A stretch of DNA of 64,000 nucleotides, taken from positions 1 to 64,000 of the forward strand of contig JAVJSW010000007.1 of NCBI GenBank assembly GCA_040219255.1. The letters run 5' to 3'. The notes under the pieces were generated by a model, which was not told the DNA's origin, did not search any database, and was given only the letters and a program-made list of their open reading frames with translations. Each line of letters starts with the position of its first letter. Within the stretch, counting starts at the first letter, position 1. The stretch comes from Sumerlaeia bacterium. Its GTDB lineage: Bacteria > Sumerlaeota > Sumerlaeia > SLMS01 > JAHLLQ01. Below are positions 1 through 64,000 of this stretch, piece by piece. Both the position numbers and the translations under genes were made by a program.

Positions 1-177
1 ACAGCAGTCAACATCCGCAAAAGACCAACGCGAGCGAAACGGTGGTTCCTCAGGCCAAGCGGGCTCAAGGCTCGTGGAGACGCTACGCCCTGCCACGGAC
101 GATGGCAAGGCCGCCGGGGACGTGGCTCAACTGACGCTTACCTCCAGTCTGTGTCTCCGCCAGAAAACGCCTCCGAT

Positions 178-201
178 CACGGGCGGGACGCCCGTGCTAC
201 C
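178..201 (-). repeat. GTAG-type REP palindrome (GGTAGCACGGGCGTCCCGCCCGTG on the minus strand)
   Basis: GTAG foot followed by a CACGGGC/GCCCGTG hairpin; related copies at 38797, 38918, 43901, 43942, 44063, 62321 and 62443. Confidence 0.75.
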
Positions 202-213
202 TTTAAACACCGA

Positions 214-250
214 GCCCCCGGACAGCTATGGGGGCTGGCCGGGGGCAAAG
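214..250 (-). terminator. Probable intrinsic terminator of the Gly-rich gene
   Basis: GCCCCCGG...CCGGGGGC stem about 20 nt after the stop at 270; weak U tail. Confidence 0.45.
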
Positions 251-269
251 ATTTGAATCCTCTGGAGTA

Positions 270-1423
270 CTAGATTCCTTCACACGGTGTGAGAATATCG
301 GCCAGATAGCTGTCAGTTGTGACCAAGTCGGTGCTACTCTCTGTGCTTGTGGAACCGCCAGTTCCATCGGCGTTGGGGTTGGTTTGCGAACCCCACGAAC
401 AGGCGCCGGTTGCACCATGCAAGTCCGGCGATTCACCACCAACTCCACCAGAACCTGCCGACGATGTGTTGGATACCGATAGTGAGGAATGCTGGGACAA
501 AACCACAGAATCTCCTCCATCGCCGCCAGCAGATGGATAAGCCGGTTCCCAATCATTTGTGCCATTATGGACATAGGGATAACCTTTGCCGCCTTGACCG
601 CCATTGCCCGCATTTATGCTGCTATTAGCATTTATTTGGCTAGCCAGATAGCCACCATAAGGAATCTCAGTGGGCATGGAGGTTGAGCAATTCGTGATTT
701 GCCGCACAATGAAAGCACCGTTGTACCCCCCGTCACCGCCATTTCCAGCATCGCTAGCTGAATCGGGATCGTCGACAGTGCCTTGAAGACCACCTCCCTC
801 GCAGACAAGGTCGATGCAGAAACCACCGTCACCTCCGGTTCCTCCTGTGCCTCCATTGTAGTTCACGACAAAGTTTGACCCTGTTTGGATCGAGTTGCAC
901 ATGAAAATAACCACACCGCCATTCCCGCCTCTTCCCCCATCGGCTCCTGTGTCGATCGCCGTACAACCATACCCTCTCGTGCCATAGCCGCCGATGCCGC
1001 CATCTCCGCCGTATATGTTTATTGTGACGTTGTTCTGGATCACAATGGAATTTGCCCGAAGGATGAAACGTCCCCCATCTGCGCCATCATCTCCCTTAGT
1101 TGGAGCAGTGTAGTAGCCCACACCTGCGTAAATTCCGTCGTCTCCGTTTCCTCCATCAGCCCCAAAGAAATAGTATGTACCCGACGACAAGGTAATCGTT
1201 CCAGTTGCATTGTATTCGTAGGTTCCGCCGTCATCGCCTGGATTGATTCCGTTGTGAGCGCCCACAATCGTGGGGGTAAGCGTAACGTTGCTGGATGAAT
1301 CCCAGATCGAATTGCAGTTCTGGTAACTACATTGGGCATAGCTTATGCTGGGGGGGGGGTGAATGTCCCCAAAGCAACCGTGGCAACCAAGGTCACGCCC
1401 CGGAAAAGGTTTGAGTCAGGCAT
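270..1423 (-). CDS. Secreted Gly-rich (GGxGGxGG) Cys-containing protein, frameshifted at a G10 tract
   Basis: SD GAGGAGG then ATG at 1423 gives MPDSNLFRGVTLVATVALGTFTPPP. With 10 C (coding strand) this frame stops at TAA. With 8 or 11 C it continues as SISYA|QCSYQNC... into ORF 270..1265, completing a signal peptide. Confidence 0.7.
1350..1359. repeat. G10 homopolymer inside the signal-peptide coding region
   Basis: gcttatgct-GGGGGGGGGG-tgaatg counted directly. Confidence 0.9.
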
Positions 1424-1486
1424 TGTGAGCCTCCTCTTTCTGTGAGTTCAACATTGACTTGCCGGAAGTGCCGCCAGATCGCAAGC

Positions 1487-1518
1487 AAAAAAAATGAGGC
1501 CACTTCTAAGTGGCCTCA
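1487..1518 (-). terminator. Rho-independent terminator of the pilin-like gene
   Basis: TGAGGCCACTT-AG-AAGTGGCCTCA stem followed by T8 on the minus strand, about 30 nt after the stop. Confidence 0.85.
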
Positions 1519-1546
1519 CAGCAAGATTGCGTAAGCTACGACGAAT

Positions 1547-2326
1547 TTAGTTTTGCTTACGGATCGCCTCGACGAGCGCCGAGCCAGCAGCGTACGGCGG
1601 GCTGCCAGTCGGGTTGGCCGCCGCAGAACCGCCCTCGCGGTAGATCGAACCGAAGGAAACCGTACCGTTCGTTGGGTCATAGATTAGGCCGGTGCAGGCA
1701 GCCACGGAGGCATCGTTGTCGGCGAAATCATTCGCGAGCACACCACCGAGGTTGTGATAGGTGCTATCGGGACCGGCGGAGTGAAGAAGCCACGCGGTGG
1801 ACTTTGTGGGCTTGTTTTCATCCGCGAAAGAATCGGCGAAATCCTGCACGGTGAAGCGCTGATCGCTGTTCCATGACTGGTAAACGTAAGTGTTGGTTTT
1901 GCCTATGACATCATCCTGCAAATCGACCTGAATAGGAGAGGCGGTTAAAATTCCTGCGGCCGTGCCGGCAGAAACGCGGAAGCTGACATTGAACGGATCG
2001 CGAATGATTGCGGAACTGAGGTAGGCGACAGGTGTGGAAAGCCGCTCAAGTGTGGGAAATTGAAGCGGTGAAGTCTGGGTGAGTTCGAATGCCAAACCCG
2101 CCGCTGAGCCAAAAGCGTTCGCGTTCGGATACGCGTTCCAATCCACGGCGTAGGACTCGAGGGCCGTGGCGATGGTGCGCATGTCGGCTTTGGTGCGGCT
2201 GACCTTCGAGCGGGTCTGGGCTTCGAGGAAGTTGGGCACGGCGATGGCCGCCAGGATGGCGATGATGGCGACCACGATCAGCAGTTCGATGAGGGTGAAG
2301 GCCTTGGCGCGGAAAATCTTGTTCAC
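1547..2326 (-). CDS. Prepilin-type N-terminal cleavage/methylation protein (type IV pilin/pseudopilin-like)
   Basis: KA|FTLIELLIVVAIIAILAAIAVPNF with E5; C-terminal SAGPD...YDPTNGTVSFG motif; GTG start at 2326 with GGAG SD. Confidence 0.9.
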   Translation of the reverse strand: MNKIFRAKAFTLIELLIVVAIIAILAAIAVPNFLEAQTRSKVSRTKADMRTIATALESYAVDWNAYPNANAFGSAAGLAFELTQTSPLQFPTLERLSTPVAYLSSAIIRDPFNVSFRVSAGTAAGILTASPIQVDLQDDVIGKTNTYVYQSWNSDQRFTVQDFADSFADENKPTKSTAWLLHSAGPDSTYHNLGGVLANDFADNDASVAACTGLIYDPTNGTVSFGSIYREGGSAAANPTGSPPYAAGSALVEAIRKQN

Positions 2327-2578
2327 GATGGTTCGTCTCCCGTTGTGTTTGGCGAGCGGAGCAGGCACTCGCGAAGTGTTGGTGTCTCTGGATTGAGCGG
2401 GCATTCCGGCGGCGGGGGAGCGAACCCCTTCGCCTTCAGAACACTCCTCTATGGTAAAGGATGGCCGGTTTGGCAAGGACGAAAAACTCTTGTTGTCCCA
2501 ACTAACGGTTTTCTCGCGAATGGAGCGCTCGAAAAAGCGCGCCGTTCGCCGGTCAAAGGATTTATCTTCCAGCCCCTG

Positions 2579-3505
2579 CTAATAATAGCGCGGCGCGGAA
2601 ACCGGCCGGCTGCCCAGCGAGACTGTCTTGCCCGCCTCGGCGCCGATCATCTCCGGGTCCAGCACCTTGATCTGCATCGTGCCCGAGTGCTCGCTCACGA
2701 TGCCCGCCGCTTCCCATTCCTGGCCCTTGATCGGCACCAGCCGCGCCGGCAATACGCCCGACACTTCCGACCAGTAAACGATCTCGATGGCGCCGGTGCG
2801 ATCTTCCAGCACCACCTTCGTCGGGATGCGCGGCGCGGGCGAGGGATGATACTCCTTCACCGTGCCCTTGACCCGCACCTTGCGGCCGATCGTGCCGATG
2901 TTCAGCATGCCGATGGACACCGGATAGTAAACGTCGCCCTCGAACTCGTCCGAATCCACGAAGGCCGAGCTGGGCACGGTGTTCTGATTCGGCGCGAGTT
3001 TCACGTGGTTCGGCCGCTTGACCTCGAGCTGGCGCTGGCCCTTGAATTCGCCCACTTCCCCGTACACGTACATGATCAGGCCGTCGCGGTACTGCTGCGG
3101 ATCGAGCACATGGTTATAGGTGTCCTGCCAGATGATGACCCGCATCACGCCGCTGCGGTCCTGCAGGTAATAGGAATAGGGCTGGCGCGAGCCCGGATCG
3201 GGGGCTTTCACGCTGAGGATCTTGCCCCAGCAGACGACCATCGATCCGGCGGGGACCTCCTGCACCTGGGCGAAGGGCGTCCAGCGCAGACGGGGGCGTT
3301 GTTCTTGCGCCTGAGCGGCGGAATTTTCTTCTGTTTTCCGCGTCTCCGCGGCGGAGCTGGCGGCGGCGCCGGTTGGCGCCTCTTGCGCCGGGGCGGCTGC
3401 CGCGAAGCCCAGCGCCACGGCCAGGCCGAATGCGAAGGCGAGCGGGCGCCAGAGCGCAGAGCGCGCGGCGCGCCGATTGGCGAGGTGTCCCAGGGATCGG
3501 ATCAT
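2579..3505 (-). CDS. Exported protein with two OB-fold (nucleic-acid-binding type) repeats
   Basis: Signal peptide ending AAAAPA|QE; two repeats of the pattern VxGxI...LxDxSG.I.IV.W...GxV.E..G..Q.++; SD GGAGGA before ATG 3505. Confidence 0.7.
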   Translation of the reverse strand: MIRSLGHLANRRAARSALWRPLAFAFGLAVALGFAAAAPAQEAPTGAAASSAAETRKTEENSAAQAQEQRPRLRWTPFAQVQEVPAGSMVVCWGKILSVKAPDPGSRQPYSYYLQDRSGVMRVIIWQDTYNHVLDPQQYRDGLIMYVYGEVGEFKGQRQLEVKRPNHVKLAPNQNTVPSSAFVDSDEFEGDVYYPVSIGMLNIGTIGRKVRVKGTVKEYHPSPAPRIPTKVVLEDRTGAIEIVYWSEVSGVLPARLVPIKGQEWEAAGIVSEHSGTMQIKVLDPEMIGAEAGKTVSLGSRPVSAPRYY

Positions 3506-3677
3506 GGCGGTATCCTCCAAGGCCGCCGTTCGTTCGGGGCGGCATCTGTGGACAGAATGGCGGCCGCGGGGGCGGCTTCGCGGACAAACCGGTTTTGGCA
3601 CGGCAAACGCCAAACGAAACCCGGTTCGCCAGGATACTGCGGATTCTTAAGGGGTTCTGGCAATTGATGAATTGATT

Positions 3678-3705
3678 AGAATGGTCTAAGTTTGCCGTGT
3701 GTCAA
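3678..3705 (-). promoter_or_regulatory. Putative sigma70 promoter for the OB-fold gene
   Basis: TTGACA-16 nt-CATTCT on the minus strand in an AT-rich intergenic region. Confidence 0.5.
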
Positions 3706-3955
3706 GGGATAATACCCCTGATTTCTCAGATCAGGGCCGAACTCGAAAAGCTTTTCATATTTCCACCGGTCCACCTCCTCGCCGTCTTATGACAGGCGAT
3801 TTCGCGCGCCGCCCGGGCGTCATTCCTAACCGCGAACTCATCCCCCGCTGACTCGCAAAGGGGTTGCAGCGGCGCGGGGCTTGGGAAGCAATGGAGCGTC
3901 CCCCGGGGCCCGTTCCTCGCGCCCCGGGGCACTTGCCTGGAGGCTCCGTTCGAAC

Positions 3956-5221
3956 GTGATTCTCATTCTCGCCCTCGCCCTCGCCGCCCATGTGGCTCTT
4001 TGGTTTGGCTTTCTGCTCTGGAAATTCAGGGTTCACACCGGCTCCACCCCGAGGCTGCCCCAGCCCAAGGCCCCGCCCGAGTCCCTGCCCCGCCTCGCCG
4101 CTTTCGTCCCGGCCCGCAACGAAGAAGCCGCCATCGAGGCCGCCGTCCGCAGTCTCCTCGATCAGGACTACCCGAACCTGACGGTGGTTGTGGCGAACGA
4201 TAACTCGACGGACCGCACCGGCGAAATCCTGGCGCGCATCGCCCGCGACTACCCGGCCGACCGCCTGACCGTGATCGAACCCCCGGAGCCGCCTCCGGGC
4301 TGGATGGGCAAGTGCCACGCCCTCTGGAACGCGGTCAAGGGCGCCCCCGCGGACGCCGAGCTGTTCCTGTTCTGCGACGCCGACGTCATCCACAACCCCC
4401 ACACGCTGCGCCGCGCCGTCGAACTGATGCGCGAGCGGGACGCCGGCATGGTGGCCCTCCTGCCCCGCCTGGATAACGTGAGCTTCTGGGAGCATGTCGT
4501 CATGCCCACCACGATGCATCTGGGCGGCGTGGCCCTGGACCCGCGCAAAGTCATGGACCCGGACGAACCGGACATCCTCGGCATCGGCGCCTTCAGTATC
4601 GTGAAGCGCTCGGTTTACGAGAGCTGGGGCGGCCACGAGGCCATCAAGGGCGAAGTCGTGGACGACGTCGCGATGGCCATGATGACCAAGGTCCATCGCG
4701 CGAAGCTCGTCCTGGCCCATGGCTGGGACGCGGTGCACCTGCGCATGTACGACGGCTTGAATTCGATCGTCCGGGGTTTCGAGAAAAACAGCCACATCAC
4801 CGTGGGCGGGGGCTTCGCGCGCGCGATTTATGTCTCGTTCGTGATTCAGTTCCTCCATTGGATCCCGCTTCTCGTCGCCATCATCGCCGCCGCCACGGGC
4901 CATTGGGGCATGGCGGGTGCGGGCGTGCTGGTGCATTTGGTCACGGGCCTGGAAGTGGTCCGCCGCATGCGCAAAGCCATGAAAGTCAATGCTCTCTATC
5001 TGATGTTGTTCCATCCGCTGGCGATGGTGGTGAACGCGGTGATCTTGATTCGCAGTTCCTATTACGGAAACGTCAAGGGCGTCGTGAACTGGCGCGGGCG
5101 CCAGCTCGCGAAGCCCCAGCAGCGCGTCCGGATGTTCGGCCGGCTGGAGAAAGTCCAGCACGTCGAAACCGCCCCCGACCCCGATTCGGCGACGCCGCCT
5201 CAGGAAGCGAAGGCGTCCTGA
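3956..5221 (+). CDS. Membrane glycosyltransferase family 2 (HpnB/CrtQ-like)
   Basis: VPARNEE, NDNSTDRT, GWMGKCHAL, CDADV and EVVDDV motifs; N-terminal and C-terminal TM helices; GGAGG upstream of GTG 3956. Confidence 0.85.
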   Translation: MILILALALAAHVALWFGFLLWKFRVHTGSTPRLPQPKAPPESLPRLAAFVPARNEEAAIEAAVRSLLDQDYPNLTVVVANDNSTDRTGEILARIARDYPADRLTVIEPPEPPPGWMGKCHALWNAVKGAPADAELFLFCDADVIHNPHTLRRAVELMRERDAGMVALLPRLDNVSFWEHVVMPTTMHLGGVALDPRKVMDPDEPDILGIGAFSIVKRSVYESWGGHEAIKGEVVDDVAMAMMTKVHRAKLVLAHGWDAVHLRMYDGLNSIVRGFEKNSHITVGGGFARAIYVSFVIQFLHWIPLLVAIIAAATGHWGMAGAGVLVHLVTGLEVVRRMRKAMKVNALYLMLFHPLAMVVNAVILIRSSYYGNVKGVVNWRGRQLAKPQQRVRMFGRLEKVQHVETAPDPDSATPPQEAKAS

Positions 5222-5247
5222 CCGGTCCTCCCTTTCCCCCGTCCCAG

Positions 5248-6231
5248 GCCCCGCTGCTGCGCCTCCTGCTTCGCGCCTACCCGGACCGCGTCACCGTTCG
5301 GCGGGAAGCCGATGCCTCGCGCGGCGTCATGGTGGGTGGGCGCGGGGTGGTGCTTGAACCGGGGAGCACCACGCGCCAGGGGCGGCTGTTTCTGTCGCTC
5401 GACCCGCGCGACCCGCCCGGCGGCGGGGGAGAAGCCCGCGTCGGCCTCGCCAGCGCCATCGATGAAGCGTGGCTCGCCGAGGACTTCCCCCACCTCTGGC
5501 GCGAAGCCTTCGTCTCGGTCTTCGATCCCGACCGCGACCGTGTCGTGACGTCGAAGCAGACGACCTTCGCCGGGCTCGTCATCCGCGAAGGGATCGCCGG
5601 CCCGCAGGCCGACCCGCAGGGCGCGTCGCGGGCGCTGGCGGAGTACCTGCGGCCCCGCGCCGAAGCGTTTTTTCGCGAGGACAAAGGCGCCAGCGCCCTG
5701 ATCTCCCGCGTCCGTTTCCTCGCGCGGGCCATGCCCGACGCGGGCGTTCCGGCCTTGGACGCGGAGGCTTTGGGCGATTCGCTGGCCGCCGCCTGCGAGG
5801 GCTCCACGACCCTCCCACAGGTGCGCGCCAAAGGCCTGAAGAATCTCCTCCTCGGCGCCTTCCAGTGGCCCGCCCGCCAAGCCCTCGAAACCCACGCGCC
5901 GGAAGCCCTCGAAGTCCCCAGCGGCAACCGCATCCGCCTTGAGTATCCGGAGGACGGCGAGGGCCCGCCGGTGCTCGCCGTGCGCTTGCAGGAGCTGTTC
6001 GGCCTGACCGAAACGCCCCGCGTGGCTGGCGGGCGGGTGCCGGTGCGACTCCATCTGCTGGCCCCCAACTATCGCCCCACCCAGATTACCGACGATCTGG
6101 CCAGCTTCTGGGCGAATACCTACGCCGAGGTTCGTAAGGAATTGCGGGCCCGTTATCCAAAGCACCCCTGGCCGGACGATCCGCTGACGGCGCCGCCCAA
6201 GTCGGTGGGCGGACGCGGAAGACACTCGTAA
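5248..6231 (+). pseudogene. hrpB: C-terminal fragment of ATP-dependent helicase HrpB
   Basis: AYPDRV, VPSGNRIRLEY, PVLAVRLQELFG and TDDLASFWANTYAEVRKELRARYPKHPWP are present; the helicase core, a start codon and an SD are absent. Confidence 0.75.
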
Positions 6232-6649
6232 GCCGCGACGAACGATAGAAACTTGCCAACGCTTGCCGTCACGCGAAAGGGGCCCCCCGCGCAGCCAAGG
6301 CGAGTTCTTGGCGGGGGACGGATGCAACTATTTGCCCTCTGGATTTTGACGGCAAGTAGTATAAAAGGGTTACTCCCGGAGTATTACAACAAGAGTTGTT
6401 TCCCAACTTTCGTTGTTGCACCGCTCAAAAACCCCGTCGTTCAGCGCCTCACAGCGCACCGAGGCAACGTTCACAACCATGGTTGTTTGGATTGCATGTC
6501 GCCATGTTTTTCTCAAAATCTCTCGAAACCGTTGACGAGTGGGGAATTTCCGGCTTTTTTGCCCGCATGGCCGATGCATTGCATCCTAACGGTTCCACAA
6601 TCAGCCCTCGTTCAACCCGGCATTCCTACTTTCGGAGCCCATTCCACCG

Positions 6650-7678
6650 ATGACCTCTTCCTCCTCTCAATCTTCCAAGGCGATCGCCGCCGCCGCTGTG
6701 GCCGTGCTCGTTCTGGGTGGCGGCGCTGCGTTTCTGCTGACCCGCGGAGGCGAAGACGAAAGCGGTGGGACGGCGCGTCAGTCGGCCCAAGAAGCCGGCC
6801 GGTCCCAATCCGCCAAGCCTCAAGCCGCGGATGCGGCGCAGGTCCTGACGGGTCCGGAAGAGATCGCCGTGGCGGAGCTGCGAAGCCTGCCCCGGGAAAT
6901 CGAAATCGAATCGAAGGCCAAAACCTCGACCTTGCGCGAACCCAACCTGAAGAAGGGCAACCTTCGGCTGGCGGACGTTCGCGAACTCATCGCCAAGGAC
7001 GAGTTGGGCGGTTTCCTCGCCCCCCGCATTTCCCCCGACGGGCTTCAGGTGATGCTGACCCGCGCGGGCTATCAGGGAATCTACGTGATGCCCATCGGCG
7101 GCGGAGAGCCGGCGCTGGTGGCCATGGAGGACGCCTGGAACGCGCGGTGGACCGAGGACGGGCGGATCGCGGTGAAAAACGCCGACGGGACAGAACGTCT
7201 CTATGCGGCGGACGGCACCCTGGAGGGTGTCCGTGAAGCGGAGGACAATCAGATCGCGTTTGGCGAAGACGATCAAATCTATGTGCGCGGTGAAGGGGGC
7301 GAGTCAGTCCCTCTGACCGGCAACGACGACCGTTACATCAACCCTGTGGTCTCCGGCGATGGCAGCCGGGTGGCCTATCTTGGTCTGTACAGCGGTCTCT
7401 ATGTGGCCCCGGCGGACGGCTCTGGCGAGCCCCTCTTCCTGGGCACGGGAACCAACCCCACCTTTCTGGCGGATGGCAGCCTCGTTTACGATGTGACCGA
7501 AGACGACGGTCATCACCTGACGCAAGGCGACATCTATCACGTGAGCGGCGACCTGACGGAGGTGAGCAACCTCACCGAAGGCGACGATCACGTGAGTCAA
7601 GTTCCTCATGTGGGCCCGGACGGCGAAACGCTGGTCTATGAGTCCGACGGGAGCATCTACATCGGTAGGATTCAATGA
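6650..7678 (+). CDS. Membrane-anchored TolB/PD40-like beta-propeller protein
   Basis: N-terminal hydrophobic anchor; repeats PRISPDG, ARWTEDG, PVVSGDG, PTFLADG and PHVGPDG. Confidence 0.8.
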   Translation: MTSSSSQSSKAIAAAAVAVLVLGGGAAFLLTRGGEDESGGTARQSAQEAGRSQSAKPQAADAAQVLTGPEEIAVAELRSLPREIEIESKAKTSTLREPNLKKGNLRLADVRELIAKDELGGFLAPRISPDGLQVMLTRAGYQGIYVMPIGGGEPALVAMEDAWNARWTEDGRIAVKNADGTERLYAADGTLEGVREAEDNQIAFGEDDQIYVRGEGGESVPLTGNDDRYINPVVSGDGSRVAYLGLYSGLYVAPADGSGEPLFLGTGTNPTFLADGSLVYDVTEDDGHHLTQGDIYHVSGDLTEVSNLTEGDDHVSQVPHVGPDGETLVYESDGSIYIGRIQ

Positions 7679-7770
7679 GGGGCCAACGCCCCATTGATCA
7701 TACAGAGCGGGTGCAGTCTGCAAGTCGGCCCCTCAAGTCCAACAATTATCCTCGAAGGGAACCTCCCACC

Positions 7771-8856
7771 ATGAACCTTCTCCAATCTTTCTCACGCTTC
7801 GGTGCCGTCAGCGCCATCGCCCTCGCCCTCGGGTTGAGCGCCAACAGCGCGGACGCCCAGACGAAAATCTACATCGACCCCGGCCACGGCGGCTCGGACC
7901 CGGGCGCTGTCAATGGCACCTACGGCACGGAAGAAGCCGACCGCGTTCTCTACACCAGCCTGGAAACCCGCGACTGGCTTAACGCCGACACCGCCGACGG
8001 CGCCGGCGGCGGCTCCTGGACCGTTCGTCTCTCCCGTACGACCGACGTCTCTGTCGGCCTTTCCGCCCGCTCGACGGACTCGAACAATTGGGGCTCGGCC
8101 CGCTTCCTTTCCATCCACCAGAACGCCAACGCCGGCACCCCCGCCACCGGCACCGAGACCTTCTCCTACAGCAGCACCGGCACGGGCGCGACCCTTCGCA
8201 ACAACGTCCAGAACGAGGGCATCGCGGCCTGGGGTCTCACGAACCGTGGCAACAAAGTCGCCAATTTCTCGGTCCTCCGTCTCACCAGCGCTCCGGCTGC
8301 GCTGACCGAAATGGGCTTCATCAACAACACGTCGGTCGATTGGACTTACCTGTCCTCGAATACCCAGTGCGACAAGTGGGCGAAGCACATGATGTTCGCC
8401 TTCCAGAACCACTACGGCATCAGCGACTACACGCCGGGCGCCACCGCCGTGGAAGTCATCGTCGATAACGACACCAGCGCGTTCATCAAGTCCAGCAACT
8501 GGTGGGCATCCAGTTCCACCTCCGGCTACTACGGCAGCAACTACCGCGTCCGCAGCACCGGCTCCGTGTCCGACTCGGCGATCTGGAAGGGCACCATCCC
8601 CAGCGACGGCTCCTACAAGGTCTACGCCCGCTGGACCTCTGGCTCCAACCGCGCTTCCTCCGCACCGTATATCGTTTACCACACCGGTGGCAGCAGCACC
8701 GTGAACGTCAATCAGCAGGCCAACAACGGCACCTGGGTCCTCCTTGGCACTTACAACCTGTATCAGGGTTCGACCGCCAACCGCGTGGCTCTGTCCTGCT
8801 GGACCTCCTCGGGAACTTACGTCATCGCCGACGCGGTGCGGTTCGTGAAGCAGTAA
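7771..8856 (+). CDS. Secreted N-acetylmuramoyl-L-alanine amidase (Amidase_3) with C-terminal golvesin/Xly-like domain, copy 1
   Basis: Signal peptide ...SADA|Q; IDPGHGGSDPGA..E, SIHQNA and TEMGFI motifs; C-domain VIVDN...YxVYARW...VIADAVRF. Confidence 0.88.
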   Translation: MNLLQSFSRFGAVSAIALALGLSANSADAQTKIYIDPGHGGSDPGAVNGTYGTEEADRVLYTSLETRDWLNADTADGAGGGSWTVRLSRTTDVSVGLSARSTDSNNWGSARFLSIHQNANAGTPATGTETFSYSSTGTGATLRNNVQNEGIAAWGLTNRGNKVANFSVLRLTSAPAALTEMGFINNTSVDWTYLSSNTQCDKWAKHMMFAFQNHYGISDYTPGATAVEVIVDNDTSAFIKSSNWWASSSTSGYYGSNYRVRSTGSVSDSAIWKGTIPSDGSYKVYARWTSGSNRASSAPYIVYHTGGSSTVNVNQQANNGTWVLLGTYNLYQGSTANRVALSCWTSSGTYVIADAVRFVKQ

Positions 8857-8902
8857 CAAGCCGGCAGCGCTGTCAGGCGTACCAATTTCCCACCAGCCTC
8901 CA

Positions 8903-8946
8903 CGAAGGGCCCGTCGCGATCTCGCTGGCGGGCCCTTCGGCTTTTT
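8903..8946 (+). terminator. Intrinsic terminator after amidase copy 1
   Basis: CGAAGGGCCCG...CGGGCCCTTCG stem followed by T5. Confidence 0.8.
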
Positions 8947-9549
8947 ACGGGGGGGGGGGTCAAAGCTGAGGCAGCCGAAGCAGCTGCGCGTTGCATCCTT
9001 GCGGAGGCCTTTTGCAATACACTCCTCATCGGGAGAAACGGGTACAATTTTTCTTGTAATGGGCCTCGCTGGTTGTAATTCCCCGTCTGACGCCAGCCCG
9101 TAAAGCCATGCGTCTCAGAGGAAGAGGGGGACGCAGAGCTAACGCAAGTATTTGCATTGTTTTTCTGGACAAATTCCAAAAATGCGATACGCTGAGTAAT
9201 AGAATGGAAAGTCGCTGGGCTCATGCTTTGCGAGCGGGGGCGCCAACTTTGGTTGTACCTATTCCACAGGGGTGGCCGCAGCCAATGGACGGTCTATTTC
9301 GTTGTGGTTCTTGGAATTGGGGATTTGAGTAGGAATTGGTGCAGACCGTGCTCTAAGGACTTTTTGCGAAATCGCGCATCCCAACTCTCCCAGCCACCCG
9401 CCTTCGTCCTTCAAGCACCTGAAATCCCGCAGCTTGAAAGAAAAGCCGGTCCTCACACCGTTTGTTGGAGGGGAGATTGGGAAACGCGAATCGGAAATCC
9501 GGTGAGGCCCACTTCCTTGCCACACACCTCCTCAGGATTCTCCCCCCTC

Positions 9550-10632
9550 ATGAATCTCATCAAATCTTTGTCTCGCGCCGCCGCCATCGGCCTCCTTGCC
9601 CTTGCCACCAGCTTCGCCGCCAACTCGGCGGATGCGGCCAAAATTTACGTCGATCCGGGCCACGGCGGGTCGGACCCGGGCGCTGTCAACAGCAGCAAAG
9701 GAACCACGGAAGCTTCCCGCGTTCTCTACACCGGACTGCGCACCCGCGACTGGCTGAACGCCGATACCTCCGACAGCGGCGGCGGCGGCTCCTGGACGGT
9801 GCGCTTGGCACGCACGACGAACGTGTCGGTCAGTCTGTCGGGCCGCGTGAACGACTCGAACAGTTGGGGCGCCAACCGCTTCATCTCGATTCACCAGAAC
9901 GCGAACTCCGGCACCCCGGCCACCGGAACGGAGACCTTCTCCTACAGCAGCTCGGGCACGGGGGCCTCGCTGCGTAACACGGTGCAATCCGAGGCCATCG
10001 CCGCCTGGGGTCTGTCGAATCGCGGCAACAAGACAGCGAATTTCTATGTGATCCGCTACACGAACGCCCCCGCCTGCCTGACGGAGATGGGTTTCATCAA
10101 CAACACGGCGGTGGACTGGACCTACTGCTCGTCGAACACGCAGTGCGACAAGTTCGCCAAGCACATGATGTTCGCCGTTCAGCGCCACTACGGCTACTCG
10201 AAGTACACCCCCGGCGCGACCGCCGTTGAGGTGATCGTGGACAATGACACCAGTGCCTTCATCAAGTCGAGCAACTGGTGGGCGAGCAGCTCGACCTCGG
10301 GCTACTACGGCAGCAACTACCGCGTCCGCAGCACCGCTTCCACCTCGGACGCGGCGATCTGGCGCGGCAACATCCCCAGCGATGGCTCTTACAAGGTTTA
10401 CGTGCGTTACACCTCCGGTTCGAACCGGGCGTCCTCGGCGCCCTACATCGTTTACCACACGGGCGGCAGCACGACCAAGAACATCAACCAGCAGTCCAAC
10501 GGCGGCGCCTGGGTGCTGCACGGCACCTATAACCTCTACAAGGGCTCGACGGCCAACCGCGTGGCGCTGTCCTGCTGGACCTCCTCGGGAACCTACGTCA
10601 TCGCCGACTCGGTGCGGTTCGTGAAGCAGTAA
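9550..10632 (+). CDS. Secreted Amidase_3 plus golvesin/Xly-like domain, copy 2 (tandem paralog)
   Basis: Same motifs and collinear with copy 1; start MNLIKSLSR parallels MNLLQSFSR. Confidence 0.88.
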   Translation: MNLIKSLSRAAAIGLLALATSFAANSADAAKIYVDPGHGGSDPGAVNSSKGTTEASRVLYTGLRTRDWLNADTSDSGGGGSWTVRLARTTNVSVSLSGRVNDSNSWGANRFISIHQNANSGTPATGTETFSYSSSGTGASLRNTVQSEAIAAWGLSNRGNKTANFYVIRYTNAPACLTEMGFINNTAVDWTYCSSNTQCDKFAKHMMFAVQRHYGYSKYTPGATAVEVIVDNDTSAFIKSSNWWASSSTSGYYGSNYRVRSTASTSDAAIWRGNIPSDGSYKVYVRYTSGSNRASSAPYIVYHTGGSTTKNINQQSNGGAWVLHGTYNLYKGSTANRVALSCWTSSGTYVIADSVRFVKQ

Positions 10633-10688
10633 TCAGGAAAAGCGGCAGACGCTGGCTTGACCCTTGCGCTGAAGAAAGAGTATGACAC

Positions 10689-10726
10689 GGGGTCCGCTGG
10701 AGAGATTCGGCGGACCCTTCGCTTTA
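10689..10726 (+). terminator. Probable terminator after amidase copy 2
   Basis: GGGTCCGCTG...CGGCGGACCC stem with a T-rich tail. Confidence 0.55.
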
Positions 10727-10771
10727 TTGCAACTCTTTGACACTTTCTCTTTGGAGAGTTTTTCGTTCGTT

Positions 10772-13402
10772 ATGATGGTTTCCTTTCGCCGTACTTCCCG
10801 CTGGACGCGTTGGCCCGTTTTGGCCGCCCTGGCCTTGGCTCCGGGATTGGCTTTATGCCACCCGGGCTTTCATGGCCATTCCGATGGGGGCCATTCCGAT
10901 GGGGGCCATTCCCAAGGGGGCGCGGAATTCCAGCATAGAGCGGCGCAATCGCTGGTGACGATTGGCGAGGGCGATCCTTCTCCGCAGTCCGAGCGCGCCT
11001 GGCAACTGATCGCCGAAGCCATCGCGAAAACCGCCGCGGGCGAGCGCGAGGCGGCCTACGCCCTTTATCGCGAGGCGGCCGATGTGGACCCGGAATCGGG
11101 AATCCCGGCCCTGGCGCGGTTTCTGACGCTGACCGGTCAGGGCGAGGCGCTGGACGAACTCTTCGCCGCGCTGGAGGAGTCGGCCACGACGCCCACCCTT
11201 CGCGCGCGCAGCCTGGCCATTGCCGGTCGGCTGGACGACGCCATCGCCCTTCTGCGTCAAGCCCAGCCCGCCGGCACCGATGGGCTGGCGGCCCAGAGCA
11301 CGGCGCTGCTGGCGCGTTTGCTGGAGCGCCGTGGCGAAGGCTCCGAAGCCGCCCGGCTTTTGCAGGACGCGTTGCTGGAAACGGAGAACCTAAGCGCGGA
11401 GCAACTCCTCGCAACGCCCTACATGCCGCTGGCGACGGCGCATGCGAACACGCTCGACCCGGAGCCTATGACCCGGGCCGTGGGGCGGGCGCTCGAAGCG
11501 ATCGCGCCGGATCGGCTGGTGGCGGTGGAGGTGATCGATCCCTGGATCCGGGCCGTGATGGCGCGCGACGACTACTTTGAAATCCGAGGCGGGATTCTGT
11601 CCGCGGCGCGCCAGGCCGGACCCGGCGGGGCTCTGCTCGGGACGCGCCTTCTGATGTTCGAGGAAGACCCGCAAGGGGCTCAGGAATTCCTCCAGCCGTT
11701 GGCGGCCAAGCATCGCGGCGCCCGATTCTGGCCGGTGATCGCGGCGGAGCGGGCGGTGCTGCTGCGCAGTCTGGGCCGCGCGGAAGAAGCGCAGATGTTT
11801 ACTCTGCAAGCGGCGCGGGCCGAGCAAGGGGTGGCACGGGCGCGCCTGCTGCTCGATGGCGCGCGCGACGCCATGGCGGCCCGCGATGCCGCGAAGGCGC
11901 TCGAAATTCTCAGCGAGTTCCCGATCGGCGACCTCCCCGGCGACGAACAGGTCTTCGCCATTCTAGTGACCTTGCAGGCCCATGCGCGGCTCGAGGACCT
12001 GGACGGCTTCACGGAGTTCTACGCCGTGCACGCGGCGGAGCTGAACCCGGAAGAGTTGCTCCTGATCCACGATGGCGTCCTGGACAAGATCGTGGAATCG
12101 CCGTTCGCCCTGGAAATCGAAAAGGCGGTGCGCGCCCAATTTGCTGAATCGCCGGAGGACACGGAGCCGAAGCTGTGGCTTCTAGCCGCCGAAGCCGCCC
12201 GCCGCGCAGGCCTGAAACCGAACGAGTTGGAAGCCCGTTACCAGTACACCCGGCTCAAACCGGAGGATACGGCGGCGCTGTTCCAACTCGGTCAGGAAAG
12301 CTACGCCCTGGTGATGGAGCTGGCGACGCTCGACCGGGAAATCCTGGAAGTCCTGCCGGAAGGGGAGCAGGAGAAGGTGACCGCCATGGCGGAGAAGGCT
12401 CTGACCGCCCTGGTGCGAGTGATGCCCTTCGCCCCGGAGCCGCAGGAGTGGCTCATGGACGTCTACAAAGCGACCGATCGCCCCGATATGGCGGCCAAAG
12501 TCCATGAACTGGTCACGGCCCAATCGGACAACTCGAGCATCCTGGGCAATGCCGCTTATGTGCTGGCCACCAATGGGTTTCCCGAGGAAGCCATGAAACT
12601 GTACGAAAAAGCCCTGGAGCGGGACCCTGACAACGGCCAGATCGCCATGAACCGCGCCGCGAATCTGACGCGCCTCAAGCGATGGGACGAAGCCATCGCG
12701 TTCCACAAGGACCTTCTGGAGCATGGCTGGAAAGGCAAGCAGTGGCACAATCACGACCAAGTGCTGCGGCTGTGGAAGTACTCGGCCCACCTGGGCCAGG
12801 AAGAGGAAATCCGCCAGTACTTTCGTACCGTCATCACAAAGGTCCCGGAGCATTTCCGCGAAACCCTCTACGGCGATTTGACGTCGAACTTCACGCAGGA
12901 AGGCCAGCCGGAGGAGGCCGAGTTCTACCTGCGCAAGTTCCTGCCGGTGACGGAGAATCCCTCGATCCGCGTGGACGCCTGGACCGAGGTGGCGAAGTCC
13001 TACCAGAAGGCGGGGCAATGGGAACGGGCGGATGAGCTTCTGGTGGAAGCCTTGACCACGATGGACGATTATCAGCAGGGCCGCATCGACCTGACCATGG
13101 CGCGGGCTCGCATCTGGGCCGATGAGGGCCGCATCGAAGAATCGGTGGAGCAGTTGCGGAAGTTGGCCGAGAAAGAGGGCAAAGCGGCGGCGCTGGCTTA
13201 CCTGATCGCGGGCGAAATCGCCGAGCAGCAACTCAATGACCGCGAACGCGCCGAGCGATTCTACCGCGCCTTTCTCGACACGAAGACGACGGACTTTCAG
13301 CTCCGCCGGCGCGTCGAGGCCAATCTCTCGCGCCTGATGGAGCAGACCGGCCCTTTCCTTCCGCGCCAGGAAGCCACCGCCACCGGGGAGGCACAGCCAT
13401 GA
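10772..13402 (+). CDS. Large exported TPR-repeat protein with a His-rich N-terminus
   Basis: Signal-like N-terminus, then HPGFHGHSDGGHSDGGHS; TPR-like helices (EEAMKLYEKALERDPDN). Confidence 0.75.
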   Translation: MMVSFRRTSRWTRWPVLAALALAPGLALCHPGFHGHSDGGHSDGGHSQGGAEFQHRAAQSLVTIGEGDPSPQSERAWQLIAEAIAKTAAGEREAAYALYREAADVDPESGIPALARFLTLTGQGEALDELFAALEESATTPTLRARSLAIAGRLDDAIALLRQAQPAGTDGLAAQSTALLARLLERRGEGSEAARLLQDALLETENLSAEQLLATPYMPLATAHANTLDPEPMTRAVGRALEAIAPDRLVAVEVIDPWIRAVMARDDYFEIRGGILSAARQAGPGGALLGTRLLMFEEDPQGAQEFLQPLAAKHRGARFWPVIAAERAVLLRSLGRAEEAQMFTLQAARAEQGVARARLLLDGARDAMAARDAAKALEILSEFPIGDLPGDEQVFAILVTLQAHARLEDLDGFTEFYAVHAAELNPEELLLIHDGVLDKIVESPFALEIEKAVRAQFAESPEDTEPKLWLLAAEAARRAGLKPNELEARYQYTRLKPEDTAALFQLGQESYALVMELATLDREILEVLPEGEQEKVTAMAEKALTALVRVMPFAPEPQEWLMDVYKATDRPDMAAKVHELVTAQSDNSSILGNAAYVLATNGFPEEAMKLYEKALERDPDNGQIAMNRAANLTRLKRWDEAIAFHKDLLEHGWKGKQWHNHDQVLRLWKYSAHLGQEEEIRQYFRTVITKVPEHFRETLYGDLTSNFTQEGQPEEAEFYLRKFLPVTENPSIRVDAWTEVAKSYQKAGQWERADELLVEALTTMDDYQQGRIDLTMARARIWADEGRIEESVEQLRKLAEKEGKAAALAYLIAGEIAEQQLNDRERAERFYRAFLDTKTTDFQLRRRVEANLSRLMEQTGPFLPRQEATATGEAQP
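10874..10918 (+). repeat. Three tandem 15-bp in-frame repeats (GGCCATTCCGATGGG) encoding GHSDG
   Basis: Read directly; the third copy is GGCCATTCCCAAGGG. Confidence 0.85.
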
Positions 13403-16400
13403 GAAGGTTCTTGATGGCCGCCGCGATGGCGGGGCTGGCGATGGCACCGGCCTGGGCCCAGGACTCGGTGACGCTGAAGGGGCGCGTGGCGATTCCGCCG
13501 GGGGCGAGTGCCCAGGGCGCTGTCGTGCGTGTTTACGAAGCACCGGCGCCGATAGTGGAAAACGCCGTCCAGGAACCGGCGGCGACAGCCGATGTGAAGC
13601 CTGACGGCCGGTTCGATTTGGAGTACGCGCCGACGGAGAAGACGGAACTGGAAATCGTGGGGCCGGAAGTGCGACGCGCCCGCTTTCCCTGGCCCGGGGA
13701 AAGCCAAGCGGGAACCGATGCGGTGTTCCGCTTCGACGTCGAGCGCGGCGTCGAAAGCGCCCTCACCGTGACAGACTTGCAGGGCGCGCCGCTTGCCGGC
13801 GTTCTGATCGGGCCGGTGATGGTCTTGCAGGACGAGGGCGCGAGCGAGGGTCTGATCCACTACAGCCACGCGTTTTTCGCGCAAACCGGCTCGGATGGCC
13901 GGGCGAGTCTTCCAGGCCTCAACATCGGCGCCCGCTACCAGACGCAACTCTTCGCGCCGGGCTACGAACGTAAACGCGTCAGCTTTGGAGCCGGCGAAAC
14001 CGTGCCGGTGGAGCTGAAGAGTGCCCGATTCACCGTCACCGGCCAAGTCGTCGGCAGCAAGTCCTATGAACCGCAGCCGGGCCTGCCGGTGCTGGTGATG
14101 GGCAAGGACGCCATTTTCGAATTCCGCCGCAACGCCGACGCGGAAGGGAACTTCATTCTCGAAGGCCTGCCCGAAGACACCTATGAAATGATCGCCGACG
14201 TGCCCATGGCGCCGCCCGCCATCGCCTCTGAAGTCTATGTCGGCGAAGGCGCGATCCTCGACGACGTGCTGGTTTTCGCCTTCGAGGGCATCGACATCGG
14301 CGGAACCGTGGTGGACGTGGAAACGGGCGAGCCCATTCCCGGCGCGACCGTTGACTTCGCTGGCGTCACGCAAGCCGTCGATCCGGAGGGGGGCTTTTTC
14401 TTTGAACGCTACAAGGGCCCCTGGCCGGCGCTGCTCGACCCCAAGGCCCCCAACTACAAGTACGACCCGGCCCTGGACCAGGAAGACAACGCCCATAACG
14501 TGACCAACGGCGCCGAAGACAAAACGGCGATCACGCTGAATCTGCGGCGGTTACGGGTGTTGGAAATCCTGGCGAATCTGGACTCGGACGGAGGCGCGAT
14601 GCTGGAACTCCGCCAGCCCGACGTGGATAAGCTGGAAGAAACCCGCCGCCGCGTCACCGGCCCCCGCAACGTGATCGAGCTGCGCCGCTCGGGTCCGCTG
14701 GTGGCGTGGCTGCGCGCCTCCGATGGAACCGCCGTTTCCGATCTGACGACGGTGGACATTCCCTTCGACGCGACGACGACGACGCTGCCGCTGACCCTGG
14801 GGCCGGGGGCGACGCTGGCTGGCAGTCTGGCCTACGCGGACGAGGAAACGCCTCGCGCGCCCAAGTTCACCCTCGAACTGCGCGCCACCGGCGTCGATAC
14901 GCCGGAGCCCGTCGTGGTCGTCACGGCCTCGGGCGACAGCGAAGGCGCCTTCACGCTGGAGGGCCTTCCCCCCGGCGACTTCGAAGCCGTCTTCCAGCGC
15001 GCCGAGGGCGAGCCCTACCTGACTGAAACGGTGACGCTGGAACGCAACGCGACGACCCGCCTCGACCGCCAGGTGATCCGTGGCGAAACCGCCTCCGGTG
15101 TCGTCTTGAACAGCGAACGGCAACCGGTCGGCAACGCCCGCGTGGCGCTCTACGGCATCGGGACCGACGGCGCCAGCCTGCACCTGAACAAGACCACCGG
15201 CGAGGACGGCAAGTTCGCCTTCGAGGACCTGGGTGGTCTCGGCGTGAAGGAACTCAAAGTCGAGCATGACGACTACGAACCGAAGTCCCTGACGAACCTG
15301 GCGCTGCCCGCCGAAGACATGGAAGTCGTTCTGACCGATCGCGCCGGCGTGACGGTGCGGCTGGCGGGGACGCCAGAGGCGCTCAATGGTGCCCGCGCGC
15401 ACCTGATGGTCGGGCGGATGCAGCCCTCGGGCGCGGGCGGCGACCAATGGGTCTACATGAACGAAAGCCAGCGCGATTTCTTCGGGGCCGAGACGGTGAC
15501 GCTGCTGCCGATGACGAACAGCCGCTATCGCGTCGCGGCGCGCATCGACTCGGCGTGGGATGTGTCGCCCGCCTTCGAATGGACCCGCGACGGCGAAGGC
15601 AAGGAAATCACCCTGACGCCCGGCGTCACCGGCCAGATCACCGCCATTGTCAGCGGAGAGCGGACCGCCGAGGAACTGGCGGCGCTGGATATCGTTCTGC
15701 TGAACACCGCCTTGCCAGAAGGCCCCACCGACGTGGAATTCCGGCCCCAGGCCTATCCGCCTAACGAACTGGTTTTCGCGGACCTGCCGGCTGGCGAGTA
15801 CATGCTCATCGGCTACTCGGAGAATCTGGAGTCGGTCACGGAAACGAACATCGACCTCGCCACCGGCGAGCGCAAACGGCTTGAACTCGAAATGTCCGCG
15901 CCCGATGGGACGCTGGAAGTCATCGTCCTGCGGGGCGGTGACAAACCTCAGCCCGCCTCTGGAGCCCGCGTCGTTCTGTATTTCAACGACGTGCCGGAAC
16001 CGGACCCGTTGATGGAGGAAACCACCGACGGCGAAGGCCGCGCGTCGCTCTTTCCGCTGTCGGGCGGGCGCGAATACCTGGCGGTCGTCACCGATGGCCA
16101 GCAAACCCAGCGCTTTCCCATTCGCCTGGGCGGTGCCGAGCAAACTGTCCGCCTGGTCCTCAGCCGCCCCGTCACGGTGTCACTGATCGTGCCCTCCGAT
16201 GTGCGGCAACTGATCGAGAGCGCCCCCGGCGTGCCGCTCCTTTTCCGCAGTCGCGAGAGCGGCGAAACCACCGCCGTCGGTGGCGAGAACGTGGACGCGC
16301 CGGTGGACATGGCCCCCGGAGCCTACGATGTCGATTGGGGCGAGACACCGCTGGGCAGCATCGACGTGCCGCAGCAAGGCGGCTCGGTGCGTATTCCCGG

Positions 16401-16410
16401 CTTGACGTAG
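13399..16410 (+). CDS. Exported acidic protein with repeated carboxypeptidase-regulatory-like (transthyretin/Cna-B fold) domains
   Basis: Signal peptide AWA|Q; repeated GxVxD..G.P+.GA.V...T..DG.F....L pattern; ATGA overlap with the TPR gene. Confidence 0.75.
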   Translation: MRRFLMAAAMAGLAMAPAWAQDSVTLKGRVAIPPGASAQGAVVRVYEAPAPIVENAVQEPAATADVKPDGRFDLEYAPTEKTELEIVGPEVRRARFPWPGESQAGTDAVFRFDVERGVESALTVTDLQGAPLAGVLIGPVMVLQDEGASEGLIHYSHAFFAQTGSDGRASLPGLNIGARYQTQLFAPGYERKRVSFGAGETVPVELKSARFTVTGQVVGSKSYEPQPGLPVLVMGKDAIFEFRRNADAEGNFILEGLPEDTYEMIADVPMAPPAIASEVYVGEGAILDDVLVFAFEGIDIGGTVVDVETGEPIPGATVDFAGVTQAVDPEGGFFFERYKGPWPALLDPKAPNYKYDPALDQEDNAHNVTNGAEDKTAITLNLRRLRVLEILANLDSDGGAMLELRQPDVDKLEETRRRVTGPRNVIELRRSGPLVAWLRASDGTAVSDLTTVDIPFDATTTTLPLTLGPGATLAGSLAYADEETPRAPKFTLELRATGVDTPEPVVVVTASGDSEGAFTLEGLPPGDFEAVFQRAEGEPYLTETVTLERNATTRLDRQVIRGETASGVVLNSERQPVGNARVALYGIGTDGASLHLNKTTGEDGKFAFEDLGGLGVKELKVEHDDYEPKSLTNLALPAEDMEVVLTDRAGVTVRLAGTPEALNGARAHLMVGRMQPSGAGGDQWVYMNESQRDFFGAETVTLLPMTNSRYRVAARIDSAWDVSPAFEWTRDGEGKEITLTPGVTGQITAIVSGERTAEELAALDIVLLNTALPEGPTDVEFRPQAYPPNELVFADLPAGEYMLIGYSENLESVTETNIDLATGERKRLELEMSAPDGTLEVIVLRGGDKPQPASGARVVLYFNDVPEPDPLMEETTDGEGRASLFPLSGGREYLAVVTDGQQTQRFPIRLGGAEQTVRLVLSRPVTVSLIVPSDVRQLIESAPGVPLLFRSRESGETTAVGGENVDAPVDMAPGAYDVDWGETPLGSIDVPQQGGSVRIPGLT

Positions 16411-16431
16411 CGGGCAGTATCATGGTGTGAA

Positions 16432-16983
16432 ATGCGCACTATGAATCCAAAGCACGAAATCCGCATCAGCAAGTTTTTCAGCCTCGTCCTGCGCCACGAT
16501 CCGGCCAAGGCGGGGCTGACGCTCGACGCCAACGGCTGGGCGCAGGTGGAGGCGCTGCTGGCCGGCTGCGGCCGCGCCGGGCTGGCCGTCACGCGCGAAG
16601 AGCTTGACCACGTCGTCGCCAACAACCCCAAGAAGCGCTTCGCCCTCTCGCCCGATGGCGCACGAATTCGCGCGAGCCAGGGCCACAGCGTCGCTGTCGA
16701 TCTGGCTCTGGCGGCGCAAACGCCGCCGGAAATTCTGTTCCACGGCACGGCGGACCGTAACCTCGCCAGCATCAAGGACCGGGGCCTCGTCCGGGGCGGG
16801 CGTCAACACGTGCATCTCTCGCTGGACGAAGAAACCGCATTCAAAGTCGGCCAGCGCCACGGCCGGCCCCTGATCCTGCGGGTGCGGGCGGCGGAGATGG
16901 CGGCGGCTGGGTTTGCGTTCCACTGTTCGGAGAACGGTGTGTGGCTGGTGGATGAGGTTCCCGCCGAGTATCTGGAGTACTGA
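16432..16983 (+). CDS. kptA: RNA 2'-phosphotransferase (Tpt1/KptA)
   Basis: SKFFSLVLRHDP, KKRF, IRASQGHS, LFHGT, RQHVHLS and SENGVWL motifs. Confidence 0.95.
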   Translation: MRTMNPKHEIRISKFFSLVLRHDPAKAGLTLDANGWAQVEALLAGCGRAGLAVTREELDHVVANNPKKRFALSPDGARIRASQGHSVAVDLALAAQTPPEILFHGTADRNLASIKDRGLVRGGRQHVHLSLDEETAFKVGQRHGRPLILRVRAAEMAAAGFAFHCSENGVWLVDEVPAEYLEY

Positions 16984-16987
16984 GGCG

Positions 16988-17890
16988 TCAGGCCTTGGCG
17001 CGGCTGCTCCGCAAACCATCCCACGAATACACAGCCAGCGCCGCCCAGATGAAGCAGAAGCTGAAGAGCTTGCCGCGATCCATGGGCTCGCCATAGGCGA
17101 GAACCGCCAGGAGGAACTGAATCGTTGGCGACAGATATTGCAATATGCCCACGGTTGCATATTGCAGACGCTTCACCGCCGCGGCGAACAGGAGCAACGG
17201 CGTGGCCGTGATGATTCCGGAAACCGCCAGCAGCACGTTGTCCTGCATGGACCCGCCGAGGAACGCGCCCTCGCCAATCACCGCCAGCCATACGATCGCA
17301 CCGAGGGTGATCGGCAGAATCAGCCCGGTCTCGATGGTCAGGCCCTCCATTGCGCCGACGGGGGCCATCTTGCGCAGCAGGCCGTAGAAGCCGAAGCTGC
17401 ACGCCAGAATCACGGAAATCCAGGGGAAGACTCCGTAATGCCACGTCAGCAGCCCCACGCCCGTGGCGGCGAGGGCGATAGCGAAGCCCTGGAGCGGACG
17501 CAGGCGCTCGCGCAGGAAGAGAACGCCCAGCGCCACATTCACCAGCGGGTTGATGAAATAGCCGAGGCTGCCCTGGACAATGCGGCCGGTGTTGATGGCG
17601 TAGAGGAAAACGCCCCAGTTCGTGCAGATCAAGAGCGTCGTGACAGCGAGCACGCCGAGGAGCTTTGGCTGGCGAATGACCTCGCGGAGCGGCCGCAGCG
17701 CGCCCCTCAGCACCGCCACAGCCACAAGCAGCACGCATGTCCACGCCGCCCGGTGCATGGTCAATTCCCACGCCGGGATGTGATCCAGGAGCTTGAAGTA
17801 GGCGGGCATGAACCCCCACCACAAATAGGACCCGGCGCCCAGCAGGACGCCAAGAGTTCGCTGCTTCTTGTCGTCGTCCATAGGGGTCAC
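16988..17890 (-). CDS. rarD: EamA-family transporter RarD
   Basis: YLWWG..P.YFKLL, SLGYFINPLVNV, FGFYGLLRK and GILQYLSPT motifs. Confidence 0.92.
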   Translation of the reverse strand: MTPMDDDKKQRTLGVLLGAGSYLWWGFMPAYFKLLDHIPAWELTMHRAAWTCVLLVAVAVLRGALRPLREVIRQPKLLGVLAVTTLLICTNWGVFLYAINTGRIVQGSLGYFINPLVNVALGVLFLRERLRPLQGFAIALAATGVGLLTWHYGVFPWISVILACSFGFYGLLRKMAPVGAMEGLTIETGLILPITLGAIVWLAVIGEGAFLGGSMQDNVLLAVSGIITATPLLLFAAAVKRLQYATVGILQYLSPTIQFLLAVLAYGEPMDRGKLFSFCFIWAALAVYSWDGLRSSRAKA

Positions 17891-17923
17891 GGCGCGAAGG
17901 GCGCCGGTCTGAGGGGGAAGGAC

Positions 17924-18484
17924 TTAGAGGGTTTCCACCGTGGCGTGCGAGTTCGTGTAGATGCAGGTGTCGCCGGCGATCTTCAGGCTCTCGCGCACGA
18001 TCTCGTCGGCGCTCAGGTGGGTGGCGTGGCGAAAGAGCGCCAGCGCCGCCGATTGGGCGAAGGCGCCGCCGCTGCCGATACCGATCACCGGTTCGTCGGG
18101 CTCGACGACATCGCCGGTGCCCGACAGGAGCAGGATCGCGTCCTTGTCCGCGACGACCATCATGGCTTCCAGGCGCCGCAGCATGCGGTCCGTGCGCCAG
18201 AGTTTAGCCAGCTCCACCGCCGCGCGGCGCAGGTTGCCGTCGTGCTCTTCCAGCTTGGCTTCGAATTTTTCCAGCAGCGCGAAGGCGTCCGCCGTGGCGC
18301 CGGCGAAACCGGTCAGGACCTTGCCGCCGTAAATGCGGCGCACCTTCTTGGCGGTGTGCTTGATGGCGATGTTCTGAAGGGAAACCTGGCCGTCGCCGCC
18401 GAGGGCCGTCTGGCCGTCCTTGCGGCAGGCGCAAATCGTCGTCGAGCGCCATCCGAGGCGGGCGCGGTCGTTGGGGGAAGTCAT
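17924..18484 (-). CDS. hslV: ATP-dependent protease peptidase subunit HslV
   Basis: Short propeptide then TTI; [34 protein letters not shown] and CIYTN motifs. Confidence 0.95.
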
Positions 18485-18492
18485 GGGCGGGG

Positions 18493-18867
18493 TCAGTCCT
18501 TGGCGTCTTTCTCTTCGTAGCCTTGGGGCTTGGCGCGCTTGGTCTTGCGCAGCGCTTCGGCGTGATGGCGGATGGTCAGGCGCCGCTCGGCCACGGCGGT
18601 GTAAATGGGCCAGAACAGGGCCTGATACCCGGCGAAGGAGACGTAGAGCAGATTGTCGGACTCGAAAATCTGCATCGCCGCCAGCGCCAGCAGCAGGAAA
18701 ATCACCGTCAGGCCGCCGAACCAGATGAAGGCCCGGGGCCACAGGCCGCCTTCCGAGGTGGCCATAGCCAAGTGTTTGCGGGCTCCGAAGTGGCAAACGA
18801 GAGCCAATCCGGTCACCACCACCAGGATGATGAGAAGGTTGATGACGATTTGCGTTGTGAGGCCCAT
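18493..18867 (-). CDS. Small three-TM membrane protein of unknown function
   Basis: Three hydrophobic segments and a basic tail; co-oriented with hslV, 8 bp gap. Confidence 0.7.
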
Positions 18868-18912
18868 GGGTGTGTCGCTTTCGGCGGTCTGAAATCGCGT
18901 GGCGGCGCGGCG

Positions 18913-19164
18913 TTACGCGGTCTCGACGTAGGTCACGCCCTTGTCCGTCAGCCGCACGTAATCCTTGTCGTCTGTGTATTCCACCAGCCCGTGCTGCAAG
19001 AGGAACTTGAGACACATCGAGGAGGTGTTGGAATCCAGCCCGATTTCCTGCCCGAGTTTCAACCAACTAATAGGCTTTTCCGGATTTCCGGCGGCGTGGG
19101 CGTAGGTCTGAAAGAGGAAGTTCCGGCGTTCCTGTTCGAAGTTCTGACGCGTTTCGTGGCTCAT
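18913..19164 (-). CDS. Small winged-helix-like protein
   Basis: LGQEIGLD...[13 protein letters not shown]....VRLTDKG wHTH pattern. Confidence 0.65.
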
Positions 19165-19342
19165 GGGGGGGGTCCTTGACGGCGGGATATTCTTTGCGGG
19201 AGAAGTTACAAGATACACGCCAGCGGGCGTTTCGGCGCCTTTCTCCCTTGGCCCGGGGCTGGCGTTTGGAAAGGATGCGGGGCGCTGGCGGGCGGATTCG
19301 CCCGACGCCAGTCACTACCAGGAAAGGGGCACGGCTTGCCTT

Positions 19343-19684
19343 ATGGCTTCCCCATCGGAACGGCAACTCATTCAGCTTCAGATCGAGCACCTGTTCGACC
19401 AAATGATCGAGCAGCAGCGCAAGAAAGTCGCCAAGGTGGCCCGGCGCATCCGTCCCAACCTGAGCGACGACGACCTGCGCGATCCCCACAGCCACCCGGA
19501 AATCAACGCCAGCCCCCATTGGAACTGGGAAGACGGCCTCCTCGCCGGATTGATCGCCGGCCAGACCGCGGTCATCCGTGAATTGCAGGACACGGCCCGC
19601 AAAACGACCTCCAATCCCGACGATGAAGAAGCCACCCACCTCAAGCGGCCCACCACCGATTCGAACGAGACGAACCGCCCATGA
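19343..19684 (+). CDS. Hypothetical helical protein
   Basis: Clean ORF with host-like codons (LSDDDLRDPH...WNWEDGLLAG); ATGA overlap with udk. Confidence 0.7.
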   Translation: MASPSERQLIQLQIEHLFDQMIEQQRKKVAKVARRIRPNLSDDDLRDPHSHPEINASPHWNWEDGLLAGLIAGQTAVIRELQDTARKTTSNPDDEEATHLKRPTTDSNETNRP

Positions 19685-20406
19685 GCGACGATCCCCAGCA
19701 GGCCGCCGGCCGCATCAGCACTGAAAACGCCCACCCGCCGCGCTCCACCGATCATGTCGCGCGCCTCGACTTGTCCTCCTCGCGGGCGCGCGGCTGCATC
19801 GTGGTTGGCATCGCGGGCGGCAGTGGCAGCGGCAAATCGACCGTGGCGCGCCGCATCCTGAAAACCGTTCCCCCCGGCGACATCGCTGTCCTCGGCCACG
19901 ATTGCTACTATCACGACCTGAGTTATCTGTCCGTCGAGGAACGGGCCAAGATCAACTTCGATCACCCCGACGCCCTCGATAACGACCTGATGGTCCAGCA
20001 CCTCGACTTGCTGCGCAGTGGCACCGCCATCGAACGCCCCATCTACAACTTCGTCAACCACACGCGCATGCCCGCCACCGATCTGATCAAGCCCGCGCGC
20101 ATCATCGTGGTCGAAGGCATCCTGATTTTCTGCGACCCGCGGCTGCGCGAACGCATGGACATCAAGCTCTATGTGGATTGCGATGCCGACGTGCGCTTCA
20201 TCCGGCGGCTCAAGCGCGACGTCCACGAGCGCGGGCGCTCGCTGGACTCGGTCGTTGAGCAGTACCTCAAGGTGGTGCGCCAGATGCACCTGAAGTTCGT
20301 CGAACCGAGCAAGCGCTACGCCGACGTCATCATTCCCGAGGGCGGCCACAACGCCATCGCCATCGACATGGTGACCACCAAGATCGCGTCGGTGCTGGCG
20401 GAGTAG
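19681..20406 (+). CDS. udk: Uridine kinase
   Basis: GIAGGSGSGKST, D.YY, NFDHPDA, IIVVEGIL, RRLKRD..ERGR and MH..FVEPSKRYADVIIP motifs. Confidence 0.95.
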   Translation: MSDDPQQAAGRISTENAHPPRSTDHVARLDLSSSRARGCIVVGIAGGSGSGKSTVARRILKTVPPGDIAVLGHDCYYHDLSYLSVEERAKINFDHPDALDNDLMVQHLDLLRSGTAIERPIYNFVNHTRMPATDLIKPARIIVVEGILIFCDPRLRERMDIKLYVDCDADVRFIRRLKRDVHERGRSLDSVVEQYLKVVRQMHLKFVEPSKRYADVIIPEGGHNAIAIDMVTTKIASVLAE

Positions 20407-20424
20407 GAAAAGGGCGGGTGGAGC

Positions 20425-22002
20425 CTACTTGGCGTCCACTTCCCGGAAGACAGGCATGGTGCCGTCGCGGGCGACGAGAGCTTTGTATTCGGGCCACTGA
20501 TAGAGGCCGAAGAGGCTGGTGGGTTCCAGCAGCAGCGCGGCCCGCCGCGACAACTCGACCCGCAGCGATCCCGCCGGGAACGTCTTCGGCTGGGGCTCGC
20601 CCAGGCTGCTGATCTGGCGGCCATCGTAGCGGTTGTAAAGGTCGTCGTAGTTTTCCTCGAGCCGTTCCAGTTTCACCGATTCCACCGTGAACGTCTCCTC
20701 GCGGTCCAGTTCGTCGTAAAGCAAGCCGTGGTTTTTCAATAATGTGGAGAAGGTCTGGGCGGCGCCGCTGGAAATCAGGTAGGCCTTGGGCGCTTCCACC
20801 GCGTTCTTCACGATGCGGTCGGTCATGAAGTTTGGCGTGTCGACGGTCAGGGTTTCGCTGGTTTCCAGCGAAACGACTTTGACCGGCGTTACCTTGAGAC
20901 CGTCGCTGCCCCAGAAAACATTGGTGGGGATGTAGCGGGGCGGGGCGGCGGAGCGGGCGGCTTCGACAATGGCTCGGTCGTCGATGCGCGAGCCCTCGTA
21001 TGTCAGGAACCGGCGCAGGAGCGTCAGGTAGGCCTGAACGCGTTCGTGCAGGTCGGCGTGCGGGTCCTCGGCGCCGCGGTAGACGCCGGACTCGATGATA
21101 AAGGATAAGGTGCCATAGGCGGCGAAAGCGTTGCGCGCGTCATCGGTGTCGAGGGTGCTGTAGCGCAATTCGCCCTCGGGCGGCGCGGAACCGACGTAGT
21201 AACGGGTGTAGTTGTGGCCCTCCGCTTCCATGGCCGGCTCGGCGCCCTCGACCCATTGCAGACCGGCCTCGTAGAGCGGATCGCCACAGAGCGGATGGTT
21301 GCCGCAGTCCATCATGATGATCGGCCATTCCGACCAGCCCTTGCTGAGGTAATCGCCGGTGTCGCGGCGGAATTCGTGACAGTCGACCGCGGCGTGGGGC
21401 ATGATGTCGCGAAAGGCGGCGTGCAGGGCTTGGGTCTCCGGTTGGCTGAGGAGCTGATGGTCGCGGTTCAGATCGAAATCGTTGCTGTTGGTGCGGCGGT
21501 CCGCTTCGCCCCCGTCCGGGTTCACCGAGGGCATGATCCACAGGTCCACGCCATCGGGCAGGGCGCCGGGGTTCTGGGCGATTTCGCGGATCAGGTAGAG
21601 CAGGGCGTCTTTGCCGGCCGGTTCGTTGCCGTGCTGGAGGCCAAAGAGGAACACGCGCCAATCGCTGTTCAGGGGCTGATTGTCGTGGCTCAGGTGAACC
21701 AGGTACAGAGGCCGGCCTTCGACGCTCTCGCCCGCCACGGAAAGCGTGATGTGCCGGTGATGGTCGCTGACTTCCTGGAGGAATTCCCGCATCGCATCGT
21801 AGGAGATGGGCCGCTTGAGATCGGCCGGGTCGGCGGGAAAGTCGGGCGAAATGGCCATGGCGTGGGCGGGGACGACATCGGGCGTGGATCGCACCAGGGT
21901 GCTTTCCGCGGGGGAGGATTGGGCCTTCGATGTCTGAGCGTGGGTTGCCCCGCAGACAAGCGATAAGAAGCAAAGGGGCAGAAAATGACGGACTTGAAGC
22001 AT
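20425..22002 (-). CDS. Secreted M14 zinc carboxypeptidase-family protein
   Basis: HGNE, NPDG, DLNRD and DCHE motifs; signal peptide ...ATHA|Q; start placed downstream of the promoter at 22058-22086. Confidence 0.85.
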   Translation of the reverse strand: MLQVRHFLPLCFLSLVCGATHAQTSKAQSSPAESTLVRSTPDVVPAHAMAISPDFPADPADLKRPISYDAMREFLQEVSDHHRHITLSVAGESVEGRPLYLVHLSHDNQPLNSDWRVFLFGLQHGNEPAGKDALLYLIREIAQNPGALPDGVDLWIMPSVNPDGGEADRRTNSNDFDLNRDHQLLSQPETQALHAAFRDIMPHAAVDCHEFRRDTGDYLSKGWSEWPIIMMDCGNHPLCGDPLYEAGLQWVEGAEPAMEAEGHNYTRYYVGSAPPEGELRYSTLDTDDARNAFAAYGTLSFIIESGVYRGAEDPHADLHERVQAYLTLLRRFLTYEGSRIDDRAIVEAARSAAPPRYIPTNVFWGSDGLKVTPVKVVSLETSETLTVDTPNFMTDRIVKNAVEAPKAYLISSGAAQTFSTLLKNHGLLYDELDREETFTVESVKLERLEENYDDLYNRYDGRQISSLGEPQPKTFPAGSLRVELSRRAALLLEPTSLFGLYQWPEYKALVARDGTMPVFREVDAK

Positions 22003-22057
22003 CGAAAGCGGGCCTTCTGTCTGGCAGGTCCAGACGGTCTGGGAATCGAGAGGATGG

Positions 22058-22086
22058 ACCCTAGCCGCACGGGGCCCAGATGTCAA
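22058..22086 (-). promoter_or_regulatory. sigma70-type promoter for the M14 peptidase
   Basis: TTGACA-17 nt-TAGGGT on the minus strand. Confidence 0.65.
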
Positions 22087-22226
22087 TTTACCGATGGGAC
22101 TTTTTGATCGGCCAAAGCGCATGTTGGATGCGTTCGACCCGTCCGGCTGGCCCGGAAATTGTCTCACATCCTTTATGACGAGAGTTTGCCGCCACGGCAA
22201 CGGATTCACAGAGAGGCCCCAAACCA

Positions 22227-23507
22227 TTGACTTCACACGCATTGACCGCCCCGTTCAGCCATCGCCAGGACCCCGGACCGCTCCTCCGGCTGCGCCGCCA
22301 ATGGGCGCTCTTCGCCGCCTTGGGGGCGCTTTTTCTCTTCTCTGGAGCCCTTTTCCTCGCCCCGCGGTTCTGGCCAGCCACCCCCCAGGCTCCGTTGCTT
22401 TGGTTCCTGACCGCTGCGGCGGCCTTGATCTGGCAGATGTTTTACCTCTGGCATCACCTCGCGGAAAATCATCGCGAGGGCGAGGAAGCGATCCTGCCGG
22501 TCCTGGGCGCCGGGAACGCGCTCACGCTGTTCCGGGGTTTCGGCTTCGCCGCCGTCGCCGGTTTCGTGCTCTCGCCGAAACCCGAAGGCCTCTGGCTCTG
22601 GGTGCCGGCGGCGATCTATCTTTTGGCCGTGTGCGCCGACTACGCCGACGGCTGGATGGCCCGGAAAACAGACCACTGCACGGCGTTGGGCAAGAAACTC
22701 GACATGGAGCTGGACAGTCTCGGAATGGCGGTGGCCACGGCGTTGGCGGTGCAGTACGGCCAGTTGCCGCTGTGGTACCTGACGCTGGCGGCGGCGCCCT
22801 ATCTGTGGCGGGTGCTGGTCTGGATGCGCGAGCACCACAGCGGCCGGGCCGTCGAACTGCCGGAGAGCAACGCCCGGCGCCTTCTGGCGGGGACCCAGAT
22901 GGGATTCATCGCCACCGTGCTCTTTCCCCTGTTCCAGCCTCCGGTAACGACCGCCGCGGCGGTGGCGTTCGGATTGCCCTATGGGCTGATGTTCGTGCGC
23001 GACGGGTTCCTGATGTTTGGCAAGATAGCGCCCGATTCGCCGCTTCATCCCTCCGCGCCGAGGCCTCCCCGCTTCGTTCCGGCGGCGGGGTTTGTGGCGC
23101 GGTGGGCGACCGTTGTGCTGGGGGCTCTGACGCTCGAGGCGCTGTTCGGCCCCGCTCTGCGGGGAGACCTTAGCATGGGGATTTTCGCGGGCCGTGGCGT
23201 TGCGCTGGCGTGGCTCCTGGGGGGCGTGGGAGGGCTGGCGGTGCTGCTGATCGCTGCGGGCTGGCTCGAACGCACGTCGGCGTTCCTGCTGTTGCTGATC
23301 GTGTCGGCTTTTTCGCTGAGCCGAAATGTCGGCGCGGCGGAAATCGCCCTCATCGCGAGTGCCATCGCGGTGATGCACTTCGGCAGCGGACCCCTCTCCT
23401 TCGTCTCGCCGGAAGATCGATTTCTCAGTGGCCGCGCGGGTCTGGAAGAAGAAGAAGCTCGGCGGGCGGAGGAGGAATTTCTGCGCCACAGCGGCTTGAG
23501 GACATGA
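22227..23507 (+). CDS. CDP-alcohol phosphatidyltransferase-family protein with an extra C-terminal DoxX-like membrane region
   Basis: NALTLFRG and DYADGWMARKTDHCTALGKKLDMELD match D-x2-DG-x2-AR-x8-G-x3-D-x3-D; C-terminal TM bundle ending GSGPLS. Confidence 0.85.
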   Translation: MTSHALTAPFSHRQDPGPLLRLRRQWALFAALGALFLFSGALFLAPRFWPATPQAPLLWFLTAAAALIWQMFYLWHHLAENHREGEEAILPVLGAGNALTLFRGFGFAAVAGFVLSPKPEGLWLWVPAAIYLLAVCADYADGWMARKTDHCTALGKKLDMELDSLGMAVATALAVQYGQLPLWYLTLAAAPYLWRVLVWMREHHSGRAVELPESNARRLLAGTQMGFIATVLFPLFQPPVTTAAAVAFGLPYGLMFVRDGFLMFGKIAPDSPLHPSAPRPPRFVPAAGFVARWATVVLGALTLEALFGPALRGDLSMGIFAGRGVALAWLLGGVGGLAVLLIAAGWLERTSAFLLLLIVSAFSLSRNVGAAEIALIASAIAVMHFGSGPLSFVSPEDRFLSGRAGLEEEEARRAEEEFLRHSGLRT

Positions 23508-23608
23508 TGCGGAATGACTCTCGCTTTTTGCGGTGGAGGCTTCGGCACCGATTGCATTCCGGAGCGAGATTGACGTAGGACATCCGGCACACGCCCCACC
23601 CATGGGCT

Positions 23609-25102
23609 TTGCGCCGGGCCGATAGAAAGAATTTTGCTGTGTTGAAAACCACCACGCGCCCCGCCCTGAAAGTCCGAGAATTGACCCGCGCCCGCATCCC
23701 CACGACGGACGGCACGTTCCACCTCTGTTTCTTTGAAAACACCTGGGATGACAAAGAGCACATGGCCATCGTGGCCGGCGATGTGCAGGGCGGCGAGGAC
23801 GTGCTCTGCCGCATCCACAGCGAGTGCTTCACCGGCGACGTGCTGGGTTCGCTGAGGTGCGATTGCGGCGAGCAGTTGCAGCGCTCGATGGAGCTGATCG
23901 CCCGCGAAGGCCGCGGCGTGATCCTGTACCTGCGCCAGGAAGGCCGAGGCATCGGGCTCCTGGAGAAACTCAAAGCCTACAACCTGCAGGACGAAGGCCT
24001 CGACACCGTGGACGCCAATCTGGCGCTGGGCCACGGCGCCGACGAGCGCGATTACAGCATCGGCGCCCACATGCTGCGCGAACTCGGGGTGCGATCGATA
24101 CGGCTCCTGACCAACAATCCCGCCAAAATCGAAGGGCTGCGCGGCTATGGCATCCCTGTCACGCGCCGTGTGCCCCTGACGCCCCAGGTTGTGACGAGCG
24201 ACAATGCCCACTACCTGGCGACGAAGGTGCAGCGCATGCGCCATCTGTTGAACCTGGGTCCGGCACGCGGCCCCTTCGCGCCGCAGAACAGCGACGAGCA
24301 AAACCTGCTGGATCGCGCCCCGGCCTTCGCGCGCACCACCGGACGGCCGTTCGTGACGCTGTCTTACGCGCAAAGCATCGACGGCTGCATCGCCGCGCGG
24401 CGCGGCAAGCCGCTGGCCCTTTCCGGACCCGAGTCGTTGGAAATGACGCATCAGCTCCGGGCCGACCACGACGCCATTCTGATCGGCGTGGGAACGGTGA
24501 TCGCCGACGACCCCAGCCTGACGGTGCGCCACGTGGCGGGCGAAAACCCCCAGCCGATCATTCTCGACAGCCACCTGCGGACGCCCGCCGATTGCGGCTT
24601 GCTGACCGATCCGGCCCGCCAGCCCTGGATTTTCTGCACGCCGCAGGCCGACGCGGAGCGGCGTGAGGCCCTGGAATCAGCCGGCGCCCGTATCCTGGAA
24701 GTGCCCGCCGACGCCCACGGCCACGTCGATTTGGCGGCGGCGATGGATCGCCTCGGCGATGAAGGCATCACAAGCGTCATGGTCGAGGGCGGCGCCCAGG
24801 TCATCACCAGTTTCCTGACGGCGCGGCTGGTCGATCACGTCGTGCTGACGATCACGTCGATGCTGGTGGGCGGTGGCGTTCACGCGGTGGGTTCGCTCAG
24901 CGGCGGAAACGGGTCGAAAGGCTCGAGCTTTCCCCGTCTCGCCAACAAGCGGGTCCGCTACCTGGGCGAAGACCTGATCCTGCAAGGCGATCCGGTCTGG
25001 GAAGAAGACGGCCCCACGACAGCGGCGAAGAAGCCCGAGGAAGCGCCCCTGAATGGCCATCACAAAGGAACCAACGGCCACCGCCACGGCGAGACGGCAT
25101 GA
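23609..25102 (+). CDS. ribA: GTP cyclohydrolase II fused to a RibD C-terminal (pyrimidine reductase) domain
   Basis: RIHSECFTGD...RCDCGEQL, QEGRGIGL and LLTNNPAK; then YAQSIDG, DAILIGVGTVIADDPSLT and VMVEGG; no deaminase domain; exact start uncertain. Confidence 0.92.
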   Translation: MRRADRKNFAVLKTTTRPALKVRELTRARIPTTDGTFHLCFFENTWDDKEHMAIVAGDVQGGEDVLCRIHSECFTGDVLGSLRCDCGEQLQRSMELIAREGRGVILYLRQEGRGIGLLEKLKAYNLQDEGLDTVDANLALGHGADERDYSIGAHMLRELGVRSIRLLTNNPAKIEGLRGYGIPVTRRVPLTPQVVTSDNAHYLATKVQRMRHLLNLGPARGPFAPQNSDEQNLLDRAPAFARTTGRPFVTLSYAQSIDGCIAARRGKPLALSGPESLEMTHQLRADHDAILIGVGTVIADDPSLTVRHVAGENPQPIILDSHLRTPADCGLLTDPARQPWIFCTPQADAERREALESAGARILEVPADAHGHVDLAAAMDRLGDEGITSVMVEGGAQVITSFLTARLVDHVVLTITSMLVGGGVHAVGSLSGGNGSKGSSFPRLANKRVRYLGEDLILQGDPVWEEDGPTTAAKKPEEAPLNGHHKGTNGHRHGETA

Positions 25103-26148
25103 GCCGAAACGAGCCCCTGACACGCCAGGCCATCGAAATCGCGCAGCCGGGCCAAGTCCGGGTGGTGGTGGAAACCCTCGGCCCTCCCGCGCCGGGCCAG
25201 GTGCGGGTGCGCACCGTTTGCTCGGCCATTAGTGCCGGTACGGAACGCTTGTTTTTTCGGGGCGAAGTCCCCGACGGTATGGTGGTCGATTCGTCGATCG
25301 CGGCCCTCGGCTGCGGCGTCGCGTACCCGTTGCGGTATGGCTACGCCTGCGCGGGCATGATCGAGGCAGTGGGGGATCCGGCGCACGCATCGGCCGTCGG
25401 CAAGCCAGTGTTCGCTTTCCATCCCCACGCGAGCCATTTTCTGGCGGGCTGGGACGAACTGATCGGCCTCGATGGCTGGATCGGCGAAGATCTGGACGGC
25501 CCTGTGGCGGCGGACTTCGAGGGCGCGGCGCTCCTGCCGAACGTCGAGACGGCGGTGTCGCTGCTGCAAGACGGCGCCCCCATCGTGGGCGAGCGCGTCG
25601 CGGTGATTGGCCTCGGGATCGTGGGGATGTTGACGAGCCTTCAGGCGAAGCGCTTTCCCAGCGTCGAGTTCGCCGCCATCGAGCTGACCGAGTCCCGCCG
25701 CGATCTGGCGCGGGCGCTCCAGATTCCAGTGCTCGCGCCGGACGAAGCGGCCGCGAAGTGGGCTGCCAAATGCGATCTGGTGTTCGAGCTGTCCGGCAAC
25801 CCGGAGGCGCTCAACCTCGCTCTCGACCTCGTGGCCTTCAGCGGCCGCGTGGTGGTGGGCTCCTGGTACGGGCGCAAGCGGGCGGCGCTGGACTTGGGCG
25901 GGCGATTTCATCGGTCCCGCGCGCAAATCGTCAGCAGCCAGGTCAGCACGCTGGCGCCGCACCTGACGGGGCGTTTCGACAAGGCCCGCCGGATGGAGGC
26001 GGCGCTGCGGCTGCTGCGCGACGTCCCGGCGGACCGGCTGGTGACGCATCGCTTTCCCGCGGAGGACGCGGCGGAGGCCTTCCGCCTGCTGGACGAAACG
26101 CCCGGCGAGGCCCTCCAGGTCTTGCTGACCTACGACGACCCAACCTAA
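25099..26148 (+). CDS. Zinc-binding alcohol dehydrogenase-like (MDR) oxidoreductase
   Basis: SAISAGTE, YPLRYGY, GLGIVG Rossmann motif, SWYG and FHRSR..I.SSQV; ATGA overlap with ribA. Confidence 0.88.
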   Translation: MSRNEPLTRQAIEIAQPGQVRVVVETLGPPAPGQVRVRTVCSAISAGTERLFFRGEVPDGMVVDSSIAALGCGVAYPLRYGYACAGMIEAVGDPAHASAVGKPVFAFHPHASHFLAGWDELIGLDGWIGEDLDGPVAADFEGAALLPNVETAVSLLQDGAPIVGERVAVIGLGIVGMLTSLQAKRFPSVEFAAIELTESRRDLARALQIPVLAPDEAAAKWAAKCDLVFELSGNPEALNLALDLVAFSGRVVVGSWYGRKRAALDLGGRFHRSRAQIVSSQVSTLAPHLTGRFDKARRMEAALRLLRDVPADRLVTHRFPAEDAAEAFRLLDETPGEALQVLLTYDDPT

Positions 26149-26160
26149 GAGGAATCAAAC

Positions 26161-26589
26161 ATGTATACCGTTTGCGTCATCCGCGACTTCGTGGCCCAGC
26201 ATTACCTGATCGGCGGCGATTGGGGCGCGGAAAACGACTGGCATTCGCACAGCTACCGCGCCGAAGTGCAACTGATCGGCTCGGCCCTCGACCGCCACAA
26301 CTATCTGATGGACATCACAGACATTGAAGAGAACTTGGATGCGTTGGTGGCGAAGTACAAAGACAAGACGCTCAACGATCTGCCCGCTTTCGAGGGCCAG
26401 AACCCGAGCCTCGAACTCTTCGCCCGCCTCTTCGCCGAAGAACTGAGCGAACGCATTAGCGCGCCCTCGGTCGAGCGCCTCGTCGTGAAAATGTGGGAGA
26501 CACCGCAGATCTGGGCGTCCTACGATTTCCTCCGCCCGGCCGTCCACCGCCAAGCCGGCGCCACCCAGGCGGCGGCCAACATGGCCTGA
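26161..26589 (+). CDS. 6-pyruvoyl-tetrahydropterin synthase/QueD family (COG0720) protein with a non-canonical motif
   Basis: F.AQH.L, HSHSY, LND, NPSLE and WET motifs; lacks the QueD CxxxHGH cysteine. Confidence 0.88.
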   Translation: MYTVCVIRDFVAQHYLIGGDWGAENDWHSHSYRAEVQLIGSALDRHNYLMDITDIEENLDALVAKYKDKTLNDLPAFEGQNPSLELFARLFAEELSERISAPSVERLVVKMWETPQIWASYDFLRPAVHRQAGATQAAANMA

Positions 26590-26616
26590 TTTTCCCCGAC
26601 TTCGCCCGAGACTCTC

Positions 26617-27702
26617 ATGCGCATCGCTTTCGTCATCTACGGCTCGCTGGACCAGACTTCCGGCGGCTACCTGTACGACCGCGAGGTGGTGCGGCGGCTC
26701 CGCGGCCGGGGGCACATGGTGGAAGTCGTCAGCCTCCCCACGCCCGCCTCGACCATCGAGGCGATGCTTCACAACTTCGACCCCGCGACGCGCGAAAGGC
26801 TCGCCGGGGGCGGGTTCGACGTTATTGTCCAGGACGAGCTGTGCCACGGTTCGCTGGCGCTGCTGAACCGGAGGGTGCGGCGCCAGATCAAGGCGCCCAT
26901 CGTGGCGCTGGTTCATCACCTGAAGAGCAGCGAGACTCTGGCAGTGGGCCAACGCGCCGTCGTCCGGCGGGTGGAAAAGCGCTACCTTCAGACGGTGCAC
27001 GGCCTGATCGTCAACAGCGTCACCACGGGCAAAACGGTCGAGCGGGTGCTCGGCGCGGACCTGCCGAATGTCGTGGCCCGGCCTTCGGCGGCGCATCGCG
27101 TGGGTCAAGACATGAGCGAAGAGGACTTACGCAAGGCCAGCGACGGCCCCTTGCGTCTTCTGTTCGTGGGAAACCTGATCCCGCGAAAGAACCTGCCGAC
27201 GGTACTTGGGGCGTTGCGTGCTCTGAAGGATGTCGATTGGCGCCTGGACATCGTAGGCGGCGGAGACTTGGATCCGGTTCACGCGGAAGCCATGCGCCAG
27301 GTGGCCTCGCCCTTCGGCGACCGCGTGACCTTCCACGGACGGGTGGACGACGATGTGCTGGGCGGGCTCTTTCGCGAGGCGCACGTCTTGGTGAATCCTT
27401 CTCAATACGAAGGTTATGGGATCATTTACCTGGAGGCCATGGCCCACGGCGTCATCCCCGTCGCCAGCACTCCCGGCGCTCCCCACGAGTTCATCACCCA
27501 TCGCCGGGACGGTTTCCTCGTCTTTCCCCGCGACATCGACACGCTGGCGCTGATTCTGCGGGAACTGTCGCAAAACCCCGCCCATCGCCAGATCATGGCC
27601 ACCGCCGCCCGCCAAGCCTACCTGGCCCAGCCGAACTGGGATGACGCGGCGGAGGCCATCGAGGCGTTTTTGTTGAAATTGGCTTCTCAAAAAGCTTCCT
27701 AA
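26617..27702 (+). CDS. Glycosyltransferase family 4 (GT-B)
   Basis: SGGYLYD, LLFVGNLIPRKN and PSQYEGYGIIYLEAMAHG motifs. Confidence 0.9.
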   Translation: MRIAFVIYGSLDQTSGGYLYDREVVRRLRGRGHMVEVVSLPTPASTIEAMLHNFDPATRERLAGGGFDVIVQDELCHGSLALLNRRVRRQIKAPIVALVHHLKSSETLAVGQRAVVRRVEKRYLQTVHGLIVNSVTTGKTVERVLGADLPNVVARPSAAHRVGQDMSEEDLRKASDGPLRLLFVGNLIPRKNLPTVLGALRALKDVDWRLDIVGGGDLDPVHAEAMRQVASPFGDRVTFHGRVDDDVLGGLFREAHVLVNPSQYEGYGIIYLEAMAHGVIPVASTPGAPHEFITHRRDGFLVFPRDIDTLALILRELSQNPAHRQIMATAARQAYLAQPNWDDAAEAIEAFLLKLASQKAS

Positions 27703-27783
27703 AAATCGACCGGCCCGGCCCCCAAGGCTGTTTCCTCAGGAGTCGGGCCGTGCGATGTGCGGATGGACTTCCTTCGGCGGAGC

Positions 27784-30700
27784 TTACTCCGTAATCGTCA
27801 CCACAATGCCTTCGCGCCAGATCTTGGCTTCCGGCGTATAGTACAGGTACGTGCGGCTGGCCGGTCCGGTGGTGGTACCGGGGGTCGTGGCGGTGGCGCT
27901 GATGGGGATTTCGACGCTCGCATTGGGCGCCATGTCGCGCCAGTACAGCACCACGTCTCGCCCGCGCAGTTCATAGGCGGCGAAGCGGCCTTCGTCGCGC
28001 AACTCCTGCAGGCGCTCGATGCGCGGTTCCAGGCCGCCCGGCATGCCGACGATGGCCATCGTCATGGGCTGGCCTTTGTCCGCCGTGTTCGTCACGACAG
28101 CGGTGATCTCCGTGGTCTCGCCGACGGCGAGCGTCTTATCCGCGATTTCCGTCACGAGATCGATGGGGCAATCGCCCGAGTTCTCCGGCGTGTCGGCGTG
28201 GAAGCCAATCTCGATGGCGTAGGGCATCGCCGAACCACCGTCCATTTCCAGCGTGATCGTGTGAGCGCCGGGGCTGAGAAGGCCCGCGATGTCCGGCAGG
28301 AGCAGGGGTTTCTCGGCGCCGGCTTCGAAGCTCACTTCGCCGATCGGGTTGCCGTCGGCGATCAGGCGGATGGTGCCGGGGGCGTCGGGCTTGGCGCGGG
28401 CGGTGTCGTAGGCGATGATGGCCTTGAGGGCCAGCACCGTGCCCTGCGTCGAACCGAAGCTGCCGCCTTCGCACTGCTCGGCGATCCACTTCATGGCTTT
28501 CTCGACGTTGGCGGCATAGGCCGGGTCGTCGAGCCAGGCGAGCACGGCCAGCGAAGTCGTCTCCATGGTGCGAGAGATGCCGCCGCTCATGGTGATGGTG
28601 GCGTCGGCGCCGGTCACCGCGCCATCCTTGTCCTGCATCGCAGCGAGGCGCTGCATCAGGGGCTTGGCGTCGGCGGAGCGGCCGGCGTTCTGGAGCGAAT
28701 CCGCCACCAGCGCGACGATGTAGGGATCGCCGGTGGTGCGGGCGCGTTCGATGGCCTTCTGCAGTTCGGTCTCGAAATCGGCGGCGGGGCGGCCGGTGCC
28801 GGTCAGGCACCAGGTGATGTAGGCGTCGGTGTGTTCCTCGGGGGCGCGGCCAAAGCTATCCAGGGCCTTGGGATCGCGCTTGAATCCGCCCTGGCCGTCG
28901 CGACGGCTCAGCAGCCAATCGGCCGTGCGGTCGATCAACGCCGGGTCCACCGGGTAAACCTGCGCCATGTCCACGAATTCCATCAGGCCATAGGCCGTCA
29001 GAGCCTCGTGCGGCGGGGTGCTGCCAAACCACTCGAAACCGTCTTCCTTGGTCTCGAAACTGACGAGGCGCTTGTAGCCAGCGTCGAGCTTCTCGCGCGC
29101 TTCCTTCAGCAGGGCCGGGTCGGCGCCGGCATGGGATTCCAGGTACTGGCAAACCATCACCAGCGGATAGTTGGTCGAAGAGGTTTGCTCGAAGCAGCCG
29201 TAGGGATCGCGGATCAGGGCTTCCAGGGCGCTCGTCATGTTGGCCAGCGGGCTCGGATAGGCCTCGATCTTGGCCTTCACGGTGCCGTCGAGAACACTCG
29301 CCGGGATCGTGATCGTGTGGGTCGATTTGCCGTTCAGGAGTCCGCCCTCGGCGATGGACACGGGGAAGCCGCGCGACGCGATGGGCATCATCTGGGTCAC
29401 CGAGTCCTTGTTCTCGCCGTCGCTGATGGTGACGAGGACTTCGGCCTCGCCGGGTTTGGCGGGGATCGTCACGGGCAGGTAGAAGGTGGCGCGTTCTCCG
29501 GCGGCGACGCGCACCGATTCGGGGACGTCCTCGCCTAGGTCGGCACCGGTGACACTGGCCGTGATGGCGACATCGCGGGCGGTGTCTTGTTCGTTGGCGA
29601 TGGTCACGGGGATGCGGATGGTGTCGCCGGCGGTGACTTCCAGCGGCGGACGCACGCGCAGGCTCAGCGGCCGGCGGCTCTCGATTTCCGCGTCGGAGGC
29701 GCCAATGGCGCCCTTGTCGCCATAGCCATCGGCCATCACGCGGAAGGTGGTGATGGAATCGCTGAGGTCGAACTCGACGGTGGCTTCGCCGTTCGCGTCG
29801 GTGCGCAGACCGGCGTTCCAGTAAACGGTCTCGGCGAAATCGGTTCGGTCGTCGGGCAGGCGGTTCTCGCGGGTCTTGTGGGCGTAAACGCGCACCGCTA
29901 CCACGCCGCTGCCACTGGGGTAGGGCTGGGCGATGCGGGAGGCCGCGAGCTGGCGGCGGCGCTCGGGCCCGGCGAAGTCTTCATCGAACAGGGCCGCTTC
30001 CCGGGCGAGGGCGGGTTCAGCCATGTCCTGGGCGAAAGCCTCATCCTTCTTCTCGGCAATGGCCCGCGGTTCCTCGGGGGCCTCGGCAGCCAGTTCCATG
30101 AACGGATCCATGCCGTCGTCCATGCCGAGGGCCTCGTTCTCCTCTTGCACCATTCCCTCCGCCGCGAAAGGCGCGGCCTGGGCCGCCATGGGCTGAGGCG
30201 GAACGGCCCCGGCGGCTCCCACCGCCATCGCGTCCAGGCGCATTTCCATCCGGCCGGATTTTGGATAATACACCCGCTGCTCCCTCATCGCCAGCGCCCG
30301 CTTCGCCGCGTCGCCGTGGTTCGAGAGGAACTGATCGACGTTCACGTAAGCGAAGCGCCGCCAGCCCTGTGTGCCCAGCAACAGATCCAGCGCCTGCGGG
30401 GCCTCCTCCGAATCGGAGAGGTACACCTGCGCGTCGGCCAAGTCCTCGACTTCGTTTTCCAGAAACACCATCGCGGGCAGGCGAGGCGCCTTCTGGCGGT
30501 CCTCCACCATCTCCAGCGTCCCGTCGTCCGTCACCGTCAGGCCGACCGTCGCGGGCAGAGGTTTGCCGTTCTGATCCGTGGTGGTGACCTTCAGCGAAAC
30601 CTTCGACGCGGGGGTTTTCGCGGTGTTGTCCGGGGTGACATTGATCACGAGGCGGCGCTCCGGTTCGACGAAGACGAGGCGTTCGGCGAGCGGCAGCTCT

Positions 30701-32010
30701 GAGCCTTGGCCCCGGGTCATCACGGTGGCGCGCAGCACGCCGCTGACGCCGTCGGGCACCTGGAGACGCACCGTCTGCGGGCGGTCCGGGGTCAGCGTGA
30801 AGCCTTGCGCGGCGAGGCGTTTCTCGCGCTGCGACAACACGATTTCCACGCTCTGATGATGGGCGCTGGCGACGTGCAGTTCCACCGGCTCGGCCGGGCC
30901 GTACTTTGTCTGCGTCGCGCGCAGGACAACGCCCTCGCGCTGCGCCACCGGCAGCTTCGCCGTGGTCGTCACGGTCCAGGGCTCGATGACGGCAAGGACG
31001 TACTCTTCGCCCGCCTTCGGCGTGAACGTGAACGTTCCTCGGCCCTCGTGTTCACTCTCGGCGCGGTCGATGACGATGCCGGAGGCGGTTCGCAATTCCG
31101 CCACGATGTCGGCGGGACGGCCGTTGGGGGCGGTGGCTTCGAAGTACACGCGGTTCTCGACGCCGCCGACCAGGTCGCCGCCTTCTGGAAAGACCTGAAG
31201 CGTGACGTGTTGCAGCAAAATCGGGATGGTCTTCGACGCCGATTCCACCCCGCCGTCGTCCACGCTGAAGGTCAGCGTACCATCGCCAAAAGCGATCGTT
31301 TCCGGCAGGTCAAACCGCGCGGTCACGATGCCGTTGGCGGGGACTTCCATTTGCGAGCGATGCACCTCGGTGCCATCGACGCGGGCGATCACGGTGACGG
31401 GCGCTCCGGCGGGCACTTCGCCCTCCGTGCGTTTGATATCCATGGTCGCCAGGACGCTGTCGCCGGGGCCGTAGCCCTCGCGGGCGAACTCGATCTGCGT
31501 GCGGAAGCGCTTGGCCCGGTAGGCGCGGATGTTGAACTCGCGCTCGACCGGCGCGTAGCCGCCCTGGGGAAAGCTCAGCTTGATGGTATAATCGCCGCCG
31601 TCCTGCGCCTTGGGGATCTCCCATTTGAAGCCATAGGCGCCGTTTTCCAGGTTCGCGCTGCCGCCCGCCACGACCGCGTCCAGCGGCGAGCGAACTTCGA
31701 CGAAAGCCTGCTGTTGCCACGCATTGTTTGGGTTTGACGCGACCGGCGCGTGACTGAACGCGTCCAGCAGCACGCCGCGAATATAGACGGTTTCGCCCGG
31801 TTTGTAGATCGGCTTGTCCGTGGAAAGATGGGCCGTGGCGCGGTCTTCGCCGCCCAGCTTCTCGCTTAGCGAGTCGCCATTCTTCTGGGGTTTCTGGGGG
31901 TTATTCTGGGTCAACGCGGTACTCGCCAGCGAAAGGGTCAGGGCGCCGCCAAACGCCAGGGACGCCCACCGCCACGCCGCCCGGGGGCGGGGGGATTGCT
32001 TGCCTGCCAT
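27784..32010 (-). CDS. Alpha-2-macroglobulin/thioester-containing protein
   Basis: TDKPIYKPGE (MG domain), RTDFAETVYWN, LSDSITTFRV, thioester PYGCFEQ, GFEWFG...HEALTAY and FGSTQGT; SD GGAGGA before ATG 32010. Confidence 0.92.
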   Translation of the reverse strand: MAGKQSPRPRAAWRWASLAFGGALTLSLASTALTQNNPQKPQKNGDSLSEKLGGEDRATAHLSTDKPIYKPGETVYIRGVLLDAFSHAPVASNPNNAWQQQAFVEVRSPLDAVVAGGSANLENGAYGFKWEIPKAQDGGDYTIKLSFPQGGYAPVEREFNIRAYRAKRFRTQIEFAREGYGPGDSVLATMDIKRTEGEVPAGAPVTVIARVDGTEVHRSQMEVPANGIVTARFDLPETIAFGDGTLTFSVDDGGVESASKTIPILLQHVTLQVFPEGGDLVGGVENRVYFEATAPNGRPADIVAELRTASGIVIDRAESEHEGRGTFTFTPKAGEEYVLAVIEPWTVTTTAKLPVAQREGVVLRATQTKYGPAEPVELHVASAHHQSVEIVLSQREKRLAAQGFTLTPDRPQTVRLQVPDGVSGVLRATVMTRGQGSELPLAERLVFVEPERRLVINVTPDNTAKTPASKVSLKVTTTDQNGKPLPATVGLTVTDDGTLEMVEDRQKAPRLPAMVFLENEVEDLADAQVYLSDSEEAPQALDLLLGTQGWRRFAYVNVDQFLSNHGDAAKRALAMREQRVYYPKSGRMEMRLDAMAVGAAGAVPPQPMAAQAAPFAAEGMVQEENEALGMDDGMDPFMELAAEAPEEPRAIAEKKDEAFAQDMAEPALAREAALFDEDFAGPERRRQLAASRIAQPYPSGSGVVAVRVYAHKTRENRLPDDRTDFAETVYWNAGLRTDANGEATVEFDLSDSITTFRVMADGYGDKGAIGASDAEIESRRPLSLRVRPPLEVTAGDTIRIPVTIANEQDTARDVAITASVTGADLGEDVPESVRVAAGERATFYLPVTIPAKPGEAEVLVTISDGENKDSVTQMMPIASRGFPVSIAEGGLLNGKSTHTITIPASVLDGTVKAKIEAYPSPLANMTSALEALIRDPYGCFEQTSSTNYPLVMVCQYLESHAGADPALLKEAREKLDAGYKRLVSFETKEDGFEWFGSTPPHEALTAYGLMEFVDMAQVYPVDPALIDRTADWLLSRRDGQGGFKRDPKALDSFGRAPEEHTDAYITWCLTGTGRPAADFETELQKAIERARTTGDPYIVALVADSLQNAGRSADAKPLMQRLAAMQDKDGAVTGADATITMSGGISRTMETTSLAVLAWLDDPAYAANVEKAMKWIAEQCEGGSFGSTQGTVLALKAIIAYDTARAKPDAPGTIRLIADGNPIGEVSFEAGAEKPLLLPDIAGLLSPGAHTITLEMDGGSAMPYAIEIGFHADTPENSGDCPIDLVTEIADKTLAVGETTEITAVVTNTADKGQPMTMAIVGMPGGLEPRIERLQELRDEGRFAAYELRGRDVVLYWRDMAPNASVEIPISATATTPGTTTGPASRTYLYYTPEAKIWREGIVVTITE

Positions 32011-32259
32011 GATGATGTCCTCCGAGAGGGAACTCAATTGGTGATGTTGCGATCGCTTGCGGAGAGACAAGACAGGGGGAGCGGGGGTTTTGTTCCGGCG
32101 ATTTCGCCGCGCCACGGACGGCATGGGCGCTGGAAAGCCATGGAAGGGCAAATGGTCACGGATGAGCGGAGATGGAGTTCCGGATAAGCTGAATTCCCAC
32201 CCCCACGAACTCGAGAAACGGAGTCGTGCTAAGCCCCCTCGGGAGATTCCTCCGCTGTC

Positions 32260-35200
32260 CTAAGCCACGCCGCTGACGGTTTTTTGGGCGGTCTTGAGAG
32301 CTTCGACGATTTCCTCGGCTTTCGACCAGCGGTCGTTCTTGTCTTTGGCGAGGCACTTGGCGATGATTTCCCAGAGTTCGTCCGGGCAGCCCTCCGGGCG
32401 GTCCGGATCCCGGTGGATGTGTTGGTAGGCCAGATCGCCTTCGGTGAAGGGCGGTTTGCCGTTCACGAATTCGTAGAGCATGATGCCAAAGGCGTAGATG
32501 TCGGCGCGGTTGTCGACGGGGATGCCCTGCACCTGCTCGGGGCTCATGTAGAGCGGCGTGCCGATGACGGCGCCCATCATGGTGCCTTCGCCGGTCTGGT
32601 CCAGCATCTTGGCGATACCGAAGTCCGTGATCTTCACCTCGCCGCCGCTGGTCAGCATAATGTTGGCGGGCTTGATGTCGCGGTGGACGATTTGCAGGCG
32701 GTGGGCGTAGCCGAGCGCGTCGGCGATGGCGATGCCATAGCGGAAGGTCGTCTTCAGGTCGAGTTTGCCTTCCGTGCGGATCTTCTTCTTGATGTCGCTG
32801 CCGTCCACATACTCCATCGAGATGTACTTGCGGCCCATTTCTTCGCCGATGTCGTGGATGCGGACGATGTTCGGGTGGCTGAGTTTGCGGGCGTTGCGCG
32901 CTTCGATCTTGAATCGCCGGACCGCTTCCGGGTTGTTCGACATGGCGTCCGGCAGGATCTTGAGGGCCACGACTTCTTCGAGTTCCTTGTCCTTGGCGCG
33001 GTACACGATGCCCATGGCGCCGCGGCCCAGTTCGTCCTGCAATTCATAGCGCCGCTGGGCGCTCTCGCTCATCGCGTCCACCATACTCGTTTTGTCGTAG
33101 GCCGCCGTAAAGGCCATCGGGTTGCTGGTCGTGCCGGAAAGCATTTCAAAGCGCTGGCGCACGTCCTTATAGTCGATGTCGGCGGCGAAGAGTTGCCGGT
33201 ACACCGTCTTGGCGCCCACCAGGTCCTTCTTCGTTTCGTAGCGCTGCGCCAGGTCGTAGAGGATCTCCTTGGTCTCTTCGTCGACGACCAGCTTCTTGAA
33301 CTCTTGCAGGGCGAGATCGAGCATGCCCTTGGCCATGAAGCACTTGCCGAGCATCTTGGTCGATTCCGCTTCCCAGCGGTAATCCTGCGCCGTCTTCTGG
33401 AAGCAGCCAATGGCCTTGTCGTGATCCTGATTGAGGAAGTGAATCTTGCCGACGGCGAAGCGCACCTCCGAGTCTTCCTTCTCCTCCAGGATGCGCTCGT
33501 AGGTTTTCACCAGGGCGGCCACCACCTCGGCGCTGCTAGGCTGCAACTTGTAGGCTTCTTCCAGCACCTGCTTGCTGGCCTTCCACTGCTTGGCGTCGGC
33601 CAGCATGCGGCCCTTCATGGTCATGGCGGGGACGTTCTTCTGATCGCGCTGCAGGATTTGATCGAGGGCCCGCAGGACCGGATTTCCGAAGCTGTTCGGG
33701 CTGGCTTCGTAGACGGCGCCGAAGTGTTCGAGGGCTTCCCGGAAACGGCCCGATTCGACAAGCACTTCGCAGAGAAGCCAGCGCACCTGGGCCTCGCGCG
33801 GCTTCTGCGCCAGCACTTCCTGCAGATGCCGCACCAGGGTCTCCTCGCCCCCCTTGGGCAGGGCCTTCATGGCCGCCTTATAGCTCTCGACTGCCCGCTC
33901 CGCGTCGCCCTTCTCGACAAAGCAGCGCCCCAAAGCCATTTGGATGTCCGAATTGCCCGCTTCCGCCGTCGCGGCCCGGCGGTAGATATCTTCCGCCTCG
34001 GCGTCGGTGCGCGCTTTCTGGGCGAAGGCCGTCCCCAGCAGCACCAGCGCTTCCTTGTCGTTGGGATTGCGCGACAGGATCGCCGTGTATTCGTCGACAG
34101 CCTGATCGATTTTGTTGTCGTAGAGGTTGGCCATCGCGATCAGGCGGTTGAGTTCCTCGTCGCCGGGCGAAGTCTGCAACAGCCGCTTGGCCAGAATCGT
34201 CGCGTCCTGATAGCGATTCGCTTTCATGTACGCATTGGCCAGGCGTAGGCCGATCGCTTTGTCATCGGGCTGCATCTTCATGTGGGATTCGTAAACCGGA
34301 ATCGACTCGACGGTATCGCGGCTTTCCGAAGCGTGGATGCGGGCGAGACCGGCGACGAATTCCGGCTTCCCGGGCTCCATCCTCAGCGCGTCGCGAAAGA
34401 CTTTCTCGACGCGCGGTTCGTAAACGCCTTTGGCCACATACGAGGAGGCCAACTGAGCGTTGAGCATCGGGTCGCCCTGGCCGAGGCCATTGAGCGCTTC
34501 CACAGCGCGGACGGTCATGTCGTGGTTGCGGGTCAGCCGGGCCGTCTGCGCGAGCGCCCGCAGCGTCGGCACGTCCGAGGGATTTTCCTCGTAGCTGGCG
34601 TTGTAGACTTCGACCGCTTCCTGATCGTAGCGGCCGGCCTGGAAATAAGAGCCGGCCAGCATGCGGAGGATCTCGCGGTCGTTCCTGTTGAACTTGAGCG
34701 CGTGCCGGTACGCCGACAGCGCTTCCTCGTCGGTCCGTTCCTGGCGCAGGTAGCAATAGGCCAGCAGCCCGACCGCGCCCTCGTCTTCCGGCTGCACGCG
34801 CAGCGCGCTCTTCACGTTGTCGATGGCCTGCCCGATTTCACCCTTCTGCAGTTCGACGAGCGCGAGATGCCGATAGGCCGAGACATTCGAACTGTTGCCT
34901 TCGAGAACCGTCAGGCACAGCGACTCCACCTCTGGGTCGGTGCGCTTGGCGTCGATGCACGACTCGAGATAAGCCTCCAGGTAACGCTGATCGTCCTGGC
35001 GGGTCGGATAGACGTGTTTGTAAACCGGCAGGGCCTTGGCCGACGTGTTCCCCGTGGCGAGGTACACATCGCAGAGGGCGTTGTAGGCTTCGTCGCGTGT
35101 GTAGCCGCCGCGCAGCGCCGCGCGCAGACGCTTGCCGGCGCCCTGGAAATCGCCCTGCCCCTTGAGACACAGGCCGATCGCGTACTCCAGCACGGGCGGT

Positions 35201-37125
35201 TCGGAGAAATCGCTGCGGAGCGCCTTCTCGTAAATGTCCTGCGCTTTGCTGTCGATCTTGCCGGCTTGCATTAGACTGCGGGCGTAGGCGTGCAGGATCG
35301 CCTTGGCCTCCGGGTCTTTCTCGTACACCCGGCCGTACACGGGGACCGACTCCGCCGCGTGATAGCGCTGGCTCACATAGACCGTGGCGAGTGACTCGGC
35401 CACCTTGTCGTTCTTCGGCACTTTCGAATACAGCTTCTCATAGAGCCCCCGGGCCTCTTCCATGCGCCCCTGCGCCACCGCCTGCCGCGCCTTCGTCTCC
35501 AACTGCCGCAGCATCATCAGGCGAATGATCAGATAGGCCGTGAAGCCCAGAATCGCCAGCGCCAGCAGCGCGATGCCCAGGATGGTCCACAGGTGCTTGC
35601 GGATTTTCAGAGACCGTACCTGGGACTGGTACTCGGCGTTCAGCGGATCGAAACTTCGCAGCCATGCCGCCGCCGTGATCGCCGCGTCCCACTCGCCTTC
35701 CGCCTTCGCCAATTCCACTTCCTGCTGCTTGTTGGCCACTTCGTTGAAGAGCGCGTTGCGCCGCTGCTGCTCGAGATCGAAGAACCGGTAATCGAATCGC
35801 AGCGTGCGCTCGAAATTGCCGCCCCGCGTCATCCAGGGGCTGTAGGTCCGATTGGTCACCGCCGAACTCGAGAAATCCACAAAGTCCAGCCGCCCGTTGG
35901 CCGAAAGAGCCACAAGCCGGGCCATGTCGTCCCCCTCCCCCAGGTGTATCGCCGCCATCGTGTTCGCCGGGCTTTCCGCCAACTCCACCGACTCGAAATT
36001 CTCCGACGCGTAACCGCCGAACCACTTGTCGGTGGACATCAGGCAAAGCTGGCGCCCGATGCCGAAGGCTAGCCGCGGATAGCCGACGCTGCTGGGAATC
36101 AGGGTCAACTGGGTGCTGATGCCGCTGAACTCCCGCGAACTGGGATTCATCTGCTGGCTGGTATCGCGGGGGTTGATCGCCTTCAAGGTGTTCTTGGTGG
36201 CGACGAAGATGAGTTGGTCGTTGCTGTTGGGGAAGGTCGCCAGCACCGGATCGGAGACCGGATCGGCGCCCAGGCTCACTTCCCAGAGACGGTCGATCTT
36301 GCGCGTACCCGAATACGTCACCGCCCGCATCGTGCCGCCGTCGAAGACCAGCACGATGTCGTCGCGCCGGTCGCCGTTCAGGTCCATCAGCAACGGAATG
36401 CCCGTGATGCGTAGACTTTCCTTCACCGTCAGTTTTTCCGCTTCGCCCGTTTCCGTGTTCAGGATCACGATGTCGCCGTTGCCCGTGGGAAAGACCACCT
36501 CGCGGGCGTTGGCGTTGCGCACGCTGCCCACCGCCGCCGGGGCGCTGAAGGACGTGTTGGCTTGATAGGCGGGGAAGGCCTCGTTCACCGTCCATTCGCC
36601 GGGTTGAGGACTTTCCGCCTTCAGTCCGAAAATCGTTCCGCTCTGGTCGGCGACGATCAGCAGATCGGGCTCGCCGGGCTGGCCCGAGAGCACCGTCGTC
36701 GGCAGAAGAGCGAAGGGGTTGCTCGAAATGGGTTTGTCGACGAGGACTTCGAGCGTGCCGCCATCGAAGATGCGCACCCGCCCCTCGTTATCCCCCACCG
36801 CCAGGTCGAGTGAGTCGTCACCCAGGAAATTGCCGGCGATGGGCCCCGTCAGAGGTATGCCGACGCTGGCCTGGGCCAGGGCGTCGCCGTTCAAGCCGCT
36901 GAGAATGAGAACGTTGCCCTGCGTGTCGGTGGCGGCGATTTCCGGGGTGGAATCGTTAAAGAGATCCGCGGCCAGCAAGGTGTTGGGAGTGGGCTGGAGT
37001 TCGGTGGCCTTGGCGACCGACTTGTCGAGGAGTTCCTGCGCCCGGGCCGCGGAGGTCCCCGCCAGGGCCAAAGCGAGAGCCGCGGCCGCGGCCAGAGAGG
37101 CGCGTGAGTGTTTCGTTCGCAGCAT
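32260..37125 (-). CDS. Receptor-like Ser/Thr kinase: signal peptide, FG-GAP-like propeller, TM helix, TPR array, C-terminal Hanks kinase
   Basis: SAARA|QE; ADLFND..PEI, GNFLGDDSLDL and DLNGDRRDDIV repeats; TM LWTILGIALLALAILGFTAYLII; LGRGAMG, VALK, HRDIKPAN, DFG and GTPLYMSPEQ; start 37125 or 37158. Confidence 0.9.
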   Translation of the reverse strand: MLRTKHSRASLAAAAALALALAGTSAARAQELLDKSVAKATELQPTPNTLLAADLFNDSTPEIAATDTQGNVLILSGLNGDALAQASVGIPLTGPIAGNFLGDDSLDLAVGDNEGRVRIFDGGTLEVLVDKPISSNPFALLPTTVLSGQPGEPDLLIVADQSGTIFGLKAESPQPGEWTVNEAFPAYQANTSFSAPAAVGSVRNANAREVVFPTGNGDIVILNTETGEAEKLTVKESLRITGIPLLMDLNGDRRDDIVLVFDGGTMRAVTYSGTRKIDRLWEVSLGADPVSDPVLATFPNSNDQLIFVATKNTLKAINPRDTSQQMNPSSREFSGISTQLTLIPSSVGYPRLAFGIGRQLCLMSTDKWFGGYASENFESVELAESPANTMAAIHLGEGDDMARLVALSANGRLDFVDFSSSAVTNRTYSPWMTRGGNFERTLRFDYRFFDLEQQRRNALFNEVANKQQEVELAKAEGEWDAAITAAAWLRSFDPLNAEYQSQVRSLKIRKHLWTILGIALLALAILGFTAYLIIRLMMLRQLETKARQAVAQGRMEEARGLYEKLYSKVPKNDKVAESLATVYVSQRYHAAESVPVYGRVYEKDPEAKAILHAYARSLMQAGKIDSKAQDIYEKALRSDFSEPPVLEYAIGLCLKGQGDFQGAGKRLRAALRGGYTRDEAYNALCDVYLATGNTSAKALPVYKHVYPTRQDDQRYLEAYLESCIDAKRTDPEVESLCLTVLEGNSSNVSAYRHLALVELQKGEIGQAIDNVKSALRVQPEDEGAVGLLAYCYLRQERTDEEALSAYRHALKFNRNDREILRMLAGSYFQAGRYDQEAVEVYNASYEENPSDVPTLRALAQTARLTRNHDMTVRAVEALNGLGQGDPMLNAQLASSYVAKGVYEPRVEKVFRDALRMEPGKPEFVAGLARIHASESRDTVESIPVYESHMKMQPDDKAIGLRLANAYMKANRYQDATILAKRLLQTSPGDEELNRLIAMANLYDNKIDQAVDEYTAILSRNPNDKEALVLLGTAFAQKARTDAEAEDIYRRAATAEAGNSDIQMALGRCFVEKGDAERAVESYKAAMKALPKGGEETLVRHLQEVLAQKPREAQVRWLLCEVLVESGRFREALEHFGAVYEASPNSFGNPVLRALDQILQRDQKNVPAMTMKGRMLADAKQWKASKQVLEEAYKLQPSSAEVVAALVKTYERILEEKEDSEVRFAVGKIHFLNQDHDKAIGCFQKTAQDYRWEAESTKMLGKCFMAKGMLDLALQEFKKLVVDEETKEILYDLAQRYETKKDLVGAKTVYRQLFAADIDYKDVRQRFEMLSGTTSNPMAFTAAYDKTSMVDAMSESAQRRYELQDELGRGAMGIVYRAKDKELEEVVALKILPDAMSNNPEAVRRFKIEARNARKLSHPNIVRIHDIGEEMGRKYISMEYVDGSDIKKKIRTEGKLDLKTTFRYGIAIADALGYAHRLQIVHRDIKPANIMLTSGGEVKITDFGIAKMLDQTGEGTMMGAVIGTPLYMSPEQVQGIPVDNRADIYAFGIMLYEFVNGKPPFTEGDLAYQHIHRDPDRPEGCPDELWEIIAKCLAKDKNDRWSKAEEIVEALKTAQKTVSGVA

Positions 37126-37532
37126 CGGAAAAGCGGGCACGGTGGTCGTCTTCGGCATCGGATCGAATTCGTCTTGTACAGGGCGTTCTGGAGGTTCGTT
37201 CTTCGTTTCAGCCCACACGGAAGAAGGCAGGGCATCAACCGGGAATGGCTTCACTCGTCGAGATTTCCCGCGCGTAAAACAAGCCCGCGCCACTAAACGG
37301 CAGGCGGCGAAGGCGCGCAATCCGATTCCGGCCCCGGGCGAAGACTTTGGAACGAAACCTCACCGATGGGCCTGAGGGGACGGCGTAGCGAGGCCTTTAT
37401 CGTCATTGTCCTCCCAACTTTTCGAAAATGGTTGACTTATTGCGCCGTGCGAGCCCTTCATCATGCGCTTCTTTACAGAATCCTCGTAAAGAAGTCCCCA
37501 GAGTACACTCCCTCCCGATGGTTCCTTGCAAC

Positions 37533-38795
37533 ATGGCCGAAATCGAGCAACCCATGGTCCTTATGTCTTCTCCCTCCGGCACCGGAAGCGCGATGTTGAT
37601 GCGGTCGCGGGACTCTCGCCGCGCCCAGGTCCTTTATCAACTTTGGAAAGAAGGCCCCATCTCTCGTGGCGCCCTCGCCGATCTCATGAACCTCAACCTG
37701 CCCACCGTCTCCGCCGTCGTGCAGGACCTCGTCAAATCCGGCGAAGTCATCGAGGAAGGCTTCGCCACCTCCACCGGCGGCCGCAAAGCCCAACTCCTCG
37801 ATGTGAACCCCAAAGCCGGCGGCATCGTCGCCGTCGAATTCAGCAGCCGAGGCATCATGTGCGCCAGCAGCGACATGAAAGGCCGCCTGCAAAATCATGT
37901 CCCCCGCCCCTTCGATCCCCGCATGGGCGTCGACGCCGCCATCGAAGCCATCATCGAATCCATCGAAGACCAGCGCCTCTTCCTCCGGGACGACGAAAGT
38001 CTGGAGATGAGCCACATCGGCCTCGTCATCAGCGGCCTCATCGACGAACGCGCCGGCATCTCCAAGTCCTTCCCCCGCTTCGACGAATGGAAGGACGTCC
38101 CCATCGTCGAGATCCTGCAGAACCGCTTCAAAGTCCCCGTCCACCTCTCCGGTCACGTCATCGGAACCTCCCTGGCGGAGACCATCTTCGGCAAGTTCAA
38201 GGACACCCAAAACTTCATCTACGTCCACCTCGGGCCCGGCCTCGCCATCGGTATCGTCGTCGACGGAGCCGTCTATCGCGGCGCTAAAGCCACCGTCGGC
38301 GAATTCGGCCACATGACCGTCATGGACGAAGGCCCCATCTGCTACTGCGGCAACTACGGCTGCCTCGAAACCATGGCCAGCGACTGGGCCCTCGTCGCCC
38401 AGGCGGAAGAAGCCATCGAACGCGGCGGCGTCATGAGCCACATCCCCGACTACATCGACGACAGCGGCAAGATCACCCCGGCGGCGATTTTCCACGCGGC
38501 GGAGGTGGGCGACCGTCTTGCCGAGAACCTGATCGAGAAGGGCGGCCACTACATCGGCACCGCCCTCGCCGGCGTCGTCAACCTCCTCGCCCCCCAGGTC
38601 ATCCTCATCGGCGGCTCCATGGCCGAGGAAGGCGCCCAACTGATCCAAGCCATCCAGCACACCATCAAACGCCGCGCCCTCGAAGCCCTCGAAACCGAAC
38701 TGCCCGTCGTGCAGGACACCTTCGGCCAGCAAGCCGGCGTCTTCGGCGCCGTGGCCATCGCGCTGCACAATCACTACAGCAGCTTCGAGGATTAA
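37533..38795 (+). CDS. ROK-family transcriptional regulator (NagC/XylR-like)
   Basis: N-terminal HTH ISRGALADLMNLNLPTVS, STGGRKA, GEFGHM and CYCGNYGCLE; start uncertain. Confidence 0.92.
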   Translation: MAEIEQPMVLMSSPSGTGSAMLMRSRDSRRAQVLYQLWKEGPISRGALADLMNLNLPTVSAVVQDLVKSGEVIEEGFATSTGGRKAQLLDVNPKAGGIVAVEFSSRGIMCASSDMKGRLQNHVPRPFDPRMGVDAAIEAIIESIEDQRLFLRDDESLEMSHIGLVISGLIDERAGISKSFPRFDEWKDVPIVEILQNRFKVPVHLSGHVIGTSLAETIFGKFKDTQNFIYVHLGPGLAIGIVVDGAVYRGAKATVGEFGHMTVMDEGPICYCGNYGCLETMASDWALVAQAEEAIERGGVMSHIPDYIDDSGKITPAAIFHAAEVGDRLAENLIEKGGHYIGTALAGVVNLLAPQVILIGGSMAEEGAQLIQAIQHTIKRRALEALETELPVVQDTFGQQAGVFGAVAIALHNHYSSFED

Positions 38796-38796
38796 A

Positions 38797-38943
38797 GGTA
38801 GCACGGCCGTCTCGGCCGTGACCGGCGGCGGTTTACCGCAAAACGCCAGCCCTCAGCTCTCTCAACCGCAGGCTTCGGATTCGCTCAAACTCATGTGCGT
38901 GGGAGTCACCTGGCTGGGCACGGGCGGGACTCGCCACGCTACC
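38797..38943. repeat. 147-bp REP-doublet element between convergent genes
   Basis: Inverted GGTAG-REP hairpins at both ends; collinear with 43942-44087. Confidence 0.75.
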
Positions 38944-38949
38944 GGACAT

Positions 38950-39747
38950 CTACCGCAGCACCTCATTCAGCGCCACCTTCGCGTCCGTCCGCTCGTCGCG
39001 GATTTTCTTGATGATCAACGCGTAGGTCGAATGCGTGCCGTCTTTGCTCGGCAGCGCCCCCGGCACCACCACGGCCCGCGCGGGGACTTCGCCGTAGAGC
39101 GTTTCGCCCGTCATCGCGTTGTAGATGCGCGTGCTCTTGCCCAGGTAACAGCCCATCGCCAGCACGGCGCCCTCGCGGACGATGCAGCCTTCGGCCACTT
39201 CGCAGCGCGCGCCCAGGAACGCGTTGTCTTCGATGATGACGGGGCTGGCCTGCATCGGTTCCAGAACGCCGCCGATGCCGACGCCGCCGCTGACGTGAAC
39301 GCCTTTGCCGACCTGGGCGCAGGACCCCACCGTGGCCCACGTGTCGATCATGGTTCCGCTGTCCACAAAGGCGCCGATGTTCACATAGCTCGGCATCAGC
39401 ACGGCACCGGGGGCCACGTGGGCGCCGCGGCGCACCACCGCCGGAGGAACCACCCGCGGGCTGCCCTCGCCCCATCCGCTCTGCACCGCCACCTTGTCGT
39501 GAAAGCCGAGGCAACCGGCCTCCATGCGCTCCATCTTGGCCGTGGCGAACATCAGGAGAATAGCCTTCTTGGCCCACTCGTTGATCTTCCACTGGCCGCC
39601 CTCGCCCGGTTCGGCGACACGCAGTTGGCCGCTTTCCAGCAGGTCGAGGGTCTCGTTGACCGCCTCGACGGTGGCGGGCTGGACGCCCTCGGCGCGCAGT
39701 TCGAACGCTTTCTCGATGATGCCTTGAAGGTCGCTGATTGTAGCCAT
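38950..39747 (-). CDS. dapD: Tetrahydrodipicolinate N-succinyltransferase
   Basis: LESGQLRVAE, WAKKAILL, RVVPPAVVR, LMPSYVNIGA, DTWATVGSCAQ and GGVLEP motifs. Confidence 0.96.
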   Translation of the reverse strand: MATISDLQGIIEKAFELRAEGVQPATVEAVNETLDLLESGQLRVAEPGEGGQWKINEWAKKAILLMFATAKMERMEAGCLGFHDKVAVQSGWGEGSPRVVPPAVVRRGAHVAPGAVLMPSYVNIGAFVDSGTMIDTWATVGSCAQVGKGVHVSGGVGIGGVLEPMQASPVIIEDNAFLGARCEVAEGCIVREGAVLAMGCYLGKSTRIYNAMTGETLYGEVPARAVVVPGALPSKDGTHSTYALIIKKIRDERTDAKVALNEVLR

Positions 39748-39889
39748 GGGTAAATTGCTCCCGGTCGAAATTTGGACCCGGACCGTGAGACCTGGACCGC
39801 CCAAACGCAACCCCCGCGACGCAGCAAAGGCTGTCATCGCGGGGGCGGGTTCTTGGGTTTTCGGCTGTCTTGCACTGGTGGTGGCGCCG

Positions 39890-40756
39890 CTAATCCGTAT
39901 CGCTGTTGCTGTACAGCTTCAGCCAGATCGGCGCGTGGTCCGACAGGTTGTAGAAGCTGCACATTCCCGAAATGTAATCCCGGCCGCTGCTGCTGTATTC
40001 CGTGACGTAAGTCGTCTGGAACCAGAAGTGATCGTAGGGGTTCGCGAAGCTGCACGAGCTGTTGATCGTCGTCGAGCTGTTCACCTTGTAGGACACGGCG
40101 GGCGAGGTGCTGCTCTTTAGATTGCTCCACCACGACGAGGTGGCGTCGCGGTTGTGATCGCCCAGGAGGATGACGTCTTGATCGGAGGACGAGCCGTTCT
40201 GGACGCTGCGGAAGACCGGGCCGATGGCGGCGATTTCCGCCTGCCGCTTGCTGGTCGTGCCCCAGATCGTGTGCCAGTTCAGGAACGTGTAGTCGGCCCC
40301 GGTGTTCTTGTGGCGCAGCTTCACCACGTGCGGCTCGCGCTCGAACTTGTCGCCGCTGTCGCTGTAGGTGTAACTGCTCAGGTGGGACACGCGGTCGGTG
40401 CGATAGACGACGGCGTAGTATTCCTTGTAGGACGAGCGCCCCAGCTTGGCGCTGTACTTGTAGCTCCAGGACACGCCACTGACGCTCGACATGGCCGAGG
40501 CGAAGGAGGCGACGCTGCTGGTGTACATGACTTCCTGCAGGAAAATGGCGTCGCAGCCGTTGCTGGCGCTGCTGCTCGATCCAAAGTCCTGCCAGACCTG
40601 ATTGGCGTAGCCGGACCAATTGGTCTCGCCGCTCCAGCCCATATGGCGTGCGTTCCAGGAGACGACCCGAAAGTACGATCCTGCGTTGACGGTGGCGGGC
40701 AGGGCGAAAAACGCCGCCGCCAGCACAAAGGCATAGGTGATGATCCGCGATTTCAT
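39890..40756 (-). CDS. Secreted DNase I-like endonuclease/exonuclease/phosphatase
   Basis: Signal ...VNA|G; SWN, LQEV, LGRSSYKEYY, FEREP, LGDHN, YDHF and SDHAP motifs. Confidence 0.9.
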   Translation of the reverse strand: MKSRIITYAFVLAAAFFALPATVNAGSYFRVVSWNARHMGWSGETNWSGYANQVWQDFGSSSSASNGCDAIFLQEVMYTSSVASFASAMSSVSGVSWSYKYSAKLGRSSYKEYYAVVYRTDRVSHLSSYTYSDSGDKFEREPHVVKLRHKNTGADYTFLNWHTIWGTTSKRQAEIAAIGPVFRSVQNGSSSDQDVILLGDHNRDATSSWWSNLKSSTSPAVSYKVNSSTTINSSCSFANPYDHFWFQTTYVTEYSSSGRDYISGMCSFYNLSDHAPIWLKLYSNSDTD

Positions 40757-40908
40757 AGCTTCCACGGAACTCCTCTTGTGAAGGGGGGATGGTTCGTAAG
40801 GGCGTCCACTCACCCGTCAACGGTCACTGGCTCGGGACCCGGGATCCCGGCCGGCGGCGCGTCTGGGGGCTTCACAAACCCTGCCTTGTCAGTTGGCATT
40901 TCTGTAAA

Positions 40909-41130
40909 TCAAAGAACTTTCCTTGGATCAAGCACAAAAATCCAAGAATATTTCGTGAGGTTTCTAACAGGCTCCAAACAAGGCACTTCCCGCAGAGAAG
41001 GCAAATCGCACAAAATCAGCGAGATCGGAATATTCCGAGTCAATTTTTGAACCGCCCGGCCGCTCCAAGAGATGGTCCGCCAGCGAGCGGCGCGAAAGGC
41101 TTCGCGTTGTTCCGGCGTGGGCTCGGGCAT
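40909..41130 (-). pseudogene. Possible truncated remnant of an ankyrin-gene paralog
   Basis: Start context ACCCCCATGCCC is identical to that of the ankyrin gene; MPEPTPEQREAFRAAR resembles a first ankyrin helix and then decays into AT-rich sequence. Confidence 0.35.
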
Positions 41131-41149
41131 GGGGGTCTCTCTTTGCTGG

Positions 41150-41220
41150 TTTTAGCCACAGATGAACACAGAGAGGCACAGATGATCTCATCCGAATCCC
41201 AATCCGTGTCAATCCGTGGC
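41150..41220. repeat. Imperfect palindromic repeat GCCACAGATGAACACAGA...TCCGTGTCAATCCGTGGC, copy 1
   Basis: Near-identical to 42202-42273; contains the stop codon of the ankyrin gene. Confidence 0.88.
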
Positions 41221-42180
41221 GATTTTGCTTCCGCTCTTCACTCTGAGCAACTCCAGCACCTCGGGCGGGTTGCGGACGAACCAGCCGGATGTGACGGCCC
41301 GCGGCCCGAATTCCTCGTCCAGCTCGCGGCGGCGGGCCACTTCGAAGTCGTAGGGCGTCAGGCCGTCGAAACGCTCGTTCACGGGCAACTGGCACTCGCA
41401 GGTCAGCGCGGGGTCGGCCCCGGCCCTGAGCAACGCCCGGATCGTGTCGAGCGTATCGCGCGCCGCGCCGTCCTGCCCGCGTTTGTAAATGGACTTGGGC
41501 AAGAGTGCGAGATGAAGCGCGGTGAATCGCCCGTTCTCGAAGACGGAACTCGGGTTCTGGAGCGGTGGCAGGGTCCTCTGATTCGGGTCCGCCCCATGGG
41601 CCAGCAGCATCTCCACTACCCCCAAACGCGCATGGCGTGCGGCCTGGTGCAGGGCGTTGAATCGGTAGTCCGTCCCTTCGATGCGCTGAAACCGATTCGG
41701 ATCGGCTCCGCGTGCCAAGAGTTCCCGGCAGGCGGCTTCGTTCTGGTGGAAGCAGGCGCAGAACAGTGGCGTTTCCTGCTCGATCTGACCCGAGTAATCG
41801 TCCACCCCCAGCGCGCTCCGCGGGTGGTCCATCAGCAGCGCCACGTGCCACGCTTTTCCGCCCCAGGCGAACAGGTGCAGCCACGTGCGGCCCTGGCGGT
41901 TGGTGGTCCGGGTGCTGGCGCCCTGGTCGAGAAGGTACTCGGCGGCGAGGCGCTGATCGAACCGCATCGCTACCATCAGAGGCGTGGCGGGAAAAAGATA
42001 CGGCGACCCCGGCGAACGCAACGGCCCGCATCGCGGCGGATCGGGCAAGTTGTGCTCGGCCCTCAAGGAAAAATCCACCTCCAACCCCAACCCCGCCGCC
42101 AGGGCCGCGCGGATGCCTCCGATGTCACCGAGGCGGCAGGCGTCGAAGTAGTCGAGGAGGGCTTGCGGGTCGGGGGGCAT
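41209..42180 (-). CDS. Ankyrin-repeat protein
   Basis: TPLMVA, GRTWLH, ETPLFCA, NALHQAA, FTALHLA and repeated LL..GADPN. Confidence 0.9.
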   Translation of the reverse strand: MPPDPQALLDYFDACRLGDIGGIRAALAAGLGLEVDFSLRAEHNLPDPPRCGPLRSPGSPYLFPATPLMVAMRFDQRLAAEYLLDQGASTRTTNRQGRTWLHLFAWGGKAWHVALLMDHPRSALGVDDYSGQIEQETPLFCACFHQNEAACRELLARGADPNRFQRIEGTDYRFNALHQAARHARLGVVEMLLAHGADPNQRTLPPLQNPSSVFENGRFTALHLALLPKSIYKRGQDGAARDTLDTIRALLRAGADPALTCECQLPVNERFDGLTPYDFEVARRRELDEEFGPRAVTSGWFVRNPPEVLELLRVKSGSKIATD

Positions 42181-42201
42181 GGGGGTGGTGCTGGGACTGG
42201 A

Positions 42202-42273
42202 TTTTAGCCACGGATGAACACAGATAGGCACAGATGATTTCATCCGACCCCCTTATCCGTGTCAATCCGTGGC
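42202..42273. repeat. Imperfect palindromic repeat, copy 2
   Basis: Near-identical to 41150-41220; contains the stop codon of the upstream membrane gene. Confidence 0.88.
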
Positions 42274-43053
42274 CTTTTTCTCCTCGGCTTCCGCTTGCGG
42301 CGCGCCATCCGCGGCCTCGGCCCGCTCCGGGTGGCCCCACCAGCTTCTCGGCGAATCCGGGTCCGGCGAGTAGTGCTCTTCCAGCGCCGCTTCCACGTCC
42401 TTCATCGAGCCATCGTGCGGCACCCAGACGTCGTGGTCGGGGAAGGTGATGCGGCAGTTCTCGCACTTCTTGCCCGGGTAGAATTTGATCGGGCACCAGA
42501 ACGATTCGACGCTCCGCAGCATCTCCGCCCCCAGCGAATACACTCCCGTCATCCAATCACAGTACAGGCACCAGATCAGGTCGTGGCCGATCAGGCCCTC
42601 GAACTTCTGACGCGAGACGTTGACCCATTCGCTTTGCTTGTAGTGGGGGAAGTTCAGCGTTTTGACCAGCAGCGGGTAGAGGAACATTTCGCTGAAGCGC
42701 AGGAAAATGAACGCCGGAAGCGCCGGCACCGTGACCCACAGCCCGAGGTGATTGCGCGTGGGGCCGACGAATTTGTCGAGCGTCTTGCGGATCGAACCGC
42801 AGGGGCGCGGGCTGGTCATTTCGTGGATCAGAATGAAGGTCTGAAGCGCCACGATTTGCCCGATCAGGCACCCGAAAAACCCGGGCCATCCCTGCCAGAT
42901 CCCCGCCGCGACCCATGGCACCCAAGTCATCAGCGACAGCACCAAATCGAGCAACGGCGCCTCGGCCACGCGAGGCGTCGCCCGCCACAGCAGAATCGTC
43001 AACGTCGTGACGGTCATCACCCAAACCCAGGCGACCAGAATCATATACAGCAC
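42262..43053 (-). CDS. Membrane protein with CxxC motifs (WCLYCDW, FWCPIKF, CENC)
   Basis: Several N-terminal TM helices and a Cys-rich soluble C-terminus; function unknown. Confidence 0.75.
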   Translation of the reverse strand: MLYMILVAWVWVMTVTTLTILLWRATPRVAEAPLLDLVLSLMTWVPWVAAGIWQGWPGFFGCLIGQIVALQTFILIHEMTSPRPCGSIRKTLDKFVGPTRNHLGLWVTVPALPAFIFLRFSEMFLYPLLVKTLNFPHYKQSEWVNVSRQKFEGLIGHDLIWCLYCDWMTGVYSLGAEMLRSVESFWCPIKFYPGKKCENCRITFPDHDVWVPHDGSMKDVEAALEEHYSPDPDSPRSWWGHPERAEAADGAPQAEAEEKKATD

Positions 43054-43104
43054 AGGCCGGTTCCTCCGGAATGCGAGGCGAGCCCGTGGCGGGCGCCGTC
43101 GCGG

Positions 43105-43878
43105 TTACTTCGTCCTGCTAAAGAAGCGGAGAAGGCGCCCGGGAAGCAAGGTCTTCCGCTCGCCCTTGCCCGCCCCACAGCACGCGCCGTTGGTGGCCGG
43201 GGCGTTGTGGCCGTTTGGCTGGCGCACGATTTCCTCGATCCGCTGCTTGGCCAGCGCCTTCGCCGCCTCGACCCCGTCGCGCTCCATGGTGGCGTGCAGT
43301 TCGCCCTGCTGGATCAGCGAATTCAGCAGCTCGAACTTTTCCTCGTCGTCCAGGCCCTCGCCCAGCGGGCCCTTCAGCTCCCACCGGGCCGCCGCGATCA
43401 CGTGCATGAATCGCTCGGCGCCCTCGAAGAAGCAGCACTGCTCCATGCGTTTGCGCTGGAATTTGCTGTAGGCCGGGCACATGCCATCGGTGCTGATGGT
43501 CACCATCAGCTCACCGCGGCGGATGATGCTCGGCACGATGAACGCGCACAAATCCGTCACGTCCACGATGTTGCACCAGATGCGGCGGCGCTCGCACTCC
43601 TCCTTGATGTGCTCGTGCACGGCGCGGTCGTTCGTCGCGGCGAACACCATCCAGGGTGTGTCCAGGTCGCTGTCTTCAAAGGCCCGCTCGTGCAGCGTCA
43701 CCTCGCCGCGTTCGGCCATGGCGCGCACCGGATCGCTGGCCACGATGGCCACGATGGTGACGCGGGCGCCGTACTTGATAATCGCCTCCGCCTTGCGCGC
43801 GGCGATGGGGCCGCCACCCACAATCAAGGCGGTCCGCCCATGCAAATCGACCATCATCGGATAATAAGGACCAGCCAT
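43105..43878 (-). CDS. Precorrin-2 dehydrogenase/sirohydrochlorin ferrochelatase (SirC/CysG N-terminal type)
   Basis: YP..VDL, VGGGPIAARK, AATND, NIVD...C.FIVPS and ISTDG..P motifs; strong SD. Confidence 0.9.
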   Translation of the reverse strand: MAGPYYPMMVDLHGRTALIVGGGPIAARKAEAIIKYGARVTIVAIVASDPVRAMAERGEVTLHERAFEDSDLDTPWMVFAATNDRAVHEHIKEECERRRIWCNIVDVTDLCAFIVPSIIRRGELMVTISTDGMCPAYSKFQRKRMEQCCFFEGAERFMHVIAAARWELKGPLGEGLDDEEKFELLNSLIQQGELHATMERDGVEAAKALAKQRIEEIVRQPNGHNAPATNGACCGAGKGERKTLLPGRLLRFFSRTK

Positions 43879-43900
43879 CGGTTCGTCTCCTCCCCTTCTG

Positions 43901-44087
43901 AGTAACACGTCGCCTCCCGCCCGTGTCTGGCGGCGGTTCTAAGTAACATGGCCGTCCCGGCCATGATCAGCGGCGCTTTCCCTCGAAGAGCCAACTCCGG
44001 GCCTGCTCTGCCAAAGGCCCGCCGTTCGCCCAGGGAATCGGGCGTGGGCTGTGATTGGCGGGTCACGGGCTGGAAGCCCGTGACCCC
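43901..44087. repeat. REP-doublet element (43942-44087) preceded by an extra degenerate REP (43901-43926)
   Basis: AGTAACATGGCCGTCCCGGCCATGA ... TCACGGGCTGGAAGCCCGTGA; collinear with 38797-38943. Confidence 0.7.
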
Positions 44088-44088
44088 T

Positions 44089-44461
44089 TCAATTCGTCCG
44101 CCAGAACACCGCCAGAAATGCCATGGCGAACGCTGGGGCCGTGGCGAGGGCGGTGACGGCACTGGCTCCGAAGATGGCGCCGGGCGAGATGTCGTCGCGG
44201 CCCTCCAGGTACTTGTGATCGCGCGCCACGAGCACCAGTTCCGCCACCACGGCGGCGCCGAAGGCCAGCCACCACAGCCAGCGCGGGCCGGGCAGGGGCG
44301 TGCCCGGTGAGGTAATACCCCATCACCGCCAGCAGAAACGCGATCAACGCCCCCTGCATGGCGATGAAGGGACTGAGGCCGCGCTCGCGCACGTCGAAGA
44401 TCGTGCCGCCGATGCTGAGCCCGGCGAACAATCCGAAGTAAACCCACCCCGCAATAACCAT
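44089..44461 (-). pseudogene. Small four-TM membrane protein with an apparent frameshift near 44296
   Basis: Frame 1 MVIAGWVYFG...GYYLTGHA continues in a shifted frame as LPGPRWLWWLAFGAAVVAELVLV...FAMAFLAVFWRTN* (stop 44089). Confidence 0.7.
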
Positions 44462-44465
44462 CGTC

Positions 44466-45545
44466 CTACGGCCGCAGGCGGTCCCGCAGGGCCTCGATCA
44501 GGGCGTCGATTTCCTTGTCCGTGCCGATGGTGATGCGCAGGCCATCGTGCAGTTCCGGCGTTTCAAAGTACCGCACGAGGATGTCCTTCTCGCGCAGGTA
44601 CTGGAACAGACCCTTGGCGTCGCGGCATTTGGCGAAGACGAAGTTGCCCTGGCTGTCCTCGACCTCGAACCCCATGACGCGCAGGTCGTGGGTCAGGCGT
44701 TTGCGGGTGGCGCGGATGCAGTGAACGGTGTTGCGGGTGTAGGCCTGGTCCTCGCGCACGGCCAGGGCCGCGGCTTGGCCGGCGGCGCTGACGTTGTAGG
44801 AGTCTTTGATGCGATAGAGCACGTCGGCGACTTCGGGCGAGCAGGAACCGAAACCGACCCGCAGCCCGGCCAGGCTGTGGCTCTTCGAATAGGTGCGCGT
44901 CACCATCAGGTTCGGGGTCGTGCCCTCGGCCACGATTTCCATGGCCGTGTCGCCGCCAAAGAAGATGTAGGCTTCGTCCACCACCACCAGCGTTTCCGGC
45001 CGGGCCTGGGCGACCTGGCGCAGCGTGTCCAGCCCGACTACCTTGCCGATGGGCGGGTTCGGGTTGGCGATGTAGAGAACCTTGAGGTCCTTGGGCGCGT
45101 CGAGGAGCGCTTCCTCTGGCGTGCGGTCCATCCATGGGATGCGGACCTCGACCCCGCCGGCCTTCTCGACGAAGAGCGGATAGAGCGAGTAGGTGGGCCA
45201 CAGGTAGCCGACCTTTTCGCCCGGCTCGACGTAGGCTTCGGCGGCGAGGCGCAGGATTTCATCCGACCCGTTGGTCAGGATGGTCTGGCGTGGCGGGACG
45301 CGGTGGTCCACCGAAAGCGCCTGCAGAAGCGCCTCGCCCACCGGGTCGGGGTACTTGCGGATGGATTCGGGGCTCAGCTTGGCCAACGCCTCGGTCACCC
45401 GGGGCGAAGGGGGGTAAGGGTTTTCGTTGGTGTTGAGTTTGATCATCCGGCGCTTGGGTTGCTCGCCGGGGGTATAGGGCGTTAGCTCGGCCACGGCTTT
45501 GCGGGGCTTGAGCGAAAACGCGGCGATCTTGGGCGAGTCGGTCAT
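44466..45545 (-). CDS. hisC: Histidinol-phosphate aminotransferase
   Basis: YTPGEQP, IKLNTNENPY, NGSDE, NPNPPIG, DEAY and RTYSKSHSLAGLRVG motifs. Confidence 0.96.
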   Translation of the reverse strand: MTDSPKIAAFSLKPRKAVAELTPYTPGEQPKRRMIKLNTNENPYPPSPRVTEALAKLSPESIRKYPDPVGEALLQALSVDHRVPPRQTILTNGSDEILRLAAEAYVEPGEKVGYLWPTYSLYPLFVEKAGGVEVRIPWMDRTPEEALLDAPKDLKVLYIANPNPPIGKVVGLDTLRQVAQARPETLVVVDEAYIFFGGDTAMEIVAEGTTPNLMVTRTYSKSHSLAGLRVGFGSCSPEVADVLYRIKDSYNVSAAGQAAALAVREDQAYTRNTVHCIRATRKRLTHDLRVMGFEVEDSQGNFVFAKCRDAKGLFQYLREKDILVRYFETPELHDGLRITIGTDKEIDALIEALRDRLRP

Positions 45546-46846
45546 GTCGCCACCTCCAATGCGGCCAGACGGCGGCGGATGCTTTGCGCGTGGCCATCGA
45601 GGCCCTCGGCGTCGGCCAACCGCGCGGCGGCGGGGCCCATGGCGGCAAGGCCCTGCGGCCCGCACTCGATGACCTGGGTCATCTTGTAGAAATCCTGCAC
45701 CGACAACGGCGAGAAAAACCGCGCCGTGCCGCCGGTGGGCAGAACGTGGTTCGGCCCCGCGATGTAGTCGCCGATGGCTTCGACGCTGTGGGGCCCGACG
45801 AAAATCGACCCGGCGTTGCGGATGCGCGGCACCAGATCGCGGGCGTCCTTGAGGAGCAGCTCGAGGTGCTCGGGCGCCTTGCGGGCGGTGATGTCGAGGG
45901 CCTGCTCGATGTTCGCGCCGACGATCACCGCGCCGTTGTTTTCCAGCGAGGTGCGCAGCACCGCCTGGCGCGGGGACTGGGCGGCCTGCTGCTCCAATTC
46001 CGCGGCGAGGGCTTCCGTGTCGTCGCGGCCGATCAGGACCACCACCGATTGAGCGTCCGGGTCGTGCTCGGCCTGGGCGATCATGTCGGCGGCGATCCAC
46101 TCGGCGGGCACCGAGTCATCCGCCAGGATCAGGACCTCGGTCGGCCCGGCCACCATGTCGATGCGGATCGTGCCGTAGAGCAGGCGCTTGGCCTCGGCGA
46201 CGTACTTATTCCCTGGCCCGACCACGATATCGACGCGAGGGAGGGACTGGGTGCCAAAGGCGAGAGCCGCCACGGCCTGGGCCCCGCCGATCTGATAGAC
46301 CTCCTCGACGCCCAGCAGGTGCAGCGCGCCGAGGGTCGCCGGGTTCATCTTGCCGGTGCGCTGGGGCGGGGTCACCGCCACGATCCGATCCACGCCGGCC
46401 ACCTGGGCCGGGATGGCGTTCATCAGCACGGTGCTGGGGTAGGCGGCCGCGCCGCCGGGAATGTAGAGCCCCGCCGTGGCGAGCGGCATCCAGCGCTGGG
46501 CGAGGCGGAAACCGGCCCCGTCCTCCATTTCCCAGGACTCGCGGCGCTGGCGTTCGTGAAAGGCGCGGATGCGGTCGGCGGCGGTTTGCAGCGCCGCCCG
46601 CATATCGCTGGGCAGAGAATTCCAGGCATCCTCAAGAACCTCGGGGGCGAGGCGCAATCCTGCTGCCGTCAGCTCGACGTCGTCGAAGCGGCTGGTGAAC
46701 TCCAGCAGGGCCTCGTCGCCGCGGCGGCGAACGTCGTCGATGATCTCGCGGACCGCTTGCTGGGTGCGGGCGTCCTCGGTCGGTTGATGGAGGAGCTTTT
46801 TCCAGATGTCGTCTTGTTGCGTGGTGAAATCGTAAACGGGAACCAT
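45542..46846 (-). CDS. hisD: Histidinol dehydrogenase
   Basis: GLYIPGG.AAYPSTVLM, GGAQAVAALAFG, GPGNKYV, AGPTE, QAEHD, APEHLE and GPNHVLPT motifs. Confidence 0.96.
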   Translation of the reverse strand: MVPVYDFTTQQDDIWKKLLHQPTEDARTQQAVREIIDDVRRRGDEALLEFTSRFDDVELTAAGLRLAPEVLEDAWNSLPSDMRAALQTAADRIRAFHERQRRESWEMEDGAGFRLAQRWMPLATAGLYIPGGAAAYPSTVLMNAIPAQVAGVDRIVAVTPPQRTGKMNPATLGALHLLGVEEVYQIGGAQAVAALAFGTQSLPRVDIVVGPGNKYVAEAKRLLYGTIRIDMVAGPTEVLILADDSVPAEWIAADMIAQAEHDPDAQSVVVLIGRDDTEALAAELEQQAAQSPRQAVLRTSLENNGAVIVGANIEQALDITARKAPEHLELLLKDARDLVPRIRNAGSIFVGPHSVEAIGDYIAGPNHVLPTGGTARFFSPLSVQDFYKMTQVIECGPQGLAAMGPAAARLADAEGLDGHAQSIRRRLAALEVAT

Positions 46847-47107
46847 CGCGCGAGCGGCCCTGCCCTTGTGGTGGAGAATTGGCGGGGCCACTGCTACGGC
46901 GGCGGGGCGGCCCAGCGCAACGGGGAAAGCGGCTTGGCTCGCGGAGCGGCGGGGAAGTTCGAGGCGAAGCGTCATGAGTCTGATCCTGAAGAGAAGGGAT
47001 GGCTGGTCGACCGGGAAGAGGAGAACACAGGCCCTTCCGTTTGTCCCCTCATGTGGAGCTTACGGGACAAGAAAGACAAGATACACTTGTCAGACTAGAG
47101 GAGCTTA

Positions 47108-47171
47108 GGGGCGCCGAGGGTGGAAAGGGTTGAGGGTGTTGGGGTTGGAAGATTGGGGTGGGGAGAATGGG
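47108..47171 (+). other. Intergenic G-tract cluster (eight runs of three or more G)
   Basis: Runs start at 47108, 47118, 47127, 47134, 47141, 47155, 47160 and 47169. Confidence 0.6.
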
Positions 47172-47280
47172 AGAAGGCTGTACCGATGTCCTGAACCAGA
47201 AGTGTCCCCTATGTCTTGAGCCTGTACCGCTGCGCGTGCTGGCCTGAGGCAGTTTTGTGGTTGAACGACCGCGGAGCGGT

Positions 47281-49017
47281 CTATCGAATCACCTGATCCC
47301 CGTTTCGCCGGATCGCCCACGCCGCCAGCGCGAGGCCGGACAATGCGAAGAGGAACATCAGCAGGCATTGGCTCGCCGCCACCAGCGGCCCCATATCCCC
47401 CGGATCCAGCGCCAGCGGCCCGCCCGGCTCGGATCGGAAGATCGCTCCCACCACCGGCATCAACGGCGCCGCCAGCCACGTCATCGCCAGGAAAATCATG
47501 GCGCAAAACACATAGCCCCGCCACACCATCCGGCGCCCGCCCCGCCACGACGAGTACACAACCCGCCCCGACAGCAGCGCCGCCCGCAGCAGCACGAACA
47601 TCGCCAGGTAAAGGAACGTGCTCTCCAGATGCCCGCCCATCGCGTCGGCCAGCAGAACCGCCGCCAGCACGTCGCCGATCAGCCATCGCCGCCACGCCAT
47701 CTCGAGCGCCCGCCTCAGGAATCGCGTCCACCGCGCCGGGCCGGTGCGCCCGAAGAGCAGGATGCTGCCCCCCAGCGCGCACCCCGCCCACACGCCGAGG
47801 AACGTCAGGACCTGCAGCAGCCCAAGCACCGCGAAGGGATTGCCCGGGCCGTTGGGGGCGAAGCCGGGCTCGAACCAGCCGGCCCATCGCACCAGCACAT
47901 ACCCGACCCACAGAATCGCCACCCAGGACATCCACAAGCGGCGCGGCGGCGGGGTCCCGATCAGGCCCGCCCAGTACCGCCAGTGGCGCAGCATCTGGCG
48001 CTCGGGCGTGTGAAAGGGTTCGTAGGCCAGCGGCGGATGGGCGCTGCGGGCGCCCGCCACGGCGGCTGAGAATGCCGCCTGCTCCTCCTCCGTCAACTCC
48101 GGCGCGGGTTCGGCGAAACCGTCCTCCGCCGCGTTCGAGAGCGCCGGGCGGGGGCGTTGGCGGCGCTGGTCGAGGGCCTCCGTCTCGATGTCCTCCACGC
48201 GGTCGCGCAGCCGGGTCCAGTCCTCGAACGCGGGCCCCGCCAGCTCCGGCTTCTCGCGCCCCCAATGGCGCACGATGGTCGTGACGCAGAACGCCAGGAA
48301 CGTCGCCTGGGCCGCCAGCATGACCGCCGCCGAGGTACCCTCGGCCCCAAACCGCGCCACGCCGCCAAAGGGCACCGCGAGGGTGAAGACGACCTGGCCG
48401 AGGAGGCCGGTGTCGAGGAGGCGTTCCTCCCATTGGGCCAGCCGGTCCGGCGCACTGACCATGGTGACAAGCAACACGATGAAGGGGACGGCGGTCAGCA
48501 CCCAAAATCCCCTGCGAAACAAGGCCCCTGCGAGAAACCTCGGAAAGAAAAACAGCCGCGTCCAGACCATGCCGGAGAGGGCCTCGGCCAGCGGCAGGAC
48601 GAGGCAGAGGGTGACGGACAGGGCGAGGTTGAGGGCGAGGGCGGGGGTGGTGCCATCGGTCAAGAGGTTGGGCGGTGGAAGGACAAGCAGAGCGATACAT
48701 CCCGCCGCCGAAATCAGGACGCCCGGAAGAAAAACCGGGGCCACCCGGCGCAGATTGTTTCCATGGTAGGTCCGCGCCGTCAGCGGAGTCGTCATGGAGA
48801 GGAGCCGGTCATCGGAGACCGCGATGCGCTTGGCGTAATAGACGCCGCTCATCCAACTGATGAGGACGGCGAAGACGGACATCCAGGCTCCGCCTTCCCC
48901 CGCGAAATAGAGGATCAGCAAGAGGAGCGGCCAGACGATGTTCAGAAGGCAGAACCCGAGGAGCGAAAAAATCGCCCCGATCACGCCCTTCGCCACCGCC
49001 CACCACGGCCGCCTCAT
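47281..49017 (-). CDS. Multi-pass membrane protein, probable ABC permease
   Basis: Two TM bundles; ATGA overlap with the ABC ATPase. Confidence 0.7.
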   Translation of the reverse strand: MRRPWWAVAKGVIGAIFSLLGFCLLNIVWPLLLLILYFAGEGGAWMSVFAVLISWMSGVYYAKRIAVSDDRLLSMTTPLTARTYHGNNLRRVAPVFLPGVLISAAGCIALLVLPPPNLLTDGTTPALALNLALSVTLCLVLPLAEALSGMVWTRLFFFPRFLAGALFRRGFWVLTAVPFIVLLVTMVSAPDRLAQWEERLLDTGLLGQVVFTLAVPFGGVARFGAEGTSAAVMLAAQATFLAFCVTTIVRHWGREKPELAGPAFEDWTRLRDRVEDIETEALDQRRQRPRPALSNAAEDGFAEPAPELTEEEQAAFSAAVAGARSAHPPLAYEPFHTPERQMLRHWRYWAGLIGTPPPRRLWMSWVAILWVGYVLVRWAGWFEPGFAPNGPGNPFAVLGLLQVLTFLGVWAGCALGGSILLFGRTGPARWTRFLRRALEMAWRRWLIGDVLAAVLLADAMGGHLESTFLYLAMFVLLRAALLSGRVVYSSWRGGRRMVWRGYVFCAMIFLAMTWLAAPLMPVVGAIFRSEPGGPLALDPGDMGPLVAASQCLLMFLFALSGLALAAWAIRRNGDQVIR

Positions 49018-49802
49018 CCCTCACCCCCGCCGCCCGTTAGCGCCACGAACGCCCTCGCCAGCGCCCGGGGTTCCGCCGGGTCCACGCCGGCTTGGCGGAT
49101 GACCGCTTCCGGCGCCGCGTTGGCCACCAGTTCGCCCTCGCGCAGCACCAGCAGCCGGTCGGAGACTTGGTCCGCCTGATCCAGCACCTGAGTGGAAAAC
49201 ACGATCGTCTCGCCCCGCCCCCGGGCCGCGTCCATCCAGCGATAGAGGGCCTCCATGCCGATGGGATCGATGCCGCCGGCAAAGGGTTCGTCCAGAATCC
49301 GAAGGTCCGCCGGCGGCAGGAAACAGCCGATCAGTCCGGCTTTCTTCGTCATGCCCAGCGACAGTTCCTCCCAGCCCTTGTGCAGGTGATCGAGAAGGGC
49401 CATCTCGCGGGCGAGGGTTTCTGTGCGCTCCAGGAAGCGCTCCTTCGGCATGCCGTAGATTTGCGCCATGAAGCGCAGGAATTCGTAGGGCGTGGGCGAC
49501 GCGCCGACGATGGGATCGGCCAGCAAGACCGTGCTGCGTTGGCGGATGGCGAAGTTGTCCTTCCACCGGTGCAGCCCGAACACCGTAACGTGGCCCGCGC
49601 TGGGGAAGACGATCCCCGCCAGGAGCTGAATCAGCGTGGTCTTGCCTGCGCCGTTGGGGCCGATGACGCAGAGCACCTCGCCCGGCCGCGCCTGCAGGCT
49701 GACGCCCGCCAACGCCAGCGTCCGGCCATAGCGCTTCTCGAGCCCCACGGCGGAGAGCAGAACGGGGCTGGTGGCGGAGGAGGAAACGGCGGCGTCGCTC
49801 AT
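49014..49802 (-). CDS. ABC transporter ATP-binding protein (ABC-2 type)
   Basis: GPNGAGKTT, LSLGM, ILDEPF and switch FSTQ (Q in place of the usual H). Confidence 0.9.
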   Translation of the reverse strand: MSDAAVSSSATSPVLLSAVGLEKRYGRTLALAGVSLQARPGEVLCVIGPNGAGKTTLIQLLAGIVFPSAGHVTVFGLHRWKDNFAIRQRSTVLLADPIVGASPTPYEFLRFMAQIYGMPKERFLERTETLAREMALLDHLHKGWEELSLGMTKKAGLIGCFLPPADLRILDEPFAGGIDPIGMEALYRWMDAARGRGETIVFSTQVLDQADQVSDRLLVLREGELVANAAPEAVIRQAGVDPAEPRALARAFVALTGGGGEG

Positions 49803-49922
49803 AGAAGGGAACTTGGGACGGCCCTGGCGCGGAAGCAACGGGAACAGAGCGGGGCGCGGGGTTCGAAGGCGGGCCAAAACGCGCTTGCCCGCCGGTCCCA
49901 CTCCCGCCAGACATGAGGAGCT

Positions 49923-51701
49923 ATGCTGCACCTTCTCGCCGTTTCCGACCCTGTGCTCTCCGACCCGTCCGCCGTGCCCACGATGGCCGAGGCCTGGGCC
50001 GGCACCGATGTGTACGTCTTCTTCGCGGTGGCGGCGTTTTTCTATGGGTTGCTCTTCGGCTCGTTCTTCAACGTGGCGATCTACCGGTTGCCGCTCGGTT
50101 TGTCGGTGAACAAGCCGCGCCGCAGCTTTTGCTTCCGGTGCGGGTCGCCCATACGGTGGTATGACAATATCCCCGTATTGTCTTATCTGCTTCTGGGCGG
50201 AAAAGACCGCGCCTGCGGTGCCCGCATCAGCCCCCGCTATGCCCTGGTCGAGCTGCTCACCGGCCTGATTTTCCTGGGGTTGTACCTGATGCACAACGCC
50301 CCCGGAGCCTACCATCTGGGAACGCTTTGGTACGCGGGCTTCGCGGGAATTCTGATTATCGGCACCTTCACCGATTTCGATCATTGGATCATTCCCGGTC
50401 AGATTCCCGTCATCGGCGCCATTGGCGCCCTGATCGCCGCGTTGCTGATGGGCTTTGTGGACCCCGTGAATCTGCTGACGATCGGCGGGCCATTCCCGGC
50501 CTTGCGGCTCGAGTGGGGCGATCCGCTGGCCGTGGTCGAGGCCATGTTCCTCGGCCCCGCGACGCTCAATCCCGCCGGCGATCTGCTTTGGCGGGCCAGC
50601 GACGTGCAATGGTGGGAGCCCCTGGCAAACTCCCTCATCGGCGCCTTCTTCGCCTCGTTCCTCGTGTACGGCGTCGGCGTCGTTGGCAAGATCATCTTCC
50701 GCAAGGACGCCATGGGCTTTGGCGACGTGCAGCTGTTCTTCGTCATCGGCGCCACTGTGGGGCCGTTCTACAGCGTGGTGGTACTGGTTCTGGCCAGCTT
50801 TTTCGGCTCGGTGGGGGGCGGGATGCTCAAGGTCTGGGAGCGGCTCCGTCAGCGCGACGCCGCCTCGCCCATTCTTTCCGCCGGACGCGACGCGTTGCTT
50901 CTGGAAGCGGAAACCAGCCGCGACGAAGCTCCGGCCCAAACCCCGCCAGCGGGCCCGATCCGGCCGTTGATCGACATCCCCGACTTTTCGAGCCCGGAAG
51001 AAGAACGCGAAGCGCAACGTTCGCTCGCCGAAAGCCTGGAAATCCCTTACTTGAGCCTGGAAGGGGAGGAGGCTCCGGCATCGGACGCGCTTGCGCTGCT
51101 GCCGGCGGACCTGCGGACCCGCTGGCTCGCCGCCGCTGTGCGACGGACTCCTCAGGCCATCACCGTGGCCGTCGTGGACACGCAGAATTCCCTGATGATT
51201 CAAGAGATTCGCGAGGCTCTCAAGGAGGAGCTGGCCGCTGGCCGGCGCCTCGAATTCGCCATCGCTCCGCCATCGGCCCTAAAAGCGATATGCGGTCTCC
51301 GCGAGGAGACCGCATATCACCCTGTCCAACTAACCGAGGGGAGAGAAGATTTCGAACCGGAAGACGTTCACACGGGACAGGGAGCGGGAACGAGATCGTC
51401 AGAACAGGCACAAGGCGAGGAGAAGGTGCCCCTCGAAGCCACGGCAGAGCAAGACAAATTTTCAGATTTTTCGGAAGCTGTGGAAAACTCTGGCACCGCC
51501 GCGACCGTTCCGGTCTGGGAGCGCCTCTACGCCACCGCTTCCAAACTGCCCCGCGGCAAAGCCGTTCACCACGTCCCCTTCATTCCCTGGATCGCCCTTG
51601 GCGGGCTCGTGTTCCTGATCTTCTTCCCCTTCATTCAAGCCTTCATCGCCCAGTTCTTCTTTCCCTTCGCGGCCGGCGCAGGAGACATCGTTTACCCATG
51701 A
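49923..51701 (+). CDS. pilD: Prepilin peptidase (A24A) with a large insertion containing a PilB/GspE N-terminal-like domain
   Basis: GSFFNVAIYRLP, RSFCFRC, WYDNIPVLSY, ISPRYALVE, catalytic TDFD and MGFGD, terminal VPFIPWIALG. Confidence 0.9.
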   Translation: MLHLLAVSDPVLSDPSAVPTMAEAWAGTDVYVFFAVAAFFYGLLFGSFFNVAIYRLPLGLSVNKPRRSFCFRCGSPIRWYDNIPVLSYLLLGGKDRACGARISPRYALVELLTGLIFLGLYLMHNAPGAYHLGTLWYAGFAGILIIGTFTDFDHWIIPGQIPVIGAIGALIAALLMGFVDPVNLLTIGGPFPALRLEWGDPLAVVEAMFLGPATLNPAGDLLWRASDVQWWEPLANSLIGAFFASFLVYGVGVVGKIIFRKDAMGFGDVQLFFVIGATVGPFYSVVVLVLASFFGSVGGGMLKVWERLRQRDAASPILSAGRDALLLEAETSRDEAPAQTPPAGPIRPLIDIPDFSSPEEEREAQRSLAESLEIPYLSLEGEEAPASDALALLPADLRTRWLAAAVRRTPQAITVAVVDTQNSLMIQEIREALKEELAAGRRLEFAIAPPSALKAICGLREETAYHPVQLTEGREDFEPEDVHTGQGAGTRSSEQAQGEEKVPLEATAEQDKFSDFSEAVENSGTAATVPVWERLYATASKLPRGKAVHHVPFIPWIALGGLVFLIFFPFIQAFIAQFFFPFAAGAGDIVYP

Positions 51702-52558
51702 CAGTGAACGGCATCGGTGGAAAGACGCGCCTGGCGGGTGTGATGGGGTGGCCCGTCAGCCACACCAAATCCCCGGCGATGCAGGGCGCGGCGCTGGCGG
51801 CGGCGGGTCTGGACGTGGCGTACGTGCCCCTGCCCGTGGCGCCGGAGCGCGTGGCCGAGGCGGTGCGGGGCCTGCGGGCGCTCGGCTTCGTCGGCTGCAA
51901 TGTCACCGTTCCGCACAAGATCGCGGTCATGGAAGCCCTCGACCGGCTCGATCCGCTCGCCGAGAAGGTGGGCGCCGTCAACACGATCAAGGTGGAGGAG
52001 GACGGGACGCTGGTGGGCTATAACACGGACGCGCAAGGGGCCGTGACGGGTCTGGCGGAGGTCGCTCCCGCCAGCGTTTTCGCCCGCGAGGCGCTGATCG
52101 TCGGCACCGGCGGCGCGGGGCGCGGAGTCGCCTTTGGGGCGCTGGAAGCTGGCGCCCGCGGCGTCGCGCTGCTCAACCGGACGGCGGCCAAGGCGCAAGA
52201 GTTGGCGGACTCGCTGCGGGCCGCCTACCCGGACCGGTCGGTGCGGGTGCTCGACCCGCCGGCTGTGAAGGCTTCCGACCTGGCGGAAATCGGCGCGGTG
52301 TACCAAACGACCAGTCTGGGGATGAAGCCGGAAAGCGATCCGCTGCCTCTCGACGCGGCGCTTCTGCCGGAGGGAGCGGCGGTGCTCGAGGCGGTCTACG
52401 CGCCGCTGGAAACCCCCTTCCTGGCGGCATGCCGGGCGCGGGGATTGATTGGTCAGGACGGCTTGGCGATGCTGGTGGGTCAGGGGGCGTTGTCTTTCCA
52501 CATCTGGTTTGGACGCGAGGCGGACCGGGATGCGATGCGGCGAGCCATCGCAGGTTGA
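51698..52558 (+). CDS. aroE: Shikimate dehydrogenase
   Basis: G.PVSHTKSP, NVTVPHK, GAVNT, NTD, GTGGAGR and DGLAMLVGQG; ATGA overlap with pilD. Confidence 0.95.
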   Translation: MTVNGIGGKTRLAGVMGWPVSHTKSPAMQGAALAAAGLDVAYVPLPVAPERVAEAVRGLRALGFVGCNVTVPHKIAVMEALDRLDPLAEKVGAVNTIKVEEDGTLVGYNTDAQGAVTGLAEVAPASVFAREALIVGTGGAGRGVAFGALEAGARGVALLNRTAAKAQELADSLRAAYPDRSVRVLDPPAVKASDLAEIGAVYQTTSLGMKPESDPLPLDAALLPEGAAVLEAVYAPLETPFLAACRARGLIGQDGLAMLVGQGALSFHIWFGREADRDAMRRAIAG

Positions 52559-52686
52559 CAACGGACGGCCCGGCGTCCGATTTTTGGACTTCTTGACGAG
52601 GTTTCCAGCCTGCTTGATTTAGCCCTGGAAATTCGTACCCCTATCTCTCAGTCCCCGCTGCCCCGGGGTATTCGAAAGCGTGTCCT

Positions 52687-53223
52687 ATGTCTTCCCGTTG
52701 CGTAATCCTGATCGGAATGATGGGTGCCGGCAAAAGTCAAGTCGGCGAAGAATTGTCGGAAAAATTGGGTTACGATTTTATCGATACGGACCGGTTGATT
52801 GTCGAAAAGGTGGGCAAGAAAATCCCCCGGATTTTCGAGGAAGAGGGCGAGGAGCAATTCCGCACCTACGAAAGCGAAGTCATCGAAGGCCTCAAGGGCT
52901 CCAAGAATCTGGTCATCTCAGTAGGCGGCGGCGCGTATGTCAACTACGCCAACCGTTCGATTCTCCATCGCCTCGGCCAAGTGATTTATCTCAAGGCTTC
53001 GGCCAATGAGCTTTACGCGCGGATCAAGAACGACCGGTCCCGCCCGCTGTTGCAGAGCGAGAACCCGCGGGCCAAGCTCGACAGCATCCTCAAAGAGCGC
53101 GAGACCGTTTACGAACAGGCCGACATCGTTTGCGATACCGAACTGCTCTCCGTTCCGGAAGTGGTGGACGAAATTATCGATCGCCTGGCCGAGCGCACCA
53201 TCGAAACCGAGGGCGATTGGTAA
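52687..53223 (+). CDS. aroK: Shikimate kinase
   Basis: LIGMMGAGKS, FIDTD, GEEQFR..E, GGG and RPLL motifs. Confidence 0.95.
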   Translation: MSSRCVILIGMMGAGKSQVGEELSEKLGYDFIDTDRLIVEKVGKKIPRIFEEEGEEQFRTYESEVIEGLKGSKNLVISVGGGAYVNYANRSILHRLGQVIYLKASANELYARIKNDRSRPLLQSENPRAKLDSILKERETVYEQADIVCDTELLSVPEVVDEIIDRLAERTIETEGDW

Positions 53224-53339
53224 GGCCGGGCGCCGGTCCTGTGTACCAAGTGGTACGGTTGCGTTCCATGGCGAACGCATTCGCCGCCGGCCCGCCCCCC
53301 CTTCAGTAGCGCCCCCCTTCAGTAGTCGGAAGCGCTTCC

Positions 53340-54311
53340 TCAGTCGCGCCCCCGGGAGCGGCTGCGGAAATCCCGGCCCGGCCCCATGCGGGGCGAGGGC
53401 GAAGCCGCCTCGCCGTTCCACTCGTCCGGTGCCTCGGGGCCACTGGCGGCGGCGCCTCCGCTCATCACTTCCAGTTCGTCCTCCAACAGGGTAAGGCGCT
53501 CCTTGAGGGCGTCGATCTCCGATTGGAGGCGGCGCATGTGAAATTCGGCGCGGCTGCCGGGCTGTGGCGGCCGCAGTTCCATTTCGCGGGCGCGCTCGCG
53601 GAATTCGGTGAAGGTCATTTCCGGCTCGCTTTCCACCTCGGCCAGGAACCGATCCATCCGCTCCATACGATCACGGGCTTGCGGCGGCACTTCCACGCCG
53701 CGCCGGTTCAGCCGTTCCTTGAGCAATTCGACGCGGCCGCGCAATCCGGGGGCTTCCGCCCTCAGGCGTTCCATCAGTTCCGCCTCGCGCCGCTCCTGCA
53801 GCTCTCGGCGCTGCTTCAGTTCTTCTTCCCAATAGGTGATGCGTTCTTGAGGCTCCGAGCCCCGGCGTTTCGCTTCCTCCAGGCGCGAGGCCTGCTGCGC
53901 CAGTTCCTCGCTGTCCTTGTTCAGCTTCATGATCTCGCGCATCAGCCGGCCCATTCCGCCGGGCAGGTCTTCATCGGCCAAGGGATCCGGCTCTGGCGGC
54001 AGCGGTCTTTGTGGACGCGGCGCTCCCGGCTCTCCCTTTTGGTCCGGCGGACCTCCCGCCAGGACGCGCTCCATGGCCAATTCATCGAAAAACATCCGCC
54101 GTTCGCCGGGGCTCAGGGCGTGAAACTCCTCAACTAACTGGCGAACGCGCTCGCTGCGACCGGTGCCGTAGGATTCGCCGCGCTCTGGGCCCTGGGAGGG
54201 GGCGGCTTCGCTTCGGGGCAGCGGCGGCAAGGGACGATCCGCCAGCGAGGGGCCCACCACGAGCAAGCCGGCGCCGAGAATCAGGGTGAGGGGAAGCAGT
54301 TTGCGGCGCAT
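53340..54311 (-). CDS. Exported coiled-coil E/R-rich protein
   Basis: Signal MRRKLLPLTLILGAGLLVVGPSLA|D; GGAGG SD; heptad-rich helices. Confidence 0.7.
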   Translation of the reverse strand: MRRKLLPLTLILGAGLLVVGPSLADRPLPPLPRSEAAPSQGPERGESYGTGRSERVRQLVEEFHALSPGERRMFFDELAMERVLAGGPPDQKGEPGAPRPQRPLPPEPDPLADEDLPGGMGRLMREIMKLNKDSEELAQQASRLEEAKRRGSEPQERITYWEEELKQRRELQERREAELMERLRAEAPGLRGRVELLKERLNRRGVEVPPQARDRMERMDRFLAEVESEPEMTFTEFRERAREMELRPPQPGSRAEFHMRRLQSEIDALKERLTLLEDELEVMSGGAAASGPEAPDEWNGEAASPSPRMGPGRDFRSRSRGRD

Positions 54312-54417
54312 GGCGATGGTTCGACCTCCGAAGCAGCGGTGCGGCGGGGTTCGCCGCAAGACCCTGTTGGGCAATTCCCTTGCCAGACGGCGAGCGGGAC
54401 CTGCCTGTCCCGTGGGC

Positions 54418-55671
54418 TTATCGGTCCAGCAGCTTGCGCAGGTTGCGCACAACCAGGAAATACAACCCGATCCAGACCGACGCCAGGATGCCGCCTTCGA
54501 TGACCCACATCAGCAAGACCCAGCCCGGCGCCATAGCGGTCGGATCGACGCGGATGAATTCCAAGCCGAGAAGGTAGCCGACGCCCGCCGCCAGAAAGGC
54601 GGCCGCGGCGCGGCGGTCGCGAGGCAGGAAACTCACCAGCGACGTGCCGGCCAGCAGAAGCAGATAGGCCGCCGCCAGAGGAACGATGGCCATCAGGAGA
54701 GTACTCTGGCCCGCCGGACCGGCCGCCACCGGCGCCAGAGTCAGGCACAACAGGCCGAGTCCGATGCTGGCCCGCCCCGCCCGCCGATGGGGCCAGACGA
54801 AGGCGAAGAGCGCGCACAGGAGCGCCGCCGCGAGCCCCGAGGCCAGCCGCAGGGAAACCGCCGAGACCAGGTCGTCCTCCAGCCCGCCCGCCAGCAGCGG
54901 AGTCGTTTCCGCTTCGCCCCCCAGAGCCTGGAACACGGGCCGGAAGAGCGGAAGGAACGGCTGAATCAATCCGGCGATGACCAGGACGTTGATCATGCCG
55001 AAGCTCAAGAAGCCCACCATCGTTTGGGTCACGCGAGTGCGCTCCTTGGTCTCTTCGGCGAAACCTTCCCGGGGCACATAGAACATGGCCCGGATGATCA
55101 GCAGCGGCGCCAGCGGCAGGAGGGCGGGAATGCCCGAAATGGCGATCACCACGGCCGCCGAGCCTAGCGCCAGAACCCACTGAATCCGGGGCCAGGCGGA
55201 CCCCGATGTCCACAGGCAGGCCGCCGCCGTGATGGCGCTGCCGACCATCAGGCCGCGCAGCAGGCCTTGCCACATTTCCGAATCGGGGGCGATCGCATCG
55301 GCGAACCCCAGCGTCCACGTCAGCAGAACCATCGGCAGGAGCGCCGCGTAGTGCGCGTTATAGGTGTGGCGGGCGGTGGGCGAGAGGCGCGCGTTGCCCA
55401 CCGCCAGAGGCACGCCCACCACGAGGAACACCAGTGCCACGAGACACCCGATCAGGTTCAGTTCGACGACGTGCTCTCGCGGAAAAACCCAAACGGCAAG
55501 CAAACCGAACACGCCGAAGAAGGCCATGACCAGCAACAGGCCGTAGCCGATGAAGGGGGGACTTGTGGGCTGGCCGGATGGCGCGGCGGAGGGCATGGGC
55601 AGAGGCGCGGCTTGCAGCGGGGCGGCAAGCGGGGAATCGAAAACGGCGGTTTGCTCGGCGGGTTGGCTCAT
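54418..55671 (-). CDS. Polytopic membrane protein of unknown function
   Basis: About 12 hydrophobic segments. Confidence 0.75.
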   Translation of the reverse strand: MSQPAEQTAVFDSPLAAPLQAAPLPMPSAAPSGQPTSPPFIGYGLLLVMAFFGVFGLLAVWVFPREHVVELNLIGCLVALVFLVVGVPLAVGNARLSPTARHTYNAHYAALLPMVLLTWTLGFADAIAPDSEMWQGLLRGLMVGSAITAAACLWTSGSAWPRIQWVLALGSAAVVIAISGIPALLPLAPLLIIRAMFYVPREGFAEETKERTRVTQTMVGFLSFGMINVLVIAGLIQPFLPLFRPVFQALGGEAETTPLLAGGLEDDLVSAVSLRLASGLAAALLCALFAFVWPHRRAGRASIGLGLLCLTLAPVAAGPAGQSTLLMAIVPLAAAYLLLLAGTSLVSFLPRDRRAAAAFLAAGVGYLLGLEFIRVDPTAMAPGWVLLMWVIEGGILASVWIGLYFLVVRNLRKLLDR

Positions 55672-55677
55672 GGGCGC

Positions 55678-56241
55678 CTACGGCTTGGGATTGGCGGGAC
55701 GAATCTGTTCCCACTCGACCCGGGCAAGATTGGCGTAGCGCCGATAGGTCGGAACCGGCGAATCGGCGTATTCGTCGGCGAGGAGCTTGTAGTAGCTCTT
55801 CGCCTCCGCCACGTTGCCCATGGCGTCATAAGACTTGCCCAGGCCATAAAGAGCGTCCACCCGAACGTCGTCCTGATCGGGATAGTTCGTGATCGCATCC
55901 AGGTAAAGCGTCACCGCCTCGTTGTATTCCTGCATGTCGCGATGGATGTTGGCGGCGAAAACGACGGCGGCGGGCGTGAACTTGGTATCGTTGGGAAAGC
56001 GGTCGCGCACCGCCAGGTACGCCAGGATCGCCTTGTCGAACTCCACGACGCGCTGCTCCGCGTCGAGAACCGTGCGGGCCGAGGCCCGCTGCGTTTGCGC
56101 CAGGCGGAACTGCTCCGCCGCCGTATCCGCTTCCGGCACCAGGTACTCCGGGCCCTTCTTCAGCCCGAACCAGCCACAAGACGCCAGAAGAACGGCCCCC
56201 AGCACCAGCGGAAGCATTTTGGCGTAACGGCGTGCGATCAT
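55678..56241 (-). CDS. TPR lipoprotein (BamD/YbgF-like)
   Basis: Lipobox LLAS|C; AITNYPD..DALYGLGKSY TPR. Confidence 0.75.
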   Translation of the reverse strand: MIARRYAKMLPLVLGAVLLASCGWFGLKKGPEYLVPEADTAAEQFRLAQTQRASARTVLDAEQRVVEFDKAILAYLAVRDRFPNDTKFTPAAVVFAANIHRDMQEYNEAVTLYLDAITNYPDQDDVRVDALYGLGKSYDAMGNVAEAKSYYKLLADEYADSPVPTYRRYANLARVEWEQIRPANPKP

Positions 56242-56260
56242 GCGAAACCTCGATCCCAAG

Positions 56261-56737
56261 TCAGACACCCCCAGGGGAGACATCATCGTCTTCGCCCGCG
56301 TCCGGATCGGCCGAATCGCGGGCGGAAAAGTGATGATCCAGGTATTCCTGAAGGATCACGCACGCCGCAAGCGAATCAACCACACCGGGAGCGTGTGGAC
56401 CCGGTCCCAGGATCTCTTTCGCGTCCGCCGAGGAATAGCGCTCGTCCCAGAACGCGATGGGCAACCGGGGCAAGCGCCGCGCCAGCGACCGCGCGAAGGC
56501 CCGCGTCTTCTCCACCTGCTCGCCCTCTCCGCCCCCCTCGCGCAGCGGCAGCCCAAGCACGAAGCCCTTCGCTCCCTGAGCGCCCGCCACCGCCTCCAGC
56601 GCATCGAGCGTCTGCTTGCGGCCCTTGCGATGGATCGCCGGCAGCGGCGAACATACGATCCCCGACGCGCTCGCGGCCACGCCGATCCGCACGTCGCCGA
56701 CGTCGAGCGCCAGCAGGGGGAGGGTGAGTGAAGACAA
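56261..56737 (-). CDS. ruvX: Holliday-junction-resolvase-like RNase RuvX/YqgF
   Basis: LALDVGDVRIGVA, VLGLP, WDERYSS and VDSLAA..ILQEYLD motifs. Confidence 0.93.
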   Translation of the reverse strand: MSSLTLPLLALDVGDVRIGVAASASGIVCSPLPAIHRKGRKQTLDALEAVAGAQGAKGFVLGLPLREGGGEGEQVEKTRAFARSLARRLPRLPIAFWDERYSSADAKEILGPGPHAPGVVDSLAACVILQEYLDHHFSARDSADPDAGEDDDVSPGGV

Positions 56738-56937
56738 GGGAGAGTTTCCTTTCCAATCCAAGAGTCTTATGCTTCTACTTGAACGCCCAAGTAGGACGCC
56801 GCTGGCAACGACAGAAATGGGAGAACGCAGCCATCGAAGCGAAAACGGCTCTCCGCCGCCGCGATGACGACCTATCGGGCGCCGGAGGGTTTCCCAATGG
56901 GCTGAAAGATTTGCGCTGGAGCTTGAAGCAAGAGGAC

Positions 56938-57004
56938 GGCTGGCGGGCTGATGGGACAGCCCGCCAGCCCTTCGAGCAGGCCGTCAGCCAGTACCTGCTC
57001 GAAG
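56938..57004. terminator. Two abutting strong hairpins just after the kelch gene stop
   Basis: GGCTGGCGGGCTG/CAGCCCGCCAGCC and CTTCGAGCAGG/CCTGCTCGAAG; no clear U tail. Confidence 0.4.
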
Positions 57005-57007
57005 CCG

Positions 57008-58567
57008 TCAGAACAGCCGCGACACCACCGTTTCCAGATCGGCTGGAGCCTGCGCCCCGATGAGGCGGTGCGTTTCCTCGCCGGTGCCATTGTACATGAT
57101 CCACGTCGGGACGCGGAACACGCCGCGGAATTGGGCGACCTGCGGGTCCTCGCGGATGTCCACCTTGGCGAAGACCACGCGGTCCTTATGGCTTTGGAAG
57201 TCGAAGCTTTGCAGCAATTGCTCCTGCTGCTGACAGGGCTTCGTGCCATCCATGGCGAAGTACATCACGATCGCTTTGCCCATCGCCTTGTGCTCCTGCT
57301 GCGCGTTGGCCAGCGAGGTGAACGCCGTGGAGCGCGCGGGCGCCGATGAGCCGGCCCAGTTGCTGAAACTCGACGCGGTGATGTCCTGCGCGCCCTGCAT
57401 CGACTCCCAGGCTTTGGCGTTGTGCGCCACCTGGTTTTGCAGCCAGGCCTGCCGGCCCGCTTCCACCGCGCTGGGCGCCAGCTTCACCATGAACGCCAGA
57501 TTCGTCTCGTTCTCGTCCCGGGTCGGTTTGCCCCCGGGCAGGTAAATGTATCCGCGCCGGTAATCGACTGCCGCGGCGTGGTATACGCGGATGGGGATCT
57601 GCGTCTCGCGCCGGTTCCATTTGCCCATGCCCTGCGGCGTGATCTGGGTCCACAGGATGTCGTTGCTCTGCAAACCCCGGTCGTAACGCGGCGAGAGCGA
57701 AAAGATGTACGGTCCGCAGGCCGCCGAGGACGCCGAATAGAAACCGGCGGGCAGCTCCTGCGGTTCCTCGGACCAGCGGCCCAGTTCACCGGAGGCCAGA
57801 ATCGGCGCGGAATAGATCTTCTTCGACGCGATGACTGGGCTCGATTCCTCATTCAAACCACCCCAGACGTAGGCCTTACCGCCGAAGACCGCCGCGTGAT
57901 GGAACCACAAGGGCGCGGGCAGCGGCGGGCTCTCGAACCATTCGCCGAGCGAACCGTCCGCCTTGATCGGCACCGACCAGACCTTATTCGAAATATGCGT
58001 GTCCGCGTTGCCGCCGGTGACGTGCAGATAGCCCGGCGTGGAGAAGGCCGCCACGCAGGACAGACCGGTTTCGTCGAAGGGCTGGGAAACGCGCCAAGGC
58101 TCGAGCATGCCGTTGTTCAGCGGCCGCGTCCACGCCACCGTCTTGACACGCTCGCCGCCCTCGATGGCGGTCGAACCGCCGATGATGTACACCGTGTCGT
58201 TGAGGACGATGGTACTGTTGCCGACGTAGTTGCGGGGGACGTCGATGGGGGTTGTCTGAACCCAACGCGAGAGATGGCCGTTATCCGCGATGCGGGCCAC
58301 ATTCACCGCGCCCGCGGGATGCTGCATGTTGTTCGTCACATCCCAGAGCGACCCGCCAAAGACGTAGAGGTAATCCTTGAGCACGGCGGTTCCGTGGAAC
58401 GCCCGGGGGTAGGGCAGCGACGTCGTTTGCTCGATGAAGCGGTGATCGCCCTGCGCCCTGATTTCCACGCATGGCGCGACGACAAAAGCCATCAGCCAGA
58501 GCGACAAAGCGATCTGGACCAAGTCCTTTCGTGGTATTGCATGGGTCGTTCGGAGATCTCCCGGCAT
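57008..58567 (-). CDS. Exported kelch beta-propeller fused to a C-terminal thioredoxin-like domain
   Basis: LYVFGG, VYIIGG, LHVTGG, AYVWGG and IYLPGG kelch repeats; C-domain MYF..GTKPCQ...FAKVD...GVFRVPT; start uncertain. Confidence 0.8.
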   Translation of the reverse strand: MPGDLRTTHAIPRKDLVQIALSLWLMAFVVAPCVEIRAQGDHRFIEQTTSLPYPRAFHGTAVLKDYLYVFGGSLWDVTNNMQHPAGAVNVARIADNGHLSRWVQTTPIDVPRNYVGNSTIVLNDTVYIIGGSTAIEGGERVKTVAWTRPLNNGMLEPWRVSQPFDETGLSCVAAFSTPGYLHVTGGNADTHISNKVWSVPIKADGSLGEWFESPPLPAPLWFHHAAVFGGKAYVWGGLNEESSPVIASKKIYSAPILASGELGRWSEEPQELPAGFYSASSAACGPYIFSLSPRYDRGLQSNDILWTQITPQGMGKWNRRETQIPIRVYHAAAVDYRRGYIYLPGGKPTRDENETNLAFMVKLAPSAVEAGRQAWLQNQVAHNAKAWESMQGAQDITASSFSNWAGSSAPARSTAFTSLANAQQEHKAMGKAIVMYFAMDGTKPCQQQEQLLQSFDFQSHKDRVVFAKVDIREDPQVAQFRGVFRVPTWIMYNGTGEETHRLIGAQAPADLETVVSRLF

Positions 58568-58763
58568 CAGGCGCGCTCCCAATTCAAAGGTATCGTCCAT
58601 CGCTGGAGTCTCAGTCCCCAAACCGGTCTGAATTGCGGGTGCGATCTGTGGCGAAAGCCCCGCTCTTCCCAGCGACAATAAGAGCAATAGGTGACATGGC
58701 AGACAAGAGAAGGCAAGGAATAAAATGGATTGGACCGGTCGACTTTAGCGGTCCGGCGAGCGA

Positions 58764-59384
58764 CTATATTTTCCTGCAACTCTTTTCCCAAAGCGCCTGC
58801 TTTTCGCCCAAATCGTCTCGCACGATCTCTCCCGCCACCAGCGCCGCCAGCCGATCCTCCCGCAGTCCCAGCCACAGCGCGTTGTCTCCCAATTGGAGCC
58901 AGTGGCTCGGCCCTCCACCACCGAAAGCCAAGTGCAGTTCGTCTCCATCGGCAAAGTACCATCGCACATCCATGGCTCGGTCCAGATAGGTTGTTACGAC
59001 GTTGTTGCAAACTTCGAAACTCGGTTCGCCGAGAAGAAATTCATGTTTCAAATTTAATTGCCCGAAGACCTGCATGCTTGAAAACTCACCCCGCACATTC
59101 GCCTTCAGGTCTATGACACCGGGAACCGCGTAGCTCAGTCCCGCTTTCTCCGATTTCGCGAAGGAGGTAGCGGAAATCACTTCGAAAACATAGGAGGCGC
59201 TTCCTGGGCTTTGCGGATAGGCGAACACCTTGATCTTGGCCTCCGGGCGCCAGATCACGCTGCCGGCGTGGTCCGGGGGATCGGCCTCGGCTGTGTGTAC
59301 CTTGGGGTCAAGGGGTTCGCGCTGGCCCGCCGTTTCCGGCTCGCGGATGGGGGGATTCTCGGTCCCGGTCGGTTGGGGGGTCAT
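58764..59384 (-). CDS. Hypothetical protein
   Basis: ORF starts 3 nt after the ssnA-like stop; no family recognised. Confidence 0.55.
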   Translation of the reverse strand: MTPQPTGTENPPIREPETAGQREPLDPKVHTAEADPPDHAGSVIWRPEAKIKVFAYPQSPGSASYVFEVISATSFAKSEKAGLSYAVPGVIDLKANVRGEFSSMQVFGQLNLKHEFLLGEPSFEVCNNVVTTYLDRAMDVRWYFADGDELHLAFGGGGPSHWLQLGDNALWLGLREDRLAALVAGEIVRDDLGEKQALWEKSCRKI

Positions 59385-59387
59385 GAC

Positions 59388-60692
59388 TTACTCCTTGGGC
59401 AGCCGCTCCCATAGCTTGGGAACCGCTTTGGCGATGCGGCGGCGCGCGTCCGTTTCCTTTGTGCGCACCAACTGTCCGTCACGCAAGATGTCTTCCCCTG
59501 CCACCATCACATCGCGCACGTGCCGGCTCGACAAGCTGAAGAGCAGGTGCGAGAGCGCCGATCCGCCGGTGCCGACCCAGGCCGGTGGCGGATCGATGAC
59601 CACCAGGTCCGCCTGAGCCCCCGCCTCGATTTTGCCCAGGGTGACCTTCAGCCGTTTGCCCGCCACCTCCGCCGACCGCACCAGAGCGGCCAGCATCGTC
59701 CCGTCCGCCACGCCGCCGCGCTCGTCGTGGGCGCGGAAGGTCGCGGCGCGGAATTCTTCGAACATGTCGCCGCCGATGCCGTCGGTCCCCAGCACCATGC
59801 GTTCGGCCATGGTGGACACGGGCGCATAGCCCACGCCGTTGTTCATATTGCTGCGGGCGTTGTGGGCGAAGAAGCACCCGGCCTGAAGCGCCCGCCGCAC
59901 GCAGGCCTTGTCCAGATGGATGCCGTGGCCCAACAGGTTGCCCTCCGCCAGGATCCCCGCGTCGTCGAGCCGCGCCATCAGCGACGCGCCAAAGCGCTCG
60001 CGGCACAGGCGGTCGTCGACCGGGTCCTCGGCGACGTGGATGTGGACCGGCGCGGAGAGCTTCTCGCTCAATTCGCCGACCGCCATCAGGCCCTTGTCGC
60101 TGATTGTGAAGGCCGCGTGCGCGCCCACCATGCCGGCGAAGCGCGGGCCGATGTTGGCTTTCAGGAACTGGCGGTTCTCCTCCAGGCCCTCCTCCTCCTC
60201 CGCCTCGCCCTCGTTGCGGCCGGTCACTTCATAGCACAGCACCCCCCGCAACCCGACTGCGTCCAGGCCGTCCTTGACGGCGTCCAGAGACCCGGCGATG
60301 GAGCTTGGGCTGGCGTGGTGGTCGATGATCGTCGTTACACCGCAGCGCACCGCCTCGATGGCGCCGGAGAGCGCGGATAACTCCACCGTCTCCAGGTCCA
60401 GCGCGCGGTCCAGGCGCCACCAAATGAGCTGCAAAATTTCGTGGAAGTCCTTCGGGGGGCGCGAAATCGCCGGCATCGTCGGGGCCAGCGCGCTGTACAG
60501 ATGATGATGGCCCACCACCAGCCCCGGCATCAGCACGCGCCCCGCCAGATCGCGCACCGTTTCGCCCTCCTGCGGGTCCAGGTGGTGCTGCACGCGGGTG
60601 ATCTTGCCCGCCTCGACGCGCACGTCGCCGTGCTCGATTTTGGGGGGGGAGAGGTGCAGGAGGACGGCGTTCTTTAGGAGGAGGCTGCTCAT
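59388..60692 (-). CDS. ssnA: Amidohydrolase, SsnA-like (putative purine-catabolism aminohydrolase)
   Basis: PGLVVGHHHLYS, WWRLDRAL, GVTTIIDHHASP, GAHAAFT, HIHVAE, SNMNNGVG and LGTDG motifs. Confidence 0.85.
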   Translation of the reverse strand: MSSLLLKNAVLLHLSPPKIEHGDVRVEAGKITRVQHHLDPQEGETVRDLAGRVLMPGLVVGHHHLYSALAPTMPAISRPPKDFHEILQLIWWRLDRALDLETVELSALSGAIEAVRCGVTTIIDHHASPSSIAGSLDAVKDGLDAVGLRGVLCYEVTGRNEGEAEEEEGLEENRQFLKANIGPRFAGMVGAHAAFTISDKGLMAVGELSEKLSAPVHIHVAEDPVDDRLCRERFGASLMARLDDAGILAEGNLLGHGIHLDKACVRRALQAGCFFAHNARSNMNNGVGYAPVSTMAERMVLGTDGIGGDMFEEFRAATFRAHDERGGVADGTMLAALVRSAEVAGKRLKVTLGKIEAGAQADLVVIDPPPAWVGTGGSALSHLLFSLSSRHVRDVMVAGEDILRDGQLVRTKETDARRRIAKAVPKLWERLPKE

Positions 60693-60837
60693 GGGAAGGA
60701 GGACCTTGCTGGCGGAGAGGACTGCACTTCGCGCGCCGATGGCCGGAAGGCAAGGTTCCTTGCGTTTCGCGAACCCGCCCGCGAGTCAAGGTGAGGTTGA
60801 GGGCCATATCGCAAGGCCACCTTGCGACATGAAATTG

Positions 60838-60912
60838 GCCGCCGATGAAAGGGATCGATAGGATGAGGTCTTCGATCAGTATCCAATTCATCCTATTCAT
60901 CTGCGGTAAAAA
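60838..60912. repeat. Diverged member of the CCRCAGATGAA palindromic repeat family
   Basis: GCCGCCGATGAAAGGGATCGATAGGAT...ATCCAATTCATCCTATTCATCTGCGGT-AAAAA, inverted relative to the copies at 41150 and 42202. Confidence 0.6.
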
Positions 60913-61146
60913 CTGGATCGGGCTAGAGTTAGGTGGATCAAACGCCTAACCAAACCGCCCGGCTCCATTCGTCATAAAACCGCCTTCGGCATTGGATTCC
61001 GAACGGTCCGCCCTCAGACTGCAAACTGAGGTCGTGCAAGGATCGCATCGGCGCTCATGAACAAAAACCTAACGCTTGGGGCAAAAAAGACTCGCTTCGC
61101 CCGCCCCACCCTGTGGTACAAATCCCTGTTGAAGTAGGAAGGCCGT

Positions 61147-62316
61147 ATGACCGAGGTTTACACACCGATGCCCCTGACAAAAGAAATGATCCGCCGCATG
61201 CCCAAGGCCGAGCTGCACTGTCACCTGGATGGGTCGATGCGGGTGGAAACGATCATCGAACTCGCGCAACATCAAGGCGTCACGCTTCCCAGCTACGACC
61301 CCGACGTGCTGCGCAAGCGCCTCGTTCAAGACGAAGCGGCGAGCCTGGTCCAGTACCTCAAAGCCTTCGACGTGACCCTGTCAGTCCTGCAGGACTACGA
61401 GAGTCTGCGCCGCACGGCCTACGAGCTGATCGAGGACGCGGCCAAGGAGAACTGTCTGCTCCTGGAAGTGCGCTTCGCCCCGCTTCTGCACACACGCAAG
61501 GGTCTCAAACCCACGCAAATCGTCGAGGCCGTCATCAATGGCCTCAAAGCCGGGCACCGCGATTTCGGCGTCCGCTTCGGCCTCATCATCTGCGCGATCC
61601 GGTCCGACGACCCGCGCTATTCGATGCAGAGCGCCGAGTTGTGCGTGGCTTACAAGAACCGGGGCGTGGTGGGTTTCGACCTCGCCGGCGCCGAAGGTGG
61701 CAATCCCGCCGCCGAACACGCCGACGCCTTCCGCCTGATTCTGCGCAACAACATCAACGTCACGATCCACGCCGGCGAAGCCTTCGGGCCCGACTCGATT
61801 CGCCAAGCGCTCCACGACTGCGGCGCCCATCGTCTCGGCCACGCGGTGCGGCTCAAGGAAGACGGCGACCTGCTCAATTACTGCTGCGACCACCGCATTC
61901 CGCTCGAGTGCTGCCCCACCTCCAACGTTCAGACCGGTGCCATCGACGACCTCAAGGCCCACCCGGTCCGCCTCTTCTACGATTACGGCCTGCGCGTGAC
62001 GGTGAATACCGACAACCGGCTGATGAGCGGCGTCACGATGACCGACGAACTCTGGAAAGCCCACACCATGCTGGGCTTTACCCTACCGGAAATCAAGGAC
62101 CTGATCATCTACAGCATCAAGAGCGCCTTCATTCCCCACCGCCACAAGGTCGAGCTGATCGGCCAAGCGCTGGACGAACTGAAGACCTTTGAGGAAGTCC
62201 GCGGCGAACGCCCCACCGGCGCCGCCCGCGCCGACATCCCCAGCGAATGCTTCACCGACAGTATCGCCCCCAACGGCCAAAGCCACGAAAACATCGAGGC
62301 GGAAGCGACGCAGTAA
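61147..62316 (+). CDS. add: Adenosine deaminase
   Basis: PKAELHCHLDGS, EVRFAP, GFDLAGAE, TIHAGE, RLGHA, CPTSN and NTDN motifs. Confidence 0.93.
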   Translation: MTEVYTPMPLTKEMIRRMPKAELHCHLDGSMRVETIIELAQHQGVTLPSYDPDVLRKRLVQDEAASLVQYLKAFDVTLSVLQDYESLRRTAYELIEDAAKENCLLLEVRFAPLLHTRKGLKPTQIVEAVINGLKAGHRDFGVRFGLIICAIRSDDPRYSMQSAELCVAYKNRGVVGFDLAGAEGGNPAAEHADAFRLILRNNINVTIHAGEAFGPDSIRQALHDCGAHRLGHAVRLKEDGDLLNYCCDHRIPLECCPTSNVQTGAIDDLKAHPVRLFYDYGLRVTVNTDNRLMSGVTMTDELWKAHTMLGFTLPEIKDLIIYSIKSAFIPHRHKVELIGQALDELKTFEEVRGERPTGAARADIPSECFTDSIAPNGQSHENIEAEATQ

Positions 62317-62320
62317 TGGT

Positions 62321-62467
62321 GATGGCACGAGCGTCTCGCCCGTGACTGTCCACGCCTCTCCCTCGCCATTCTCCCTCGCTGCGAAGACTGGTTTCCTTCG
62401 CTGCGGTTCAGTGTCTAAATCATTGAGAAATCACGCTTTGGGTCACGGCCAGAAGGGCTGTGCCACC
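62321..62467. repeat. 147-bp REP-doublet element between convergent add and arfB-like genes
   Basis: GATGGCACGAGCGTCTCGCCCGTGAC ... GTCACGGCCAGAAGGGCTGTGCCACC; same length as 38797-38943. Confidence 0.7.
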
Positions 62468-62469
62468 TA

Positions 62470-62832
62470 TTAATCCATCGCTGGCGGTTTCCGAAGACTC
62501 TTCTTCTCCGATCGCTGCTTCTTCGATTCCAGCCGCTTCAGCTTGGCCTTCATCGGCTGGCGCGTTTTGACGCGGCGCTTGCGTGGCTTGGCAAGGCGCG
62601 TCAAGCGCTCGCGCAGGCGCATCACCGCGATGGAGCGATTGCGGTGTTGGCTGCGTTGGTCCTGGCACGTGACGACGACGCCGGTGGGGCGATGGGTCAG
62701 GCGCACAGCGCTCTCCGTGCGGTTGGCGTGCTGGCCGCCGGGACCTCCGGAGCCGTAGGTATCGACGTCGCACTCGGCCAGAAGCTGGTCGTCGCCGGGG
62801 GGAATGCTGTAGCCTTGGGGCAGGGGGCTCAT
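62470..62832 (-). CDS. Codon-independent release factor/peptidyl-tRNA hydrolase (ArfB/YaeJ-like)
   Basis: [17 protein letters not shown] and basic tail [16 protein letters not shown]. Confidence 0.88.
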
Positions 62833-62903
62833 CGTGGGTTCCTTGAGGTGCGCAGGGCAGCGGTCGCCAGACGTAACGCAAGACCCTTTCCAGCGCAACC
62901 GCC

Positions 62904-63656
62904 CTATGCGCTCAGCGCCCGGCCCAGGCGGCGGCTCGCCAGGTTCAGCAGCCAGAAGCCGAAAGCCACCGTCACCACCCGGTTCCAGAACAGCAGGCCG
63001 CCAGCCAACGGCTCCGCGCCGCCCGCCATCGGATTCAGGAACACGTTGAAAATCAACGTGGTATCGCCGAGCACCGCGTACAGACCGCCCACCGCCGCCG
63101 CGCCCAGGAGGCCGCCGGCCCAGGCCTGGGGCAGAAACGTCCCCGCAAGCGCCACCAGCCCGATCACGAACCACACGGTGCTGAGAAGAAACAGGAAGGC
63201 CTTCACCGCCGGCAGATTCCCGTACAGGAACCACGACATCACCGCCACCGACGGCGCCATCAGGAGCCCGAGGCCGAAAAGGAGCGTGGCGGCTTTGCCC
63301 CGCAGCAGCTCGCGCCGCGAACCCATGGCGAGCCAGAGGAGTTCGAAGGTTCCCTGGCGCTGGTCCGCCGCGTAGAGCGTGGCCCCGCCCAGCAACCCCG
63401 CCACCCCAAAAAGCCGCAGCAGGAGCGTGTAGCCATCGGCCGCCGAATCGACTGTGTTCCAGGCCGCCCAGGCTCCCACCACCGCCAGAAGCGCCAGCGC
63501 CGCCAGCACCCGCACACCGAAGTGCCCCTTGATCCCGACGGCCAACAGGCGCCATCCGGCGCGCCGGTAATCGGCGTCGGCCCAGAGGAGCAGACGGCTG
63601 CGGCCGCGGCGCAGAAAGCGCCCAAAGCCAGTGGTTTCCGGGGCGGCGGCGGTCAT
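62904..63656 (-). CDS. ABC-2 type permease
   Basis: Six TM helices, [11 protein letters not shown] motif; ATGA overlap with the ATPase. Confidence 0.75.
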
Positions 63657-64000
63657 GCGGCGGGGGCCTCCTCTGGGGGCGCGGACGCGATCAGGTCCAT
63701 GTAGCCATCCTCGAGCGTTGGCGCCAGAGCGTCTTCGGCCTCGCCCACGGGCTCTGCCAGAACCATCCGCGCCACGATGCGGCCGTCGCGGTTGCCGAGG
63801 CCCGCCACGCGGCCGCCTTCGACCAAGCCATCGAGTTGCGATTCGTCGGCGATCTCGACTTCGAGGACGCGACTCTCCACACGGCGGATCAGTTCGTGAG
63901 GCTCGCCCTCGAACAGCAGCCGCCCGCCCGCCAGAACCCCGATGCGGCCGCAGCAGCGCTCGACATCGGCCACGATGTGGGTCGAAAGGATCACGACGCG
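63653..64000 (-). CDS. ABC transporter ATP-binding protein, C-terminal part (runs off the window)
   Basis: [12 protein letters not shown] and PTLEDGY motifs. Confidence 0.85.

Follow-up and report, generated by a model that had tools for sequence, protein, structure and literature searches.

Which product might be made from GTP by the five co-oriented genes of this locus, and does their pathway stand apart from riboflavin, queuosine, and folate synthesis? To answer this we combined the analysis of the window (the whole 64,000-nucleotide stretch of DNA) with a search for related loci in other genomes.

Layout of the locus

Five open reading frames (ORFs) on the forward strand, with GC3 values of 0.81-0.85 in their frames, form the cluster. 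They encode a CDP-alcohol phosphotransferase (22227..23507, 426 aa), a GCH II/RibD_C fusion (23609..25102, 497 aa, TTG start), an MDR dehydrogenase (25099..26148, 349 aa), a PTPS homologue of COG0720 (26161..26589, 142 aa), and a GT4 glycosyltransferase (26617..27702, 361 aa). The sequence places 101 bases between the first gene and the TTG start of the second, an ATGA overlap (25099-25102) between the second and third, a 12-base gap with GAGGA inside (26149-26160) before the fourth, and a 27-base gap (26590-26616) before the fifth. The ORFs, the sequence, and Pfam confirmed this layout and the intact motifs, both of which the sequence-only reading had described. In the source annotation, the fusion is 486 aa long, 11 residues shorter, and translation may begin at the alternative start 11 codons later, at 23642.

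A terminator-like hairpin (27708..27720, reverse strand) separates the end of the cluster from a convergent alpha-2-macroglobulin gene (27784-32151, reverse strand). It comes from a consensus scan and is a weak candidate, as the region had 8 sites against 5.1 ± 2.6 expected.

The Pfam search of the 54 further ORFs in the window revealed no match for RibB, lumazine/riboflavin synthase, a CMP/dCMP-type deaminase, QueC/E/F, or FolE, and none of the F420 genes CofC/D/E/G/H was seen among the ORFs of the window. Rfam, at gathering thresholds, gave no matches in all 64 kb; thus, the window has no FMN riboswitch. The earlier remark that other rib, que, and fol genes and the riboswitch were missing nearby agrees with these window-wide results.

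Enzymes encoded by the cluster

The fusion has two domains. The first one, GCH II (23687..24175, forward strand, residues 27-189), matched GTP_cyclohydro2 (PF00925, 1.8e-70) over profile positions 5-165 of 165, and the second, a reductase of the deaminase-independent type (24347..24982, forward strand, residues 247-458), matched RibD_C (PF01872, 5.7e-48) over positions 1-197 of 197. Both exceeded NCBIfam cut-offs (RibA NF001591, 256.8 against 148; ribD_Cterm, 168.8 against 150.15). There is no deaminase domain, and the identical two-domain architecture was present in 120/120 best homologues, all of which kept the cysteines of C-x10-C-x-C and, in A-Y-N-L-Q-D, the Tyr that we take to distinguish GCH II from GCH III-like variants. 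We also assume that one position of the reductase tells RibD-type from deaminase-independent enzymes. In the alignment it is Lys in the bacterial RibD/RibG structures 7lrh and 2b3z, Asn in the DARPP reductase 6p8c and in 5xv0, and Ser in the window; the 120 homologues had Ser (68) or Thr (52) and never Lys. The alignments therefore support a predicted pathway entry by GCH II and a deaminase-independent reductase of the Rib7/archaeal type, in line with the previous proposal that a Rib7-type domain reduces the GCH II product. Because Ser/Thr replaces the bacterial Lys, the likely branch point is DARIPP (2,5-diamino-6-ribitylamino-pyrimidinone phosphate).

The MDR dehydrogenase matched only ADH_zinc_N in Pfam (29.2 bits, below the cut-off of 31.8), and its score with NCBIfam bchC (71.2 bits) was also below cut-off. 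The PDB sequence matches were L-arabinitol 4-dehydrogenase (1.6e-8) and sorbitol dehydrogenase. Its AF2 model (pLDDT 90) gave threonine, butanediol, idonate, xylitol, arabinitol, and sorbitol dehydrogenases as best Foldseek matches (TM 0.72-0.77), and 41 orthologues share G-x-G-x2-G and have 43 alignment columns that do not vary. The modeled fold confirms the MDR superfamily, and the enzyme is assigned to the polyol/secondary-alcohol branch, BchC-like.

The PTPS homologue matched PF01242 (1.5e-25). The sequence-only reading had quoted a stretch, AQHYLIGGDWGAENDWHSHSY, as lacking the QueD motif CxxxHGH; it corresponds to residues 12-32 of the 142-aa protein, which is without a catalytic Cys and has His14, Glu24, His28-Ser-His30, Asp68, and Glu113. 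The search revealed 3079 homologues. Across 32 sequences, Glu24, Glu113 as ring anchor, and the histidines for zinc did not vary; in 110 representatives, the H/E/H/H pattern (Glu-x3-His-x-His) occurred in 92, the Cys motif in one, which upholds the claim, and the PTPS-IV signature FGPAQ in none. The AF2 model (pLDDT 86) confirmed the T-fold, and Foldseek placed SCO6650 (3d7j) first (TM 0.78/0.82) and QueD next (TM 0.70). Motif and model together indicate a zinc-type PTPS/T-fold homologue that forms a subfamily of its own. Assignment to QueD or PTPS-II/III was ruled out by motif and alignment. It is accordingly very improbable that the protein is a QueD (6-carboxytetrahydropterin synthase) and that the cluster feeds 7-deazaguanine synthesis, even though RefSeq and JGI give homologues that label and the model fold resembles QueD: the Cys position of C-x3-H-G-H is not Cys, the QueD model scored 44.2 bits (cut-off 89.25), and queC, queE, and folE are absent nearby in the window and from the conserved neighbour families of the PTPS loci.

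SCO6650 of Streptomyces coelicolor, a solved PTPS-IV member, is the closest solved relative by profile (E 8.5e-16) and fold, and it also lacks the catalytic Cys. However, the window subfamily is without the FGPAQ signature, and the alignment shows H-G-A in SCO6650 against H-S-H in the subfamily, which leaves SCO6650 with one zinc histidine fewer. The subfamily has in addition an invariant Glu four residues ahead of the first His of the pair. In the literature searched, no biochemical function was found for PTPS-IV. PTPS-III (folate/methanopterin, E-x2-H-G-H) shares the zinc T-fold and has Glu for Cys as likely base, and PMC5041015 indicates a possible monophosphate substrate in some archaeal members. 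In the window protein the Glu lies one residue further upstream (E-x3-H-S-H, aligned with PH0634), and the neighbourhoods differ, as folate genes are absent from the cluster.

The GT4 enzyme, of the GT-B type, matched PF00534 (Glycos_transf_1, 2e-28) and PF13692, and no NCBIfam model above cut-off. Its PDB matches were Tll1590, PimB', MshA, PimA, and the tetrahydrobiopterin glucosyltransferase 5zer; the match to the latter (5zer/5ze7, 1.3e-7) covers only the C-terminal half.

The CDP-alcohol phosphotransferase matched PF01066 (CDP-OH_P_transf, 3.2e-16). Its catalytic domain (residues 97-246) is followed by a poorly conserved hydrophobic C-terminal extension, and D-x2-D-G-x2-A-R-x8-G-x3-D-x3-D is intact in the translation and kept in 27 orthologues. 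All NCBIfam equivalogs were below cut-off; the best was pgsA (28.2 bits against 109.1), and the PIP synthase model gave 24.6 bits (cut-off 170).

Conservation of the neighbourhood

A genome scan for PTPS relatives gave at least 530 relatives among at least 600 matched stretches, and the best 80 loci were kept. These are the best matches to a Chloroflexota-dominated alignment, and with 72 of the 80 in Chloroflexota lineages many of the locus counts are not independent. Neighbours were counted in the 45 loci (44 and the window) with at least 6 kb on each side of the PTPS gene. GT4 was the closest-tied neighbour (43 loci), followed by a methyltransferase (38), MDR (35), GCH II/RibD_C (29, missing from the other 16), the CDP-alcohol transferase (24), and a flippase-like LPG_synthase_TM protein (23); all seven families occurred together in 15. 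The order RibA-RibD_C, MDR, PTPS, GT4 recurs on a single strand. The window copy has no methyltransferase, flippase-like gene, or DUF7475.

Outside Chloroflexota, the carriers among the 80 loci included Binatia, Vicinamibacterales, Desulfobaccales, and Cohnella silvisoli. The last one has only RibD_C-MDR-PTPS-GCH II, and this minimal set suggests that the four activities yield one discrete intermediate. Six haloarchaeal megaplasmid loci had MDR, PTPS, and the methyltransferase in 6/6, GT4 in 4/6, the CDP-alcohol transferase in 3/6, and GCH II/RibD_C in 0/6. Archaea reportedly reduce first and deaminate afterwards (Graupner et al. 2002), so DARIPP would already be made in the haloarchaea whose clusters lack these two domains; bacteria are not otherwise known to make it, and bacterial clusters, unlike the haloarchaeal ones, supply both GCH II and RibD_C. 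The gene-neighbourhood analysis suggested earlier for the COG0720 protein thus revealed co-occurrence across phyla and both prokaryotic domains, and the arrangement is beyond chance since the same genes stand together in other genomes. The COG0720 clusters mentioned in the sequence-only reading were recovered in haloarchaea (the six loci), whereas the actinobacterial relative, SCO6650, belongs to a different motif class.

These neighbourhoods bear on whether the fusion is an ordinary riboflavin (or F420) entry enzyme, with neighbours that are unrelated or feed ribitylaminopyrimidine to deazaflavin synthesis. Its intact domains and NCBIfam scores would suit such a role; the AGeNNT paper reports GCH II (PF00925) and RibD_C (PF01872) in PTPS-IV neighbourhoods, and Zallot et al. 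(2016; PMC5041015) assign PTPS-IV to F420 synthesis, citing unpublished work. We consider this unlikely. The window lacks a deaminase, RibB, RibH, RibE, the riboswitch, and the Cof genes, the subfamily lacks the PTPS-IV signature, the fusion lies directly upstream of MDR-PTPS in 29/45 loci, and neither pathway has a part for GT4 or the membrane proteins.

Three families of membrane proteins, namely the CDP-alcohol transferase, PF03706, and DUF7475, are found repeatedly next to the cluster in varying arrangements, the first accompanied elsewhere by the flippase-like protein and DUF7475, and this fits a lipid or membrane link. In 24/45 loci and 3/6 haloarchaeal loci, a CDP-alcohol transferase orthologue lay no more than 10 kb from the PTPS gene; as none was present at that distance in 21/45 and 3/6, the enzyme may have a separate role.

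Proposed pathway and related systems

The model that we propose begins with the opening of GTP by the GCH II domain, which is intact and of full length, to 2,5-diamino-6-ribosylamino-4(3H)-pyrimidinone 5'-phosphate. The fused RibD_C would reduce this product to the ribityl compound DARIPP without prior deamination, given the missing deaminase and the Ser/Thr at the bacterial Lys position. Riboflavin synthesis in archaea and fungi, which starts with GCH II/III followed by the DARPP reductase Rib7/ArfC, likewise reduces the ribosyl group ahead of deamination, and its reductase also has a residue other than Lys at the position that separates the two types. It differs in that the Rib7/ArfC route goes with lumazine and riboflavin synthases, whereas the bacterial reductase is fused to GCH II and tied to MDR, PTPS, and GT4.

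The polyol-type MDR could then oxidize a secondary hydroxyl on the ribityl chain. In the PTPS homologue, Glu113 would grip the 2-amino-4-oxopyrimidine ring and the zinc bound by His14, His28, and His30 the chain, and Glu24 might serve as base in place of the usual Cys while the chain is rearranged, cleaved, or dephosphorylated. If oxidation were at C2', ring closure would give a dihydroneopterin-phosphate-like pterin; this version is not compelling because GTP cyclohydrolase I offers a shorter route to a neopterin-type pterin. GT4 would add a sugar, followed in most other genomes by a SAM methyltransferase that is absent here. Judging from the neighbourhood, the CDP-alcohol phosphotransferase may finally form the phosphodiester that couples either the product or its acceptor to a phospholipid. 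The start of phosphatidylinositol mannoside synthesis (PIP synthase PgsA1 and the GT4 enzyme PimA) also has a polyol-phosphate CDP-alcohol phosphotransferase beside a GT4, and the window GT4 matches PimA, PimB', and MshA. However, genes for inositol-phosphate synthase and the acyltransferase are absent from the cluster, and its polyol would derive from GTP.

The pterin glycoside pathway of cyanobacteria and Chlorobium also combines a PTPS-family enzyme, a reductase/dehydrogenase, and a GT-B glycosyltransferase, BGluT, which the window GT4 matches weakly. The product could be a soluble pterin that carries a sugar (and, in other genomes, also a methyl group), similar to biopterin glucosides or cyanopterin, with MDR in the role of sepiapterin reductase or as ring-closing oxidase and the CDP-alcohol transferase as an unrelated neighbour. 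PTPS, GT4, and the methyltransferase are the tightest trio (GT4 in 43/45 and methyltransferase in 38/45 loci; 4/6 and 6/6 in haloarchaea), the ring-anchoring Glu113 is preserved, GT4 matches 5zer/5ze7, and pteridine glycosyltransferases are documented enzymes (PMC5683033 and PMC4133829). We give this a minor but real share of the probability: the 5zer match spans only the nucleotide-sugar half and ranks behind PimB', MshA, and PimA, GCH II plus a ribosyl reductase would be a detour when GCH I gives pterin directly, and both Bacteria and Archaea repeatedly have three membrane-protein families next to the cluster. The systems differ as well in entry (GCH II against GCH I), redox enzyme (MDR against SDR), PTPS active site, and the attached membrane proteins.

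The dedicated pathway of the sequence-only reading gained partial support, from the co-occurrence, the entry enzymes, and the non-QueD PTPS homologue; the identity of the product and its lipid link are inferred. The term orphan holds in that the literature searched assigns no product to the cluster. It does not hold for the neighbourhood, since Fig. S4 of the 2017 AGeNNT supplement (as flattened text) already printed PF00534-PF13439, PF00534, PF00107, PF03706, PF01066, PF13649, PF02636, and PF05165 beside the PTPS-IV nodes 55 and 62. As these families were shown there uninterpreted, the window adds a new member to a noticed but unsolved cluster. The cluster probably converts GTP to a sugar-bearing compound, possibly membrane-bound. 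On balance, we lean slightly toward the reading that the window holds one copy of an old, widespread cluster built on MDR, a Glu-type zinc PTPS homologue, and GT4, whose DARIPP-derived product would be glycosylated and lipid-linked, a branch apart from riboflavin, queuosine, and folate.

The gene unit and its surroundings

The five genes at 22227-27702 lie on the + strand of a stretch whose G+C content is about 65% throughout, and in whose ORFs a GC3 above 0.8 marks the true frames. The first gene encodes a CDP-alcohol phosphotransferase (426 aa, 22227-23507; PF01066, E 3.2e-16). The second (23609-25102) is a fusion of GTP cyclohydrolase II (GCH II) and RibD_C, with 497 aa from a TTG start and 486 aa in the source's own gene call. 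It is followed by an MDR dehydrogenase (349 aa, 25099-26148), a PTPS-family protein (142 aa, 26161-26589) and a GT4 glycosyltransferase (361 aa, 26617-27702); genes 2, 4 and 5 were assigned by Pfam. The unit is flanked by a divergently oriented gene for an M14 peptidase and by a convergent one for an alpha-2-macroglobulin.

The sequence confirmed the junctions described in the sequence-only reading, an ATGA overlap followed by gaps of 12 and 27 bases. That reading had also seen no ribB, ribH, ribE, queC, queE or folE nearby and no FMN riboswitch, and on both points it was right: Pfam detected no other riboflavin, queuosine or folate gene in the 54 further ORFs of the window, and Rfam gave no match of any kind over the 64 kb. 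A promoter scan around the cluster found none, and a terminator scan was near expectation. The best homologues were only 59-67% identical. The initial observation is correct, and the five-gene cluster is real and conserved.

Several genes outside the unit were also recorded. Tandem paralogues (7675-8856 and 9223-10632, both +) each carry an Amidase_3 domain (N-acetylmuramoyl-L-alanine amidase) and a C-terminal Golvesin_C domain. The flanking bacterial alpha-2-macroglobulin (27784-32151, -) has 1455 aa, and after it comes a protein of 1686 aa (32260-37320, -) with numerous TPR repeats and, at its C terminus, a Ser/Thr kinase domain. At 4858-6231 (+), only HrpB_C was found (E 3e-48, residues 310-442) and the helicase core was not detected; this frame overlaps another of similar GC3 (5200-6327, -) and may be a truncated or mis-framed hrpB. 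A prepilin peptidase (49923-51701, +) has A24_N_bact and Peptidase_A24 domains and an extra C-terminal MshEN domain, and a homologue of the Tpt1/KptA RNA 2'-phosphotransferase occurs at 16432-16983 (+) in a bacterial context.

Subfamily of the PTPS homologue

The product of gene 4 belongs to the PTPS/T-fold superfamily, a placement that draws on Pfam (PTPS, E 1.5e-25), a predicted structure and invariant residues. The AF2 model (pLDDT 86) was a T-fold, for which Foldseek returned SCO6650 (3d7j) as the closest structure (TM 0.78/0.82), followed by E. coli QueD and animal PTPS. The profile of an alignment of 32 relatives matched SCO6650 at 8.5e-16 and every other solved structure at 2e-4 or worse. 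Six residues were invariant in this alignment (His14, Glu24, His28, His30, Asp68, and Glu113). In the alignment, the three histidines match the zinc-binding ones of PH0634 and rat PTPS, and Glu113 matches the ring-anchoring Glu; these zinc and anchor roles follow from the rat PTPS alignment and from structural work.

The protein had 3079 homologues at E ≤ 1e-3, counted as clusters at 90% identity. The best non-self matches were 60-69% identical, and the named ones were mostly Chloroflexota; the nearest cluster in the ESM Atlas, whose names are at family level only, was mostly Gemmatimonadota. Against 1.84 billion representatives, the profile retrieved 2516, 571 and 49 proteins at E ≤ 1e-3, 1e-10 and 1e-30, respectively. 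Motifs were counted in 110 near-full-length sequences; 107 were representatives, left after 43 of 150 listed profile matches had been dropped for length, and the other three were the window protein and two from haloarchaea. The His/Glu/His/His pattern was present in 92 of them, and a Cys at the QueD or PTPS-II position (3-5 residues before H-x-H) in one.

The PTPS subfamilies were reportedly defined by Phillips et al. in 2012. Zallot et al. (2016; PMC5041015) list PTPS-I to PTPS-VI and call the function of PTPS-V unclear. The QueD (PTPS-I) label was rejected, since the window has E-N-D-W-H-S-H and lacks the catalytic Cys of C-x3-H-G-H, as the sequence-only reading had noticed; the score for TIGR03367 was 44.2 bits against a cut-off of 89.25. 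Moreover, none of queC, queE, and folE belonged to the 30 neighbour families that recur most widely across 81 loci. The C-x5-H-G-H motif of PTPS-II was also lacking. In PTPS-III (E-x2-H-G-H; PMC5041015) the Glu is at -3, whereas here it is at -4 and the pair is H-S-H. PTPS-IV was rejected on motif: its signature FGPAQ (PMC5445326) occurred in none of the 110 sequences, and the window reads W-G-A-E-N there in the alignment. By these counts the family has a motif of its own, E-x3-H-[SAT]-H, distinct from C-x3-HGH, C-x5-HGH, E-x2-HGH, and FGPAQ.

Gene neighbourhoods in bacteria and haloarchaea

The 32-sequence alignment, mostly from Chloroflexota, was used as the query of a genome scan. This revealed at least 530 relatives among at least 600 matched stretches listed, of which the 80 best loci were retained. 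All ORFs of 90 aa or more in these loci and in 26 kb of the window were clustered, and recurrent families were named by Pfam. A tblastn search with the five window proteins showed that the order GCH II-RibD_C, MDR, PTPS, GT4 recurs repeatedly on one strand.

Frequencies were taken from 45 loci in which the PTPS gene has 6 kb or more on either side, that is, the window and 44 fetched loci from the best 80 of at least 530. The counts are lower bounds, because split or mis-started ORFs were missed, and they are not independent of one another, since Chloroflexota lineages account for 72 of the 80 titles and for most of the query alignment. GT4 was found in 43 loci, a SAM methyltransferase of about 300 aa directly after GT4 in 38, MDR in 35, GCH II/RibD_C in 29, the CDP-alcohol transferase in 24, a flippase-like protein (PF03706, 'LPG_synthase_TM') in 23, and all seven together in 15. 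The co-occurrence in other genomes on which the sequence-only reading depended is thus borne out by the neighbourhoods of the COG0720 protein. The other eight titles comprised three Binatia/Binatota, one Vicinamibacterales, one Desulfobaccales, Cohnella silvisoli, one unclassified bacterium, and one MAG labelled Methanobacteriota. In the window the transferase gene immediately precedes the fusion, an arrangement that resembles the Binatia loci; a methyltransferase, a flippase-like gene, and DUF7475 were sought across its 64 kb and none was found.

A minimal version was that of C. silvisoli (locus L053, 6838-11152), with four genes in the order RibD_C-MDR-PTPS-GCH II, the GCH II and reductase split and no GT4. 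Next to it, on the opposite strand, is a gene for a stand-alone NRPS condensation domain, and an IS605-type OrfB also lies beside it. In six fetched loci (L013, L024, L031, L032, L038, and L057), a divergent RibD_C-like gene, 28-34% identical to the window reductase domain, follows the GT4-methyltransferase pair about 0.9 kb downstream of GT4. These loci have a GCH II gene without a fused reductase or no GCH II.

Haloarchaeal COG0720 clusters, which the sequence-only reading had mentioned, were located on megaplasmids. A protein search of a plasmid collection gave 17 records, including 10 haloarchaeal megaplasmids at 43-53% identity, and six of these ten loci were examined by annotation, Pfam and tblastn. 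MDR, PTPS, and the methyltransferase were present in all six, and the PTPS proteins retained the active-site pattern. GT4 was present in four (a fifth had a different GT4 on the other strand), the CDP-alcohol transferase in three, and GCH III in one; none of the six had GCH II or RibD_C. On pNG700 of Haloarcula marismortui (L083), the PTPS-like frame (9001-9365) is in two pieces and unannotated in both assemblies, which suggests a frameshifted gene in an otherwise intact cluster.

The haloarchaeal clusters add a GFO/IDH/MocA oxidoreductase (4643-6382 in locus L081; 4919-6889 in L083), a partner that the bacterial loci did not show. The H. marismortui copy carries a fused aldo/keto reductase domain and adjoins the CDP-alcohol transferase.

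This type of cluster has been glimpsed before. PF00925 and PF01872 are placed in the PTPS-IV neighbourhood by Kandlinger et al. (2017), and such a neighbourhood, with GCH II/III and RibD_C, is found here likewise (29 of 45 loci). Beside cluster-nodes 55 and 62, Figure S4 of that paper prints PF00534-PF13439, PF00925, PF00534, PF05165, PF00107, PF03706, PF01066, PF13649, PF01872, and PF02636. In the flattened text of the figure, where edges are unreadable, this family set equals the set of neighbours found here, and the paper leaves these families without comment. The families being in a 2017 figure, the window adds a member and not a new kind. It is a new reduced copy, lacking both the methyltransferase and the flippase-like gene, and comes from a lineage that is poorly sampled. 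In a literature search on PTPS-IV/PTPS-V, GCH II, pteridine glycosyltransferase, pterin-lipid, and halopterin topics, no paper assigned a product, in agreement with what the sequence-only reading had said of such clusters.

Probable precursor, proposed product and significance

Both domains of the fusion are full length in Pfam (PF00925 5-165 of 165 for GCH II), and it scored above the NCBIfam cut-offs for RibA and ribD_Cterm; the GCH II model TIGR00505 gave 251.3 against 205.85. Pfam found only PF00925 and PF01872 and no CMP/dCMP-type deaminase domain. The same deaminase-free, two-domain architecture, the GCH II zinc cysteines C-x10-C-x-C and the Tyr of the A-Y-[ND]-[LF]-Q-D stretch were present in all 120 best homologues. 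At a diagnostic reductase position, the window has Ser, the aligned bacterial RibD/RibG structures 7lrh and 2b3z have Lys, and both 6p8c (a 2,5-diamino-6-ribosylamino-pyrimidinone 5'-phosphate reductase) and 5xv0 have Asn. Among the 120 homologues, the residue was Ser in 68, Thr in 52, and Lys in none. This position corresponds to Lys151 of Bacillus subtilis RibG, which was reportedly proposed to select the deaminated substrate.

A bacterial riboflavin RibD was rejected on two counts, the lack of an N-terminal deaminase and of the Lys at the RibG Lys151 position, and a riboflavin operon on the absence of an FMN riboswitch, ribB, ribH, and ribE within 64 kb (Rfam, Pfam). Because of the deaminase-free architecture and a residue that is Ser or Thr and never Lys, the fusion most likely makes the diamino-ribityl compound 2,5-diamino-6-ribitylamino-pyrimidinone phosphate (DARIPP), as judged from residues and domains.

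In bacteria, deamination comes first in the riboflavin route, so bacterial clusters must supply their own GCH II and a deaminase-independent reductase. In archaea, reduction precedes deamination (Graupner et al., 2002, by its title as cited in PMC8305020), and haloarchaea, in whose clusters GCH II and RibD_C are missing, therefore already have DARIPP as a normal intermediate. This distribution is the strongest new argument for DARIPP as the precursor. The pathway logic of the sequence-only reading holds, and the reductase residue together with the haloarchaeal loci sharpens it to a branch point at DARIPP.

The MDR protein has the MDR fold (model pLDDT 90) and the Rossmann G-x-G-x2-G motif; Pfam gave no ADH_N match, and the best NCBIfam match, BchC, was far below the cut-off. 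In sequence and fold it groups with threonine, butanediol, idonate, xylitol, arabinitol, and sorbitol dehydrogenases. It is therefore a predicted secondary-alcohol or polyol dehydrogenase, which would suit the ribityl chain. The best PDB matches of the GT4 protein were inositol phosphate and phosphatidylinositol enzymes, with generic GT4 similarity. The pteridine glycosyltransferase 5zer/5ze7 was matched at 1.3e-7 over residues 183-319 only, below generic GT4 enzymes.

For MDR and PTPS, we infer roles in the conversion of DARIPP. In one tidy scheme, C2' oxidation would be followed by ring closure to dihydroneopterin phosphate, then by Glu-driven cleavage or phosphate elimination, and finally by glycosylation and methylation, which would resemble the pterin glycosides of cyanobacteria. 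A chemistry peculiar to the open-chain compound is at least as likely, because GCH I gives such a pterin more directly.

The motif D-x2-D-G-x2-A-R-x8-G-x3-D-x3-D is complete in the CDP-alcohol transferase, a membrane protein, and the hydrophobic C-terminal extension is poorly conserved among 27 orthologues. The NCBIfam equivalogs (PgsA, PssA, PIP synthase, ClsA, and archaeal forms) gave nine matches, all far below cut-offs (best, pgsA with 28.2 bits against 109.1), and one Chloroflexota and one haloarchaeal orthologue were likewise below them. A homologue search returned at least three proteins among 8000 word-sharing candidates. The gene varies in position: in some loci it precedes the cluster on the same strand, and in others it follows in convergent orientation, together with the flippase-like gene and DUF7475. 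It was missing within 10 kb in 21 of the 45 loci. A transferase with an intact motif and no equivalog, recurring beside the cluster, three haloarchaeal loci included, makes a lipid-bound end product plausible, as the sequence-only reading had suggested.

DUF7475, a small hydrophobic membrane protein, was present in 25 of 81 loci and three of the six haloarchaeal ones; examples over both sets are 7187-7519 in L003, 10225-10611 in L081, 4486-4869 in L083, and about 4735-5004 in L086. It usually adjoins the flippase-like gene and the CDP-alcohol transferase. A fused DUF7475 was considered for the C-terminal extension of the window transferase and rejected.

We entertain, as a tentative and rather improbable reading, that the cluster makes a new class of membrane phospholipid, whose head group would be a glycosylated and, elsewhere, methylated DARIPP derivative, either of pterin type or with a ring system that is new. 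After assembly by the CDP-alcohol phosphotransferase, the lipid would be carried to the outer leaflet by the flippase-like partner, and it would be common to Chloroflexota, Binatia, halophilic Bacteroidota-type bacteria, and haloarchaea.

COG0720 is a textbook case of misannotated paralogues. With 3079 clusters and more than 500 species genomes, this is a large family; its members everywhere carry the names of QueD or riboflavin enzymes, which makes metabolic reconstructions of lineages such as Chloroflexota wrong here. With DARIPP as a defined precursor, the cluster is a testable entry point; the four-gene core occurs in a cultured Firmicute, C. silvisoli, and the cluster is also on megaplasmids of cultured haloarchaea, where it could be deleted. 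If the phospholipid reading is true, MDR and a Glu-type PTPS would act on an open-chain ribitylaminopyrimidine, a chemistry for which neither family is known, and if the membrane link is real, a nucleotide-derived head group would be added to the polar lipids of Bacteria and Archaea.
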